A stretch of DNA of 56,023 bases, counting the filler, from Jimgerdemannia flammicorona (Eukaryota), in assembly GCA_003990765.1 (NCBI GenBank). It is 2 parts of 2 records of this genome, joined end to end, with 100 filler letters (N's around TTAATTAATTAA, not from the genome) between each part and the next. Parts side by side here need not be neighbours in the genome. Positions count along the whole stretch, not along the records: positions 28,074 to 56,023 come from RBNJ01000591.1; 1 more part is not named here. One strand, 5' to 3'. Positions 1-56,023 of this stretch are shown here, piece after piece (position 1 is the first letter of the stretch; each line of letters starts with the position of its first letter). The notes beneath the pieces were generated by a model. It did not search any database, was not told the DNA's origin, and saw only the letters and a list, made by a program, of their open reading frames with translations. Both the position numbers and the translations under genes were made by a program.

Positions 1-493
1 AATCGGTAGTATAAGGCAGTCTTGGTCCTGGTGTGGTGAAAGTCGGTAGAGTTGAGCCACTTGGCTACAGAGGCTTGGGCTTCATGAGGAACTAAGGCTA
101 GAAAGACTGCTGCTGGTTGTCCTAGGTCGCTCGGATTTGTGGAGCTGACAAAACTCTTGTTGAGAAGAGTAAAGAAGGCTTCAATAAGACCTTCTTCATC
201 TTGACTTGCTGGGTGTAGTGCAAGGAGTTCAGTGAATAGGGTTTCGCCTATTTGCTGGTTTAACCGGAGTACTTCTTTCTTTGAATGAAGTTTATCCCAC
301 TTGTTGCAGGTGTGGAGGTCAAATTGTCCTTGTATGTCAGGTTCAATTCTCTCTAAATTGTCAGATGGTTCAGGATAAATTCCAGTTCAGAGGTTGGGCT
401 TTATACCAACTTGTAGGAATTCTCAGAAGAGTTTGTAGCGGGGTGAGGAAGCGTCTTGAAGCAGAATTGGATTATAAACCGCTGTTACCAAGT
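1..493 (-). mobile_element. 5' internal region (leader/start of gag) of LTR retrotransposon 'D'; continues beyond the window start
   Basis: Lies directly after the LTR end (minus strand ...CTCTTACA|ACT|TGG) and a primer-binding site. Confidence 0.6.
478..490 (-). promoter_or_regulatory. Primer-binding site, probably tRNA-Leu
   Basis: Minus strand TGGTAACAGCGGT, 3 nt after the LTR CA. Two G>A changes from TGGTGGCAGCGGT, the complement of a eukaryotic tRNA-Leu 3' end. Confidence 0.6.
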
Positions 494-2524
494 TGTAAGA
501 GGGTTACTTTTTAGGGTGACCATTACATAGTTCTGGAAGGGTTTTCTGGAGGTTCTGGATATTCTGGAAGACCGTTTTCTTATAGTCAAGATCAATAATG
601 TATGGAGTACATCCTCTACGCTTATTGATTTCAAGATCGGGTTGACATCTCAACCAAAGTCCTTTTTTCTGGACTAGTTCTAGATGTTCAGGATTTTCTG
701 TATTTCAGGAAGTTCAAGAAACTAAGACCAGCTTAGTTGAATTGGCGTATTGCTGCAGACAATACCCAATTAGGAAATTTCGTGACAGGGTTAGGAGTAG
801 GACCTAACAGGAAGTGGATTTACTTAAGAGTGGTTTGTGGGTTATGGAATAGGTTTATTCGCTATTCATGATATTGCTATACTAGTAGTAGTTGTGTAAA
901 GGGATATTATGGGGAAGTATTCAGGAATGTTCTTGTGTGTTTGAGTCTGAGATTCTGAGGTCTGGGGGAGGGGGTACTTATACTAGTGAGGGGCTATCTG
1001 GACTATGCTAGATATGGATGTAGCACTAAGTGCTTTGCTGAGTCAGAATGCAGTCACGTAGTACAAGTGTGATCTGATATGTCAAGAGATTGTCTGGCTG
1101 CTGAGTCAGTTCACAGTCATGTTGTACAATACTAATCTAACTATACTATGACTGCTAGGCTATTTATGGGTTTAGGCGCTGTCTGGGTAGTCTTTGATGA
1201 CATCACCATTGATTGCATCATCTCTGATGAAGTAGTCATCTAGGAATAATGGTTCGCGGATTACTTCTCCTTGTTTGCTGAGGTAATAATACATTGGGAC
1301 TTCGTCTCCATCCCATAGAATAGCATTGTCTGTCTTGTAGACTGGATAAGGTGTTGGTGGGCAAAGGATTGGTATATTGTCTTCGCTTTCATCGGATTCA
1401 CTGTCTGCATACCTTCTATTGGTTACAGCACTATGAGTTGCAGGATTGTAGTAAGCTGGTGGCTGTGGTTCATGTTGCTCATACTCAGGTGGTGGAGTGG
1501 TTGGTTCAATCTCGAGGGTTGTCTGGAGGTACAGATTGTGTTCTCCGGTCTCCTCATTGTAGTTGAAGTAGTTGGGGATGAACACAGGTTGGTATTCGTG
1601 CCAGTGGTCATTGTCTCAATAAGTCTCATATGTAGTTATGAACTGTTGTAAGTTCATTGGCAAGATTGGTGGAGTGATCAGGGTTGGCAGAGATCCTTGG
1701 CTAGAGGTCATGTTGGCATCAGAGGGATCATTGTCTTCTGTTTCATCTTCGTCAAAGTGGATTATATCATAGACATCCTTCATGGCATATCCAACTTGAG
1801 GCATTTGCAGGATATGGTCATCAGGGTGTGGGAAGGTTCTATCTGTGGTCTGGACATATTCGAGGTACTTGTGGTTGAGTTCTTGTGTCATGTCGTCAAT
1901 TTGGCCATAAGACAGGGTAGTAACCATTTTGCTGGTAGTGACTCGGAGGCGGGGAATAAAGGTGTTGTACTCATAAAAGAGTTCTCAGTGTTTGCAGGTG
2001 ATGAGCTTCTGGTGTTGAGACATCTGAGTAATGTCTGTATCATGGTGGTGTTCAACCATATCTTCCAGGAGCAGCCAATCTGGTAGTAGCTTGAGATTTG
2101 TCCAATTCGGTGGGCCTCGCTGAGCATGTTCAGAGCATTCCATTGGGCTTCCATGAAGTAGAGGGGTGCTAGGCTATGGATATTCATGAGGGGCAGAGGG
2201 GGTGTAGCTCAGTTGACAATGGCATTTCAAATGTCAGCGCGGATATGGTTGTAGATCTCAGTGGTCATGTTTGTGTGTTTGGAAGTTGTGGTTGTTGTTT
2301 GTTTTGGTTCTCTGATTCGACGCGTCTCGGTGCTTGGTATATATGCATTTGGTCCTGATTAGTAAGATTCCGTTTGTGTAAACCTTGTATTCTGTGACTT
2401 CGTATTGACTCAGCTTTGTGCACTGTGACTTTGGTTTGACTCAGCTTCGTGATTAAGCAGGTGATTTCCAGATTTGTTCAGAGGTCGCATGTAATTTTGG
2501 TGGCTTTGAGGTTGTGCACTTACA
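494..2524 (-). repeat. Long (2031 bp) 5' LTR of element D, inserted into the RT gene of element A
   Basis: Inverted termini TGTAAG (494) and CTTACA (2524). PBS on one side; element A RT stops abruptly on the other. An independent decayed copy at 55340 starts at exactly the 494 boundary. TATA-like TATAAG near 980 (minus) and TGAGTCA motifs near 1038 and 1102. Confidence 0.8.
1172..2268 (-). pseudogene. Decayed ORF of about 365 codons, unknown function, inside the LTR (U3 side)
   Basis: AAACATG start at 2268 (MTTEIYNHIRADI...). Track ORFs 1616-1927 and 1172-1585 are in the same frame, separated by one TGA. The internal stops are TGA (compatible with CGA>TGA), plus one frameshift near 2095. Confidence 0.6.
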
Positions 2525-3070
2525 ATCAGGCAGTAGTGGATCAGGGAGGTATAGACTGAGTTCATCATCTTCTGGAAGGTGGGGGGTATATTGCAGAGTC
2601 CAAAGGGTATTTGGAGGTATTCAAACAGTTTTCCTAGAGCAAGAAAGACTGTCTTTTGAATGTCCTTGGGGTCCATGGGGATCTCATGGAATCCTGCAAA
2701 GAGGTCTATACTGCTGAAGTATCTGGTATCTTGTAACTGATCCAAAAGGTCATCAATTCTGGGCAAAGGAGAGGCATCCTTTTTGGTGACTGAATTGAGT
2801 TTCCTGTAATCTACACAGAGTCTCCATCCTCCTTTCTTTGGTACAATAAGTATAGGACTGGCCCAGGGGCTGGTAGAGGGTTGGATGACTCCATTGTCTA
2901 GGAGTTCTTGAATGTGTTCTTTTTCGAATGTTTTTAAGTGATGGGGTATTCTATAGGGTTTCTGACAAATAGGTGTTGCATTTCCTGTATTTATGCTGTG
3001 ATGATATGATGGATTGTATGGCAGGTTATCATAATCAGTAGTGAAGATATCTTGATATTTATTGAGAAGT
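2525..3070 (-). pseudogene. Reverse transcriptase N-terminal half (gypsy type), truncated by the LTR insertion
   Basis: VIQPSTSPWASP...WRLCVDYRKLN...PRIDDLLDQL...PFGLCNIPPTFQ. Homology ends at CLIV|, at the LTR terminus. Confidence 0.9.
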
Positions 3071-3559
3071 TCTACTAGTTGTTGCTATTGTTGGGATGTC
3101 AATTCTTCTCCAATATTGGTGGAAGGCTTCACTGTTCCTGGGTCGCAGAGGGGCCTTTCCTTTCTTCAGAGACCTTTTGCTATTTCCTGATAGGTTTAGT
3201 TTGTAAACTTCCCTATGAGTTCGGTTGAGAAAAGGCACCAGATGTCCTATGATGGTTCCTTTCAGCAAGATGATGGTCTCCCAACTTTGGTTGGTTGCTT
3301 GGGAGTGTACTGGATTCATCTTATCAGAGAATGTATATCCCTCTATGTCCAGGTGTGGGATATCTTCCTTGGGTTCAAAGAAAAGGTTTCTGGGGTCCAG
3401 TGGTGCAAAGATTTCGAAGGTAGTTTATTCTCTAGGCTCCAGGATGAGATTCTTGTGCAGTCTGACTGGTTGCCAGTACACTTGCTGGAGAATATTCCTC
3501 TTGAGGTAGTTGACTTGAAGGAGGTATACTTCCTTCTTATCTGAACTTCCAAATCCTTT

Positions 3560-3950
3560 GGCTTATCTTGTTCCTTCAGTCAGTTCAGATACTTCTTGTA
3601 ATTGCAGGGTTCTGATCTTCATAAAGACTGCTTGGGCAATCTTCTGTCCTCTAATGATTCAGTGCCATTCTGTACTACTGTTGTGTAGAATGACCTTGAT
3701 TTCACCTATATATCCTGGGTCAATGGTTCCTCCTTCTACAGTTATTCCTTGTCTGGCAAGTCCAGACCTTGAGGTCAGTTGGATATAAGCTCCTTAGGGT
3801 GGCTGTATAGCTAATCCAGTTCTGATCATGAAGGTTTTTCCAGGCTTGATAGATTTATCCTCCAGACTGTGGAGATCATATCCTACATCCTCTGGGTGGG
3901 CTTTGGTCAGGGGTTTGGCCTTGGAATGCAGCAGGGCATACTGGGCAATG
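3560..3950 (-). pseudogene. dUTPase domain of element A pol
   Basis: Manual translation gives DVGYDLHS, TGLAIQPP, TSRSGLARQGI, GGTIDPGYIGEIKVIL and IAQAVF, the trimeric dUTPase motifs. Confidence 0.85.
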
Positions 3951-5110
3951 TCCTTACTGAGTTTGGGCTGACCTAAGGCTGAAGCTCTACTAGCAGAGAG
4001 CCTCCAAGCTCTAAGGTTGAGGTGTGGCCATCTGGCTCCAGTAGAGGGGTCTTAGAGATAGTTAATTCCTCTCTTTTCTGTAGGGTCTAGGGTCTCCATG
4101 AAGTTGGTGGTATCTTCTACCCATCTTTGGCAGGTCACATGTCTGATAAGAGCTAGGATGTCTTCCCCTAAATCATAGATCTTGAGAGTCCTTCTTCCTA
4201 GCTTCTTGGTCTTGTTTTTTGGATCTGGCCTCTGTTGTCTCCTCTCTTTAAAGTATGGATTGCAACATCATTACTGAGGTAAATCTTCTGATGTCTGCAG
4301 TCTCAGCAGTCTGGGTGTCTTCTATGGTTGCAATATCCCATTGCTTGAAAATGATATTCCCAGTTGTTGATCTCTTATTGTCTTGAGAATCAGTACCCGT
4401 CTTGGTCATAAGGTGGTAAAAGAGTAGACAAGGGGTATACTTCTGTCCAGGTAAAGGCCTTGTCCTCTGAATCAGCTTTACAATTTGGTAGTAACTTCTT
4501 GGAAGGTAGTTGACTGTGCAACTGTGTTTGGAGGTTCTGGTCTCTGGGGTCTCTGTCTCTTCTGTTGGTCTCATAGATGGCACTGATAGCAGTAGTCTCG
4601 GGGAGAGTGGAATACTATTTGGTGTGAATATCTTCCTAGCCGAAAAGCCTTTTCTTGGTGAGTTTCTTTCTTGGGGATAATGGAGATTATGCTGGGTCCT
4701 TCTTCAATATTCCAAGGGTCATTGTCTTCAGGTGGTGTCCAGCAAGGGTCATCTCAGGGAATGAGTTCAGAGATCTCTTCTTCTTCAGGTGCTTCTTGTT
4801 CAGGAACTTCTTGGTCAGAAGTTTCTTCTTCCTCAGATGATTCTTGATCCCAAATTGCTTGTACTTCTGCAGCTTCAGCTGCAGGTGTTTCTGGAACATG
4901 TCTGCATTTCTTCTTCTTCTTTCTACACTCTGGGCAGGCTGTGCCAGGCAAATTCCATGTCCCAATGATCTTGGAGAAGTGCTTGAGATATTTGTATCTC
5001 TTGAGGCAGATGGGGCATCCTTTGATTTCTCCTGCAATAGCTCCAATAGTAATGGGGACAATATTCTTGGCCCGCACATTGTCTTCTGGTCTGTCATTCA
5101 CCAGGTTAAT

Positions 5111-5692
5111 TCAGGGATTGAGTCTGGGATCATTTCCATCTTCACACTCTTCCTCTTCTTCTGTGGTGGATTTTTCACTGCTAGCATATTCCTCCTGAAT
5201 AGTAACCTTCTTCTTCTTTTTCAATTGCTTATAGCTGGTCACCTTAACTCTGTACTTCTTACCTTGGTAGTCAAACTTAAGTACTTGTTGACCAATATCA
5301 ACAACTGCATTCATTTCCTTCATCCAGTTGGTACCAAGAATCATATCATAGGTGACAGCTTCTGTAATAACAGCTTTGAGGATGGAGAACTGAATGTGTC
5401 CAAGAGAGATGGTAATATTTTGTACTTCTCCAAGGGGTTGAGTTTGGGCTCCATCTGCTACTATGATGCTGAGGTTGGATGGTCCATCAATGAGCCATTG
5501 GAGGGTGTCCAGAAATCGTTTGGCAATGATACAGACAGCTACTCCTGTATCTATGAGGATTTTTGCTTTTTGTCCTCCAATATCTCTATGTAAATAGATG
5601 CTGACATGTCTTTCCATGGCCTGAATAGGAATGGAAGCTGGTTCCTGCTGTGGGATGGGAACTTGGCCAGTGCTAGACCTGGTGGTTCTCAA
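5111..5692 (-). pseudogene. Retroviral-type aspartic protease of element A
   Basis: KILIDTGVAV and YDMILGTNWM in the track ORF. Confidence 0.85.
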
Positions 5693-7648
5693 TAATTTGT
5701 TTTAGACTGCAGCTGGTGTTAGTTGCAGGAACTGCAGGAGAGAGGCTTCTATCTTGGCTTCTTAAATCTTCTGCCAGACTTCATTATGGATGTCTCTAGG
5801 CATGGTTTTTGGGGTGTACTTCTTATTGGGCTTGGAAGCAGCAGGTTCCCATTCTTCTTGTTCTATTTCTTCATCTTCTGGTGGCAGCTCATTTGTTTCA
5901 GGGACAAATGGAGAGGGAGTTCAGAGAGGAGTTTCTACCTGCTCCTCCTCATGCTCTTCATCTTCTTCTTGGATGATTCTTCTGCTGATGTTCCTAGATG
6001 GCCTTCCAATAGGTCTCTTCCTCTTCTCTACTGGATAGACTGTTTTTCAGGTAGTGATCTTGGTAGGGTACAAGTCTAGGTCACTGTAGTTTTCACTGTT
6101 GCTTATTTCCTCGAAATATTCAACAGGATGGGCTTCAGCTTCCTGTACTGAGTGTTGTTCCTTTGGTTTGATGGTTCTGAGTCCCTTCAGTCACTTCTTT
6201 TGTTGTCACATTCAGTGGCATAGTGTCCAAATTGTCCACAGTGAAAGCATTGAACTTGAGCTCTGTCTTGGACAGGATATCTTCTTTCTTCTTACTGGTA
6301 ATTCCTGTTATCTTTTGGTGAATAGCCTTGGCTCCTCTGTGGTGGGTATCCTCTGTTGTCTTGATAACTCCAATTTTCATATGTGGTGAGTTTTTCAAAT
6401 TGTCCAACCAATTGGTCCAACTTGGAGCTGAGGTCTTGGATTTCACTTCTGTTCTTTTTTCCTTCCTTGGCTGGTCTTCTTTCTTCAGACCTTTCTTATC
6501 CTTGGAGGAGTCCTTGTAGTGCTTTGACCAGGGTGTCTTTTTTGTCTTCTTTCTTATCATGATCACTCCAGGTAGTTTCTTGTCTAATATCAAAGAATTC
6601 TTGGACTGCATCTACTTACTCTTCAGACCTTCTAATGCCTAGGGTGCAGATATGCTGGGCAATGTTTGGGGGAATTCCATTCATAAAGATCATTGGACCT
6701 ATGATGTCCTGGTTGGTGACATTGAACCCAGCAGCATGCATTCTCTTCTGGATTCTTATGAAGAAGGCTCTAGGTAATTCTCTAAGATTCACCTTCATCT
6801 CTATGATGGATTCTTGAGCCTTGTGGTGGGTTTCATTTCCTGCATACTTTTCAATGAGCCAGTGGACCATGACCACATATTCTAGCTCATAAGACATTGC
6901 TGCTTATATCTTTCTCATCAATTCTGAATCAGAGGTATCTGCTGTTTGGTGGAAAATTCCTCTGGCTGGTTCTCTGAGCTGTGCCTTGTAGATGGTGATT
7001 TTTCTTTCATCTAAGAGATTCCTCAGGGCTGCAATTCCTTCAATTCCATCAAGAAATTCTCTGGGGTCTTCCTCTGGGTATCCTGCAAAGGTTGGCAATG
7101 AGGTGGTCATTTCATCATCACTTTCTTCTAATTCTGGTTCTGGTTCAGATTCTGATTCTGATTCACTTTCTGAGCTGTCACTAGAGATGAGGGTACTTGG
7201 ATATCTTAAGGATGGTGCTCTGGGCCTTGGATGAAGTGGAATAAGCCTAGGTATTCTTATAGGAGCTACTTCTAATTCTGCAAGAGGTTGTGATAAGAGT
7301 TCTATTAGTGAGATTGATGGGACTGATATGGGGTATCTGGCTGTAAGATCTTGGGCTTGTGTAATAAGATCTTCTAGTTCTTGTACAAGTTCTTCAAAAT
7401 CTCCAGCAGGGCTACCAGTATTGTCTGGTTGATCTGGTTGGGGATTTTGAGCTGTACTGCCTTCTGGTTCTAGTTGGGATCCTTCTGATACTGGGTAGTT
7501 TGTAAGTCTTGATGTGATTACTTCTCTTTCTGTCCAGATGCTGGTGATAACTGATTCTCCTGTAGTGGCAGAGGTTGATGTTGTATCAAATGTATCCAGT
7601 TTGACTGTGGGTTCTTATGAGCTAAAAAGTCACATCGATTTGAAATCT

Positions 7649-7665
7649 TCTCAGTTGAGCCCCCA
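7649..7665 (-). promoter_or_regulatory. Primer-binding site, tRNA-Pro type
   Basis: TGGGGGCTCAACTGAGA, 2 nt after the LTR end. Resembles the classic tRNA-Pro PBS TGGGGGCTCGTCCGGGA. Confidence 0.7.
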
Positions 7666-7667
7666 AA

Positions 7668-8990
7668 TATAATATATCTAACTCAATGGAGGCAAATTAC
7701 AAGATTGGAGGTTGATGTAGTTTGGCTTGAGCCCCCAGTTACTTTGTCAAAAAGCAATAAAATATTCTAAGATTTCTGTGGTCCTTGATATTCAGTAGTA
7801 TAATAGTCAAAGCTGAATATCTGCAAGCAATTTTCTTATTGAGATAGTTCTCTGAGTATAGTAGCAATTTGTATATCTTTTCCTTTCTTGGGTCAATCTG
7901 GAAATTGGTGGAATTTTGTATGTAGTGTGATGATCTCTGCATGATGATCCTGTATAGTACAAGCAGATTCCTTATATAGTGTAATCTGGCAATCTGGCAG
8001 ATAACTTGATTTGGTGCAGGTTCTTCTAACTGAGAATAAGGCTGGCAGTGGATAACTCGATAACTTGGGCTCACTGGAAACAATAGGTAACTCAGATGAC
8101 ATGAATCAGGCTCTTCTGGGAATATGAATAACTCAAAAATGGTGGATGACATGGATTCTCCTGAATTGGCAGGCTTCTGGGAATTAACTTAGATAGCATA
8201 GATTCTTCTGAATTAGTGGCTTCAACTGGGAATACTACTAGCAGCTTCTTGGAAAGGGTCTCTTAGCAAAGTTGTGTCAAAGACTGGCTTTGTTTGTATG
8301 AATGGACCACTGCAAAGTTGCATCAGAAACTGGCTTGAGCAAGGTGGCTTTCTGGGAATGTGGCAAATAACTTAGAAATGGCAGCAAAGTTCTCCTTGAA
8401 CTTGGTAGCAAACTTGGATTCTTCAGGCTTAGTCTGGCAAGTGTACCATAGTGCAGCTTATTCCTTAAGCAGCAGGTTCTTCAGGCTTAGTCTGGCAAGT
8501 ATACCAATAATTCCAAAAGCAGCGAAGTTCTTCACTTGAACTTGGTGGCAAAATCTTCAAGCTTTGTATCAGAAAGTGGACCAGAGTGGGAATAAGGAGA
8601 CCAATGCTCAATCTTTAGAGGCTTCTTTGGTTTGCACTTCAATTCAGACTGAGGTTTATTCACTCTTATCTCTGGGGTAATTTATACATTGTGGTTGCTA
8701 TAGGTTACTATGTTGCTAACTATAGGCTTGCTACCTATGGCAGGTGTACAGAGTCTGTACGGTGTACAGGACCTGTACAGTGTACAGAGTCTGTATGGTG
8801 GACAGTGTCTGTATAGGTAAACAGACCCTTTCTGATATGTCTGGCTAATTATAAGTGTGGCAGGCATGAGTAACTATGATACACTGGTAGTCATATCATG
8901 CTGGGAGCCTATGTCATCTGGTTAAGTATGCTAATTGTTCACATCATCTGGTTAAGTTATAATTCGGGTGGTACATTTTGGTTTGTTACA
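7668..8990 (-). repeat. 5' LTR of element A
   Basis: Aligns end to end with 9187-10389. Start TATAATATATCTAACTC is a transition-mutated TGTAATGTGCCTGGCTC; ends TGTTACA. Confidence 0.85.
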
Positions 8991-9186
8991 CTAGAGACAA
9001 CAACATCATCTATTCTCAAGAAAAGGAAAATATGGGGATTCACCTTTATGGCAATGTCATAGAACCTGCTGGCATCTTACTAGATATAATATACACTCCA
9101 GAAATTGGTAAAAACCTTTTTTTAATAAGAAAGATGATGTCCTGCAGCAATAAAGAAATATATATAAATACAAAAAGTGCAACTAT

Positions 9187-10389
9187 TGTAATGTGCCTGG
9201 CTCAATGGAGGCAAATTACAAGGTTGGGGGGTAGATGTAGTTTGGCTTGAGCCCCCAGTTACTTTGTTAAAAAGCAACAAAATGTTCTAAGATTCCTGGT
9301 ATCCCTGTTGGTGTTTAGTGGTATAATAGTCAAAGCTGGATATTTGCGAGCGATTTGTGTGTCGATTTCCTAATTGGGACGGTTCTCTGGGTGTAGCGGC
9401 GATTTGTGAATGGGTTTCCTTCTTGGGTCAACTGGGAATTGGTAGAATTTCGACGGTCTGGCAATTTTAGCGGTTCTCCTTCTTGAGTGGCGGGCGATCT
9501 CTGTGTAGCGCGAACAGGTTCCTTATGCAGTGCGATCTGGCAATTTGGCAGTTTCCTTATGCGATTTCTGGCGGGTGACTTGATTTAGGCGCGGCTTCCC
9601 TGAAACGGCGGCTTACTGGAATAATACTGGCGGCGGATAACTTCAATAACTCGGGCTCACTGGGAACAAACTAATAACTCGGATGTCGCGGATAATTTGG
9701 GTTAGCGGGTAATTCGGATGACTCGGGTAACTCGGATGTCGCAGATTCTTCTTATCCGGCGGCTCTCTGGGAAATAGCTCGGATGGCGTGGATTCTTCTG
9801 GGAATGCGGATAACTTGGAAACGGCGGCGAAGTTCTTCCTTGAACTTGGCGGCAAACTCGGATTCTTCAGGCTTATCTGGCAAGCGAACCAAAAACGGAC
9901 TCGTTCTTTATATCGGAAAGTGGACCAGAGTGGGAAAGGGGCAAAGCTCACAATCTCCTAGTAGTGGCTGTAGAGCAGGCATTTCTCCTAAGTGTTGCAA
10001 TCCTTCCTGGATCAAGTGGCTTTTGGCAGGCATATCTCTCAAAGTTAGTAGGCAGACTTGTCTTTTGCTTTGTGTTTCGGAACTGAGGTTTATTCACTCT
10101 TGTCTCTGGGGTATTTTATACAGTTGTGGTTGCTACTGGTTACTACATTGCTAACTATAGATTGCTATTTGTAGTAAGTGTGTAAGGTCCACATGGGTGT
10201 GTGGATTCCACACAGGTGTGCAGATTCCACACAAGTGTACTGGTTCCACACAGATATACCTTATCTGGTAGTCTGGCTATTTATACAGTTTTCTGCATCA
10301 ATGGTTGCTATGTTATCTGGTTAAGTTACTAATTGTTCATGTCATCTGGCTAAGTTATAATTCAAGTGATATGTTTTTGGCTTATCACA
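9187..10389 (-). repeat. Solo LTR of the element A family with 4-bp TSD CTAT
   Basis: TG...CA termini. CTAT at 9183-9186 and 10390-10393. Copia coding sequence resumes across it. Confidence 0.88.
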
Positions 10390-10715
10390 CTATATATGAT
10401 TTAAAGGATAATGAGGTGATGACTACTTCAAAAAATAATAATCTCTATATTATCAATAAGATGCCAAATAGTATAAAAGTCTTAGTATATATAACAATAA
10501 CTTTGATTGATGCATTAAATATATATAGCATTAATACCTGAGAAATATCAGTAGAATGAGCCTCAAACATATGATAAGAAATAGATCTATTAGTAGATTT
10601 TCACCAAACATATACTCTAGAAACAATTTCTTCTATAAAGAATATATAATGAATATAGTATCTCAATAACTATTCAAGGAATGATTAAAGCATATGTCTG
10701 GGATCCTTGACCTTA

Positions 10716-10963
10716 TATCTCTTTAACTGTTTTACACCTATATTTAGAGGCAAGATTTTAAAAGTTTATAACTTTTAAAATCATAATAGCTTTTTAAAAA
10801 AAAATTTACCAATAATTTTTTATATAATAATTCTACCTTTGGTAAAAATTTTATAAAAAAAAAAAATAATTTTTTTAAACAAATTGAGTAATATTTTTAT
10901 CAGAAAAATAATGTTTCAAAAAAATCATTTTTTTCAACAATCTTATCTATAGTCAAAGGGATA
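10716..10963. mobile_element. MITE inserted in the copia integrase
   Basis: 13-bp TIRs TATCTCTTTAACT / AGTCAAAGGGATA (2 transition mismatches). AT-rich interior is homologous, in inverted orientation, to 37433-37700. Confidence 0.7.
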
Positions 10964-12713
10964 TATAGATATATACAGGCTAAGATGTATACCATCATAC
11001 TTTGGTAAGAAGTAATTTATTATATTTATCAACAATTATATATATAAGATATATGTATAATTCTTATTGGCAAAGAGCAAAGCCTTAGAAAAATTCAAAG
11101 AATTTAAGACAATGATTGAGAATGAAACAAGATATAGAATATGTAATATATAATTAGATAATGGATGTAAATATATCAATAATACATTCAGACAATTCCT
11201 GAAAAATCATAGTATATAATATCAAAATAGCTCTCTATATATGTATCTCAGCAAAACAGTGTGGCCAAGTAATTTAACTATATAGTTGTAAAAATGGCTT
11301 ATATAATAATTTAGTAGCCAAACTGAGCAGAAGCTATTAATATGGCAATATATATACATAATTAATACATATCTCAAGTACTAAGCAAGAAAGTTGGCAA
11401 TAACAATAAATATAAGAATGATGATCTCAGCTCTAAAGAATTATAAAGCAGATCTAAGCTCAATATATTATATTTATATATATTTAGATGCAATGTATAT
11501 ATCTTTGATAAAAAGAATATCAATCAGCACAAATTCAAGCCAAAAGCTGTCAAGCACATATTTCTTGGATATTCTAGCAAGGTTTATAGACTCTGGGATC
11601 TATGTAAGTAGTGTATATATAGTTAGTTTGCATAATATACAGTTCAGAGAAAAAAGAGAATATTAAGAGATCTGAGTAGATATACTGGTCAATATATCTA
11701 CATCAACATCTATATCCCAGCAAGTATAACTAAAGCAATAACTATCATTAATCTATACAGTGATCAATCAAAATTATTTTCAACTGCTATATATATCTAA
11801 GCCTGAACCAGAGTTGTCTGAGCTAAGAATAATAGAGATAGAAGTTGAAGATGATAATGGCAAAACCTCTACTAGTGAGATCCTTCACAAAGAGTAAACA
11901 AAAGCAAAAGTATTCCAATGTTTACTGAGAATCTCATTCTGATTTAGATAGTTATCAGAACATACTAGTGAGCTCTAGATAACAGCAATGATAGAACTAC
12001 ATAGGCTATGCCAAAGCATACAAATGCACATATATTGTGATATCTTCTGGTAAGCCAAATACATACAACAAAGCTGTAACCAGCTCTGAAAGTGAGAAAT
12101 AGAAATGCAATATAGATGAGGAATATAATTCACTCATCAAGAATTGTATATGGGATCTTATATCTCTTTTATCAAATTGCCAAATAATTAGATCTAAGTA
12201 GGTCTATAGAATTAAGCATAAAAGTGATAGAAGTGTAAAGTGATATAAAGCTCATTTTGTTACTAATGATTATTTACAGAATTATAGTATAGACTATGAT
12301 AAGATATTGTTACCAGTATTTAAGCTTACTTAAAATACTCCTTATGATTGGCACACTATATAATCTGGAAATCCATCAAATGGATATAAAGACAGTATTC
12401 CTGAATAGAGATATAGATATCAAACTATATATCCATCAACTGCAAGGATATGAAAAAGGCAAACTTATATATAAATTACATAAAGAATTATATAGTATTT
12501 AGTAGTATGACTATAGAATAAAAGAATTGACAAACACCTCTTCAATAATGGATTATGTATTATAAAGTAGATAATTATATATATATCCAATATTATGATA
12601 ACAGCATAGTATTCATTTGTATTTGGGTTGATGATATCATCATTATTACTAGAAAGAATAGGCTTAACAGAGTCAAAGAAGCCCTATGCTGAGAATTTAA
12701 GATGATAGATATG

Positions 12714-15700
12714 TAGATGCCCAAGTACCTCACAGTCTCTCCAGTAGAGATAATTGTTTCAATGATATCTCCTCCCACTAGACCATTTTTTAACACTATT
12801 GTTTCACCCTTATACTAGTTATATTTAGTCCCAGAGTGTGCCTCATACCACTCCACTGTTCTCCTGAGTTCTTCAACATCAGTAATCAAATCCAGACAAA
12901 CCACCATATTATCTGCAAAGGCTCACAATACCAAATACTGAGAGCCCCACTATCTTCCACTGAATCCTATCCATCAATGACTCCAAGGACAGAGTATACA
13001 GAATAGAAGACAGTGGGTCCCCCTGGGGAATACCCCTACCCAGAGGGAACACTACCTATTATATATGAGTGCCACTTTACTCACTTCCAGCAGACTGATT
13101 ATTATCACTCGGAACTGCTGAAAGACACCAATCCTATCTAGTACCTTTGCCAGCCAGACCCTCTGAATATAGTTATATACTTTTTTCTGATCCAAGAAGA
13201 CCAATCACCCATCCAGTCCACAGGCTCAAGCTCCTTTAATAATACTATACACCTAGACCATGCTATCCCTAATGAGCCAGCCCCCTATGAAACCTTGCTG
13301 CTCCTCACCTAAGACTTGCTAGGCCACTTTCTGCAGCCTTACCATCACCTCTAGTGACTAACTTTCTGTCTATGTCCAGAAGCATGATGGGCTGCCAGTA
13401 CTTTCAGTCCTCCCTCCTGCCCTTATCCTTAAAAAGCAGAACCACTAGTCTCAGATCCTGCTCACCCACCCATCTCTCTGACTATAGTACAAAATCACAA
13501 AGCACTATCAATTCTCCAAGCACTCCAGGGACATCTATCATTTTCTTCCAAAAGTCCCATGGCAGACCAACCTCTCCTAGTACCATGCCTGGCATAGTTA
13601 TGGTAAGAACCTGGCAAATTTCCTCCTCCTGTACTGGCACCATCAAGCTGCCCAGCCCATCTACTTGCAGTGAGTACCATTTCTCCAAAGTATGTTAAAT
13701 AGAAGCAACATCAGTCCCACCCTCCTCCTCTCTCCACAGATCACTCCACCTCTCCTTCAATGAGCCCAGAATATCTTATAAACTATGTATCTACAGACTA
13801 TTAGAATCAAGAACCCCCTCCCACCACTGCCTCACTCTTCTTGCCTGAAGGGATCTTGAAAGGTACTTAGAGGGCCTCTCCCTCTCCTCCAGCCTCTGTC
13901 AGTATAGTCATACAGCCAGACTCCACACTTACATCTCTTTCTCCTCCCTCAATATCTGTTATAGCTCTACAACTTTCAGCTTCGCCTGCATCACCCACCA
14001 GTCCTCCTCCCCCTCCAAGGCCAAGAGCCCTGCCCAATCTTCCAAAAGTCCAGCCAATCTAGCAGAAGTCCAGATCACCCTCCTCCTCCTCTGCCTCTCT
14101 ACCACCTTGCCAGCCTCACTCCAGTAAACCCTAGCAGCCTCCTTCAACTTCACCTATTAGATACCAACTGAGACACTCTTTTATACCCAACTCTCTATTC
14201 ACTACTGAATGTCCTCTTCCCACTTGCCCCACACCACCTTCTCAGCCAACAAAGAGGAATTGAGATGTCAATGTCCAGGCCCATCTCTACTCTCCCCAAA
14301 GTAACTCTTCTTCAACAGCTCCTAGTGATCAGACCATGGATACCACTCAGTCTCCAGTATTATCCAAAAATCCAAACCTCAGCAGTCTACTGTCAGCATC
14401 CAATCAATCCTCATCTCCAGTCCATTTGCTCAGTATATATATACTCTCCTATCTCCCCATAACTCTCTGCCAGTATTCACTAGAGAGCTCAGCCTTTTCA
14501 TTTACTTCCATATCTCCAGACTCCTGCTTCTGCCCTCAATCCCTCACCCTCTATCAGCCCAATCCACCAACACATCCTGGACCATATTAAAGTCCCCTCT
14601 AAGAATGTCCACTCCAGCCTCAGCAAGGGTCCCACTCTCTTAGAGTCCTCTCACCCAATCTACTCTCTTCCTGCATATAGTAGGGCAGTAGCAGGAACCC
14701 ACTATAAGGCTCCCAACCTGATCAAATCCACTCTCCCCAGACCAGTCTGTCTCTCTAGCTCCTTATATCTTATATCTCTCCTGTGCCTCTCCAGATCAGG
14801 ATCCCAACCTTACTTTTCCAAACTGCTCCATCTCTCCATTCTGTTATCTATTATAGTCTGTCCAGATCAACTTTACATCTAATATCCTGCAAAAGAAAGA
14901 GATCAGCCTCCAACTTCTTTAGTCAAGTAAAAATGTTCCAATGCCTAACTGAACCCCTCAGTCCATTTATGTTCAAAGAGAAAATATTTGTTATACTATT
15001 TATAAGAAATAATGTTAGAAGTCCTGCTCATCTTCTACAACTCCACATTCATCTCCTCCTGTGCTAGGTCCAAGTTGTGTTCCATAGCCACCTCCTCCTC
15101 TTCAGTCCTCTTTGCCTCCAATTCAACCAAAAGTTCAGCTAGCTCCCCATTCTCCTTTTCCTCAAAATCCTCATGATACTCTAGGCAGATCTCCTGCCAG
15201 AGCTGCAATCCATATTGCTCCACCCACCAGAGGGTAGCCCACTTGCCAGCAGTAACCACCAGCTATCTCCCTCACCTTATCAACCTCATACCCTTCCTCC
15301 TCCAAGAAAACTGCAAGCACCTCTGCCTTCCGGGCCTTCACCACTTCATCTCTATATAGAATCTACACTCAATAATTGTCAATAAGCACCCTCAAGTCTA
15401 CTTCTCCCAACTCCTCAGCCACTAAGTAGTTCATCATCTAGCACATTCATTATAGATTGCCCACCTCCTTCCGATCTGGAGTTGCCAGCCTCCCATCTTC
15501 CAGTATTGTGGTATCTGTCTCTATACTCACAGACTCATCCCACTCCTCCTCCGAGACATCCACCAGTTCATCCTTATCAGCTGCCACCACCTGTCTCTCT
15601 TTTGCTACCTCAGGAACCCCAAAGTGCACTTGCTGGGCACCACACATGGGCACATCCACTGCTGCCCAGCCCCTTGTAGCTGGTAAGAGGAGGAGGAGTG

Positions 15701-16140
15701 TTCTCCCAGACTTCAAACATTCTATCTCTATATAGATCTTGCTTAGTACCTTCCTACAAAGATGGTACAAAAATCTTCAACCTATTCTTGACATCTTTTT
15801 CTATTTGTTTCTTTATCTTATACTATACTCTTTGTTATATATATAAACTCAGTTATTTATAATAAACTATCATATATAAAGGCAATATAGAAATTTCTAA
15901 TCCATCTTTTATATTTTTTTATTTTTTTATTTTCTTACTTACTTTGTCTCATACTGTACTTCTCATTATATATAAAGACTCTCAGTTGTTTTTAACAAAC
16001 TACAAATTCAAAATCCCAAATTCCAACCTTATATCTACTCACTCTACTCAATAGCTCAATATAATTGATTTCATTTTTTTAATATTTTGAACCCCTTCAA
16101 ATTTCACAAAAAGAATTTAACAAACCCGGACCACTTGTTA
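12714..16140 (-). mobile_element. L1/Tx1-type LINE (ORF1 + APE endonuclease + RT), degenerate, 3' end missing; boundaries approximate
   Basis: Minus-strand motifs: SLNINGLR, DLFLLQ, ILRGDFN, SDH (endonuclease); YWQPIMLL, VFLDQKK.Y, GRGIPQGDPLS, AFADN, VRYLGI (RT). Confidence 0.85.
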
Positions 16141-16505
16141 CCAATGTTTAGAGCTAATATTCAGATGGGTTTTTATTAAAGAGAGATCAATAGAGAGTAT
16201 ATATATATTATTTTTCAAAGTATCATCAGTCCAGTATATATTGAGAGGGTATTGAATCTAAGAAGTATAGGAAAACAAATATTTATAACTCAAATCTCTG
16301 TTCTGTCAAAATTCAAATCACTAAAATTTCCTCTACTCAGACTATATATATTGAACTATTTGATATAGAATCTGCTATTTATAGAAATCCAATTGATAAT
16401 ATTGATATATTTAAGAAGTCTTAAGCATTACTTTATCTTGTAATAAAGGAGGCTATAAAGAGCTATTAGCTACTGGATATTGCTACATCAGTAAGAGAAA
16501 GTACT

Positions 16506-17686
16506 CAGGGTCCTTTCTCTGCTACCTTACTGGTCACAAGGTTTGGTAGGCGACCTTTTGAGTCCCCTTTCCCCTATTATTACCCCCTCTACCTTGGGTT
16601 GGTTTGCTGTGCCTGCAGGGGCATAGTGGGAGGAGGGCAATGGTGATGAGTTGCCCCTTTATCAGTGTCAGATCAGTGCTTCCTCCACTTTTTCATGGAT
16701 TCTGGTGCCTTCAGCTGCGTCTGGGGTGTACCCATTTTGGTGCGGCATCTTCTTCCTTTTACCATTGCCAACAAGGTGTTGTCTCAGTATATCTCAGGCT
16801 ACATAGAGAGTCGGCCAACCTTGGGTGTCAAGTGCTCAGTATAGGTTACCTGCAGGTCCTTGGTGCCTGTGGTGGGGCCCTCTGGCTTTGGCGAGCTTCC
16901 TGGTGAGTGTGGTTCTGGCATAGGTGACTGCTTTTCAGGTGTTGTTGGGATGGGAGGGGAGATGGCTGTCACAGATAGGTGGAAGGACAATAACAGTGAA
17001 CCAGTAGGGTGCCAGGCTGGGGGCAGTCATCAGGGCTGGGGCAGGTGCTGCTTCAGTGGGGCCTTTTGATTGGTGCGGCATGGTTAGGTGGTAGGTGTCA
17101 CTATCAGCTTCTTTTGGCAGTCAGCGGGGTTGGGCCCCAGTCATCAGGGGGGGTCAGGAGGCCCGAGGCTACCTATTTCAGGTATCTTGGCTGCACTCAA
17201 CTGGAACCAGGAGCTGACATGGCAATGTGATCGAGGCCCACAGGCTTGAGTAGTGAGGTATTGGGGGTTTTCTCCCACCTCACATATAAGTCCTTTACTC
17301 ACCTCAACTGGGAGAACCAGACCCTACCCACCATATTGTGCTTTGATAAGAGTTTTTTATTTGCCTGTCATTCTCTTTGGGGTGGTAGGGGCTATTCTAT
17401 TCGGCTCGGGCATAGCCTTGTATATACATTGGGTTCTCAGGCATGCACTTTCAGTCGTTGGCATATGGTTGGGTTTCCCCTGGTGGTAGGGAGAGCATGG
17501 TGTGTAGAATGAGGTGCAGGCCTATCGGCCCTGCTGTGCCTGGTATGGTCGAGCTGCTGGATAATAGCTAGCCTAGGTTAATGGGGGGGCAGTGCTTGGT
17601 GGGTGGTGGGAGAGGGTTTTGGCCTATATAGTCTAGGTAAAAATCCACAGGACATGAGTCTGTTAAAAAAAAAAAAAAAAAAAAAA
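16506..17686 (+). mobile_element. 1.18-kb non-autonomous poly(A) retroposon (SINE-like), copy 1
   Basis: A22 tail at 17665-17686. Perfect 15-bp TSD GTAAGAGAAAGTACT at 16491-16505 and 17687-17701. Confidence 0.9.
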
Positions 17687-18349
17687 GTAAGAGAAAGTAC
17701 TGTTGAAAAGCTAGATAAAGGAAGTAGAGCATAGTATCTATATATACAGAAAATTGCAAATATTCAACAGACTATATAAAGGTCAGTCAATATATATCTC
17801 ATTATATATAAAGATTTAGAGATAGATATTATAGAGACTTTTGAATTTTTATTAAAAGATAGATATCAAGTTCAGGAAATATCTTCAGCTTAGACCTCCT
17901 CATCATCTTTGAACTTCTCAATATCTTCAACCTCCTCAACCAAGCAAGGATTTATTTTTACAACTTTAGAATAATTTCAAAAACTCTCAAAACATAGCTT
18001 GATTTAATATATAAGATAAATAAGTGGGACTTGAAACTGTTTATCTTATATATTTATAATAATATTGGATACTGATATATTAGAGGTCATTTTTTTGTAG
18101 ATAGAGAAAATAGTACTATTATAACTTAGGCACTTAAGATGGTTTGAAGATTTGTATCTACATAATTAGAGGCTTTAGTATTTTCTTCCTGATCAGAGTA
18201 CTGTTGAAGCCAATGCTATCTATAAGGGTTTTCAAAACTTAAAAGCTAGTAAGATGGAATGTAAAATTATTCTTTATATAGTTTATATTATATAAATATA
18301 GATATCAAAATATATAGTGATACTGCTCATAACAAGATAATCCTGACTT

Positions 18350-19052
18350 TGTATTATCAAACCAGAACTAATTATGAGAAGAATATACAATAAGCAATTG
18401 AACTTGCTCTTACTCTAGCTGGCAAGTTATGTCAAAACTAGCTTCATTTATATGTAGACTGGCTCTACTATAAAGTTGCATCAAAAGACTAGAATCAGGC
18501 TCTCTGGAAATGGCAGATAGTGTAGATTCTTCAGAATCAGACTCACTGGAAATAGATAAATAACTCAGCAGCAGATTTCACAAATGGCAGCAAAGTTCTT
18601 TACTCAAACTCAGCAGATTTCTTAGATTCTTCAGACTTATCTGGCAAGTAAACCAAAAACAGACTCATTCTTTATATCAGAAAGTGAACCAGAGTGAAAG
18701 GTAAGATCACAATCTTCTAGCAGTAGCTGTAGAGCTCCTCTTGAAGTATGGTAGGCAGACTTGTCTTTTGCTTTGAATTTTAGACTGAGGTTTATTCACA
18801 CTTATCTCTAGGGTATTTTATATATTTGTAGTTGCTATCTATGACAAGTATACCCAGATAGTACAGTATACCCACTCAGTATAGTATATTTACTCAATAC
18901 AGTATACCTACTCAGTACAGGTAAATAAACTGTTTCTGATATCTCTGGCTAATTATACAAGTTGATACAGTAAAATAATCTTAGTTGCTTAGAGCACTAG
19001 ATATGGTATATGGCTAATTTATGATTTTAGCAGTATAACTCTGATATTCATC
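18350..19052 (-). repeat. Divergent, decayed LTR related to the element A LTRs (boundaries approximate)
   Basis: 18580-18840 aligns with 9830-10135 (e.g. GGCAGACTTGTCTTTTGCTTTG, CTGAGGTTTATTCAC). 18-bp tandem repeats sit at the equivalent position. Confidence 0.65.
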
Positions 19053-20916
19053 AAACTACTCATTCAGAGATAATAGAAGCTACTAGCTATAAGAAAAAAG
19101 AAGATATCTTCTCTAAGATAAGGAGTTACTTCTCTGGGAAAGATCTGAGATATTCTTATCAAGTTTAGAGGAGTAACTATTTCAGTGAATATATTTGTCA
19201 TGAATGTCACCAACTATGATATTCTCATCAATAATCAGTGGCTTCACAAGACTAAGGCTATAATCAATATAAATGTCCAGAAGATACAGATTGTCTACTG
19301 AGAACAAAAGATGTAAATTTCAATCAATATTAATAAAGAAGTACTCTCTGAGATAAAGGAAGAAGATAGTGATCAATAAGAAGTCTATATAATAACTACT
19401 CAGAAAAAGAAAAAAAAGGTCAGATGGATTAGCAAAGAAGATTGGTATAAGAAGATTACTAAAAAATATACTCTATAAGAAGTTTGTTATTATTGAATTC
19501 AGATATACTATATATATATATAAAGTATATAGATAAGTACTACAAATATATTGTTAAGATTCAAAAGATTCATTATCAAGAGAAGAAAAGAAAGCAGAAG
19601 TAGCAAGAAAAGAAAGATCAGAAGGATAAATCACTAGTTCTTCTAGAAGATAGTGATGATGAAGAAGAAATTAAGGTTATAATTCAGAGAATTTACCCTA
19701 ATACAGTTATATCAGAATATAAGTCTGAAAATGTAGCTGGTATAGATATTATAATTGTTGAAGAGATAGTTCTACAGATAACTAATCTACTTATAACTAA
19801 TCTAGAGATAACTATTTCCAAGGGTCATATCAGAATACTCAAGAAATAAAATAGCCTAGCCAAAATGAAACTTTGATTAAAGGAGGAGTTATTAATTCTA
19901 ATTATATTAGAGAAATCCTACTCATTGTCAGGAACCATAATCTCATAATTTTATTTATAGTTAAGAAGAAGAACTAACTTATATATATACTAGTCTTTCT
20001 GGTACTATAATCTAAGATTATAGAAGTAAAAAAGCTAGATGAAATAGGAACAGAAAGAAAAGAATTTAGATATATAGGAAGAGGAGTTTTCATTAGTATC
20101 AATATTACTAAACTAGACTACAGAAAGGAGAAAATTGCAGAGAAGTATAGCTCTATATACTATTTAAAATAAATTTCCATTCAAGAAGGAACCTAAGAGC
20201 TATTATATGAATTTGAAGATATCCCTGCAACTGATTTCAAGAATACTAAAGAAAAGATACCATACTACTATTATGATATAGATATAGGAGATATGGAGCC
20301 AATCTATCCAATGATAAGACCAATTTCACTAGTATATCATAAATAGTTCAGAGAAGAGATCAAGCAGATATAAGAAGCTACCATCATCAAAGAGGTGAAG
20401 TACAATACTATACTACCTTGTATTTATACTCTGAATTCTATCAAAGCTGTCCCACTAAAGAAGTCAGTAAATATCAGCCTTCATTATCATAGATAGAATC
20501 TATGTCTAGCTATAAATACTATTTAAAATATTTAATACTCTAGTAAGTTTCCAGAGAATAATAAATAACATCTTTTAAAATAATATAGAAAAATAGATAG
20601 TAGTCTATATAGATCATGTAATTATCTTCAATATGCCAGTCAAAGAACATCTGAACTATATTTACTGAATCTTACAAATATTGAGAGAATATGATATATT
20701 TATTAAGCTAAAGAGATATAAGTTTGTAGAAATTAAAATCTCCTACCTTGGATATATTATCAATCAGATTAAAACTCATACAGACTGTATCAAGATTTAA
20801 GCAGTGGTACCCTATCTAAGATCCACTATAGTTACTAAAGCTCAAGCCTATATAGGGCTCACTACTATTATAAGAGGATTATTAAAGTATTTACCAATAT
20901 TACAGTTTATATCTAT

Positions 20917-21388
20917 TGTGATGGTATAGCCAGATTCGGAAGAAGGAAATAGAGAACAGACACTTGATTGCACTCAGTCCCAAAGTAGTACATATAGCCA
21001 CATAGTTAGCAGTCCTCGATTTTGCCACTTGCTAAATATTTTGCAAAGTACAAGATCGAGCTTCCCGATATAGTATAGCAGTTCGCAACTGGCAAAATAT
21101 TTCGCAAAGTGTTAAATGACTCATAACTTAGCCATGTAACCCAGTAACCATCTCATAGCTAGCATAACTTGTATAAATAACCCAGTATCTTTGAGTGAAT
21201 AAACCTCAGATCGAAATAGTTCAAAGCAAAGAGATAGTAAAGGAACTAGTAAGCCTGCGGACAGATACACTTCGAACTCACCCACCCTCCCCTGTAACTT
21301 CAAGAGACTCTGTGGGAGTCAGAATGGTCAAGTTTTCAAGGTACAGAAATCCGACGTACTTTCAAGAGTAAGCGTCCGCTATGTTACA
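20917..21388 (+). repeat. 5' LTR of element B
   Basis: TGTGATGG...TGTTACA; direct repeat of 25766-26234. Confidence 0.92.
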
Positions 21389-21391
21389 ACT

Positions 21392-21408
21392 TGGTGCCCA
21401 TTGACTGG
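21392..21408 (+). promoter_or_regulatory. Candidate primer-binding site of element B (tRNA identity not assigned)
   Basis: TGGTGCCCATTGACTGG, 3 nt (ACT) after the LTR CA. Confidence 0.6.
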
Positions 21409-24400
21409 TGATTTAAGACGAATCCCTCACTTTCAAGCTGAACAACGAACAACCGCCACTACCTGAACAACCATACAAACTGAGCCCTAATATCCAGACA
21501 AGATAGATATAAGACCACCAGTATTCCACGGATATACCTCAGATGAATCAATCATCACCTTCATTGATGATTTCAAGCAGTATACTGCTGTAAGGACTCT
21601 GACAGCAGCACAGCAAGTAGCCCTCATGCCCTTCAGCCTATGAGATCCTGCCAGAGCAGCATTCACAGCCACAACCCATACAGGAAATAATGCCAATGCT
21701 ATACTGACAGCACAGAAGACCTGGCTCTGAAATACATATTATACAGACAAGATCAAGCAAGCCCTGAAGGATCAGCTCAATACAATATGCCAAGGAATGA
21801 GCAAAGATCCAAACACATTCTATACCAGAATTCGATATCAGATAATCCTTGCAGATTATGCAACTGCTATCCGAGATCAAGTAGCTGAAGCAACCTTCAT
21901 GAAAGGAGTCCATCCAGAAATAGCCATGGCCATCTGCTCATCACCAGTGATTCTGGATCTGCCACAGAAGGTCACCTATGCTCAGCAATACTAGATAGCC
22001 AGACATCCACAAGACCATACAATGGAAAGAGTTACAGGAGACAGAATTGAGGCACCTAAGTTAACCAGTGTGATCCCCACCACAATGATCAATCAAAACA
22101 CACCTCAGCCAAAAGCTACAGAGCAGCAAAAGAACAGTGACCCTATGGAGGAACTTGCCAAAAGATTTGCTGAAATGACTGCTCACCTGGGAGATGTGGT
22201 AAAGGAAATTCGAGGAAGAGACTGCTGCCCTGTTCAGAAGTTTGCCACCACCTCAGATAAGGAGAAAGGTACCTGCTACAGCTGTGGAGAAGAAGGCCAC
22301 TACTCCTATGAATGCATGAGTGAAACTAAGCACAAGGCTCAACCAAGCAATGCTACACAAAACAAGGAGCAGGCCAATACAATTACCTTCGAGGAAATTG
22401 GAGATTCTGATGAAGAAGAATGGGAGGCCTATCCTGCTCAGACTACTAAGAAGGATGTTTGCAAGGAATCCTACAAGAGACCACCAGGAAGACCCAAGAA
22501 GAACCCAGTAGAAAAGCAGATGGAAATGGCCACTGAAAGCCAGGCTGAAGAGATGGACCAGGATATGGAGCTGGAACAAGCAGTTCAAGATATCATCTGA
22601 GGAACCACCCCAGCCAGTGAAGGAGAAAAAGAAAAGAAGCTTTGCAAGACCAAGACCTTCAAGTATGATATCTTCAAGGACCTCAGTCAACAAAAAGTCA
22701 ATGCAACCTTTGGTCAGCTCACTGAAATCCCAACATTCAGACAGCAAATAAGGTTTGGACTTGCTAAAACAACTAAGGAACAAGGATGGAAGATAACTGA
22801 GGCCAATAATGTTCAAGAGGACTCAGGAGAAGAAAGTGAGGACAATTGCAAAACCTCTGCATATGCAACATGCCAAATTGAAGATGGAATCTTTGAAGCC
22901 ATCATTGATACAGGAGTGGGAGGATGTCTCCTCAGCAAGAAGGCAGCAGACTGCCTAGGTTGGGATGTGGAAGAAGCAACTAAGCTGGTATTTGTCACAG
23001 CTGATGGCACAAGAGCCACACCTCTGGGAAAGATCCAAGATGTTCCTATTAAGATTGGAGGAGCAACCATCCCAGTAGATGTAATTGTAACCAATGCCAC
23101 CAACTATGACATCCTCATCAGCAATCAGTGGCTTCACAAAGCCAAGGCAGTAATTGATCTCAATGCCCAGAAGATGCAGATCACCTACCAGGGACAGAAG
23201 ATATGAATTTCCATTAATGTCAACAAAGGAGTCCTGCCTGACATGGAGGAAGAAGAAAGTGAGCAAGAGGAAGCTTATATGGTGACTACTCCAAAGAAGA
23301 AGAAAGTTGGATAGATAAGTGAAAAAAAATGGTGCAAGAAGATCACAGAAGGCTATATACCACAAGGAGTCTGTCTTCATGGGATCAAGATGTACTGCAT
23401 AGAGCATGTCAATGATTGCTACCAGTGCACCATCGGAATCAAGAAGATCCACCAGGAAAGAAGGCAGAAAGCTCTCGAAAAACAGATCAGAGAAGAAGAG
23501 AAGGAGGAAGATGATGAACCACCAGCCCTCCTGGAGGACAGTGATGATGAAGGAGAAATCAAGGTCAAGATTCGAAAGATCCACCCTGACGCAGTCTTGC
23601 CAGAATACAAGTCAGAAAATGCAGCCGGAATGGATATCGCTACAGTAGAAGAGACTGTACTGGAACCCCAGACAACCACCCTACTTGCAACCGGACTGGA
23701 GATGACTATTCCAAAAGACCATGTTGGGATACTCAAGACAAGAAGTAGCCTGGCCAGAAGTGAAATTACTATCGAAGGAGAAGTCATCGATTCAGACTAT
23801 ACTGGAGAAATTCTGCTCATTGCTAGGAATCGCAATCCTACAATTCCATTCCCAGTTAGAAAAGTTCCACTACCACTTGGCTGGAAGACACTTCACCATC
23901 TAGACGGACCACTCAGCTCTCACCTGGCTACTGACAACTGGACAACCTAAAGGAATCTATGCCAGATGGATAATGAAGTTACAAGCCTATGATGTAACCA
24001 TTGTACACTGCCCTGGAAGAACAAATTCCAATGCAGATACTCTCTCATGGACACCTCGAAACACCTCCAACCAACAAACCAATCATGAATAAAGAACTCT
24101 ACTATAGAATCATCACATATCTGGGACAGCGAAAGATGCCCCAATATCTGGAAGAATGGATGCAAATGATTATCAACAGAACATAGAAACAATTCGAAAC
24201 CGATGGAGAAACACTGAAGAAAGGAAAACTACTAGTCATACCAGAACACAAGAAGGAGCAAGTGATGAAATCAGTACATGAACTTGGCCATCTAGGAGGA
24301 ACGAATACATATGACAAGGCAAGAAGAACAATGTGGTGGCCAGGGATGGAGGAAGATATCAGACAATTCATCAAGACCTGCAACAAATGCCAGAAACAGA

Positions 24401-25266
24401 AACAAGACCAACGAAATTGAACCCCAGGATCAGCATATATAGAACTAGTACCATTTGTCCACATTGCAATGGATGTAATCAGCCCTCTACCCTTGACTTT
24501 GACTGGCAACTGATACATCATCGTCATTGTAGACCTTTTTACAAAATGGATAGAAGTAGGACCCCTTATGGAAGCCAATGCACAGTCAATCACCAATTTC
24601 TTTCACAAAGAAATCATCTGCTGGTTCAAGACCCCAACACAAGTAACTACAGATAGAGGAACAGAATTTGTGAACCAGTTCTTCGAAGTTCTCTACAAGA
24701 AGTACAAGATCCAGCATATTTGGACCACAGCATATCACCCTCAAGGAAATGGACAAGTAAAAAGGACCAACAAAACCCTCAAGAACATTATTGCCAAGAT
24801 CTGCAATAACTATGAGAACTGGGATCACTATCTGCCAATAGCATTATCTGCTCTCCAGGAATCCAATCACAAAGTACCCATTTTACCCCTCGAGAAATGC
24901 TATTCAGAGAAAAATGTTCTCAGGGAACCCTATTGTCCAATGGAGATGCTGTATGGAAACATGTGGATATGGAAATATGGAGACTACACCAAATCAGGAA
25001 GAAGGCTGAGGATTACATAACCAAGGCGCAGACACTACAATGGAGGAATGCAGAAAAGACCCACAAACTCTTGGAGATTATCAAGATAGGAGACAAAGTC
25101 CTAGTGTATCAGAATATGGTAGAAGCTTCATGGTCATGGAAACTGGAGCCCAAGTGGGAAGGACCTTACCTGGTGCAAGATATAAAAGAGACCACCTTTT
25201 GGCTACGAAAACCCTCAGGCTCAATAATCCCCACTACTATTCACCGAAACTGACTCAAGAAATATC

Positions 25267-25770
25267 ATGGCCAGTAACAAAAGTACTGCAATGGTACTCA
25301 AGATCACTAGTGCTGCCCAAAGAGCCATCGAGAGACAATGGTGCACCACCGAGCCTCCGACCATAGAGGAGTCTTATGACAGTATCCAAAGTATCATACA
25401 GACTCATCTCTCTTAGATCTCACACTTCAAGGCCTATCAGCATCAAAATGAATTCCAAGAGTACTTCAAACTTGGCCAAGTACTCAACCAAGACCCAGAA
25501 ATGACCAAAGAAAATTAGATCGCAGAATGCCAGCTCTCCTATTTCCAGATCACCATTGCTAAGAGAATCCACAAGCTATTCTGAGAAGATGAACCAGCAC
25601 TAGCCCACCTGTGAGGAGTAACTCCCTCAGACTTCGACTGGGTCAGGCGACACCATTGAGAGACAGTAATGCAACAAATCGTACAATACAAGACCATACA
25701 GACCATTGAAGCCTGGGAGTTTGAATAGATGCTCTAAGGATGAGATCATCTATTCAGGAGGAAGTTGTAA
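25267..25770 (+). pseudogene. Extra ORF (about 165 codons) after the integrase of element B, unknown function
   Basis: The ATG overlaps the integrase end. One frame runs to the 3' LTR without a frameshift. Its internal TAG/TGA/TAA stops are all one transition from CAG/TGG/CGA/CAA. Confidence 0.55.
25756..25764 (+). promoter_or_regulatory. Polypurine tract
   Basis: AGGAGGAAG, one base before the 3' LTR. Confidence 0.7.
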
Positions 25771-26234
25771 TGGTATAGCTAGATTCGGAAGAAGGAAATA
25801 GGGAACAGATACTTGATCACACCTAGTCCCAAAGTAGTATAGCCACATAGTTAGCAGTCCTCGATTTCACCACTTGCTAAATATTTTGCAAAGTGCAAGA
25901 TCGAGCTTTCCGATATAGTATAGCATTTTGCAACTGATGAAATATTTCGCAAAGTGTTAAATGACTCATAACTTAGCCATATAACCCAGTAACCATCTTA
26001 TAGCTAGCAAAACTTATATAAATAACTCAGTATCTTCGAGCGAATAAACCTTAGATCGAAATAGTTCAAAGCAAAGAGATAGCAAAGGAACTAGTAAGTC
26101 TGTGGGTAGATATACTTTGAACTCACCCACCCTCCCCTGTAACTTCAAGAGACTCTGCGGGAGTCAGAACAGTCAAAGTTTTCAAGGTACAGAAATCTGA
26201 CGTACTTTCAAGAGTAAGCATCTGCTATGTTATA
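25766..26234 (+). repeat. 3' LTR of element B
   Basis: TGTAATGG...TGTTATA (terminal CA mutated to TA). Confidence 0.92.
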
Positions 26235-27480
26235 CTATATATAAATATTTAAGAAGTATACTAAGTTTTAATAGACCAATAGGTAGTAATAAGCTTTTGA
26301 ATGTCTCAAAGTCTAATTGATCCAAGCACTCATCTTGAGAAGGCCTAACTAGTCTTAAGAATTGATTCTGTAGACAGATATATAAAATCTCAATTAGACT
26401 AGAAGTTGTCCTTGTTCAAAAGAAGAATATAGTTAAATATATAATTATATATCTTAGCTGAGAAACTTGCAAAGAAGAAAGAGAATATGAATCCTATAAG
26501 TTAAAATATCTTAGAGTTATTTGGGCTGAAGAAAAGTTTCACAAGAAGATACTTTATCATTCTGACTGACCAATCAGCCCTCACCTAGCTATTGAACACA
26601 AGTAAATTCAAAAAAATATTTGTAAATTGGATCATAAAGCTATATATAAGTCTATGACATTATATATCACTTAGAAAGAACTAATAATAATATAGATACT
26701 CTCTTATAGATATTCTAAAGAATCTACAATTAGTAAAACCAAAATATATAAGGAACTCTATTTCAGAATTATCAACTATCTACAATAAAAGATATCCTAA
26801 TATCTGGAAGAATAGATATGAATAATTATTAATAGAACCTGGAAATAATTTGAAACTGGTAAAGATATACTAAAGAAAGAAAAATTACTAGTTATACTAG
26901 AGTATAAGAAGAAATAAGTAATGAAGTTAGTATACAAAACTGGTTATCTAGAAGAAACAAATATATATAAAGTAAGAAGAAAAATGTAGTAATTAAGATT
27001 AGTGAAAGATATCAGATAATTTGTCAAAATCTATAATAAATAGCAAAAACAGAAATAATTAAATACTAGGATCAGTAGATATAGGACCAGTATTATTTAC
27101 TCATATTGTAATAAATATAATTAGTCTCCTACTCTGGAAATTGACTGGCAACTAATATGTCATTATTATTATAGACCTCTTTATAAAATTGATAGAAGCA
27201 GAATTTCTCAGAGAAGCCAATATACAGTTAATTGCTGATTTCTTCTACAGGGAAATCATCTGCTGATTTAAGACTCCAGAGAAAGTAATAATAGATAGAG
27301 GAACAGAATTTTTGAAAGATTCTCTACAAAAAGTACTAAATTTAATATATTTGAATGACAGCTTATCATCTTTAGAAAAATAGATAGATAGAAAGAACTA
27401 ATAAGACTCTCAAGAATATTATTACTAGGATCTATAATAACTATGAAAATTGGAACTACTATCTGCCAATAGCATTATCT

Positions 27481-27973
27481 CGGAGGTTTGGGGACCGCAG
27501 ATGTGGTGATGGGACAGGCTTCTATTGGGTGGTACTCTGGTGGAGGACTTTCAGCTTGGCGAGGGACTAGAGTGCCTGCGAGACCTAGGTGGGGACCTGT
27601 GGCCTGAAGCCTGGCAGAGGGTTGGTATCGGGGAAGAGTGGGACTGGAATGGGCTCTGGATTTGGAGCAAACAGGTGAGGCAGTGGCTGCCCCCCAAGTT
27701 CTGGGTGGCATGGTGGCGAATCCTACGACGTAATGTGATGCTGAACTATCGGTCTGGCCACTTGGTGGATGGTGGGGTATTCGAATGCGAGGATTGTTTT
27801 AATGTTGGTCAAGAGGGAGGAGTGTTACAAACGCCTGAACATTGGCTTGGCAAGTGTGAGGTTTTGGAGGAGTTCTGGGGGCGCATAATGTACTGGTTAG
27901 GGTTGGGGGATGGGGGTGGAGAGGGAGGGGGGAGATGGGGAGTGCTTCGCCGGCAATTGGTGGGTGGGGTTGG
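27481..27973 (+). mobile_element. 5'-truncated, CpG-retaining LINE (ORF2 C-terminal zf-RVT-like region), cut by the contig end
   Basis: W..LW....LPPKFWVAWWRILRR...CEDC...TPEHWLGKC....FW fits the L1/Tx1 C-terminal CCHC zinc finger. It interrupts the element C integrase. Confidence 0.75.
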
Positions 27974-28073
27974 NNNNNNNNNNNNNNNNNNNNNNNNNNN
28001 NNNNNNNNNNNNNNNNNTTAATTAATTAANNNNNNNNNNNNNNNNNNNNNNNNNNNNNNNNNNNNNNNNNNNN
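27974..28073. other. Artificial contig-joining spacer
   Basis: Exactly 100 nt: 44 N + TTAATTAATTAA (stop codons in all six frames) + 44 N. Confidence 0.95.
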
Positions 28074-28137
28074 TTTTGCACTTCTCTTGTTGGTTTACTC
28101 ATTGTGGAATGCAATTTCAATTTCTCCTTTTTGCAGG

Positions 28138-31100
28138 AGACGAAATCATCGCCGCTGAAGCAACGTGTCGATTCTCACCATGCGATCCCGCTACCTTCAT
28201 CGACTCACAACTCGGATCGGAGTGCGACGAATAACTTTGTTGGACCTAGACGACATAGCAGTTCTGAGGGGATGACTAATAATCGGCTACCACTTAATGA
28301 TTCCACGATACCCCCGATGCCACCTATGCCCACACGTGACTTTACGAAAATCTCCTCGTCCGTATCTTACCCTGCTGGTCAGGAACATACTTTCGGCTTA
28401 TCGAGCTCTCCATCACCAAGACTCTCGCCTAGTAGCAGCATGCTGGCGGCTCCTCAGAAACTCCGACAGAAATCATCCAAGAGCCTCCTCAACATTGTTA
28501 ATCAAACGCGATCGTCCATCATTACCACCACCCTCACTACTCTTCACAGTAGCCTTGTCAACAATTCCGAGAAGCTTGTTAGTTCACTCATGTCAATGAG
28601 AACCAGTCGTGAACCGGCTCCGTTTCCGACCGACAAGTTATCCGAGATTGCTGAAATTGCGCTGAAGATGGTTGATATTGTTGATTGGGAGGAGGGTACA
28701 GGCGAGTTGTCCCAAGCCGGCATGCATGGAGCGATTGCAGAAATTCAGGGTCAGATCATATCAGGAGCTCGGATGGACAATCCCAACATGATGGAATATC
28801 TCGAGAAAGGCAGAAAATCAAACGACAAAAGGAAAGAAGATCCCAATGATGTAACCTTGAAGAACGTCAAGGAGATAGTGAGTATATGTTTCTTAAAACA
28901 ATGGCAATTAATATAAAATGGTATCTGGTACGTTCATCATGCTATTGCACCTAATAATATCTCCGTATGTTCACCACACGTACAGGTTTCCTCGATGAAA
29001 CACATTGCAAACCAGTGCATGTCACAATATTACAGGACTTTCGAAAAGGCTATGGTCATCCCTTCGAAAGGATGGAAAATAGAGGGACGTAATCGCGCAG
29101 ATGACGACACTGATCTCAACGATAATTTTTATGGTATGGGCGCTCAACACCCACACTTCGAGGGGACCTGTTCTGCGAGACCAGATTACAGAAAGTGGGA
29201 AATCGAGCACGTTGACGTTGGTGCGCAATGGTTCCGCGAATACTTTATTGGTAATGACTACAGAACATATTGCGGCCAAGTGGACGAGGAGTATATGTTA
29301 GTTACAATTGTTAGGGAACCAGTGGATACATCCAGCTCCGTCACTCCCCCCGAGATGCAATACCGAGTAATCGTCAGGACCAAAGACGTGAGTTCTCTTC
29401 TTACTCTCTGATGGGTACATTGTCGGTTTTCAAGGAGCAGTATTCATCGGGATCTCGGCTTATATTATCGTTACATTATATTCTTCTCTATAGTTACCGG
29501 ATGTGCGCAAGGTTATCCCCGATTCCTTCCTCTTGACCGTGCCGGCATCACCACCCTCCTCCTCCTTAGCGCGGTGGAAACCACTTGTGTCTAATTCGGC
29601 GGCGTGGGAAACCGTTCTTCGAACTGCTTCTTCCAGAATTGTCGTCAGCAAGATGAAGACACTGACCGCAGACCAGATGGTTGCCTCGGGATTGGAGAAG
29701 AAACTCCTAAATTTTGACGAGACTGCTGTGAGTGTGAGAGTGATCATGAGTACCTTTTTTTTTTTTTCTCTTTTCTTTTTCCTCTGGATTTTCGTGCTTG
29801 GATTTGTTTCGAAGTTTATTGAGTAATGTGGTTCAATCCCCGCCCCCCCCTTCTTTTTCTTCTTTTTCATCTAGCTTCATGATCGTTATAAGTTCGGTGT
29901 TCTATATATCAAGGAAGGTCAAACAAAAGAGGAAGAGTGGTTCTCCAATCCACACGATTCCCAAAAGTTTGACCAATTCCTGGACATTTTGGGATCCAAA
30001 ATTGATTTGCAAGGATACACGGGGTGGGCCGGTGGTTTGGATACAAAAAGTGAGATATGGCATTTGGTGTAGTTCAGATAACTCTTCAATTCTTGTTCTC
30101 TACTCTCTGTTTGATTAGATTGACTTATTTATTTCTCTCTGTAGGCGGTGACTCTGGAACATACACTTACACTCAGACGTGGAAAGACTGTGAATTGACA
30201 TACCACGTGGCTACTCTCATTCCTGCAACACCTGGCGATAAACAACAAATTCAAAGGAAGAGACATATCGGCAACGGTATGTAAAACCTCTCTTTTCCTG
30301 CGCTATCACGGATTGCAGTTCAAATTCTATCTCATTCATACGGACGCACAATCTTCATCAACACAGATATCGTTTGCGTGGTTTTTGTTGAAGATGCCCA
30401 GCCATTTAACCCAGCGGCCATTAAATCTCAGTTCTTGCATGTCTTCATCGTTGTTCATGAGGAGAAACGAGACAACCGTGTTATATACAGGTAATATAAA
30501 CGCGGTTGTTTGGTTATTTATATATGTTTTTTTCTGTCCTTGCCTCGTGCCAGTTCCTCAATTTCGTACGATTCTTTATTTTTTTAGAGTTGAGGTGGTA
30601 ACGAACGAAAATGTTCCCAATTTCGGACCTCCTCTTCCCGAACCCGCGGTTTTCACCGAAATAGACGAAATGAAGGCATTTATTCTGATTAAATGTAGGT
30701 AAAAATATTTTATGAGATTTATTGATTGAGGGAAGTTCTGGTTGACTAAATTGAAATTTATCTATTTTAATTGCACAATAATAGTGATTAACGCTGAAAA
30801 TGCTGCGTTGAGATCCCCAAAATTTGCTGTGCCAAATGCCCGAGCGCGTGTGGGAAATATCGAGAACCTCGTTAAAGACGCTTGGAAAGAGGCAGTTGAA
30901 ATTGACGCTCCCTCAATCCTAAGGCAGACGAAATCAACATCATCATCTTCGGATAAGAGTCAACGCAGCATGCGCAGCACGAGGACAATCCCTGAACGTG
31001 ACGATTCTTTACCGTTGATTGGGAGTGGAGTAGAAACGTCTTTGTCCGAAAAGTTGGGTACTCAGAAGCACAGCGTGATGAAAGAACTGTCCGATGGATT

Positions 31101-31892
31101 TACAAGTCTGACGCGACGAAACAGTAGGAAGAAGAACGAACTAGACAACCGTACCGCGAGGTCAGGGAGGCCAAAAAAATTTGTGAAGCCTGACGGAGAG
31201 GATTTCGACAGTAAGCATTTTACATTTGATTTCCCAAACTTTGCCATACAGGTAATGCGCATTTACAATTATCATTGTCGGATTCTTATAAGAACTCGGC
31301 CATTTTTCTATATAGATACGAAGCGCAGTTTTTCGGATCAAGATTTACTCTCCACAATCTCTGAGGCGGAGTCGTCCCAAGCACAATCGATAGTCCCCAT
31401 GCCGACTGTGAGCAACATGAGACAAAAGATGGCGCCATTCAATGTCACCCCGAGCACGAGCTCTGCCAGAGCATCCGGAGGATCAATTGAATCGTCAGGT
31501 ATAAATTTTTTCAACTCCGAGATTATTCTCTATCATTCCGATCTTCCATTTTGCCACGAATTTCGACGTCAACTAAATCATCTTTCACGAATCTGTATTA
31601 ATCACTCACCTCTCCAATAGAAAAGGGATTCAGAAATCGCAAACAGAGCATCCTAAGCAACATCACCCGCCGCGGAGAGCACGACGGATCGGGCAGTGGG
31701 AGCCAGCCGATAAATATTCCACGATACGGATCCCAACAACAGTTCTTGGAGGAAGACCCCGCGCAAAGAGATAGAGCAATGTCGCAGGGATATGAACGTG
31801 GCAAGTCATTTGATTTCTTGAGCCGCAAGAGTCATGAAAGTTTATCTCGATTCGTGGGAAAGGGTAAATCCGACCCTAAGTTCGAACTATGA
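28138..31892 (+). CDS. Rap/Ran-GAP domain protein (Rap1GAP/SIPA1-like), multi-exon, 5' end missing
   Basis: Spliced GT-AG exons give YKFGVLYIKEGQTKEEEWFSN, GWAGGLD, YHVATLIP, QQIQRKRHIGND (Asn thumb) and IKSQFLHVFIVV. Stop TGA at 31890-31892. Confidence 0.92.
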
Positions 31893-32030
31893 CGTTAAGT
31901 GGATTCATTCAAACGCCAAATTATTGGTGGGAGCGAGAAAAGGCGTAAAAGCAGTGAGCAGGCTTCTCAGCTGCTGACATCATGACAATTATTATTGTTT
32001 TTTTTTTTTTGTTTTTTTTTTTCAGGTTTT

Positions 32031-32077
<47 letters not shown>

Positions 32078-32768
32078 TTTTTTTTTTTCAGGTTTATTTC
32101 TCTCTTTCCTTGTTACTCTGGTTATCTATTTGCGTTCTGGCTGTTTTCATTTGATACAGTCACATTTTGCATACACCCCTCTCCCTTTTCTGCATTCATG
32201 AAGTTCGTTGATTTGGGGGGTTTGAGCATTAGTACCGGAGTCTTTAATCAACCCTTTTTTTATTCATTTTTCTGGTCGGACAATATTTTCGCTTGTAAAC
32301 CGATTCATGGGTTTTCTGGATACCATGTCCGTAATCTAGTTTTTATTATATATGTAATCTTTAGTGCATCGTTGCCTACATCGTCTGTTTATTCTTGCCG
32401 TCTTTGTCGCATTCTTCCCTGTATCAACATTTTCACATCATTTCCAGTTTACCACATTCACTTTTGTCATTTGTTCATCGCTCTCTGATCTTGCTCATCA
32501 TCGTTCTCGTAGCATCTTTGTCCAAATCAATTGCATGCCAGCACTCCATGTTCAAAATGAAAAAAGAGAGAGAGAAAAGAGAAGAATCCATATTCCTTCT
32601 CCGTAACCCGCCCCACCAAAATCTTGACTTCTTCCTTGTGTTTGCGATCATGCTCGAGCACTATGTATTTCCATGGGGCTTTTCGCAGTTGAACTACATT
32701 TGCCATATCTGCATGTCTAATATGTGGTTGTCGAGATTGTTACCTTAGCAATTAGCTACAGATGCAAG

Positions 32769-33034
32769 CTAGTCCCCGGCTTGTACACGTCGGGTACTTT
32801 CACCCCCCCCCGAATTTGAGTTAGAGTTTGGTTTGCTTGGGTGGTGACCAGAATAAACATTAAATGAGGTAACAGGCCATGATCACTGATCTGGGGTTGC
32901 CGTGCTGGATGGTCCAAAAAGAGCGACAACCGCATTCTTCCTTAAGGCTTTGGATCGGAAGTTTAGTATCTGGTAAAAATCAAGCAAATTAAGGATAAAA
33001 TGATTACTTACTATATAAGGGGGATGTCACAGTT
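32769..33034 (-). ncRNA. Candidate omegaRNA / transposon 3' end downstream of Fanzor1
   Basis: Position 3' of the Fanzor1 stop. Stems at 32937-32961 (CTTCC/GGAAG), 32895-32931 (GGTTGTCG/CGGCAACC with inner TGGA/TCCA) and 32775-32794. Function is inferred. Confidence 0.45.
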
Positions 33035-34584
33035 CTAAGCCGGACGAGCGAAGACCTCAGGCATCTGGTTTCCATTCATCGCCATGTGGAGAGCAATGGA
33101 TCGGAGGTTCTTGGCAGCATTAATGTCTCTGGGATCCAGTCGTCACCTGTTCGCTCACGGACACGTTCCAGGGAGTCCAGCATCTGACACTTGGAGCACA
33201 CCTTGGACGAGCAGAATTTGGGGACCTTGATGGAGCACAGAATACTTCTCAGGACACACCAGCTCTCTTCCCTTTTATGGTAGGCAAGAAGATGGCATCT
33301 CCGAATGCCACCACTATCTGCTTCAGTTCATTGTGAGGTTCTGTGCACTTCCACTTTGTGCTGCATGGACTGGCATCAATAGAATCACCAGAGGGAGACA
33401 GGTTTGACTCAGAGGCTCCTTGCCCCTTTCTCTGCTACCTTACTGGTCACAAGGTTTGGTAGGCAACCTTCCAAGTTCCCTTTCCCCTATTATTATCCCC
33501 TCTACTTCAGGTTGGTTTGCTGTGCCTGTATGGATATGGTGGGAGGAGGGCAATGGTGATGAGTTACCTCTTTATTAGTGTCAGATTGGTGTCTTCTCCA
33601 CTTTTTTGCAGTTTCTGATGCCTTCAGCTATGTCTGGAGTATATCCGTTTTGGTGCGGCACCTTCTTCCTTTTGCTATTGCTAATAAGGTGGTGTCTCGG
33701 TGTATTCCAGGCTATATAGGGAGTCAGCCGACCTTAGGCATCAAGTGCTTAGTATAGATTATCTGCAGGTTCTTGGTACTTGTAGTGGGGCCCTCTGGCT
33801 TTGGTGAGCTTCCCGACAAGCTAGTTCTGGCATAGGTGACTGCTTTTCAGGTGTTGTTGGGATGAGAGGAGAGATGGTCATCACAGATAGGAGAAAGGGT
33901 AATAACAGTGGGCCAGTAGGGTGCCAGGCTGGGGACAGTTATCAGGGCTGGGGCAGGTGCTGTTTTGGTGGGGTCTTTTGATTGGTGTGGTATAGTTAGG
34001 TAGTAGGTATCACTCTCGGCTCTTTTGGTGGGTTGGTGGATTAGGTCCTAGTCATCAGGGGGGGTCAGGGGGCCTGAGGCTACCTATTTTAGGCATCTTG
34101 GCTATACTTAACTGGAACTGAGAGCTGACATGGCAATGTGATCAAGGCCTACAGGCTTGAGTAGTAGAGTATTGGGGGTCTCCTCCCACCTTATATATAA
34201 GTTCTTTACTCACCTCGACTGAGAAAACTAGGCCCTATCTACCATATTATACTTTGATGAGAGTTTTTCTTTGTCTGTTATTCTCTTTGGGGTGGCAGGG
34301 GCTATTCTATTCAGCTCAGGCATGGCCTTATACATATGTTGGGTTCTCGGGCATATACTTTCAGTCATTGGCATATGGTTGGATTTCCCCTGGTGGTAGG
34401 AAGAGCATAGTGTGCAGAATGAGATACAGGCCACTATAGACCCTGTTGCACCTGGTATGGTCAAGCTGCTGAACAATAGCTAGCCTAGGTTAATGGGGGG
34501 GCAGTGCTTGGTGGGTAGTAGGGAAGGGTTTTGGCCTATATAGTCTAGGTTCTCTTCTAATAAAAATCTACAGAACATGAGTCC

Positions 34585-34652
<68 letters not shown>

Positions 34653-36640
34653 CTCAGAGACTCCTACTATCTCTTCACCTAATCTACTATACTTCTTGCT
34701 ACCAGTTGTAAACTGCTGGCACACCTCTCTGCCAGAGCCTTCTGGTATCCTCAGTACTGCTAAAACTGTAATTTCCTCTATCTGTTATTATAGAATTATA
34801 CCAGTATCTTGTATTTCTAGAGATTCTGCTTAACAAAGGTATTGAATTTGGTAATACTGGTTATCTTGTAGATTATTTAGGATTACTTGCAGTCTATTCT
34901 CCTTCTTTCTCCATTCCTCTTTCTTTTTCTTGGCCTTGTTTCACCTAGTAATATAGTAGAACTTCTTAATTAAGATCTTTTATATCTTATATGCTACATT
35001 TGCATATCTGTCTATTATGATGAATATATCTTTAGATTGACACTCTATAGCCAGTCTCTCATAAGATCTAACTGAATATTTATCATCATCTTCTCTACTA
35101 CTACTGTCTACTTAGACTAATTAAGGAGAAAGTTTACTACTATTTTATTACTTCTGACTATATTCCAGAACTAATACTTCTGAGTATTTATATCTTTCAA
35201 GAATACAATATCAATTTTGATAAAGTTAAATATATTTCAGAATAGTTCATAGTCATCTATATCTATGGTCTTGCCTTTTATATATCAGATGAGACAGATC
35301 AATATTTGTCTATCAATCTTAATAAACTATTATTAATATAAATATAAGAAGTAGAATATAAACACTAGACCTCCTTTGAAGCAATATTCATCTTTGGTCA
35401 AAATATCTTTATCTCAATCTTTAACTATATCTTATAAATAAGTTTTACTAAATATAAGTGAGACTTTTTAGATAATTGACTAATACAGGCCTTGGGCAAA
35501 GTATTTATCTAGAAATATATGATAGAATAATAGATACTAATAATAAGTCTTCTTGTATAGTCTTTGATAACTACTTCTACTTTACCAGCTTGGTCTGCTC
35601 TTTTCTCCTTATCTAGCTTAGTGGTAGATTAGTTCTTTTAGATAGTTTATATATATATATAATATATCTTTTTTTCAAAAGACTTGAGTATATGATAAAA
35701 GAAAGATATATATATATATATACATATATGTATATAAGACTTAGTAAATAGCACTTCTTTTATTACTAATATTAGTTTTAGCATAATATTCTTAGTGATC
35801 TCATTAATGATTATCTTTAGCCTATTTGTTTTCTTTATAAAAAAAAGACTATACTCTAGTCAGATTAGTTCATCTCTTATAAATAAAAGTAGTTAGCCTC
35901 TTCAAATCCTTATTGGCTATTTTGATATTCTTTTTGTTGACAGTCTCATAAAGCTGAAAGAATATATACTTCTTTATCTTTATATCAAAATTAGCAATAA
36001 TGTAATTTTGGATATATATTTTTTTTTTATATTTACTATAGATTTAAATAGAGTATATCAGAATAGACCTATATTAGATATAGGGAGAATATTGGGACAG
36101 AGATTTATAACTAGATATATATTTGCTATAAGTTAGTAAAAGTTATTTTTTATAGATCAAGTAGATATTTGAGATCTTTATATATTATTAGCTATATGTA
36201 ATATATATATAAGAAGCTCTGTCTATAGCAATTACTCTCTAAGGTACTATACTTCTCTATATAGTATAAGAAGTAGTAATTAGTAAGCAGTATAGTCTTA
36301 TATATAATATTATAGATATTTTTGATAGTAACAGAAATCTTCTATTATAGACCTAATATCTAACAGATTCTCTCATACTTAGTTTTGATAGTAAAGACTT
36401 TAAGATTACTATTAAAGACCAACTTTGTCTATTGATACTTATTCTTCTTATAATAGAATAAAGCTTATAAGTATAAAAGTATATATCTTGAGCAGAGTTA
36501 TTGTTCTTAATATATATAAGATAAGGATAAAGAGATCACTGTTTGAAGGTCTGGATGATATCTTCAGCTCACTATACTATCCTCTTTTTTGCTCTAATAT
36601 TTTCTTTCTCTATCTTTGTTTGGAATTTTTACTTTAGTAT
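33035..36640 (-). pseudogene. Fanzor1 (eukaryotic TnpB-derived RNA-guided nuclease), degenerate, split by a retroposon at 33421-34665
   Basis: Little-mutated C-terminus: IVVAFGDA, KVPKFCSSKVCSKC, RDINAAKNL and MPEVFARP*. Middle region FY..R.RKL.F..Y.G.QKALAEVC..FTTGSKKY. RuvC-I relic L*SVNL (from LWGVDP) at 35033-35050. Possible start ATACTAAAGTAAAAA (from MPKRK) at 36640. Confidence 0.85.
33421..34650 (+). mobile_element. Poly(A) retroposon, copy 2, inserted in Fanzor1
   Basis: Homologous to 16506-17686. Long A tail ends at 34650. TSD GACTCAGAG(G/A)CTCCT at 33406-33420 and 34651-34665. Confidence 0.9.
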
Positions 36641-36732
36641 TTGTAAAAAATATATATATACTAGGAGGAGAGAAGACTGAGAGTCAAAACTGATAAAATT
36701 ATATATAGTGATTTAATAGATATATTATCGTC

Positions 36733-37013
36733 ATAATTAGTACTTCTAATAAATCAAATCAAATCAAAGAATTAATTTGAAATTTGATTTAAACTCTATT
36801 TTTCAAAATGTAATAACTTAATAAAAACATATCCAAATTTAACAATTGTTAGCTTGTTATATTGCTATATATAAGAGAAATCTAATAAGCTAAAAATTAT
36901 TAAATTTTGATATATTTTCATTAAGTTATTATATTTTAAAAAATAGAGTTCAAATTAGATCTTCAATTTAATTTAATTCAAATTGATTCAATTTGTTTAA
37001 GAGTACTAATTAT
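36733..37013. repeat. AT-rich foldback / long-TIR MITE-like element
   Basis: Terminal ATAATTAGTACT / AGTACTAATTAT, plus inverted arms of more than 100 bp (36788-36848 pairs with 36895-36955). Confidence 0.7.
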
Positions 37014-37432
37014 AATGTTACTACTGAAGTAAATTTTCCCTATATTATTAATACTTTTTAATTAAATATACTAGTTACTTTGCTACAGTCTTGGCTCTCC
37101 AATCTTTTTATTTATCCTTCCTATCATAGATATTTTTCTTTGATAGTAGCTTTCTTGATATTCTTGATAGACTATTTCTAATGCTTGGCTTTCATCAAGT
37201 TGATGTAAATTTAAATGAATCTCTAGTCTTTGATCTGTCATTTATTAACTTTAACTATTTTCTCTTTTTATAACTTTTCTCTAAAGTATCTTTTATAGTA
37301 ATATTTATATTACTATAGTAAAGAACATCAAGAATAGTACATATATTTACATATTATCACCTTACTCACTTATATTATACTAGTTTGCTAATCTCATGAT
37401 ATATAATAGAGATCTTGTCCTCTATCTATACT

Positions 37433-37700
37433 TATCCCTTAGATGGTATGGAAACGTCTTTTAAGCAGTGATTTTTTAATTGAAAAAATCTGATTTTTTC
37501 AAGTTTGCATTTTCTGTTAGAAATATAACTCAATTCATCTAAATTCAAAATTTTATTTTTATATAAAATTTTACCCAAAGGTAAAAAAATATATAAAAAA
37601 TCAATAATTTCAATGTTTTTGAAAAGTTATTATTATTTTCAGACTTATGAATTTTCAAAAATTTGCAGCCATATTTGGCTACATTACCATCTAAGGGATA
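37433..37700. mobile_element. MITE with perfect 16-bp TIRs
   Basis: TATCCCTTAGATGGTA / TACCATCTAAGGGATA. The outer TA may be the TSD. Related to 10716-10963. Confidence 0.8.
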
Positions 37701-37724
37701 GCTTTACTTTAACTTCTATCTTTA

Positions 37725-37737
<13 letters not shown>

Positions 37738-37755
<18 letters not shown>

Positions 37756-38927
37756 TTTTAATAGACTCAAAGTTCTGTGGATTTTTATTAGAAGGGAACC
37801 TAGACTATATAGACCAAAACTCTCTCCCACCACCCATCAAGCACTGCCTCCCCATTAACCTAGGCTAGCTATTGTCCAGCAGCTTGACCATGCCAGGTGC
37901 AGTAGAGTCTATAGTGGCCCATATCTCATTCTATATACTATACTCTTCCTATCACCAGAGAGAACTCAGATATGTCAATAACCAAAAGTATATGCCCAAG
38001 ATCCCATTGTATGTACAAGACTATGTCTGAGCTGAATAGAATAGCTTCTGCCACCTTAAAGAGAATGACAGACAAAGAAAAACTCTCATCAAAGTATATC
38101 ATAGTAGATAGGACCTGATTCTCCCAGTCAAGGTGAGTAAAGGACTTACATATAAGATAAGAAGAGACCCCCAATACCCCACTACTCAAGCCTGTAGGCC
38201 TTGATCATATTGCTATATCAGCTTCCAGTTTTAGTTAAGTATAGCCAAGATACCTGAAATGGGTAGCCTCAGGCCCCCTGACCCCCTCAATGACCAGGAC
38301 CCAATCTGCTGAATTGTTAAAAGAAGCTGAGAGTGACACCTACCACCTAACTGCTCTGCACCAATCAAAAGATCTCATCAAAGCAGTACCTGCCTAGCTC
38401 CAATAACTGCTCTCAGCCTAATACTCTACTGGTTCACTGTAATTACTCTTCCTTTTATCTGTAATGGCCATCTCCCCTCTCATCCTAATATTACCTAAAA
38501 AACAGTCACCTACACCAGAACTGTACTTGCTGGGAAGCTTACCAAAGCCAGAGGGCCACACTATAGGCACCAAGGACCTATAGATAATCTACATTAGGCA
38601 CTTGATGTCTAAGGTCGATTAACTCTCTATATAACTCATAACATACTGAGACAGCATCTTGTTGGTGACAATAAAAGGAAGAAAGTACTGCACCAAAATA
38701 GATGTACTCCAGATGCAGCCAAAGGCACCAGAAACTATGAAAAAGTAAAGAAGATACTAATCAGATACTAATAAAAGAGCAACTCATCACTATTACCTCT
38801 CTTCCTCCCACTGCTCTGCAATAGATACAGCAAACCAACCCAAGGTAGAGGGGGTAATAATTATGGAAAGTGGACTTGGAAGGTTGCCTACCAAACCATT
38901 GTGACTGGTAAGATAGTAGAGAAAGAG
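37738..38927 (-). mobile_element. Poly(A) retroposon, copy 3
   Basis: Poly(T) at 37738-37759, followed by the full-length reverse complement of copies 1 and 2. Confidence 0.88.
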
Positions 38928-39412
38928 ATATATTAGTATATATTTCTTATAAACTTATGGTTTATTAAGAAAGTCTACATTCTTATCTTTCTTGCTCTTT
39001 TCATCCATAACTACAAATACAATAACATACAAACTAGCAAGCTCAGGGCCCCAATTATGTTGCTCATTATATTGTATATTGGTTTTTATCTTTTTTTTTT
39101 TTTTAATGGACTTTATATTAGTTTTTATCTATCAGTAAATCTAATATGCTTAGAAAGAATACCTCTGGACAGCCAGGTGCACATGCTGGTCTGGCTATTT
39201 TTATTGCACCCTCATGATTCGAATTGACAACAGGTTCGGAATGCTGATAAATACATTTAAATCAAACAGATTGCTAGCATGCCTATGGAATTTTGAACTG
39301 TATTCTTAATAAACTCACCAAAGCCGGCCCGTGACTGCTTCCTCTATAGATTGTATTTCCACACTTATCCTCTCTTGTCCTTTATTCCTTTATTCCGGCT
39401 TCGCTTTCGACA

Positions 39413-41879
39413 ATGCCTGTTAAGAACTCACTCGTTAACCTCAATAAGCAGGCTATTGAGCTCACTCATACTCGCAAGCCTGGTCAAACAGGTGTGCCGA
39501 AGCTTCTTGTCAAAGGCTAATAATATCAACGTTCTTCTGAAACATTCGTGTCGTGGTATCTTCCGATGTTCCTTAGGCATTTGGCGCAACGCCGTTGCAC
39601 CCGAAGCTTTGACCGTATTCCCGATTCCAGATGTCACCACCCTTTACGATATGTTTGAGAATGGTAAGGTTGACGCAAAATATTTCAGATATGAAAGCTC
39701 GCTCGTCGCATTCGATTGCTTATCGCCGTCGGCCTGTCAACAGTGAGCATGAAGAAACACGCAAAACGTCCTTATCTTGGTCATCGACCGTATGACCCCG
39801 TCACGGATACGTATGGACGGTATATGTGGCAAACATACGAGACAATCGCGGAGAGGAGGACGAATTTTGGAAGTGGCCTATTGCACCTGAACGAACACGT
39901 CATCAAGGCAAAGGATGTCGAGAAATGGACCGTCGGTAAGTTTGAATGAGGTATCGAGACCACTGACTTATTTAAAAATGAGAATACTTATACGAAATTC
40001 TTTGCAAATACAAGGTGTCATTGCGAATAATAGGTAATTCCCAGATCATGAACGACGCGTCCTGGCAATCAATACATCTACTCATGGTTGATTCATATTT
40101 TACCGTAATACTCAGGCCCGAATGGATGATCGTCGACCAAGCATGCGTTGCATACAATCTGGTAAGCGGAGTACTCATTATTTTCTTTTCTTTGGGCTGT
40201 TATGCTACTACTATCCAGTGTACAATCCAGAACTGACTTCGAATACGCGATTCTTACCAGATCACGGTTCCCCTTTACGAAACCCTCGGCCCGGACACAA
40301 TCGAATTTGTTACCAGACATGCAGAGCTGCGCGTCATCATCACAAGTTCCGACCATGTCCCCAACCTTCTCAGCATCGCCGACAAACTGAAGAACTGCAA
40401 GGTCATCATCTCCATGGACTGCTTGTCGTCTGGAAAGAAGCCTGCGATTGGAACGATGGCTACGGAACAGGCATTAAAGGCTTGGGCGCGCGATAAGAAC
40501 GTACTTTTGATAGAATTCGAGGAGGTGGAAACATTGGGCAAGGAAAACCCACGGCCGCACAACCCTCCAAAACCAAGTGATCTGTTTACGCTTTCGTATA
40601 CTTCGGGAACCACTGGAGATCCAAAGGTATATATTCTCCAATGTGAGTTGAAACTGCGTGTATACTAATTTAGCATACTAAACAACATTTTTCCAATGGT
40701 CATCAGGGTGCCATGATCAGCCACAAGAACATGGTTGTTGCCAGCTGCGGCGCGGGAATCTTTTGGCCCTTATACCACACGGACGTAATGATATCGTATC
40801 TGCCGCTCGCGCACATCTACGGCCGCATTATGGACTGGACTGCGACGCTGTACTCTGCCAGCATCGGGTATTTCCGCGGCGACGTGTTGCTCTTGCTCGA
40901 GGACATTAGCATGCTGAAGCCAACTATATTCCCGTCCGTACCGAGGCTGCTTAACAAGATATACTCGAAACTCAAGGCCGCAACGGTTAGCGCTTGAGAG
41001 GCAGCAAATTTCGATCTTCGTGTGATACAGGTTGTTCTCGAACCGAAATGGTCATGTCAGTAACCATCCCCTTCCGACAGATCGACGCGCCCGGGGTTGC
41101 AGGAAATCTGGCTCGAACCGGGTACGCAGCGAAGATGGCCAGCTTCGCAGCCGGTACAGGCGCAGCGCACCCCTTGTGGGACCGACTACTCTTTGACAAA
41201 GTCAAGCTGGTTCTCGGCGGCAAACTGCGCTTGATTCTCACGGCCTCCGCACCGCTCTCGACCGACGTATTGCAGTTCCTGAGAATTGTTTTCTCAATTG
41301 AAATTACTGAAGGTCTGTCATCAGTACTATAGTTCTCTTCATTCGGATCGGCGTTCTTTTTGGGGGGTTTTTTGGCTAAAGGTTTCCTTCAAAATCGCTA
41401 GGTTATGGGCTCACTGAAGGTACAGCGGCAGCTAATCTCGGGCTACCTGGCGAAAACATACCTGGTCATGTAGGTCCACCGCAACCCTGGTATGACACCC
41501 ACATTACTGTCCTTATCTTTACGGGATTGCGTGTACCGTGTGGTATACGGTCGGTGCTCTGTGCTAGAAATTAGCGCTGGTCACTAATCGTTAATATGCC
41601 ATGTCTTCGACATCAGCGTCGAGACTAAATTGATTGATGTACCAGAGATGGGTATGATTCCCGCCTTATGTAAGAGTTTATGTGACACTTATGCATCCGG
41701 TTATTAACCCAATTTTTCTTCCACAGATTATCTTTCCACTAACAAACCCTACGCTCGAGGCGAAATTTGCCAGAGAGGTGGCAACGTGTTCATGGGATAT
41801 TTCAAGGACGAGCAAAAGACAAAGGAAGCCATTGACGAGGAAGGGTGGCTTCACACTGGTTTGTTTCAATGTTAATGTT

Positions 41880-41915
<36 letters not shown>

Positions 41916-43004
41916 GAATTTCGTGAATCAATTCGCTCTTAAGGGTTTTAGTGACCGATAACCTCACTTGATGCCTCCCTCATATATATATATATGTATG
42001 CTACAGGAGATATCGGGTTTTACGACGAACGAGGTAGGTCATATAATTCAATAAATGGCACAGAAAAAATTCCATCTTATACTCTATCAATTGAAATTTA
42101 GGAACGCTGTTCATCGTCGATCGGAAAAAGAATATTTTCAAGCTTGCGCAGGTAAATTTGTAAAATCACTTACCGTCTTTTATCCCGCGCTTTTGGTGAT
42201 GATCCAGCACGCTGCAGTTTTTTGTTCTATTGATCATATTTTTCTTAATTTTACTCTTTATACGACGACTCCGATAGGGTGAATACATTGCGCCAGAGAA
42301 GGTAAGTTTCCATTTATAGGCATAAATTTTTCTCATCTTGCATACCATCCGCTAATGCATCAACCATATCTCTCTCGATCACAGATCGAAAACGTCTATA
42401 TTGGTAGTAACCTTCTACTGCAGATATTTGTGTGTGGCAAGAGCATTGAATATTATCTCGTTGGGATCGTTGTCCCTGACCCCGTCGCCTTCGTCCCGTG
42501 GGCAAATGTTATCACCGGCAAGGAGGTGGACCCGGCGGACGCCGCCGGGTTCGCGAGCTTGTGCGCCGACCCTGCCGTGCGTCCGGCTCTGCTCAAGGAA
42601 TTGACCAAAGTCGGGAAGGGACGCAAGCTGAGGGGGTAAGTAGATTGTATTCATTGGGTTTTTGCAGGGATTTATGCATGGAAGGGGGGGGGGTAGTTTC
42701 TTTACCGGACTCTTCGGATATACAAGTAACCTGGTCCGTTTGATTTAGATTCGAGTTTATCAAGAACATTCACCTGGAAGTGGATCCATTCTCGATTGAA
42801 AATGACCTTTTCACCCCGACGTGAGTATCTAACGTCTGTCCGTCGTTCCACTCGATTTCATGTTGATTATTCCATTCCACATCCTGCAGGTTCAAAATTA
42901 AACGTGCCAAGGCAGCCAAACACTATCAAGCTGTGATCGACAGGCTATATACTGAGGGACCATTAGATGAGCAGGCTACGGCGACGGCACGGGTTAAGCT
43001 CTGA
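39413..43004 (+). CDS. Long-chain fatty acyl-CoA synthetase (FAA/ACSL family), multi-exon
   Basis: [67 protein letters not shown] across GT-AG exons. Ends ARVKL*. Confidence 0.95.
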
Positions 43005-43329
43005 GGATTAGATGATTGTTTTTATATTTCGTGAAACGGTTCAACTGATTCGAACTTTTAGACTGTTATCGAATATGATCAATCTATCCTTTTTCAATCA
43101 TTCTTTTGCGAAACTTCGCGCCTCAGAATAGTATGTTAGTTGTAATGAACTTGTGTCTTTCGAGTCCTGGTAGTTATAATAATATAACATGCATGCAATA
43201 ATGGTAGATCGTTGACCAGACTGGTCTACGAAATCAGAGAGAGCGTGAATAGGGTAGATATGAAGTATGCAACGACTGACTGACCAATGTGGGTACGCTA
43301 TGTCCTACGCCTACATTGGAACCTATATA

Positions 43330-43440
43330 TTCCTTATCAAGCTTCACATTATTGTTTAAGTCTAAATTAGGATATATACAAGTCCCACGAGGGAGCAGGC
43401 TCCCGCGCCAGCCTTTTCAGGCAGACTTTTTCCGAATAGT
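43330..43440 (-). ncRNA. Candidate omegaRNA at the 3' end of the IS607-like element
   Basis: GC-rich, CpG-retaining island at the stop codon: GGCTGGCGCGGGAGCCTGCTCCCTCGTGGGAC, with a GGGAG/CTCCC stem. Function is inferred from TnpB/Fanzor architecture. Confidence 0.45.
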
Positions 43441-44910
43441 GAGGTAATGAAGGAGAATGTTGCAAGTGCCATTGAAATTCTGGTCAAGCTTTGTCTGACA
43501 TGCCAGACAGCAAAACACCTTAGACCCGCCTAGGCCATAGTGGAGATATCCATGGCACCCACATGTCTTGGAAGTGTACTCTTCTGTGCAGAGGATGACC
43601 TGGCACCATGAGTGCTTGCATACTTTATGAATCAGATGCTGGCAAAAGTGGAAGTGTGACTATGTGTACATTGCACATGCAGTCTTAGAATAAATATAAC
43701 ATTGCTCTGTCTGATCATCTCCTGTGTATGGAACTCTGGCAAGAGAATGATATGATAGTTCTCATATAGCTACCATGTGAGCTTATGATGGCAGTCATTG
43801 ATCAAGTATTGAATATACTTGTGAATACATAGTATAATATGTTGCAACCTGTAATTAGTAAATTTATGTATATTTCCTTTAATATCTGATCTCTTTTCTA
43901 TTATTAAAAAGGCCAAAAATGATATATATATGCTAAACTGATCTATAGTACTTATGTTTATTTATCTTCTTATAAATACTATCTCACTTACTCTGAAGCC
44001 TGTCATATTTATGGCTCAGTCTATAGATATAGGTAATATCATTCTTCTCTCACTTAATTGCTAACTCACTTGAGTCATATCTAGTTATAAATATTTGTAT
44101 ATCAGAATTCAATACAATAACCCCTATACCTCTTTTATCAGATATAGGGCTTTGGCTCTTGGTCTATACATCAAAGAGCATGAGAATATAGAGATAGAAT
44201 TCACCAAGATAATTCATTATAAGCTAGCTATTATATTTAAGATTAACTGGTAGAGGCTCAGTAGACCTCATATTAGGGAGAAATACAAATTCGCTATATA
44301 ATTTCCTCCAGTACTTGAAAAGTACTACAATTAACTGAAAAAAAATAAAAATAAAAATAAAATAAAATAAAAATAATTTATTGAAAATTATTAAAACTAA
44401 TATGAATTTAATGTAAAATCAAAATGATTTTCACTTGTTGATAATTCTTTTTAAAATAAAACTACATTTGAAATATATATTTTACTATAAAGTTAGAGGT
44501 ATACTCCTTGAGAAGATTATTTATAACCTCATTATGAATGTTATATGGTATCTCCAGAATTTACTCATTATTGTTCTTAAAGTTAGAGATATTGAGATAC
44601 TGTACTCTCAGATTCTTCTTGCAGTGTTTTACACCTTCATTTTGAACTATAGTAAGATACTGATTGTATGTCTATTGTGCTGTTCTCATTTTTGATTATT
44701 AATATTATAAGCATGGTTATTTTAAGAGATAAAAAAAAAAAAAAAGGTAAATTCACCCAACACACCAATATATAATATTGTTGTGGAAAAAAAAATACTC
44801 AAGAGAACAATTATTATATCCTGAGCTTCTGCTGCTCCTCATAGATAGAAAAGAGACAGATTTTTTATACTTTAACTACTGACTTCTTAGAGATCTTAGT
44901 TCTCTTTAAT
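43417..44910 (-). pseudogene. Fanzor2 / IS607 TnpB-like RNA-guided nuclease with 2-3 introns, degenerate
   Basis: KICLFSIYEEQQKL (HTH-OrfB-like), TAQ*TYNQ, LGEFYL, RuvC-I relic VIVLNSDIQIFITRYD (from VIALDPGVRTFMTGYD), DCHHKL, IILLPEF, EEYTSKTCG, GGSKVFCC..C, DQNFNGTCNI (from DRDFNGARNI). Stop at 43417-43419. Confidence 0.9.
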
Positions 44911-45514
44911 AACTTCTCATCTCTGCTTATAGTTGGCAGCTGAGTATAGTCTGTTATATCACACTACAAAAACTGTAATAATGATAAACAGGTTCTCTAT
45001 AAATTCTCTAGTCTTGGAGTTATCAATGGTGCTAATGTTGAACTAAGAATCATAAGCTAAGTTCTGTTCTTAAAGATCCATTCTATGAGTTCTGATCCAA
45101 AATGACACAACTGGTCTTTTTGAGTAATCACTACTTCTTTGACTCCTCCTGCATATACTCATTCCAAAAGGACAACAAATCTTCTGTATTTCCAGTTAAG
45201 CCCCAAGCTAATATCACTGACAATCTCATATTCTGAGAAATACTATTGTAGTTCAGTGATTTGTCATTTAAGATCTCTTTATTGGTACTCAGAACTGACT
45301 CTGGTATAGCAGATCTTGGCCTTTTGTGTAGATTGTTATTGTTTTACAAGTTGGTTGTCACTAAACAATCTGCAGTAGAGTAAAGTCATTTGCCACTAGA
45401 GGTTCTGATGAAAGACACATGCCCTGAGACAGTCCACCACTGCAGAGTTTCAACTGAGACATCATAGGTTTGTTTGATACTACTTGTGCTTGTGTAGGTG
45501 GTATTTCGAGCCAG
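44820..45514 (-). pseudogene. tnpA: IS607-family TnpA: MerR-like HTH + serine recombinase, degenerate
   Basis: YDVSVETLQWW...IRTSSGK*LY (HTH), KICYTRVSS (catalytic Ser, 45291-45308), DLK*QI, SDISLGLNWK, VVITQKDQLCHFGSELIEWIF (from KDRLCRFG). Confidence 0.9.
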
Positions 45515-46417
45515 GTTTTTTTTTTTTTTTTTTGGAGATTTGCTGAGGAATGTACAGAATCCGCGCATGTGGTAGATTGCATTTATATGTTTTGCACGTG
45601 TTAAATATGAAAGCCAAACTGTCACTCACATATCCCTATTAATTTCCATAGGAAAGTGAGCTTTATTCTGGAACGTTCAGAAACGCTGCAACGGTACATA
45701 CGTGGAAACTACGACTCCGGATGGCTTGAGTCGGACCCAGCCATTAATATCTCGATTCCAGAGGACGCCAGAATTTAGGGAGCAGATGTTGTCTCCTGTT
45801 TGGTTATCGCAGGTCCTTCTCGAGACCCCAGATGAATGTCCATTGTTTCTGTGTCCAGATTATTGTGGCACAAGTCGCTCTATTGCTTGGGGAGGCGGGC
45901 TTGGATTAGGTTGACATGATTAACATTGTAGAGATGGATGGAATTGACGCCGCTGCCAGTGACGAAGTATGCTTGATGGACAGAAAGAAGAGTCATTGGG
46001 GAGAGGATTTTTATAGTATCTCAGGACGGAAAGGAACAAGGCAAGGCAAGGCAAGGTGAAACGAAATAAGATGAAAAGGAATAATGCCTTGCAAAACGAT
46101 AAGGAGAAGAAAAAAAGGAGCAACACAAGGCAGGACAAAAAGGGCAAAGAGGACAAAGAGGACAAAAAGGACAAAGAGCAATACTCGGCAAGGCGTATAC
46201 ATTGGCCATCAATAGCCAAAGAGGGACCCCATTAGCCATTAGCCACAAATCATTGAACGATGGACGATTTGATTGCCAAAATAGACGCCAGTGAGCAATT
46301 TCCTTTGTTTATTACTAGAACAATCCTGAAACCGTGGCGACATAGAAGTTGGCTTGACAGCCGTTGTAACAAAATTCAAAGCAGGCTCTTTGGATATGAT
46401 AGTATAAGGCTTTCTGC

Positions 46418-47428
46418 CTATATGATTTCGAGGAGCTCAACCTCGCTGTGCACGTGTGAAGAGAGAATCGAGATTAGCAAAAAGGTGCTTGTTGCGAATG
46501 GTTTAAAAAAAGGCGTAAGTGGGCGGGCCTGACTTACAAGATCAACGTGGCGTTCGGAGGGATCTGGGGCCGAGATATATGAGTTAAACATGGTGAGTTC
46601 AGTAAGCTCCGGCTATCCAGGATGCACAAAGGACGAAGGGTAATAAAGGACCATACCAAGCCGGGGAAGCCGCGTGGGCCGTACGCATAATCACCAGTGA
46701 TAGTGAACCTGGCTATCTGGCCTACGGAGAGTTGGGGTACACCCTCATCCCAGCCTAACACGAGGACAGGTGTGTTAGGATGGTCGAATTTGGGTGCACA
46801 TCAGACTATGGCTCAATCCAAGACCGATATCGTAAAGCTTACCCTTGATGACCTGGCCGACACCAATATTGCAAGAGAACGGCTTTCCATTATCGCGGGA
46901 TGAGTCGAATTTGGTGCCATCTTCTAGCTGCAAAGAGCATGAAAAAGATGTATGAAGGTCACTACTGCTTCGTAAAATGTGAAGGCGACAGCATCATCAA
47001 TCCAACAGCGTTGCCAACCCTACCGTGCCGACGTCTGAGGTATTTGGCATTCGGGTCATTATAAGAAAGTGATAAAAGGTATGAGAGGTCACGAATAATG
47101 GGAATCGGGTACCGTCAGGAAACTGTCAACCTGATTGCACGGTGAACAGATTCACTTACAGTGGATCTGAACTTTGTCTCCCTATCGTTCATTCATGCGT
47201 TCAAAACAAGAAAAGAGCCGTGTTAGCTTAAAATACGCACACAGCAGCGTAAGTATCGGAATTCCAAGTTAGTTACCTCCTTGGGAAATCTCTAGAGAGG
47301 AGAAAAGGAGTGGGTCGGTTTGTCAGTAAGAAATAAAAAAGGACAAAGCTGATTAGCGTAGAATTCTGAGGGTGGTGTACACATACAACGCCATCACCCG
47401 GCTTGATAGTTTCGATGGTAACGCCCAT
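46418..47428 (-). CDS. FPR1: FKBP12-type peptidyl-prolyl isomerase, 8 exons
   Basis: Spliced: MGVTIETIKPGDGV|RFPKE|GDKVQIH|YVGT|LEDGTKFDSSRD...GVGQVIKG|WDEGVPQLSVG...YAYGPRGFPGL|IPPNATLI|FEVELLEII*. Confidence 0.95.
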
Positions 47429-47605
47429 TGTGTCTTAATTGAGTTTGTAAGGTGAAGGTGAAGGTGAAGGTGAAGGTGGGCGTACCCCAGTAAAATGTAT
47501 CCTCGCGTTGTTGATGTCATCACTATTATTGCGTCACCCCCGTGACTCGTATACTACTATACTAACCAGAGAAGTACATTATTATTTTCTATTTAAAATA
47601 AAGTC

Positions 47606-50600
47606 TCATACTCCCGCCTCGCTGCTCTCCGAGACGCACGCACACCCACATCCCGTAGGACATACACCCATGCCCTCAAACCATTCCCGCATATGATGCG
47701 TGTGCCCACCATGCCCGCAACGGATGCAGAAATTGATAGGTCCTTTTACGAGGTGATGACATATCGTGCACTTGATCTGCCGCCTGTGCCGATGGCACTC
47801 GGAACACGTATTGTCTGGCGGGCCCAGTGCCGACCCGCACTTGTAACAAAACAGTTCGACCTCCAGGCACTGCTCGCGGTCGCCAAGCAGCCACTCCATC
47901 GCGCCCTGCGGAAAAGCCGGCGTGCCGGTGCGCGGAGGCAGCGGGACCAACGGAGTCATATTGATGCCCGACTGTCCGTGGGCGGCATCCGCACTCTTGC
48001 TGTGCAGACTTCCAACTGAATTACCACGGGCACTGCCGGGGCCGACATCGACGTTGGGCGCCGACGGATTGATGTTCCAAGATTGAGACGCCGACGGGAT
48101 TACCGGGGCGACTGCCAATGCGGCATTTCTCATTTCCCGCCAAACAGATCCGGCGCTCACCCCTTGTGCGAAGCTGACGAACTTCAGCAGCTCTGCACGT
48201 CGCTCGAACAGTCCCCACCGATAGAGCATGTCTGAATAGAAGATACGATAAGCGTCGAGCTGGGGCGCTTTCACGGCATCCAGCAAGGTGACGTGATGCG
48301 AATGTATCTTCTCGTCATCAAAATCTTGTGGATTCACCATCCGAACAACGATCCCCTCGTGAGTCGTGATGATACTTCCATCCTTGCCCGCGAACATTTG
48401 TCCTTGGAACCTGTAACCGGATGGGCTTGGCCTCCTCGGGGTCACCGGGGGTGAGGGTACGTTGAAGGAATTCACACTCGACGACATGAGTGGTAGGCTG
48501 TTTTGTCGCGGTTTCACACTGCCGCTGCTCGCGAAGCCGACTGAGTGGCCGCGTTGGTGACCCTTATAATCCGAGTTGTAATTCGGCGGGTATCCTTCCT
48601 TCTCCCCAGTTCCCAGAAATGAGACTCGATTGCCAGCCATGTATGTTGCCGTATTGGTACCCTCCATGGCGACGATGTTACTATCGATTTCGTGGCCCAG
48701 GCTCAGCCCAGATCCAATGGGGGTAGGAGGTGTCAAATTATGCGAATCAGAATTAGAACCAAAGTTCATTCCAAAGTACCCCTTTGAACCAAGAGACTCT
48801 GTGCCAACGTTGGGTAGGGGCAGAGATGGAGTTGAGGACGTTCGTACTGGCGAGGGGCCAAAAATGGTTCCGTGGCCAACCTGGACAGCTGGAGTGAATT
48901 GTATATGAGATAGCTGCGGGGGTAGCGAGGGCCAAAAAGTCGCCGCCGATGCATAGTTGTATCGCTCTGGGTGGCGCATGTAGTGGTTGTTAAAGTATTC
49001 GTAGGTATTTGAATTCATATTGTTCGGGTGACCAGGTTGGGTTACGTCTGATTCGTAGTTGCGGTGGCCAGAATGTCGATCCTAGAAAGCACATATGGAG
49101 TGGATGAACAAAATTCCGAAAACAGTCATACGGGATAATAGATGATATTGCTATTTCTTACCGCCTCTCGCAACTCCAGAGACAACTTGTCCGGCGGGAA
49201 CGGCTCTCGGAATACGCAAGACAACATCGACAGCATCTGCACATCGCCGAGCTGCAGGAAATGATGAAATCTACGCCAGATTACAAGAGAAGCTAAAAGC
49301 CATTAATTTCGCGGGACAGAACTACGATGAAACAGGGTAAAATATACGTTTCATACGCACAACTTGTCCACAAGCTTTCTTCCAAGCGGATGTAGGCCCC
49401 ATTTTGCTCTTCCTAACAAGAATGCGGCGCCATTGTCAGTTGAATCCATGAACCCATCCTCCGATTTTTCATGCTGTTCCAACCCAGTACCGCTATCGCG
49501 CCGCTGCCTCCCCATCAAACCCAAATCCATCGCCAGGTTCAACATCTTGGAACGAATGTCAGTTCCGTGCAGGTACTTTTTAGCGCCCTCTGCTGCGATG
49601 GCCATTGGGTCATTCGGGTCGTCTTTGTTGCTACCGAAGAGGGGGACAACCGCCTTTAAGATTTCGGCAGCGAGCAACCAGACCTTTTGAAGATCTCGAC
49701 GTTGGTGTTCACGGCACACCCGTGCATTATGTCGACATATGGCTACAGGATCGCTACCGTAAAGGCTGGTTTGTCAAGACCACGAAAAGAGAAAATGTTA
49801 AAGGTGTCAGGTAAAAATCTTGTCCATTATATATAATTATAGTGCTCGTGCCAATGACGTCGTGTTAAGCAGAAAACCAAAAACCCTCCAATATCACATA
49901 ATTAAAGGAGAGAAATACTAACATATATTCCTTCGCCAATGCCGGATTGAATGGCATCAACTTTGACGTATCTTTGATTTCAACTTTGTGTGACACGCCA
50001 TTTTCTTTGGCAGGCTGATAAATTGACATTGGGTCATCAAGACTGTTGCCACGCGGAAGGTTCTTTCGTGGGTCATTGCAAAAGAAAAAAAAGGAGCCAA
50101 GTTATTACGGTTAGACGGACGAGGCGAAGAGAACGCAAGAATACGAACATGGAAACTTGAACTGACCTTTGGCCTGTAATAAATGGACGACATGGCTCCC
50201 GCAAATCCATATTGGTCATCCGGATCGTCATCAAATCCGGTGCCAAACCCATTTCCATTGGGAGCCGCGGTATTTCGGGGTTTCGACAACTCTGCAATCT
50301 CTTTATACTCCTCATATCGCTCATAGGATTTTGGGCGCTCATAGTAATCAGAAAATGTGGGCTCTAAGTAGCGGGAATCGTTTCCAGTCGGATGGCGAAT
50401 TCTGGCATTGTGTGTGCTAGCGGCACGTCTTCCAACTGAGCTGGGACGTGATGGCGCAGCCGAACGCGAGCTCGCATCATGAACGCGGAGGGGAGAGTAA
50501 AACGTGACGAGGCGGCCTGGAAGCGACGAGAGGATAATACTGATTAGCGGAATTGGATGTTGCGCAATGGCTCGATTGCAAACCAGTAATATATACATAA

Positions 50601-53600
50601 TATACTGTATATACTAACAAAAAAGAAGGAAAGAAAGGGAAAAGGCAAAGGAACAAGGAAATGCAGCTCAGCGCACCATCTCCAGAAAACACTGCACCGC
50701 ATAGACGTGGGAATGGCACATTTTGATCCAAACTCTCTACTACCGGTATATCAGCGGCATCGTTCCGATCACTCGCGACACTACTCCTATATCTATACCT
50801 CGTTCTGTACAATCCGCCTGCTGCGCTGGATGGTGCGACCGATACATCATCATCCGAATCCCCATCTGCGCCATAACGATCCCCGAAATTACCATAATTG
50901 CTCCCGCCCAAATTGTCCAGTTCTTCCGTCGGTGTTTCGCCCAATAGATAACGCAGGCAGGCCTCTAGAGAGGGGCGCCGCAGCCCAGTCAAATTGTCGG
51001 CAATATTGGTAAGATCTCGTTGCATGTAAGTACGACGGTACATTGAGATCATAGCGTTTTTCTGGATATCAAACACCGGGGCCACCTTGTCAGGATAGTT
51101 AGGTGGGAATGTGATGGTAACACGAAGAAAAGCCGTGTCTGTATCGGACCAAGGCCCGTGCAAGGTGACAACACAATAGCGAGAGGTGAAGTCCACTTTC
51201 TCAAACTTAACAATGTTGATGAATCGCTTCATGACAGCAGTGAGTTCTTCAGCAAGTGTCCGATAATCGCCATTGGGTTCGCCGTCCTTGCCGCCTGCTT
51301 CTCCCGTAGGCCGAACAGTCTTGACGTTTTGCATCCAGACTAGCGGGCTCATGCTCCAGTTGGTAGAGGATTGGGCGCGATATATACCACCGCTTGTACT
51401 GGTGATTGTAGCCTTTCCTGCAGCAGGAGCATCGGCGTACGCACCGGTGGATGACGGAACCGAGGTACGGAGGGGAGATACCGTTGATATGCGACTTCCA
51501 GCAAGAACACGAAGAGTTGAGACGGCGGGTGAAGGCGAAATCATAGAGGGTGAAGCAGCGCCTGAGCTTGAGCGATGTGGCGGATCACGGAACGAGTACG
51601 CCCCGTGATTGCCGTCCGGTGTGTTAGCGTAATGTGGTACGGTGAGATAGGTTTTGGTAGGGGATGGGATATGGTTTATCGACTGGTTTGGGAGATTACA
51701 TAAAGTAAAATGAAAAGATAAATCATTTGCAAATCAAATGGTGTGTTTATCGAAGGCGCTGTCGACCTGTATTTAATTCGGAAAGAAAAAACTGAACCGA
51801 TCGAAATACAATCAATATTACCTTCACCACTTTATCCGAAATCGGCCATAATCGTAAATGCTGATCTTTAGACCACGTCACCAGCTGGAACTCTCGATCA
51901 TCTGAAGATATCCAGAGAAATTAGCATGATTAAACATGTAGCCGCACTTTCGCTTGAAGATCATTGAGATATGCTGACCAAAATTGCTAGATTTCTTGCT
52001 TATTCTTAGTCAACTTTCTGACCTCTGAACCCTTTCTTTCAAACCGACGGAATATTACTCACCCGCATCGATGCTTGCAGGACCTCCTCGCCATCGCCAC
52101 ACGAATTCCTTAACGGTATCCGTATGCCCATGGAACACATACGCAGGTGTGACAGGTTTGTCGCAGTTCCATAGCGATAGCGTCGTTTCGGAACGCTGCG
52201 GCATGGTGAGAATTCCATTGCCGAAAGGCTAGTTTGATAAATACGCCCACATTGGATTGAAAATAATGAAGAGATTGGCTCGATGATGAGTACGTGGTTG
52301 GGAATCCAGAGAACACGATACAGTTAGGCAATTAGCTAAGTATCTTCGTACCGTATGCCGCGCGCGCCATACTGGCGAATTTGTCTGTATCGTCGCCTTG
52401 CATTCATTGGGTGTGTTAATGTCCCAAAACTAGACGAGAAAACGGATAAACCGGGTTTGCAAAAGGGATAAGTAGTCTATCACATCGATATAGTCACAAG
52501 TGGCCATAGTTATCCCAAGAAGTTGCGTAGCTGTGTTTCACACTCTAACCATATCTCATTTCTGAGATTCGCTCACCTTGACTAACTTGTCAAGCGAGCA
52601 TGTGACGATGATATGCTCGTGCTGGCGGTTCCAGTCGATACCGTAAATTTTGGTCGTGTGCGCCGTGATATTGTTAACGGGGAGGGACCCTTTCTGGCAT
52701 AAGTTGCGTGGTTTCACATTAACATACGGCGGTCCAATGGTTTGGTCATGGATAAGGTAGACAGAAGCCATTTGCCGCGCTTACCCTTATATCCCAGATC
52801 TTTACGTCTGTATCATGCGCGGACGCGAGGAGAAACTCATTTTTGCGGTTGAATTTCACTTGTGTAGCGCCAGCTGCATCAAACATTAGGATATTTGAGC
52901 AAATACCCCGGTTTAATATTGAATGAAAGCAACCGTGGCGATTCACTGGATAACCTCCGCAAAGTTCTCGCGTGATGAATGAATATCAGGCGATTTTTTT
53001 TTTTTTTTTTTTTTTTTTTATGATTCCGGAGCTCGTCGTAGCTACCAAAGAACCGACGATTCCTTTTCTGTAACTAGTCGACTAGATACGATAGAAAATA
53101 AATATGGATGTACCTGTCCAAGCGCAAAACGAACTCGCTGGTCTCATCCCCCTGCGTTCTCCATCACTTCCCGACGGTTCCCCTGCGAACCGCAAATCCC
53201 ACAGATGAACAAAAGTATCCACGGAACAGGTCGCAAGGAGATCTGGGTGATGCGCGGACCAATTGATGTCCGAGATGGCGCGGGAATGTGCATGCAAGAT
53301 GTGTTGGATAGCTTCAGAACCGGAGAAGTCGAGATTCCATACAAGAGCCTTTTGATTGGACTGACGAAAGTTGTGAGAGAAATCAGGTCCTGCGTCCGAG
53401 TCTAATGCCAGATCTCACATCATCATTCTGGTTTGTCCCCATCCTTTAAGAGAACAATCCGCAATTCAACACTGTGACAAATATTGCAAGACCGAAAATA
53501 GAACATAAAACCCACAGTGGATGCAATCCAAGCTTCTCGCGTAATATGTGGACTCCATTGCACATCTGCTACTTCCCACTTGGATAGATGGTGCAAAAAT

Positions 53601-54214
53601 CGCGGAAGTTCGTATGGGTTTTCCAGATCGATGATGTAAAGGCCCTTACGGCTGTGATGCGGTATATGGAGCAAGAAAAATGTTAAATTCGTAGCAGACA
53701 AGATCGACCCAAAGAACCAATAATGAAATTGAGAAGGGATTTGTTAAACTTACGCCGCAAGGACGATGTCTCTGCAACTCGGGCTGATGCTCATGCTCCC
53801 AACTGGCTGCTCAACCTTAATACTCAGTTGCTGATAGAAAGACCTGTCGGAGTATGTGTTGCCCGTCGGCGACGGCGAGCGCGGACGTTTCGCACCACTG
53901 GCGCCAGTCGTCATAGTCACCGCACCCACTCCTTCGTTTTGTCCATTCCCGTATCCACCCTTGTTATAGTAGGCATTATTCGCAGATTCTGGTACAGGAG
54001 AATGCGACTGTGAGCGTGAAGGCGGTGAGTGGGAACGTGAGCTTGAAGATGCCGACGGAAAGCGTGCGCCTTTGTTTTGAAGGTATATCCCGGGAGGGCC
54101 CTCAAAAATGCTTGAGGGTAGGGCGCGAAAAGGTATAGAATTTTGAGTCTGGGTGACGTCGTTCAGGATGGCGCTGGAATCTAAAGTGGGTGAAGGTGTG
54201 TCGTCAGTCGACAT
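47606..54214 (-). CDS. WDR59: GATOR2/SEACAT subunit WDR59 (Sea3/Mtc5): WD40 repeats, RWD domain, C-terminal zinc/RING, multi-exon
   Basis: GSMSISPSCRDIVLA, HSRAISDINWS..LATCSVD..WDLR, AHTTKIYGIDW; RWD-like LHGPW...FPPNYPDKVAPVF; NVPFPRLCGAVFS; CTICH...CGHGGH..H..EWF...CPTGCGC. Confidence 0.92.
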
Positions 54215-54715
54215 GGTTATCAACAGTGTGTGTTGTATATGAAGGCCTCGAAGTATTGCGGGGATGTCGATTTGGAAAATTCGAATGTTGCTTAGAATGG
54301 ATTGCATATGATTGGCTATCGCGGTGGCTTGACTGGGGCGTGCTGAAAACAAGACCGACGTGGTAAGTTATTTTATTGATGGAGTACTGCTGCAGCAAAT
54401 TTTCACCTCTTTACCACTCTACACCATGAAAAATTTAGAAAGGAACGCATTATTTTCACACGACTGATCCGTCTGAGTGAGCGCTCATTGAATTTCTGAA
54501 GTGGAGGTCTCAGTTTCCAGACTTTTCAAGTAGGGAATATGAGTATGGTGTTTTTCTTGACTATGTCAAAAAGCTGTCAAGAGTGGTGAAAGCAGAGCAG
54601 TACAGCAAATATGAGATGAAAGGTGTAAGTTTATTTTTATTTTTATTTATTCATTAAGTCAATTGGTGGACCAAGAATATTTATTCTTAAGGATTTAATT
54701 AGTATTGATATATTT

Positions 54716-54719
<4 letters not shown>

Positions 54720-54782
<63 letters not shown>

Positions 54783-55339
54783 GACTCAATATTCTGCAGA
54801 TTTTATTAAAAAGGAACCTAAACTATATAGGCCAAAACTCTCCCCTACTATTATCTTCCCATTAATCTAGATTACTGAATTATCTTGCAGTCTCACTATT
54901 CTTGCTATATATATCAGATATGCTGATTTCTATTATATAGATTAGACTTATCTATTTATCAAGGCTAGATTATCTTGATCATACATAAGAGTATATCTAT
55001 ATGTCAGATCTAATAATGCTGAGACTGAATAAGAAATAGCCCTCTGAACTCCAAATAAAGATCTAAGATAAAGAAAAATCTCCCAACTAGTCAACAGAAG
55101 ATAGAATAGATTTAGAGTGAGTGAGTAAAAAACTTATATATAAGATCTCTTCAAAAGGACTGACATATGGACTAAGGCTTAAAAAAGCCCTACTCTCACT
55201 CTTTGAGCCTGTGGACCTCAATTACATTACTATATCAGTTCTTAGTTCTAGTTGGATACTACTAAATGAGAGGTTTTACTCCTCAAGTCTGTAAGTCTCA
55301 ATTATATTACTGTATCAGCTCTTAATTTTAGTTAGATAC
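54720..55339 (-). mobile_element. Divergent relative of the poly(A) retroposon, decayed, interrupted by an LTR
   Basis: Poly(T) at 54720-54779. The next ~100 bp and 55190-55260 match copy 3; the middle differs. A ~57-bp block is duplicated (55205-55261 and 55285-55341). Confidence 0.65.
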
Positions 55340-55778
55340 TATAAGAGAGTTACTTATAAAAGTACTATTATGTAGTTCTGGAAGGATTCTCTAGAAGTTT
55401 TGAATATTCTAGAAGACTATTTTCTTAAGATCAAGATTAATTTCATATAGAGTATATTCTCTATACTTATTGATTTTAATATTAGATTGATATCTTAATC
55501 AAAGTTCTTTTTTGGACTTATTCTGAATATTCAGAATTTTCTATATTTTAGAAAGTTAAAAAAACTAAGACTAGCTTAGTTAAATTAATATATCACTGTA
55601 GACAATACTCAATTAGGAAATTTTGTAATATGGTTAGGAGTAGGATCTAATAGGGTATAGATTTACTTAAAAGTAGTTTGTAAATTATTAAATAGATTTA
55701 TTTACTATTTATGATATTGCTATACTAGAAGTAGTTTGTACATATGTATGAAGAGATATTGAGAGAAAGTATTCAGAA
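55340..55778 (-). repeat. Hypermutated partial copy of the element D LTR
   Basis: Colinear with 494-927; differences are predominantly G>A and C>T. Confidence 0.85.
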
Positions 55779-55779
55779 G

Positions 55780-56023
55780 CCTCTTTCTGGTGGGAGAGGG
55801 GGGTCGCTGGGAGGACCTAAAATCTCGGCTTGTGGGTGGGGTGGGGGATAGTTGGCTCACTGTAGGATGGGTGTTGGCAGTATGGGTGGGATTGGCGGGA
55901 CATTGGCTCTTTGTATTTGAGGAGGGGCAGCGGCTGGGGCTAGGTGCAAAGGTGTTACGGTGGGAGGAGCTGGTGGGGGATCTGCTGACCGGATGGTGGG
56001 TGGGTTGGGGACCTCAGGGAGGA
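55780..56023 (+). mobile_element. Probable LINE ORF2 3' fragment at the contig end
   Basis: G-rich, Trp-rich coding potential (VLAVWVG...HWLFVFEEG) and composition like 27481-27973. It truncates the LTR copy. Confidence 0.4.

Follow-up and report, generated by a model that had tools for sequence, protein, structure and literature searches.

The 3' tail of a fungal Fanzor1 family, of which a decayed copy lies in a DNA window of Jimgerdemannia flammicorona (56,023 nucleotides, filler included), is laid out in a way that suggests an omegaRNA with a spliceosomal intron set into its second stem, the spliced form of which would be the working guide. We assign this reading a probability of about 0.45. 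The tail layout of the family was observed directly, and from it we infer expression, splicing, binding and cleavage. In close relatives the tail runs through a hairpin, an ATCCC linker, a donor, a variable T-rich body, CTAA, YAG and YYTTAA, in that order; in the window the conserved tail comprises 104 bases on the minus strand (33045-32942).

The window consists of CpG-free repeat blocks interleaved with CpG-normal genes. The initial annotation had placed the end of a Fanzor1 gene at the segment that it flagged (32769-33034), and tblastn and alignments to relatives bore this out. With the 812-aa protein of L001, the most intact related locus, tblastn matched the window at 36622-34689 in several frames (E down to 1e-14), and the alignment as a whole runs from 36622 to 33041 on the minus strand. 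The gene is real but dead in the window. Its 5' and middle part (34650-36640, minus strand) is fully CpG-eroded, with 0 CpG left, carries many stops and frameshifts and has lost the RuvC-I DPG motif. The 3' part (33035-33404, minus strand), recognizable by VAFGD, VPKFCSSKVC and RDINAAKN, has two frameshifts; there the RuvC-II E has become K (VPKFCSSKVC) and half of the zinc finger is deleted, with RDINAAKN intact. The present stop is TAG (33037-33035) and the ancestral one TGA (33029-33027). Fanzor1 was recognized by a RuvC triad, consisting of DPG, RD and a catalytic E that precedes the zinc finger by six residues, and by a TDG-type WED motif. Intact relatives carry RSDG, GVDPG, VPEF.[ST]S.VC and RDVNA, the third reading VPEFRTSKVC in L001, and the window gene aligns to them piecewise at 25-71%, with two catalytic motifs (DPG and E) lost. 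The loci examined encode only Fanzor. On the plus strand, a Rap-GAP gene (about 28000-32580, Pfam Rap_GAP match) is convergent with the Fanzor1 gene; contigs from three RNA or probable-RNA runs end at 32541-32582, within its probable 3' UTR (32130-32582, plus strand) and short of the flagged segment, a weak hint.

A poly(A)-tailed LINE-like repeat (33425-34646, plus strand) sits in the Fanzor gene, flanked by a target duplication of ~15 nt as read from its junctions; the tail and the duplication point to its LINE identity. Other copies lie in the window at 16512-17686 (plus strand), 37703-38925 (minus; matched part 37738-38925) and 54720-54850 (minus), and many unrelated flanks adjoin the repeat boundary at 33422-33425 in runs X1 and X2. 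Because three copies and many X1 and X2 contigs share one 5' stop point, the repeat may be a full-length 1.2-kb non-autonomous retroelement, not a randomly truncated LINE. LTR-retroelement remnants were also seen at 2410-7614 (minus strand) and at 21995-25020 (plus strand), the latter having a dUTPase domain that separates protease from integrase. An AT-rich palindrome with 93-nt arms (36733-37013) lies immediately upstream of where the Fanzor gene starts, and L001 too has inverted repeats (719-1055) upstream of its Fanzor gene. A 14-bp inverted repeat bounds ~270 bp at 37434-37700, by eye possibly a small MITE in the left part of the element, and further insertions obscure 37430-39200. Upstream of the Fanzor element in L001, positions 100-590 have short inverted ends, which we take to resemble those of a PIF/Tourist MITE.

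A HMMER search with a 51-aa piece of the window gave eight matches, of which three clear relatives (P0003, P0007 and P0008) were used and the other five, in multiple stretches and at low identity, were left out. Two further protein searches returned 6 and 12 proteins, mostly with PF07282, and the homologs that carry a species name come from Absidia and Klebsormidium, at 26-29% (Absidia 28%). The distant Absidia homolog, together with the style of the introns, suggests that the host is an early-diverging fungus. In the PDB, the 51-aa piece had chance matches only, and sequence searches otherwise found only TnpB-like chains and the Fanzor2 L79, weakly. Pfam gave no match on the three Fanzor pieces of the window, a word-indexed homolog search with a window piece kept none of seven candidates, and alignment A1 matched 0 of 76 viral contigs and 0 of 69 genome contigs. 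A metagenome scan yielded 11 related loci out of 295 candidates. With L004 identical to L005, L006 and L009 agreeing at 99%, and L008 cut off short of the C-terminus, these loci represent six close lineages and two distant ones (L010 and L011). Another 47 distant TnpB-like loci, viral or prokaryotic (L017-L063), served as controls only. Four loci from the end-motif pattern (L012-L015) proved to be one phage family lacking Fanzor and were put down to chance, and L016, from the hairpin pattern, was rejected as bacterial sequence lacking Fanzor; the hairpin pattern had 0 viral matches. In the metatranscriptome run X3, a short related-Fanzor1 contig at 33185-33230 retains residues that are deleted in the window copy.

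Sequence comparison places the right end of the element very probably at TTAA (32942), perhaps 1-3 nt further. Four close lineages (L001, L003, L004/L005 and L007) share with the window a tail ending CTGYAG-YY-TTAA. The eight bases before TTAA are identical at 5-8 of 8 positions among these relatives, and at 4-5 of 8 against the window, where bases are deleted; of the 30 bases after TTAA, 7-12 are identical, and for L003 0-2 of 7. A contig in run X1, taken as another copy of the window's Fanzor1 element family, matches 32987-32949, then reads CTGCAG-CC-TTAA and then enters a different flank. The X1 copy shows that the window has lost ~11 nt before AG. Since similarity is lost right after YY-TTAA in the relatives and in X1, 32941-32769 is likely flank, and CC-TTAA (32942-32947, minus strand) forms the putative right end as well as the predicted 3' strand of a terminal stem. 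YY before TTAA (CC, CT or TC) occurs in the window, X1, L001, L003, L004/L005 and L007 and is absent from L006/L009. By analogy with published Fanzor1 omegaRNAs, which reach 14-15 nt past the conserved end (PMC10432273; here and below, published systems are compared through the consulted parts of the cited papers), the first 15 nt of the flank (32927-32941, minus strand) are the predicted guide of the window copy.

This right end resembles that of Kolobok (PMC9587614): the window, the X1 copy and four of the five close lineages reaching far enough all have YY-TTAA, and Kolobok DNA transposons occur in fungi (PMC9587614). Kolobok is further described by a 5'-RR left terminus, terminal inverted repeats, a duplicated TTAA and a DDE transposase (PMC9587614), whereas here only the right end was seen. 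No inverted copy of the right-end motif was found in any locus, and neither a motif search nor nhmmer found a left end; TTAA-GG ~915 nt before the ATG of L001 is a candidate left end, unconfirmed. YY-TTAA fits Kolobok, yet a left end and an inverted repeat were not found, and the element is therefore not assigned to Kolobok. The Fanzor carriers named in the consulted part of a 2026 review (PMC13565253) do not include Kolobok, and literature searches and the consulted parts of the cited papers showed no Kolobok-borne Fanzor.

The tail opens with a hairpin over the ancestral TGA (33026-33045, minus strand), which z-scores, pairing and covariation lead us to predict as omegaRNA stem-loop 1; the scaffold probably begins here, though with less assurance than for the right end. 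The stem-loop has 7-8 bp, a 7-nt loop and one bulged base in L001, L002, L003 and L006 (z -3.85, -2.81, -1.85 and -3.29, respectively). In the window 6 bp are left, weakened by a C-to-T change (z +0.61), and the structure is lost in the deletion-damaged L004 (+0.56) and L007 (+0.22). Among 81 sliding windows scanned over four loci, which were picked for having the hairpin, the hairpin window had the lowest mean z (-2.22; median -0.03). Across five aligned rows 91% of cells paired, compared with 20-49% in slid controls, and 14 of 500 shuffles scored as high. One compensatory pair is clean (L001); L006 supplies two more, in a stem with shifted register. The proteins of the relatives end SGSNP, SGSEP or SGPKP at the hairpin. 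In the distant L010 and L011, too, a bulged hairpin of this kind spans the stop (z -1.5 and -0.7, respectively); with the four pyrimidines and the CTGCA that follow it before the sequences diverge (L010:785-825 and L011:540-574), it is a candidate for a minimal intron-less omegaRNA. After the hairpin, alignment and folds place the ATCCC linker and the bases predicted to form the 5' side of the terminal stem (CCTTA, 33020-33016) at 33012-33025 on the minus strand, the linker being similar to the AATCCC that follows the first stem of the SpuFz1 scaffold. Assembled contigs of the three runs do not cover 33023-33116.

Between the linker and the right end lies an intron-like unit (32948-33011, minus strand), with the donor GTAAGT at 33011-33006, a T-rich body, a branch-like TACTAAA at 32968-32962 and a relic acceptor AAG at 32950-32948. 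The unit measures 64 nt in the window, ~11 nt less than in the X1 copy, and 76-99 nt in relatives, close to the size of six likely Rap-GAP introns (~90-145 nt, placed by eye). Shortly after the hairpin the donor reads GTAAGT, GTACGT or GTAAGC. The body of 37-62 nt is 38-52% T and mostly aligns poorly, with more than 5% of shuffles scoring as well in 15 of 21 pairs. When loci were scored for GTA[AC]G[TC] 80-160 nt after RDxN and then RCTAA 40-75 nt on, donor and branch were detected in the window and in 8 of 11 loci (six of six close lineages, neither distant one, one locus being truncated). The TnpB-like controls had them in 0 of 47 cases, and random anchors in the window in 0.34%. As the patterns had been defined on the very loci in which they were counted, and all controls are viral or prokaryotic, the figures show enrichment but fall short of proof. 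Donor, branch and acceptor follow in order at canonical spacing in L001, L003, L004/L005 and L007, where YAG-YYTTAA stands 26-27 nt after the branch A; in the X1 copy it comes after the same motif. L002 has donor and branch, after which its contig ends, and L006/L009 have a donor and CTAA with no AG within 80 nt. The acceptor is thus found in four of five close lineages that extend far enough and is damaged in the window; L004 has an earlier AG at 10 nt. No spliced contigs were seen, and the sole RNA-like contig over the unit, from run X1, keeps the 3' half of the intron (depth ~110, 39-nt match, strand unspecified; X1 is presumed RNA by guess). These sequence features incline us, by a modest measure, to regard the unit as a real spliceosomal intron. 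As a separate observation, the ORF at L001:3908-3993 reads through the donor, and its unspliced frame stops within the branch motif; splicing would make a stop codon TAA out of the terminal TTAA.

In live copies, a single transcript would contain the ORF, the tail and the flank, with the intron occupying the loop of the second stem. Splicing would join stem-loop 1 and the linker to YYTTAA and ~15 nt of flank, and the product would carry a flank-derived guide on a ~47-nt scaffold whose closing stem, 5-7 bp long, would take in TTAA. Unlike in bacterial IStrons, scaffold and guide would stay joined after splicing, and the nuclease would cut empty TTAA sites matching the guide. The window copy is itself inactive, with its two catalytic motifs lost, its hairpin decayed and ~11 nt deleted before the acceptor. 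In four of five spliced models, and in two of five unspliced ones (L003 and L004), the bases just before the donor pair with those just after the acceptor, through TTAA, which would make the intron the stem 2 loop; in L001 this terminal stem was absent from both. In a duplex control, the share of controls as good was 0 of 1140 for L003, 6% for the window and L004, 19% for L007 and 71% for L001, so the result is strong only for L003. We tentatively extend the proposal, at lower odds, to a fungal Fanzor1 clade, possibly including the structurally solved PpFz1 of Parasitella parasitica, that would mature its guide by the spliceosome, with the acceptor 6 nt from the transposon end.

The boundaries and the hairpin could also hold for an unspliced omegaRNA of ~130 nt that works as it is, the intron being neutral or, in a loose parallel to IStrons, an off-switch or an mRNA 3' UTR control. 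We consider this rather unlikely. It would suit the X1 contig, with its retained 3' half, and the terminal stems that L003 and L004 make unspliced. SpuFz1 can do without the distal part of its stem 2 (PMC10432273), which suggests that a large loop is tolerable, and Fanzor1 omegaRNAs span 75 to 150 nt (PMC11423790). On the other hand, the terminal stem is made by twice as many spliced as unspliced models, and since splicing here would keep the scaffold on the guide, there is no obvious conflict.

Another explanation, which we hold to be unlikely, is that nothing is spliced and that GTAAG, TACTAA-YTTCC and CTGCAG are omegaRNA contact motifs and transposase-binding end motifs. Conservation extends beyond CTAA, where a 14-mer is identical in the window and L001, and TTCCGA in the tail is also the 5' start of the SpuFz1 scaffold. 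By reading, GTAAG lies within PpFz1 stem-loop 2. CTGCA directly adjoins the hairpin in the intron-less L010 and L011, so CTGCAG may be an end motif, and the missing acceptor of L006/L009 would be accommodated as well. In addition, CTAA stands near the end in only one of six Rap-GAP introns; the element motif is therefore kept beyond the needs of host splicing and may be an end or RNA motif. What speaks against this explanation is that four of the five close lineages reaching far enough keep all three signals, canonically ordered and spaced, about a variable, T-rich body of intron size, and that inspection found no common 7-bp stem in the ~30 nt from TTCC to TTAA. The spliced omegaRNA remains the reading that we prefer.

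The initial annotation had described 32769-33034 as a structured, CpG-retaining region holding a candidate omegaRNA and an element terminus. All the motifs that it named were found on the minus strand where it had put them, and its three hairpins all occur in the minimum-energy fold. CTTCC (32961-32957) pairs with GGAAG (32941-32937), GGTTGTCG (32931-32924) pairs with CGGCAACC (32902-32895), enclosing TGGACCATCCA (32916-32906), and CCCGAC (32794-32789) pairs with GCCGGG (32780-32775), followed by GACTAG (32774-32769) and then C. As a whole the region is not unusually structured: a 281-nt fold had z +0.70, with 149 of 200 shuffles folding as well, and hand-picked sub-windows ranged from -2.1 to +0.6 (including -2.1, -1.7 and -0.9). 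Retention of CpG is real but part of a gradient. Observed/expected CpG is 0.38 for the ORF tail, then 0.67 (33045-32942), 0.63 (32941-32769) and 0.71 (32768-32583); the 3' UTR of Rap-GAP has 0.86 and the last exon of that gene 1.21, so retention follows nearness to the host gene. An omegaRNA and an element end were rightly expected just downstream of the Fanzor1 gene; their position and type were not as proposed, the best omegaRNA candidate beginning at 33045, slightly upstream of the flagged interval. About 170 of the 266 flagged bases turned out to be likely flank, unshared by other Fanzor1 copies, an outcome that the initial annotation had itself named first as refuting its proposal. This putative flanking DNA (32769-32941, minus strand), conserved in no relative, takes in two of the three hairpins, those of GGTTGTCG and of CTAG; the third straddles the boundary, with one arm on each side. 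With neither arm inside the conserved tail, the pairing of GGTTGTCG with CGGCAACC was dropped as a candidate functional stem. Rfam gave 0 matches on the flagged region.

The suggested likeness to the SpuFz1 scaffold held insofar as the 10-mer CGGTTGTCGC does occur in the published 75-nt scaffold, in which TTGTCG, from a reading of the printed sequence, is the loop of stem-loop 1. The corresponding loop fold is unfavourable here, since forcing it on the window costs ~11 kcal/mol (-6.6 vs -17.5). The match was judged to be chance, with ~0.02 matches expected by arithmetic for one scaffold and ~0.15 over the published Fanzor1 RNAs. For the Helitron 3' end that had been proposed, a 3' hairpin and CTRR at a repeat boundary, then T, were looked for. 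The base after CTAG is C, the boundary maps to 32942, and, where the window is CpG-normal, 7 of 40 CTAG sites follow a hairpin at least as stable. No Helitron domain was found among 25 translated stretches of the window.

In run X1, a 151-nt contig (depth 2.1) aligns to 32631-32774, differing by 5 substitutions and 7 gap letters, and suggests that this intergenic DNA has a paralog or a diverged allele; it is one sign against 32941-32769 being flank. The contig reads through CTAG and therefore lends no support to a Helitron end either. This diverged contig and the SpuFz1-like 10-mer would fit an insertion of Fanzor into a small repeat of separate origin, or into an unrelated ghost element bearing a guide, of which 32941-32630 would be the part seen as flank. 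We think this improbable, as there is only the one contig at that depth, the window holds no second copy and a diverged allele would look alike; 32788-32928 is uncovered in all three runs, a gap to which we gave no evidential weight in itself. Most improbable of all, and largely refuted by the loss of conservation after TTAA in four relatives and the X1 copy as well as by the fold energies and CTAG counts above, is an omegaRNA at ~32961-32895 with a SpuFz1-like core in a Helitron ending in CTAG at 32769, even though the 10-mer, the perhaps partly repeated DNA of the X1 contig and the occurrence of Fanzor1 in Helitrons (PMC3627910) would favour it. The observations of the initial annotation were thus partly confirmed and its interpretation partly supported.

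The predicted omegaRNA agrees in several respects with that of SpuFz1 (Spu-1 of Spizellomyces punctatus; Saito et al. 2023, PMC10432273), which has a 7-bp first stem-loop, an (A)ATCCC linker and a flank-derived guide, and in which the second stem takes in the target duplication and closes at the end of the element; guide and second stem are predictions here. More generally, the solved Fanzor1 RNAs all start with a 7-bp stem (PMC11423790), and Fanzor1 scaffolds close in a stem that includes the target duplication (PMC10711439, PMC13565253). Unlike SpuFz1, the family described here has another loop sequence, a hairpin over the stop codon and an intron-like unit in place of stem 2; its end is TTAA as opposed to TA (PMC10432273), and no terminal inverted repeats were found here.

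PpFz1 (Xu et al. 2024, PMC11423790) is likewise a fungal Fanzor1 of ~800 aa, and its scaffold, the smallest known, is about the size predicted here after splicing (PMC11423790). From a reading of the printed rows, PpFz1 has CAG-GTAAGC at a similar distance after stem-loop 1; the PpFz1 RNA and the window tail share no alignable sequence beyond short motifs. In two PpFz1 RNAs (IDs 58 and 59, PMC10432273 supplement), CAG-GTAAGC comes 12 nt after the first stem, and 21 of the next 22 nt are shared. The RNA with ID 59, 89 nt long, reaches ACTAAT and a pyrimidine tract and stops where G would complete TAG; it possibly contains an unrecognised intron of ~50 nt. In contrast to the maturation proposed here, PpFz1 is described with unspliced yeast-made RNA, and the word intron is absent from the main text (PMC11423790); PpFz1 cuts DNA with such RNA retaining GTAAGC (PMC11423790), which weighs against the spliced form as the working guide. 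For IDs 58 and 59 the TAM is missing in the 2023 table (PMC10432273), and the TAM ATN was found for one PpFz1 in 2024 (PMC11423790).

IStrons, which combine a group I intron with a TnpB omegaRNA (PMC10690162, PMC13565253), offer a parallel in that the transcript is both splicing substrate and guide RNA, as proposed here, and that the 3' splice site lies at the right end of the element, as predicted here. They are bacterial, self-splicing and element-wide, and splicing severs their scaffold from the guide (PMC10690162, PMC13565253), whereas here a short spliceosomal-type unit would lie inside the scaffold and the guide would stay attached. Fanzors are also known to gain spliceosomal introns (Jiang et al. 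2023, PMC10530073); that work concerns intron density at Fanzor loci, in contrast to the intron within a guide RNA proposed here. Literature searches and the consulted parts of the cited papers yielded no spliceosomal intron inside an omegaRNA.

The window copy is a fossil, and the interest lies in the tail layout of its Fanzor1 family. An element that ends in YY-TTAA and carries a Fanzor would be a type of carrier beyond those listed in the consulted part of the 2026 review (PMC13565253). The predicted scaffold of ~47 nt would be among the smallest natural ones and useful for compact editors. If PpFz1-type RNAs carry the intron, their native guide would come from the downstream exon, which could explain both the nearly identical apparent guide (21 of 22 nt) in two families and the TAM missing in 2023. 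How Fanzor guide RNAs leave a eukaryotic transcript has been stated to be undetermined (PMC10690162), and an intron within the scaffold would provide a direct test of guide excision from such a transcript. If the proposal is true, guides mapped in budding yeast or E. coli would have been mis-assigned for a fungal Fanzor1 clade, and this family would provide the first RNA-guided nuclease with a spliceosome-matured guide.

Follow-up and report, generated by a model that had tools for sequence, protein, structure and literature searches.

A decayed Fanzor1 gene copy, split by a retroposon and hypermutated in its 5' part, in Jimgerdemannia flammicorona

The window analysed here is a stretch of 56,023 nucleotides (filler included) from Jimgerdemannia flammicorona, assembly GCA_003990765.1. 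With very high probability, its minus strand carries a single, full-length and dead copy of a Fanzor1 gene at 33035–36640, the interval including a retroposon. The limits were obtained from ordered tblastn matches of four intact metagenome relatives (P0061–P0064, 786–812 aa as called) and from reading the start and the stop. The decayed start codon ATA occupies 36640–36638 and the stop codon TAG 33037–33035 (minus strand). Subtraction of 1245 bp from the interval leaves 2361 nt, corresponding to 787 codons, which is in line with the roughly 780 codons (about 2.36 kb) proposed in the sequence-only reading and with the length of the intact relatives. The first codons, ATA CTA AAG TAA AAA (36640–36626), differ from codons for M-P-K-R-K by G>A and C>T only, and the N-termini of the relatives read MPKRNR or MPEKRK; the basic MPKRK start suggested from the sequence is thus supported.

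P0061–P0064 match the pseudogene in sequence order, the matches beginning with residue 6 (36622) and ending with residue 788 (33041). When P0062 was compared with the 56-kb window, tblastn gave E-values of 8.8e-43 for the 5' match set and 8e-20 for the 3' set, which excludes chance. The ordered segments of this protein (residues 52–163, 197–246, 252–401, 401–626, 654–693, 703–735 and 752–780) run from 36455 to 33044, and residues 6–53 of P0064 align to 36622–36479. The stop-to-stop listing of the region yields short pieces only (83 aa or less). The 83-aa piece reached an E-value of 0.07 (13.7 bits) against Pfam, and three window pieces searched alone against the PDB returned no nuclease, only unrelated matches (Schlafen, DARPins and an oxidoreductase). 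Since the pieces are individually non-significant, the Fanzor1 assignment rests on the relatives. Their ordered matches, their profile and the predicted fold of one of them agree on a relic of a full-length Fanzor1 gene.

The N-terminal part of the pseudogene (34666–36640, minus strand, 1975 nt) is heavily hypermutated and has a GC content of 0.24–0.32. It contains the decayed basic N-terminus, a Cys/His motif, a helical REC-like half, the WED motif, RuvC-I and the motif QKALAE.C..FTTGSKKY. The WED motif reads FWNIVRSNK, with SDG changed to SNK (~35152–35144). The decayed RuvC-I reads WL*SVNLK (~35044–35030) at the place where relatives have VWGVDPGI, and G>A and C>T changes suffice to turn GVDPG into SVNLK. 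Beyond the insertion, at ~34745–34689, two different frames hold YQKALAERC and EVCQQFTTGSKKYS, so that both this motif and the decayed LWGVDP were found on the far side of the retroposon, as had been noted from the sequence.

The C-terminal part (33035–33420, minus strand, 386 nt) shows no hypermutation, has a GC content of 0.52 and contains two frame changes. All motifs read there earlier, namely VVAFGDA, V.(E>K)F.SSKVCSKC, RDINAAKN and P.VFARP*, are present on the minus strand within 33035–33320. VVAFGDA is located at 33314–33294. In KVPKFCSSKVCSKC, the K codon lies at 33219–33217, where relatives have Glu; the motif K-x6-CSKC (KFCSSKVCSKC, 33219–33187) thus carries a Glu to Lys change in the window, while P0001 retains Glu. 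The second CxxC is gone from the window copy due to a deletion of ~55 nt compared to the relative locus L003. RDINAAKN is located at 33130–33107, and PEVFARPA is followed by the stop codon TAG. VVAFGDA, K-x6-CSKC and RDINAAKN/PEVFARPA occupy three different frames.

A non-coding poly(A) retroposon of 1230 bp (33421–34650, plus strand; ~1.19 kb plus ~64 A ending at 34650), delimited by blastn and by reading of the poly(A), splits the gene 386 nt before the stop. It is flanked by a 15-nt target-site duplication, GACTCAGAGGCTCCT at 33406–33420 and a second copy at 34651–34665, spaced 1245 bp apart and identical at 14 of 15 positions (the single difference is G>A), and the earlier description of a TSD-flanked insertion within the gene holds. 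Members of the same retroposon family lie at 16512–17686 (+), 37738–38925 (−), 54720–54850 (−) and 39083–39112 (−), with blastn identities of 84.6%, 80.7% and 90.9%. The poly(A) end of the copy at 37738–38925 bounds the AT-rich block on its upstream side.

Given the sharp difference in composition between the two parts of the gene and the non-significant searches with single window pieces, one may ask if unrelated pieces were joined by chance, or if the motifs arose by chance in low-complexity AT-rich DNA. We regard this as having practically no probability. P0002 and P0061–P0064 each align in order, as a single protein, over both halves, with E-values down to 8.8e-43, and on this sequence comparison the joining of two halves by chance is already refuted. 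The target-site duplication flanks the retroposon. P0001, a relative that lacks the retroposon, is continuous over the empty site with the sequence LEEEMAGASESN, where the window has GEEIVGVSES on one side of the junction and GASESN on the other. The transversion divergence from L001 is similar in the two halves (274 of 1638 sites, 16.7%, in the 5' part; 45 of 306 sites, 14.7%, in the 3' part). The two halves therefore belong to one family.

The window copy cannot work. It features 33 in-frame stops in 648 aligned codons, 25 of them at positions where P0062 has Gln, Trp or Arg, as well as at least six frame changes, the retroposon and the deleted second CxxC. Asn replaces the RuvC-I Asp and Lys the alternative Glu, so that two of the three catalytic residues are lost. 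Compared to the ORF of L001, the 5' part shows 189 C>T and 256 G>A changes at 1638 aligned sites (445 in total), against 42 T>C and 59 A>G (101 in total). At the 306 sites of the 3' part, 18 C>T and 26 G>A changes stand against 14 and 14 reverse changes. Recoded as purines and pyrimidines, the mutated ORF can still be aligned to L001, the score being 347 (shuffles: 56 or less). In every 150-nt bin of the 5' part, 41–82% of the C/G sites are changed, on both strands and in all contexts, and the changes of these 2 kb end exactly at the retroposon, with an abrupt step at the insertion site (0.43 vs 0.10 on one side, 0.31 vs 0.23 on the other).

Repeat-induced point mutation (RIP) causes C>T and G>A changes on both strands of duplicated DNA, with a preference for CpA, and occurs in genomes with the RID machinery and further repeat copies. 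Transposon relics degraded by RIP in filamentous fungi share with the copy described here the C>T/G>A excess on both strands, the stops at former Gln, Trp and Arg codons, the AT-rich block and the RIP-type dinucleotide indices (here a TpA/ApT of 1.1–1.3 and a (CpA+TpG)/(ApC+GpT) of 0.70–1.02). In contrast to such relics, the context preference is weak and CpT is least affected (CpA 0.69, CpC 0.54, CpG 0.54, CpT 0.34). This order differs from the context order of Neurospora RIP, and the term is therefore used here as an analogy. By this analogy, a RIP-like process may have been the agent of the hypermutation. A full-text literature search found no paper in which both Fanzor and repeat-induced point mutation are mentioned.

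Slow deamination of methylated cytosines, or AT drift in a repeat-rich heterochromatic block, could also have produced an AT-rich 5' part, its coincidence with the retroposon then being accidental. Some observations fit this explanation: CpG is changed as often as CpA when the neighbouring base of the relative is used (0.65 vs 0.59), the retroposon copies show a mild C>T/G>A excess only, with no gradient towards the block, and further AT-rich blocks are present elsewhere in the window. A search for hypermutation spreading as a gradient into the flanking retroposons found none. The cluster of the nearest named relatives, a lead only, is mostly from Mucoromycota, where RIP is not known to occur, and this is a further point in favour of the explanation. 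The density of the changes in every bin, across all contexts and on either strand, the abrupt step at the insertion site and the composite RIP indices speak against this explanation, which we consider unlikely.

The intact relatives share GVDPG, the Glu six residues before CxxC, the second CxxC, RDxNAA and S/T-D-G. GVDPG is invariant among the five sequences of alignment A1 and corresponds to residues 516–520 in P0061, in which residues 715–725 read EFRSSKVCSRC. The motif F-W-N-x-[VI]-R-S-D-G was found in P0002 and P0061–P0064, T-D-G in P0018, P0021, P0026 and P0032, and T-D-R instead in P0029. An N-terminal zinc-knuckle-like motif, CxxC...H...C..H, is conserved in the family and also occurs in the distant P0021. 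PF07282 scored above its cut-off of 26.3 bits in all eight members scanned (P0004, P0016, P0018, P0021, P0026, P0029, P0061 and P0064; 34.9–49 bits); the frameshifted fragment P0002 is an exception. The relatives of ~800 aa carry no descriptive name in their sources, and the nearest named cluster is mostly from Mucoromycota (as said, a lead only). The Met at the start of P0062 as called comes from a GTG codon, and the ATG-started ORF in L002 encodes 842 aa. P0006 and P0009 were dropped as relatives, being LRR/fibronectin proteins that match the low-complexity start of P0001.

The family of the relic is Fanzor1. Fold, profile ranking, the S/T-D-G motif and length together indicate Fanzor1 rather than Fanzor in general. 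A profile of 38 relatives matched SpuFz1 (4.1e-11), PpFz1 (6e-11), LaTranC (3.3e-8), GtFz1 (1.5e-7) and the mimivirus Fanzor2 (5.7e-7) in the PDB; alignment A2 comprises 38 hand-chosen proteins of 71 and leaves out P0001, P0003, P0006, P0009 and most short fragments. The shallow profile A1 (five sequences) found LaTranC only (E 0.025) and not Fanzor1, and P0029 alone reached an E-value of 0.96 to SpuFz1. An AlphaFold model of the intact relative P0061 had a pLDDT of 83.3 and a pTM of 0.75, a first run with five sequences having been poor (pLDDT 49). With this model, Foldseek ranks 1–7 were all Fanzor1 chains (E 4e-17 to 1.3e-14; TM 0.70 on SpuFz length), followed by Fanzor2 at rank 8 (E 2.9e-5). 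A Fanzor1-type fold, for which an enlarged REC and an altered WED are typical, as distinct from Fanzor2 and TnpB, is thus predicted for P0061, the intact relative, and not for the relic itself.

The best structural match of the P0061 model is SpuFz1, the Fanzor1 of Spizellomyces punctatus (PDB 8GKH, 9CEU–9CEZ; E 4e-17 over ~750 aligned columns), which is also the best profile match. The profile alignment spans the K-T...F-Y...Q-K helix region, Glu-x6-CxxC, the second zinc pair, RuvC-III and, at the C-terminus, the R-P-x-x-F tail. Identity at the sequence level is only 16%, the family is ~200 aa longer than the modelled SpuFz chain (590–607 residues resolved), and the window copy differs in being dead and in having no omega RNA or inverted repeats found. 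The Fanzor1 proteins of Parasitella parasitica and Guillardia theta (PDB 9CF0/9CF1 and 9CER) came second, sixth and seventh in Foldseek (E-values of 1e-16 to 1.3e-14) and have an identical domain order, with an identity of 12–15% and lower TM values (0.42–0.54). Fanzor2 (mimivirus, 9B0L), TnpB (ISDra2, 8H1J/8EXA) and Cas12f have the RuvC fold, the zinc ribbon and PF07282 in common with the family. They match much less well (Foldseek E-values of 3e-5 to 1e-4; TM on the query ~0.2), are shorter and lack the family's long N-terminal helical half.

A Fanzor2 or TnpB-like gene of IS607-type or prokaryotic origin would share several of these features. According to a passage of PMC10711439, the RuvC-I Asp lies within D-P-G in Fanzors 1 and 2, and the Glu before the zinc finger is found in all Fanzors (1 and 2) and in pro-Fanzor TnpBs, while T-D-G in the WED domain is a Fanzor1 feature. 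The motifs listed in the sequence-only reading are present, but the Glu before the zinc finger, named there as characteristic of Fanzor1, is, going by that passage, not specific to it. Pfam sees the generic PF07282 domain only, and the match of the shallow profile to LaTranC alone would also fit such a gene. The seven Fanzor1 chains lead Fanzor2, Cas12f and TnpB by 9–12 orders of magnitude in Foldseek E-value, however, the deeper profile ranks two fungal Fanzor1 proteins first, and the length of ~800 aa and the S/T-D-G motif are as in Fanzor1. The setting is eukaryotic: there are LTR elements and poly(A) retroposons, and the stop is followed by splice-like signals. An origin from Fanzor2 or TnpB is thus very improbable, and the assignment to Fanzor1, which an excerpt of PMC10432273 reports as already widespread in fungi, is retained.

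Just after the stop, an intron-like block of 64 nt (32948–33011, minus strand; alignment A3) comprises GTAAGT (33011–33006), TACTAAAC (32968–32961) and AAG (32950–32948). The 5' signal is present in four metagenome loci, and the downstream signals in all three whose contigs extend there. A processed retrocopy, considered in view of a long minus-strand poly(A) at ~32090–31995, was rejected because ~950 nt separate this poly(A) from the stop and the copy has kept the intron-like block.

Fanzor1 genes reside in eukaryotic transposons with terminal repeats, a target duplication and sometimes a transposase, and the omega RNA is encoded next to the gene and extends as far as the end of the transposon. 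No consensus RNA structure was found in the conserved 3' block (L002 range without the 5' splice-like site; alignment A3 includes that site), and no Rfam match to an omega RNA in the window or in L001–L004; the metagenome contigs end 87–184 nt past the gene, which limits the search there. Upstream of the start by 90–370 nt, AT-rich DNA contains an imperfect palindrome of 281 nt (36733–37013; self reverse-complement match of 79.7% over 286 columns), and short inverted motifs also occur upstream of the gene in L001 and L002. Terminal inverted repeats between the window flanks were not found even in purine/pyrimidine coding, the upstream flank of the window showed no homology to those of L001 and L002, and no transposase was seen.

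Within the window, no second copy of the relic was detected at the DNA level and no second family member at the protein level (searches with 60 proteins, and with 12 relatives using an E-value limit of 5). The protein searches did return a remnant of another kind at 43420–43659 (minus strand). It is recognised by Pfam as PF07282 and shares just 25% identity with a family member. At least two TnpB-type remnants are therefore present in 56 kb, and the description of the Fanzor1 relic as a second, independent one is borne out.

By homology, intact members of the family (~790–840 aa) would be omega-RNA-guided double-strand DNA endonucleases on eukaryotic transposons. Their putative order of parts begins with a basic, NLS-like N-terminus (MPKRN...), CxxC...H...C..H and the long helical REC-like half. 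The WED region with S/T-D-G would follow, and then the split RuvC and the CxxC...CxxC zinc ribbon. The split RuvC would have the Asp of GVDPG, the Asp of RDxNAA and, six residues ahead of the first CxxC, the 'alternative' Glu. The window copy was probably derived from a lineage already without the second CxxC, since P0001 has the same loss. The retroposon would then have inserted, after which a RIP-like process that affected both strands of duplex DNA may have destroyed the long 5' part, while the 386-nt tail beyond the retroposon escaped.

Taken together, the relic and P0061–P0064 (L001, L002) could represent an undescribed fungal Fanzor1 subfamily with ~16% identity to SpuFz1, the conserved N-terminal CxxC...H...C..H, a spliceosomal intron just after the stop and environmental copies that are possibly active nucleases. 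In the same reading, the insertion would have cut off a stretch of the repeat too short to be recognised by a RIP-like process, leaving the 386-nt unmutated 'fossil'. We put this combined reading forward as a tentative proposal that is rather less than even in probability.

Neither the relic nor its relatives overturn current knowledge, and decayed Fanzor1 copies like this one are to be expected in genomes of fungus-like organisms. Starting from the relic, a small family of intact ~800-aa proteins with a predicted Fanzor1-like fold was identified. These are candidates for compact genome-editing nucleases of eukaryotic origin. The abrupt end of the mutations at the retroposon constitutes a natural experiment on target recognition by a RIP-like process. 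For the annotation of this genome, the copy indicates that Fanzor-bearing elements once invaded this lineage, where hypermutation and the insertion of a retroposon silenced them.

The relic lies on the minus strand, from 36640 to 33035, and consists of a 5' part (34666-36640) and a 3' tail (33035-33420). Translation of the window showed three motif groups in the tail, each in its own frame: IVVAFGDA...GKRAGVS, KVPKFCSSKVCSKC and RDINAAKNLRSIALHMAMNGNQMPEVFARPA, the last followed by a stop. On its gene-upstream side the tail adjoins a plus-strand element of 1230 bp (33421-34650), a non-coding poly(A) retroposon ending in about 64 A. Direct repeats of 15 nt at 33406-33420 and 34651-34665 bracket it (14/15 matching, spacing 1245 bp), which bears out the target-site-flanked insertion of 1245 bp claimed in the sequence-only reading. 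Elsewhere in the window, two near-full copies (84.6% and 80.7% identity) and two 3' fragments of the retroposon were found. Beyond the insertion, the DNA at 34666-37737 is AT-rich (GC 0.21-0.32 vs 0.52 in the 3' tail) and stops abound in all frames, with YQKALAERC / EVCQQFTTGSKKYS, WL*SVNLK and FWNIVRSNK still legible.

Searched alone, pieces of the window were too short and broken to be identified, with an E of 0.07 against Pfam and only unrelated matches in the PDB. A word-based search with a 61-aa piece yielded a single relative, P0001 (158 aa, E 9.3e-10), which covers VVAFGDA through VPEFYSSKVCSKC in a single frame and keeps the Glu lost in the window copy. P0001 lacks the retroposon; its LEEEMAGASESN crosses the empty site and matches the window sequence flanking the insertion, GEEIVGVSES to one side and GASESN to the other. 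Exhaustive HMMER searching from P0001 returned 60 matches, of which P0006 and P0009 proved to be unrelated repeat proteins and were discarded. With P0002 (447 aa) as lead, four full-length proteins were obtained (P0061, 796 aa; P0062, 786 aa; P0063, 804 aa; P0064, 812 aa), and eight fragments were added by further search. Family members are encoded on five metagenome contigs. The gene in L001, the locus encoding P0062, is a single unbroken frame, and that in L002 is an 842-codon ORF with an ATG start. At L001 613-720 the P0062 frame stays open for 36 more codons on the upstream side and reaches an ATG (MSDRKRAAEE...); the GTG taken as the start of the deposited protein is therefore too far downstream.

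In tblastn searches, the full-length proteins gave minus-strand matches to the window in consistent order, starting at residue 6 (36622) or about 51 (36455) and ending at residue ~788 (33041); with P0062, the 5' matches had E 8.8e-43 and the 3' matches 8e-20. The two halves do not belong to different families, since the same proteins match both in order. These alignments identify the relic as the full-length remains of one gene; with the 1245 bp subtracted, its length is 2361 nt, or 787 codons. The extent, length and junction proposed earlier were thus correct, as was the possible MPKRK start: only G>A and C>T changes separate ATA CTA AAG TAA AAA (36640-36626) from codons for M-P-K-R-K, and relatives begin with MPKRNR, MPEKRK or MPTKRN.

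According to PMC10711439, Fanzors have D-P-G in RuvC-I, and their canonical RuvC-II Glu is replaced by one placed six residues ahead of the first CxxC; in Fanzor1 the REC domains are also enlarged and WED contains a T-D-G motif. These features recur in the relatives. Their RuvC-I holds GVDPG, VVAFGD occupies the old Glu position, and they carry E-x6-CxxC followed by a second CxxC, a WNRDVNAARN motif, and S/T-D-G within F-W-N-x-x-R-S-D-G; eight of them pass the cutoff of Pfam PF07282. A profile built from 38 relatives and searched against all PDB sequences ranked Fanzor1 of Spizellomyces (E 4.1e-11) and Parasitella (6e-11) first, followed by LaTranC (3.3e-8), Guillardia Fanzor1 (1.5e-7) and Mimivirus Fanzor2 (5.7e-7), with TnpB and Cas12f weaker. 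The AlphaFold2 model of P0061 from the 38-relative alignment was confident (pLDDT 83.3, pTM 0.75; pLDDT 49 with five sequences only). Its first seven Foldseek matches in the PDB were Fanzor1 chains (E 4e-17 to 1.3e-14; TM 0.70 on SpuFz length over ~750 columns), with Fanzor2 next at 2.9e-5, then Cas12f and TnpB. Motifs, profile ranking and predicted fold assign the relic and its relatives to Fanzor1, as had been proposed. The Glu before the zinc finger, named earlier as a Fanzor1 hallmark, is not specific, being common to Fanzor1, Fanzor2 and pro-Fanzor TnpBs. Following the basic N-terminus, residues 26-52 of P0061 hold C-P-T-C ... H-x-H-S-R ... C-P-[YF]-[HR], which is conserved at the corresponding position in P0062-P0065, P0071 and P0021; it looks like a small zinc knuckle, in a low-confidence part of the model (pLDDT ~50).

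The window copy is heavily decayed. Its 648 codons aligned to P0062 and its DNA contain 33 stops, of which 9 replace Gln, 4 Trp and 12 Arg of P0062, and the frame of matches changes at least six times. The RuvC-I Asp has become Asn (SVNLK), the WED S-D-G reads S-N-K and the alternative Glu is Lys. Compared with locus L003, about 55 nt are missing between CSKC and RDINAAKN, which removed the second CxxC and shifted the frame; between GKRAGVS and KVPKF, another small deletion is accompanied by a change of frame. The ...DDDQFPGML of P0001 corresponds to ...GDDWIPETL in the window (65% identity over 40 residues), a reading of the RD... motif out of frame. The loss of the second CxxC thus appears common to P0001 and the window copy, and the deletion is probably older than the latter. 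We are highly confident that the relic is an ordinary dead Fanzor1, correctly read from the sequence.

Mutations were counted against L001 separately for both gene parts. Over 1638 aligned sites of the 5' part there were 189 C>T, 256 G>A, 42 T>C and 59 A>G changes with 274 transversions (16.7%); the 306 aligned sites of the 3' part gave 18, 26, 14 and 14, with 45 transversions (14.7%). This similar transversion divergence indicates equal age of both parts relative to L001. Recoded as purines and pyrimidines, the mutated ORF aligned to L001 with a score of 347 (shuffles at most 56). Across the whole 5' part, each 150-nt bin had 41-82% of its C/G sites changed; the bin touching the retroposon had 0.43 changed vs 0.10 reverse, and the three 3' bins 0.25-0.31 vs 0.19-0.23. 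Changes were most frequent at CpA and TpG (0.69) and least at CpT (0.34), and the dinucleotide indices of the AT-rich part resemble those of repeat-induced point mutation (RIP). The AT-rich block extends upstream to 37737, where a second retroposon copy begins in opposite orientation. In the retroposon copies the C>T/G>A excess is mild and even, without gradient (45/69 private changes in copy A, 110/156 in copy C). The poly(A) end of each of the three long copies adjoins AT-rich DNA. At many sites with C/G in copy B, copies A and C agree in having T/A. RIP has length thresholds for target recognition. The simplest reading of these patterns would be that the retroposon was in place before a RIP-like process struck, and that the 386-nt tail escaped as too short or too isolated for recognition. 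A full-text literature search found no paper pairing Fanzor with RIP.

Rfam gave no omega RNA match in the window and L001-L004. Past the stop, conserved non-coding DNA is confined to one block with GTAAGT (window and four loci), TACTAAAC ~40-75 nt on and CTGCAG ~20 nt further; the latter two signals occur in the three loci reaching that far, and the window reads AAG for CTGCAG. No consensus structure was found for this block, which resembles a spliceosomal intron within the 3' untranslated region. Neither terminal inverted repeats (flanks of the window, L001 and L002) nor a transposase were found, nor upstream homology between the window and the L001 or L002 flanks. An imperfect palindrome of 281 nt (36733-37013, 79.7% self-complementary) lies in AT-rich DNA, 90-370 nt ahead of the relic start, and short inverted motifs CTGAAACTG / CAGTTTCAG cluster upstream of the genes in L001 and L002. 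About 950 nt downstream of the relic stop, an interrupted poly(A) tract of ~95 nt with repeated CCTGAAAAA units (31995-32090, minus strand) may represent the tail of a further retroposon.

The window is eukaryotic and repeat-rich. The non-coding retroposon family (~1.19 kb, 80-91% identity) occupies 16512-17686 (+), 33421-34650 (+), 37738-38925 (-), 54720-54850 (-) and 39083-39112 (-). LTR-retrotransposon remnants lie at 2410-5701 (-) and 21995-23950 (+), one with reverse transcriptase and aspartyl protease, the other with zinc knuckle, protease and dUTPase domain. A separate TnpB/Fanzor-type C-terminal remnant at 43420-43659 (-), ...VILCTEEYTSKTCGCHG...CCLACQTKLDQNFNGTCNILL, passes the PF07282 cutoff (32 bits, E 1.4e-7) and shares only 25% identity with P0018 of the relic's family; it is probably the first of the two relics in the sequence-only reading. 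More AT-rich blocks (GC 0.28-0.35) at 10000-12000, 18000-20000, 26000-28000 and 44000-46000 are probably other hypermutated repeats, and a 190-nt stretch (37480-37666) matches 10750-10937 in reverse at 74%.

PMC10432273 describes Fanzor1 as 'highly spread in fungi'. Among Atlas clusters, the nearest is eukaryotic and has Mucoromycota as its commonest phylum, which serves as a lead only. The relic's family may already be listed in supplementary tables of Fanzor surveys. The wider interest is limited to the intact relatives and the mutational boundary at the retroposon.

Follow-up and report, generated by a model that had tools for sequence, protein, structure and literature searches.

The window, the whole stretch of 56,023 nucleotides (filler included) of Jimgerdemannia flammicorona DNA that was analysed, contains a decayed IS607-type element of 2.39 kb on the minus strand (45695-43307), flanked by host genes with introns (an AMP-binding enzyme and an FKBP). 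The element carries the relic of a serine recombinase and the relic of a Fanzor2 gene with three introns (Table 1). The recombinase, TnpA, lies upstream of the Fanzor gene and overlaps it in a different frame, and the two relics were recognised by the profiles PF00239 and PF07282, read with X at the stop codons. The AMP-binding gene (approximately 40200-43004, plus strand), presumably encoding a long-chain acyl-CoA synthetase-like enzyme, converges on the right end of the element with a transcript reaching approximately 43167; the FKBP gene (approximately 46418-46990, minus strand) lies upstream of the element.

Table 1 Features of the element and of its neighbour, ordered from left to right on the minus strand.
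Feature	Position	Strand	Evidence and remarks
544-bp non-autonomous element, second IS607-Fanzor2 family	45718..46261	-	Left ATCG/TTCAATG (slash, junction), right CCATCCG
ACCG	45692..45695	-	Putative target-derived TAM with left CG core; 20 left ends
Left end	45500..45691	-	Imperfect palindrome 45682-45666, likely TnpA binding (predicted)
IS607 TnpA serine recombinase relic	44890..45520 (approximate)	-	PF00239 E 5.3e-07; DNA match to L166 TnpA region
Fanzor2 N-terminal part	44815..45118	-	Overlaps TnpA in other frame; start not located; tblastn
Intron 1	44691..44814	-	Splice sites decayed in window copy, GT/AG in sister copies; absent from subfamily B
Fanzor2 relic exon (MGTARWTYN region in relatives)	44435..44690	-	47% identity to L166 protein
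Intron 2, GT...TTTTCAG	44335..44434	-	In 7 rows, precisely missing from 9 (subfamily B)
Fanzor2 relic exon with RuvC I	43943..44334	-	DPG is NSD in window copy; tblastn with L166
Intron 3	43849..43942	-	Branch-point-like TACTAAT, 3′ CAG; 5′ GT decayed to AT in window copy
Fanzor2 relic last exon: RuvC II/III, C4 zinc finger	43417..43848	-	Stops and frameshifts; PF07282 E 2.9e-07; tblastn with intact L166
Predicted omegaRNA scaffold, element right end	43308..43432	-	Fold, 18 copies, covariation, NlovFz2 layout
5′ hairpin, GAAA tetraloop, holds TGA stop	43407..43426	-	Core pairs p 0.96-0.98
Pseudoknot hairpin GGGA-GCCTGC-TCCC	43391..43404	-	6-nt loop 43400-43395, predicted pseudoknot arm
Long terminal stem-loop, 5′ arm GGACTTGTATATATCC	43318..43386	-	Outer pairs p 0.95-1.0
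Predicted pseudoknot partner GTAGGC	43309..43314	-	RNAalifold pairs it with hairpin loop across 15 copies; covaries
Terminal CG, likely crossover core and last scaffold bases	43308..43309	-	C 14/18, G 16/18, rest mostly decay products
Predicted guide (host flank)	43288..43307	-	First base T 18/18 at 43307; remainder varies freely

Copies, decay and coding relics

Matches to the element within its own genome number at least 29 for the 3′ part and at least 32 for the 5′ part, and the distinct ends, 20 at the left and 18 at the right, lie in unrelated flanks and define a multicopy element. In the paired copies (the window copy, L086 and L099) no flank duplication was found beyond the common CGT, and the termini of the element, which retains a TnpA relic, are not inverted repeats. 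A Fanzor2* arrangement (TIR/TSD, non-IS607 capture) was ruled out, given this relic and ends without inverted repeats.

Decay of the element body (45495-43500) is nearly all C>T/G>A, also outside CpG, and spares approximately 200 bp at the left edge and approximately 100 bp at the right edge. In L041 and L097, copies inside AT-rich repeats, the ends are decayed too. The nuclease and transposase genes of the window copy have been destroyed by this C>T/G>A decay and the copy is dead, so that any scaffold it carries is a fossil.

The Fanzor frame ends ...IRKKSA at a TGA stop (43419-43417). By tblastn, the intact metagenome relative P0005/L166, whose top PDB match is ApmFz2 (9b0l, E 6.7e-22), maps the Fanzor exons at 38-47% identity, with the gene start inside TnpA in a different frame. 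The relative has DPG in RuvC I and the shifted RuvC II Glu. In the window copy DPG has become NSD, the Glu lies six residues before the C4 finger (EEYTSKTC..C) and the RD motif has decayed to LDQNFNG (DRDFNGARNI in L121). DPG is kept in one of seven distinct family copies matched (L009), which has a stop three codons past it. The genome contains 70 zinc-ribbon (PF07282) matches, some of which lie on short contigs and stay free of stops for 168-240 aa, and no intact Fanzor2 gene was found among the element copies fetched. The least decayed zinc-ribbon stretches lie on the short contigs C32534 and C15806 (stop-free over 168-173 aa).

Introns 1 and 2, segments with intron ends, are precisely absent from nine subfamily-B copies. 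Intron 3 occupies the same place in both subfamilies with a different sequence, and L166 has none of the three. As subfamily A spread with two introns and subfamily B without them, these introns may have been gained while the element was still transposing.

Conservation of the element ends

The 18 distinct right ends were anchored on an internal motif (43324-43310), leaving the last bases (43309 onward) free; the count excludes one false match and one duplicate. Conservation among them does not end at the stop codon but passes it by approximately 110 nt, halting after ...GTAGGCG-T (43308/43307): the bases at 43309-43307 are C in 14, G in 16 and T in all 18, while at 43306 no base occurs in more than 8/18. 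The left ends (n = 20), anchored from the sixth base, read R in 20, C in 18, C in 18, G in 16 and T in 20, and the sequence before them varies. Exceptions to RCCGT are C>T or G>A decay products. The first base is A in 17 and G in 3, with a G bias one base further out (10/20). The two junctions have CG(T) in common.

Predicted structure of the omegaRNA scaffold

For the last 126 nt (43432-43307) the folding energy is -44.1 kcal/mol (z -4.88), and none of 200 shuffles was as stable. When the element and its flanks were divided into 24 tiles of 125 nt, this stretch ranked lowest (z -4.66), the next tile having -3.03. An Rfam scan of 43200-46400 gave one chance-level match (mir-379, 18 bits against a gathering threshold of 56). 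Together with the 18 copies and the covariation described below, the fold argues for the Fanzor2 omegaRNA scaffold that a sequence-only reading had proposed at this end of the element. Very probably, a dead IS607-Fanzor2 copy has its conserved right end here, its last approximately 125 bases being a predicted omegaRNA scaffold that likely ends with the CG at 43309-43308, with a guide that would start at 43307. The scaffold, with a presumed 5′ boundary, covers the last approximately four codons and the stop of the Fanzor2 frame; this placement, at a conserved right end overlapping the end of the open reading frame, leaves the variable flank as the predicted guide.

The predicted structure comprises several stem-loops and a pseudoknot in which a hairpin loop pairs with guide-adjacent bases, and it is supported by covariation. 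The GGGAG-CCTG-CTCCC hairpin previously noted after the stop was recovered at 43404-43391 of the minus strand (pair probabilities 0.76-0.77), and the model makes it the functionally central one, its loop being an arm of the pseudoknot. The neighbouring GGACTTGTATATATCC had been taken for a possible second weak stem, a suggestion that failed since no local pair there reaches p 0.15. A local GGA...TCC stem was ruled out because GGACTTGTATATATCC is the 5′ arm of a stem with 43334-43318 (p 0.95-1.0).

Covariation in copies and relatives

RNAalifold, applied to 15 own-genome copies, recovered the 5′ hairpin, the long stem and the helix between the loop GCCTRC and the terminal GTAGGC. Covariation in this set was nearly nil (2/38 pairs; covariation term +0.21), which fits copies whose differences stem from decay. 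A divergent set was composed of 80 metagenome and 70 viral loci, with the anchor motif present in 139 of the 150. A first pseudoknot scan, for a 4-nt loop on a 4-bp stem, gave a weak result with a CG tail (7/77 against a swap-control mean of 1.95, maximum 7) and 21/77 with an NG tail (swap control 9.6, maximum 15). The rescan criteria (3-bp G-C stem, 6-7-nt loop, and five loop bases able to pair with a segment that lies 45-150 nt downstream and is followed by a G in register) are post hoc, having been chosen after the weak first scan. With them, 28 of 75 dereplicated loci match against a swap-control mean of 4.25 and maximum of 10 (500 runs), a count in which approximately 10 of the 28 come from a single group of relatives and a few resemble chance matches, 47/75 being without a match. 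At least eight loop/partner types occur among the matches: CCTAC/GTAGG, CTTAC/GTAAG, CTTAG/CTAAG, CTACA/TGTAG, CTTGT/ACAAG, CTACC/GGTAG, CCTAG/CTAGG and GATAC/GTATC.

In 13 close sequences 92.3% of cells are paired, a figure reached by 0/500 shuffles and compared with 31-47% in slid controls; the set is related and was hand-picked after viewing, and its relatedness inflates this statistic. Changes on both sides of a pair were found in 10/32 pairs, including 3/8 in the 5′ hairpin, 4/15 in the long stem and 2/6 in the pseudoknot. The predicted structure at this end covaries, by these two-sided changes and by the rescan. The loop/partner types supply natural compensatory changes for the Fanzor2 pseudoknot, for which the available portions of the literature offer one structure as support, along with folding predictions and mutants of bacterial systems.

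The terminal dinucleotide switches between CG, TG, AG and GG in L182, L187, L196, L168, L175 and L208, with the final G constant. In relatives pairing is frequent between the first loop base and the base preceding the final G, which would link the pseudoknot with the crossover core.

Crossover core and TAM

According to the available parts of 10.1101/2023.08.09.552727 and PMC10690162, IS607 recombinases join DNA at a dinucleotide that element and target have in common, and filled sites escape cutting because their right junction does not match the TAM. The left ends begin with RCCGT or its decay products, which makes CG the likely core and (R)CCG the likely TAM. In relatives, in the second family of this genome and in NlovFz2 the terminal CG has other bases after it, which further suggests a CG core and an (R)CCG TAM, with T reflecting the target preference of the window family.

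Comparisons of flanks with the fetched loci gave no paired empty site, no paralogue spanning a junction. For L086 and L099 the right flank is a single-copy sequence and gave no empty site, and L097 lies inside a decayed tandem array whose units fail to align cleanly across the junction. RCCG and T are presumed to come from the target. The right end of L018 adjoins T-TCAATGATTT, the sequence that follows RCCG at the left ends of the second family, where RCCG or a decay product is found in 7/8 anchored matches. This junction, one indirect case in which the left flank is unseen, would fit and support RCCG(T) as target.

The same scaffold could be combined with a GT core, or include the T, in which case the target would be RCC-GT, the end 43307, the guide would run from 43306 and the TAM would be RCCGT. 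Such a core is possible for the window family because both junctions share CGT: T follows CG in 18/18 right ends and also in the closest metagenome relatives (L166, L167, L195, L177 and L179), and the ISXfa1 scaffold is described as taking in the first flank base (10.1101/2023.08.09.552727, available in part). We consider it unlikely, however, because the relatives L171 and L173 end GGCG followed by C or G, the second family ends CG followed by any base, the NlovFz2 scaffold ends GGCG, and the register of the pseudoknot sets the end at the same G in all of them.

That ACCGT on the left and GCGT on the right are the element's own termini, inserted without target preference and with no CCG TAM, is improbable. 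A paired empty site was not found and RCCGTT is also present at the left end of the metagenome relatives L166 and L195, as this alternative would have it, but the first base varies (A/G 17/3), the G bias lies one base out (10/20) and L018 sits exactly at a second-family RCCG/TTCAATG junction (one case; slash, junction). It also conflicts with IS607 recombination, which needs the core at both junctions (PMC10690162), and with the measured TAM of NlovFz2, CCG (PMC10432273), as given in the accessible portions of those reports.

Retention of the ends and transcription

The right end had been described as a GC-rich island that kept its CpGs. The island itself was borne out (57% GC and four CpGs at 43440-43380, against 24% and none at 44000-43800); its use as a mark of the scaffold was not. 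Across 16 close-subfamily copies, CpG cells are kept in 63/73 cases within 200 bp of the left edge and 3/569 in the middle, and in the last two right-end bins in 7/58 and then 6/20 (last 89 bp). Selection as the cause of CpG retention was ruled out, the left end keeping more than the right. As the left end is without an omegaRNA and keeps more CpG, the pattern is an edge effect of what we infer to be methylation-type decay. CpG survival at the tails of decayed transposons should accordingly not be read as selection on an RNA.

RNA data were unstranded contigs of three runs, in small shares (0.05-0.13). Contig cover of 43284-43404 (the last approximately 100 bp) carries the long flanks of other copies, and the loose contig ends at 43305, 43307 and 45695 likewise derive from other copies; this cover speaks neither for nor against a discrete omegaRNA. 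The contigs of the three runs contained no joint skipping the element and no cover of 43405-45098, an absence that carries no weight. At another copy (L007:654-1404) a ribosomal protein L7/uL30 gene ends approximately 97 bp from the right end, in convergent orientation, which explains the deep RNA cover of the right-end bin.

These data bear on a very improbable alternative, in which selection maintains the right ends as active guide RNAs working in trans, a library of host-sequence guides for a surviving Fanzor2 elsewhere in the genome. It would account for ends far less decayed than the open reading frame and for their cover by RNA contigs, and the 70 zinc-ribbon matches with their stop-free stretches (168-240 aa) on some short contigs would offer candidate nucleases. 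The left end is, however, better kept than the right (63/73 against 6/20 CpG cells), several copies have scaffold lesions (deletions in L011, L012 and L023), the RNA cover consists of convergent host transcripts in the case checked, and the copies fetched include no intact Fanzor2 gene.

The geometry first proposed, a scaffold end at 43330-43360 with the GG at 43332-43333 as a candidate crossover dinucleotide, recalls the GG cores and GGG TAMs of characterised bacterial IS607 elements (10.1101/2023.08.09.552727; PMC10690162; both available in part) and of ApmFz2, and has practically no chance of being right, because the 18 copies are conserved to 43307, 25-50 bases beyond such an end and 25 nt past the GG, the GG lies inside the long stem and pairs with CC 43370-43371 (p 1.0), the left flanks contain no GG motif, and an end there would cut off the pseudoknot partner.

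Comparison with known systems and proposed mechanism

The testable features of an IS607-Fanzor2 element with its omegaRNA appear to be present, in a predicted layout like those of the NlovFz2, ApmFz2 and ISXfa1 systems. The comparisons that follow use the portions available of the reports cited. NlovFz2 from Naegleria lovaniensis has a validated scaffold with the hairpin GGG-TCCTTT-CCC, which ends AAAGG-CG, and the TAM CCG (PMC10432273), which equals the left-flank motif of the window element. By eye, the two have in common a GGG-[6-nt loop]-CCC hairpin after GCG/CGTT, a long terminal stem, a final N-AGG-CG complementary to the hairpin loop and, in relatives of the window element, the linker TTGCA(A/G)GA, while the protein motifs WMGTARW and DPGVRTF are common to NlovFz2 and the intact relatives. 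Unlike NlovFz2, the window copy is dead, has three spliceosomal introns and a fungal host, and its family is marked by a constant T at guide position 1 and by a purine preceding CCG; its scaffold has one hairpin fewer between the pseudoknot hairpin and the long stem than those of NlovFz2 and L166.

ApmFz2 (mimivirus, PDB 9B0L) likewise combines an IS607 TnpA with a Fanzor2, and its pseudoknot joins a 5′ region to scaffold positions -4 to 0, as is predicted for the window scaffold; it differs in its GGG TAM, its approximately 205-nt scaffold, its viral origin and its lack of introns (PMC11832414, PMC10530073). The bacterial ISXfa1 (10.1101/2023.08.09.552727) and CboIStron (PMC10690162) resemble the window element in having a serine recombinase and no TIR/TSD, and also in what is predicted for it: a dinucleotide core at both junctions, three stem-loops with an essential pseudoknot, and a TAM unlike the right junction, which would protect filled sites. 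Their core is GG and their TAM GGG/TGGG, whereas the window element, in a eukaryotic host, has a presumed CG core and (R)CCG TAM. The nearest named protein relatives are Fanzor2 entries of the Glomeromycotina (Gigaspora, Diversispora, Rhizophagus, Racocetra and Ambispora), compared as proteins only, with 63% identity to the C-terminal stretch of the window relic and the same C-terminus, YLTKKESA. Several Glomeromycotina proteins are listed as FZ2 in the tree table of PMC10432273. Fanzor2 in fungi, Fanzor introns and the Fanzor2 pseudoknot have already been published (PMC10432273, PMC10530073, PMC11832414, PMC3627910, as far as their available text goes). Literature searches at the level of listings and accessible text returned no paper on the ends, TAM or omegaRNA of these fungal elements.

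By analogy with the IS607 mechanism described in the available parts of PMC10690162 and 10.1101/2023.08.09.552727, TnpA would excise the element as a circle joined at the CG core, and the circle would insert at RCCG/T sites (slash, junction), as the ends suggest. Transcription of the Fanzor2 gene would continue beyond the right end, and the product would be cut into an omegaRNA consisting of the 5′ hairpin, the small hairpin, the long stem and approximately 20 nt of host flank as guide, with the loop GCCTRC predicted, with support from covariation, to pair with the final GTAGGC as a pseudoknot. After excision, the complex of Fanzor2 and this RNA would cleave the empty site, recognised by the (R)CCG TAM and a guide match, and repair would restore the element. 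The filled right junction, which reads GGCG and not CCG, would be spared.

The window copy thus serves as a map of the scaffold end, the guide start, the likely CG core and the (R)CCG TAM of a fungal Fanzor2 lineage, intact relatives of which are present in public metagenomes. More tentatively, and with the balance tipped slightly against the whole of it, early-diverging fungi may harbour an NlovFz2-like Fanzor2 lineage with a CG core and a 4-nt RCCG TAM that gained two introns while transposing, and in which the intact, intron-free L166 and L195 would offer a ready nuclease of approximately 420-490 aa, with single-base predictions of its scaffold, guide start and TAM. The Fanzor2 TAMs described so far are of 3 nt, shorter than RCCG. 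In the second family the filled right junction reads TCCG, so that self-cutting would be avoidable only by demanding the left-end purine.

A second family and other repeats

The 544-bp element of the second family ends 22 nt before the window element, and its would-be guide therefore runs up to the target site of the latter. With this neighbour, and with the first-family right end of L018 adjoining a second-family left end, IS607-Fanzor2 elements may cluster. The second family has the loop GATGG and ends CCATC-CG (the CCATCCG end formed part of its anchor), the next base being T in 12, A in 8, G in 4 and C in 1 (n = 25). Several further Fanzor2 families are represented by L106, L107 and L130, most of them ending CCATCCG with the loop GATGG.

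A repeat of approximately 100 bp occurs three times in the window (16511-16607, 33419-33520 and 38830-38925) and is also inserted inside several IS607 copies (L039:~1020-1120). Positions 1-27000 of the window contain decayed LTR-retrotransposon-like frames, with protease, dUTPase and integrase-like motifs recognised by eye.

Follow-up and report, generated by a model that had tools for sequence, protein, structure and literature searches.

Probable Spliceosomal Introns in a Decayed Fanzor2 Gene of an IS607-Type Element from Jimgerdemannia flammicorona

Introduction

The locus analyzed here raises a simple question: What are the three AT-rich inserts that interrupt a Fanzor2 gene in the genome of Jimgerdemannia flammicorona, and could they be the remnants of introns? 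The window, by which we mean the whole stretch of 56,023 nucleotides that was analyzed, carries a single copy of the element (blastn of the element against the window returned only the self-match). That Fanzor genes have captured introns is already published, and the accessible part of the report by Jiang et al. (2023, Sci Adv, PMC10530073) reads such capture as long adaptation to eukaryotic hosts, giving intron densities across families that derive from gene prediction. The same part of that source contains no individual intron positions for Fanzor2/IS607 elements, and its other supplements may list per-gene counts. The case of the window fits the published picture: It has a TnpB-derived eukaryotic nuclease gene with captured introns of apparently spliceosomal type and a basic, NLS-like motif in the N-terminal region, as described in the accessible text. 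It differs in that intron positions are mapped, one of them is common to diverged lineages, introns are found also in tnpA of related elements, and the copy in the window has decayed into a pseudogene.

The best explanation of the sequence evidence, to which we assign a probability of roughly 0.8, is that the locus is a dead IS607-type transposon of a Mucoromycota genome, hypermutated by C>T and G>A changes, the Fanzor2 gene of which would have carried ordinary U2-type spliceosomal introns before its decay.

The Element and Its Host

The principal features, all on the minus strand, are as follows.

43307..45700, minus: IS607-type eukaryotic element with tnpA and Fanzor2; left end approximate; heavily C>T/G>A mutated
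43417..45465, minus: Fanzor2/TnpB pseudogene in a long form that opens with the ATG at 45465, ends with the stop at 43419-43417, and contains three inserts
44637..45514, minus: pseudogene of the tnpA serine recombinase, running from a CTG (45514-45512) to a stop (44639-44637), with frameshifts near 45370 and 45040
43307..43416, minus: 3' non-coding stretch from the Fanzor stop to the right end; conserved, presumed omega/fRNA guide scaffold

The element has a GC content of 0.30. Its right end is marked by the conserved TGTAGGCGT in all nine aligned sequences, namely the window and eight relatives (one of which, L024, stops at the end of its own contig), and beyond TGTAGGCGT the remaining sequences diverge; on the left side, homology to L001 extends to about 45699. 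From the Fanzor stop to the right end, the 3' non-coding stretch retains 62-75% DNA identity to regions lying 3' of the stop codons in L023, L024, L025, L015, L002, L008, L016, L001, and L011, the match to the last spanning 30 nt. It is presumed to be a guide-RNA (omega/fRNA) scaffold, a function taken from the accessible text of PMC10530073; an Rfam scan of 43100-45800 at E values up to 1 matched no family.

The Fanzor reading of the window has a Pfam TNB domain (PF07282, E 1.4e-7) and aligns with its relative P0012 over the full length once the inserts are removed and stops are read as X, with gaps of 1-3 residues. P0012 itself contains HTH_OrfB, OrfB_IS605, and TNB domains, and its best match among solved structures is the TnpB-like protein L79 (9b0l, E 6.7e-22). 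The N-terminal extension of Fanzor, which lies in the +1 frame of tnpA, matches P0044 and P0070 as well as ORFs of L001 and L002. The window reads CTEEYTSKTCGC, in line with the rule for Fanzor2 in the accessible part of PMC13565253. On these sequence grounds the element is a Fanzor2/IS607-type member by descent and a catalytically dead copy, because it has about 3 frameshifts, 12 in-frame stops (counting from 45020 downstream), and RuvC Asp positions that are now Asn, LDPG having become LNSD and DRD having become DQN.

The tnpA pseudogene is recognized by the Pfam Resolvase domain (E 4.9e-7), and its homologue in L002 has MerR-type HTH and Resolvase domains. A tblastn search with the two tnpA exons of L002 gave four collinear blocks, with no insert at the site of the tnpA intron of relatives; the tail that follows insert 3 is also collinear with L002. 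As a separate observation, throughout the family, and in cyanobacteria as well, tnpA lies almost wholly within the Fanzor/TnpB reading frame (in frame +1). The start codon of tnpA in the fungal clade is a CTG that precedes the Fanzor ATG.

Among known systems, the locus resembles the IS607EU elements of mimiviruses (ISvMimi/ApmFNuc, with the TnpB-like protein L79) in the order of a serine recombinase tnpA followed by Fanzor2, in having a conserved 3' non-coding region up to a defined right end without obvious terminal inverted repeats, and in the Glu placed six residues before the zinc finger (TEEYTSKTCG), again according to the accessible part of PMC13565253. Unlike the giant-virus copies tested in PMC10530073, which according to the accessible text have no introns, the window copy appears to have them, as do its Glomeromycota-like relatives; it differs also in being catalytically dead. 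The cyanobacterial tnpA-tnpB elements of IS607 type (Microcoleus, Hormoscilla, Moorena, and others; L082-L160) are likewise similar, with about 35-51% protein identity to P0012, the same gene order, and a tnpA that is likewise embedded almost completely in the +1 frame of tnpB. However, they are prokaryotic, so that introns are not expected, and their tnpA starts with ATG rather than the CTG of the fungal clade, insofar as the clade in question is equated with them by identity level only.

With regard to the host, a flanking ORF at 47606-49081 is 100% identical to an NCBI protein of J. flammicorona, and the flanking host gene, mapped from P0127 by placing its exons with exact peptide walking, has 10 introns of 80-240 nt, 10/10 of which are GT..AG; their donors, GTAATA and GTGTCA among them, are conserved only loosely. 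The element therefore resides in a eukaryotic genome, given this spliceosomal intron content and the perfect protein match, and the host is, by its sequence, J. flammicorona of the Mucoromycota; the adjoining gene does not match an ascomycete. The first-pass annotation had argued against contamination from the presence of introns, and introns in the Fanzor2 gene do rule out a bacterial contaminant.

Mutational Decay of the Copy

The copy has decayed under a strongly biased regime of mutation. Of 57 changes at conserved columns, 53 are explained by C>T or G>A alone; 29 of 64 obligatory G's (45%) are now A, and none has undergone a transversion. A count over 595 conserved nucleotide sites gives 35/104 for C>T and 58/140 for G>A, to be compared with 14/192 for A>G and 9/159 for T>C. 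By context, and with small samples, mutation peaks in CpG (6/9 and 6/9) and TpG (15/30), to be compared with 4/21 in CpA. These transitions are concentrated in repeats; decayed retrotransposons make up the remaining AT-rich blocks of the window.

Such a strong bias toward C>T/G>A, restricted to repeats, is reminiscent of the repeat-induced point mutation (RIP) of Ascomycota, but the host belongs to Mucoromycota and the preference for CpA>TpA is missing. The TpA/ApT index is 0.99 and the (CpA+TpG)/(ApC+GpT) index 1.23, and the composite index is not positive. Classic RIP was consequently set aside, on the basis of the composite index and of CpA changes (4/21) falling below those of CpG (6/9); the decay can be read equally well as deamination of methylated cytosine. 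A literature search combining Jimgerdemannia with repeat-induced point mutation led to PMC7928374, the accessible part of which has no bearing on this genome.

Three Inserts in the Coding Sequence

Three inserts, all on the minus strand, interrupt the Fanzor2 frame.

43849..43942, minus: insert 1, 94 nt (ATCAGT...TACTAAT..TACAG), read as a decayed intron that splits an Arg codon AG/G in phase 2
44335..44434, minus: insert 2, 100 nt in phase 0 (GTGAAA...T-rich tract...TTTTCAG), read as a probable intron
44696..44819, minus: insert 3, 124 nt net (AT..AA), a possible intron within the tnpA/Fanzor overlap

The interruption is directly observed. In tblastn comparisons with eight relatives (P0007-P0015), homology to these intron-free sequences is interrupted at the three inserts and nowhere else, and becomes collinear after their removal; the blocks with P0009 and P0012, for instance, join residues 7-48 to 44936-44820, 51-144 to 44689-44411, and 136-403 to 44337-43435. 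The breaks thus fall exactly where the first-pass annotation had placed three AT-rich inserts on this strand. P0007 was the sole match of the first search with a piece of the window, its source contig being either intron-free DNA or a spliced transcript. Precise removal of each insert restores both the frame and the collinearity with intron-free homologues, the flanks retaining exactly the ancestral number of coding bases. The inserts are poorer in GC (0.21 for insert 1, 0.10 for insert 2, and 0.20 for insert 3, computed on 44692-44819) than the flanking exons (0.27-0.36). Boundary scans conducted with no prior on splice sites set the lengths of inserts 1 and 2 at 94 and 100 nt. Together with the 124 nt of insert 3, these lengths fall within the intron range of the host, as do the donors GTGAAA, GTCAGT, and GTATAA.

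The weight of the termini was gauged from chance levels measured in AT-rich blocks of the window. An exact GT..AG within 8 equivalent slides is expected in 2.7% of cases, and termini compatible with the mutational regime ([GA]T..A[GA]) in 27-28% over 9-10 slides, or 3.2% at one fixed position. Three of the six splice-site G's have been lost, matching the G-loss rate of the copy; such losses are expected because 45% of its obligatory G's are now A.

Insert 1 has all the elements that had been attributed to it, namely 94 nt, the donor ATCAGT, a TACTAAT lying 4 nt before the terminal CAG, and the TACAG acceptor, with a length fixed by homology. It is not T-rich (T/(A+T) 0.46), and its AT..AG termini are not significant alone, given the 27-28% chance with slides. 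The evidence from relatives is given below.

Insert 2 likewise has the intact GTGAAA...TTTTCAG in phase 0 that had been described, joining KKNYQQ to LIVVLFKYW. GT..AG occurs in just one of the 8 equal slides (2.7% by chance), and the sense strand is rich in T, with T/(A+T) 0.67 overall and 0.82 in the last 40 nt. It would be a lineage-specific intron that still keeps GT..AG.

Insert 3 is more difficult. Its location and its rank as the weakest of the three agree with the earlier reading, but a 128-nt insert (44692-44819) accompanied by an indel gives way to a net 124 nt removed from both frames: With 124 nt taken out, the frames of Fanzor and of the overlapping tnpA both stay collinear with relatives. 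The AT..AA termini of insert 3 are not significant (27% by chance), and any choice of boundary calls for one transversion, be it at a splice site or in the conserved codon for Trp; the insert contains a T15 run and has a T/(A+T) of 0.64. An intron here is only plausible and is the weakest case of the three: It would probably be a third intron, in a stretch read in two frames, with both splice-site G's now A. A gene model of Gigaspora margarita (P0018), in which the tnpA frame is joined to the Fanzor frame near this site, was regarded as an artifact of gene prediction.

Inserts 2 and 3 are absent from the relatives covering their sites (0/73 and 0/68 loci, respectively). Copies lacking the inserts had been suggested as evidence against introns; as these loci belong to distant families and are not copies of this element, they neither refute nor confirm inserts 2 and 3.

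The restriction of inserts 2 and 3 to the window is what one would see if AT-rich DNA had entered after the copy died, by slippage, expansion of simple sequence, or small insertions, with splice-like ends arising by chance. Such an origin would suit insert 2, which resembles other simple A/T-rich tracts of the window, and insert 3, the termini of which are so easily matched by chance; moreover, any simple insertion gives collinear flanks once it is removed. For these two inserts we consider this account unlikely, and for insert 1 still less likely. Insert 2 combines an exact GT..AG at a position fixed by homology with a pyrimidine tract on the sense strand, five relatives have canonical introns at the position of insert 1, and all three lengths suit the host; nor does any target-site duplication fit, because the flanks keep the exact ancestral number of coding bases.

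In certain fungi and algae, elements of the introner type occur. Copies of such an intron-generating mobile element, introner or MITE-like, would supply their own splice sites and account for three short, AT-rich inserts with splice-like ends. This origin is very improbable here, as the inserts are dissimilar to each other and to the rest of the 56-kb window, save for low-complexity A/T runs, no target-site duplications or terminal inverted repeats are evident at any of the three, and diverged relatives, with intron sequences that are only weakly similar, share insert 1 by common descent.

Introns remain the preferred reading, and the three inserts, we infer, would have been spliced from the mature RNA. 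The claim that the Fanzor2 gene has gained spliceosomal introns finds its support in the shared position and phase of insert 1 and in the intact GT..AG of insert 2.

Introns in Related Elements

The site of insert 1 is occupied by a canonical GT..AG intron, in the same codon and phase, in 5 of the 71 metagenomic relatives that cover it. These introns, present in L023, L024, L025, L029, and L036, measure 62-76 nt and split the same AG/G codon. In the DNA alignment their boundaries coincide with those of insert 1 and the 3' ends are similar, TAATTACAG against TAATTGTAG; elsewhere the sequences are weakly similar. The spliced reading of L029 is 90-92% identical to the Rhizophagus clarus proteins P0044 and P0053, and 81% identical to P0070 over a longer, gapped alignment; all three proteins read straight across the insert 1 junction. 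Insert 1 would then be an intron that descends from an ancestor in common with Rhizophagus-like elements, its donor having later changed from GT to AT.

The relatives have further canonical introns: one within tnpA, found in L001, L002, L008, L018, L029, and L036, and another, here called intron X, found in L022, L023, L024, L029, and L036. Every one of these introns is GT..AG and has a TACTAAC-like branch site. The annotated R. clarus proteins continue over the junction of intron X as they do over that of intron 1, which lends indirect support to splicing. The window has neither the tnpA intron nor intron X; hence, intron content varies by lineage.

These features bear also on self-splicing introns of group I or II (IStron-like), as in the bacterial IS607 IStrons. 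IS607-family elements with group I introns exist, according to the accessible part of PMC10690162. Yet inserts of 94-124 nt are far too short, the Rfam scan of 43100-45800 reported above returned nothing, and the branch sites and termini of the relatives' introns are typical of the spliceosome, so that by size and Rfam scan a self-splicing origin is effectively excluded.

Phylogenetic analysis places the window in a 16-row clade (SH-aLRT 95) adjoining the clade with intron 1, and the union of the two clades is not rejected by the AU test (p 0.13). In the best ML tree the sister of the window is L016, which has no intron 1, so that one has to assume loss, sliding, or parallel gain. L016 has instead a 78-nt GT..AG unit, in phase 0 and six codons upstream of the intron 1 site, as read by eye. 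Alternative readings of it, as a duplication or as a 75-nt intron, were discarded, the latter leaving a stop, and the 78-nt reading was kept.

The first-pass annotation had also held that the element was long spliced in this fungal nucleus. This does not follow: Intron 1 is common to Rhizophagus-like relatives and may have been gained elsewhere, then carried in with the DNA transposon.

Overlapping Genes and Start Codons

In the intron-bearing fungal clade, comprising the window and the Diversispora-like and Rhizophagus-like copies, the Kozak context of the tnpA CTG is strong, and the first ATG, which opens the Fanzor frame, follows 49-55 nt downstream. In five loci shown with an intact start, belonging to the metagenome clade of 38-42% identity that is equated with cyanobacterial IS607 by identity level only, tnpA starts with ATG.

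A tentative scheme, which we consider somewhat less probable than its negation, would connect these features. In the IS607 clade that was the source of Fanzor2, from cyanobacteria to fungi, tnpA would lie not upstream of the nuclease gene but almost entirely inside it, and the NLS-like N-terminal extension would be encoded by overprinting on tnpA because of this embedding. In the fungal clade, the tnpA ATG would have turned into CTG, and this start would then allow both proteins to be produced from one spliced nuclear mRNA by leaky scanning. If so, leaky scanning would answer how overlapping tnpA and fanzor genes are translated, and introns in the overlap, such as the tnpA intron of relatives and insert 3 of the window, would serve both frames at once. 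If confirmed, the embedding and the CTG start would carry more weight, bearing on the expression of two proteins by eukaryotic IS607 elements, as well as on the origin of the nuclear-targeting region at the N-terminus of Fanzor2.

Evolutionary Significance

Where a nuclease gene has a recent prokaryotic or viral origin, introns in it would signify a residence in eukaryotic nuclei long enough for reshaping by the spliceosome. To this general notion the present case adds mapped intron positions, one of which a single copy from Endogonales shares with Rhizophagus-like copies, and clear differences in presence and absence among lineages, introns of tnpA included. If our reading is correct, these elements would offer a tractable case of repeated gain and loss of introns in a transposon of prokaryotic derivation, and the family could be used for studying how new introns arise and vanish in a mobile gene.

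The Element and Its Setting

The window is fungal nuclear DNA. On the minus strand, the flanking ORF at 47606-49081 matches an NCBI protein from Jimgerdemannia flammicorona (Endogonales, Mucoromycota) at 100% identity, and mapping the J. flammicorona protein onto the window gives a flanking host gene with ten introns, all GT..AG and 80-240 nt long. The element, encoded on the minus strand, is flanked by this host gene and an acyl-CoA-synthetase-like gene (the latter named by eye) and is AT-rich, with a GC content of 0.30 versus 0.46-0.48 in its flanks; the window contains no second copy. Its right end is sharp at 43307, where a conserved ...TGTAGGCGT is found in all nine aligned sequences (the window and eight relatives) and beyond which the sequences diverge, except for locus L024, whose contig ends there; the left end lies near 45700. 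It encodes:

Minus strand: tnpA product, IS607-type serine recombinase (Pfam Resolvase, E 4.9e-7)
Minus strand: TnpB/Fanzor2 nuclease (TNB domain, E 1.4e-7)

At E<=0.001 the family includes 1141 proteins, among them models from Diversispora, Gigaspora, and Rhizophagus and a "putative transposase R104"; P0012, an intact, intron-free relative, has as its best match the solved mimivirus "TnpB-like protein L79" (9b0l, E 6.7e-22).

Boundaries of the Three Inserts

The first-pass annotation had placed three AT-rich inserts in the Fanzor2 gene. These positions are borne out, since the tblastn homology blocks of eight intron-free relatives break exactly there and the Fanzor reading without the inserts (X at stops) aligns end to end with P0012, with gaps of only 1-3 residues. 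A boundary scan of all donor/acceptor pairs within 18 nt (15 nt for insert 2), with no splice-site prior, fixes the length of insert 1 at 94 nt, the proposed 43849-43942 (AT..AG) being among about ten equivalent slides, and that of insert 2 at 100 nt, where GT..AG occurs in only one of eight equal-scoring slides, 44335-44434. For insert 3, the net length that preserves the frame is 124 nt, for example 44696-44819 (AT..AA). Here the tnpA tail and Fanzor overlap in different frames, and removal of 124 nt also leaves the tnpA tail collinear with that of the related locus L002 (EAQ-V-KNENSTIDIQSVSYYSSK and a stop vs. ETQTLDGNSAMDLQSVSRSSRK); because both frames are satisfied, the 128 nt plus adjacent deletion originally suggested are not needed. 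Under any boundary one transversion stays unexplained, in either a conserved Trp codon or a splice site.

Chance levels of such ends were measured within the AT-rich blocks of the window. For a 100-nt span with eight slides, 2.7% of positions offer an exact GT..AG, versus 27-28% for a mutation-tolerant (G/A)T..A(G/A) among 9-10 slides (3.2% at a single fixed position), so that, taken alone, the ends are informative for insert 2 but uninformative for inserts 1 and 3.

Introns in Related Elements

A metagenome scan yielded 80 loci, most with a single uninterrupted ORF. At the site of insert 1, 5 of the 71 covering loci (L023, L024, L025, L029, L036) carry a canonical intron of 62-76 nt (GTAAAA...TTTACTAC...TGTAG), here called intron 1, whose position and phase are exactly those of the insert (...KRKRY-R(AG/G)-L...); in a DNA alignment the boundaries coincide and the 3' ends are alike (TAATTACAG in the window vs. 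TAATTGTAG). The Rhizophagus clarus proteins P0044 and P0053 from NCBI are 90-92% identical to the spliced L029 reading and a third, P0070, is 81% identical over a longer, gapped alignment, all three being uninterrupted over this junction and over that of a second intron, X. The latter (GT..AG, 70-89 nt) lies upstream of the RuvC-I LDPG motif in L022, L023, L024, L029, and L036 and is absent from the window. Intron-like inserts were found in 0 of 73 loci covering the site of insert 2 and in 0 of 68 covering that of insert 3.

In the maximum-likelihood tree the window falls inside a 16-row clade (SH-aLRT 95), on a long branch and with skewed composition; its sister is locus L016, and the clade carrying intron 1 comes next. 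An AU test did not reject a single clade of the window with four intron-1 loci (p 0.13), L025 having been left out by the coverage cut-off. L016 lacks intron 1, and by eye has a 78-nt GT..AG unit (about 3718-3795) six codons upstream. Near-repeats flank this unit (GGTAAAGTA / GGTAAGTAG). The unit may have arisen by sliding of an intron, through a duplication, or as a parallel gain within a Lys/Arg-rich linker.

Six loci have a further intron, within tnpA:

L001 823-895, tnpA intron
L002 618-682, tnpA intron
L008 1981-2045, tnpA intron
L018 724-788, tnpA intron
L029 929-999, tnpA intron
L036 561-631, tnpA intron

It is canonical GT..AG with a TACTAAC branch site (VVVTRK/gtttga...tactaac...attag/DRLCRFG) and its phase, by arithmetic, is 0 in the tnpA frame and 2 in that of the N-terminal extension of Fanzor. 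The window and the other loci with tnpA matches, nearly all uninterrupted at the site, do not have it. Between the Diversispora-like and Rhizophagus-like clades the intron is clearly homologous, but it is missing from the window, L010, and L022, whose place in the tree is between the two; such a scattered distribution implies intron loss or recombination. Given the 95% identity of the Diversispora epigaea protein P0021 to L018, the intron-bearing clades look Glomeromycota-like.

Locus L081, a 2340-nt contig whose title names a Rummeliibacillus MAG, shares 68% identity with the fungal-type P0012, versus about 40% for true cyanobacterial relatives; the contig is probably eukaryotic DNA that was binned with bacterial sequence.

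Hypermutation of the Copy

The mutation load of the copy is unidirectional (C>T/G>A). Among 159 conserved protein columns there are 57 differences: 53 are explained by C>T or G>A alone, 2 by the reverse change alone, and 2 by something else; obligatory G is now A at 29 of 64 positions and obligatory C now T at 10 of 42, with 0 transversions. Twelve close relatives agree at 595 nucleotide sites, and there the copy shows C>T in 35/104 and G>A in 58/140, versus A>G in 14/192 and T>C in 9/159. Of its six splice-site G's, three have been lost, which is the rate expected from this regime.

Classic repeat-induced point mutation does not fit the context: CpG is hit most (6/9 and 6/9), followed by TpG (15/30), with CpA at just 4/21, and the (CpA+TpG)/(ApC+GpT) index is 1.23. 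The host, moreover, is not one of the Dikarya. In this Mucoromycota host, C>T/G>A hypermutation is directed at repeats, with a strong bias in the element (43700-45530). Further AT-rich blocks lie at 10-13, 18-21, 26-27, and 35-38 kb, with decayed retrotransposons in the first (RVT_2 and retroviral SH3) and second (RVT_1); a reverse-transcriptase-like open ORF, Ty3/gypsy-like by eye, occupies 2410-3084 on the minus strand, and a run of N's at about 28026-28075, near 28.03 kb, was read as an assembly gap.

Probable Origin of the Inserts

The earlier proposal that the Fanzor2 gene had acquired spliceosomal introns holds to a different degree for each insert. Insert 1, matched in five of 71 relatives, is most likely a spliceosomal intron, now decayed, that came with the element by inheritance (probability about 0.9). 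For insert 2, with its exact GT..AG ends, its T-rich 3' end (0.82 over the last 40 nt), and its host-like length, an intron specific to the lineage is very probable; for insert 3 an intron is no more than plausible. DNA transposons bring their introns along. As intron 1 is common to elements of other fungi, introns need not have been gained in the J. flammicorona host.

Introns in Fanzor genes are already known (PMC10530073), and the present case adds useful new detail. The tested viral Fanzor2 has no introns according to PMC10530073; the word "intron" is absent from PMC10432273, PMC3627910, and the preprint of Yoon et al., and appears once in PMC3673617, concerning group II introns. Among titles on Fanzor2 introns or on IS607 and spliceosomal introns, none pointed to mapped introns of these elements.

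Overlapping Genes and Possible Dual Initiation

The overlap of tnpA and Fanzor far exceeds a few codons: the Fanzor frame is open upstream over nearly all of tnpA in the +1 frame (44637-45465, minus strand, in the window), an arrangement noted across loci L001-L079 and L082-L160. Inside tnpA, 33 metagenome loci (6554 codons) have 2 stops in +1 versus 358 in +2, and 64 of 65 named cyanobacterial IS607 loci have 0 in +1, versus 541 in +2, the exception (L094, 24 stops in +1) being a frame artefact. The nuclease frame has its first ATG near the tnpA start, the overlap mostly measuring 560-780 nt, and in the window two upstream frameshifts displace both frames together. The Fanzor extension thus encoded (MTSQLKHC...RKRPRSA...PFWNEY...WLP) is shared by R. 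clarus models, by Fanzor copies that lack tnpA, and by the window (MMSQLKLC..., HKRPRSAIPES..., FWNEYMQEESKK and two stops). One segment of it, RKRPRSA, is basic and NLS-like (the window has HKRPRSA); for ApmFNuc, PMC10530073 describes an N-terminal NLS region that is disordered, and "overlap" in that paper concerns RNAs only. The word is absent from PMC3627910 and PMC10711439, and genome annotations or other papers may already have shown the overlap. Gene models with internal duplications or tnpA-Fanzor frame joins occur in D. epigaea (P0008, P0029, P0121) and Gigaspora margarita (P0018); gene predictors seem to be misled by a layout that combines overlap with introns.

Within the fungal clade that carries introns, tnpA lacks an ATG start. 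A conserved CTG GC(T/A), with A at -3 and G at +4, stands in its place, and the first ATG follows 49-55 nt 3' of the CTG, in the +1 frame, opening the Fanzor frame. All eight examined sequences (the window, L001, L002, L008, L018, L029, L036, L010) share this arrangement, placed in the window at:

45514-45512, minus strand: CTG of tnpA
45465, minus strand: ATG of Fanzor

More distant relatives have ATG: it occupies the equivalent position in L019 and in L021, there with an in-frame stop just after, and it starts tnpA in all five loci with an intact start in the metagenome clade of 38-42% identity. A CTG in such a context, followed by an ATG in the +1 frame, is the layout that leaky scanning from a near-cognate start would need, and it suggests dual initiation, with tnpA begun at the CTG and Fanzor at the first ATG. 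This would address the question, raised by the first-pass annotation, of how tnpA and fanzor, as overlapping genes, are translated from eukaryotic mRNA.
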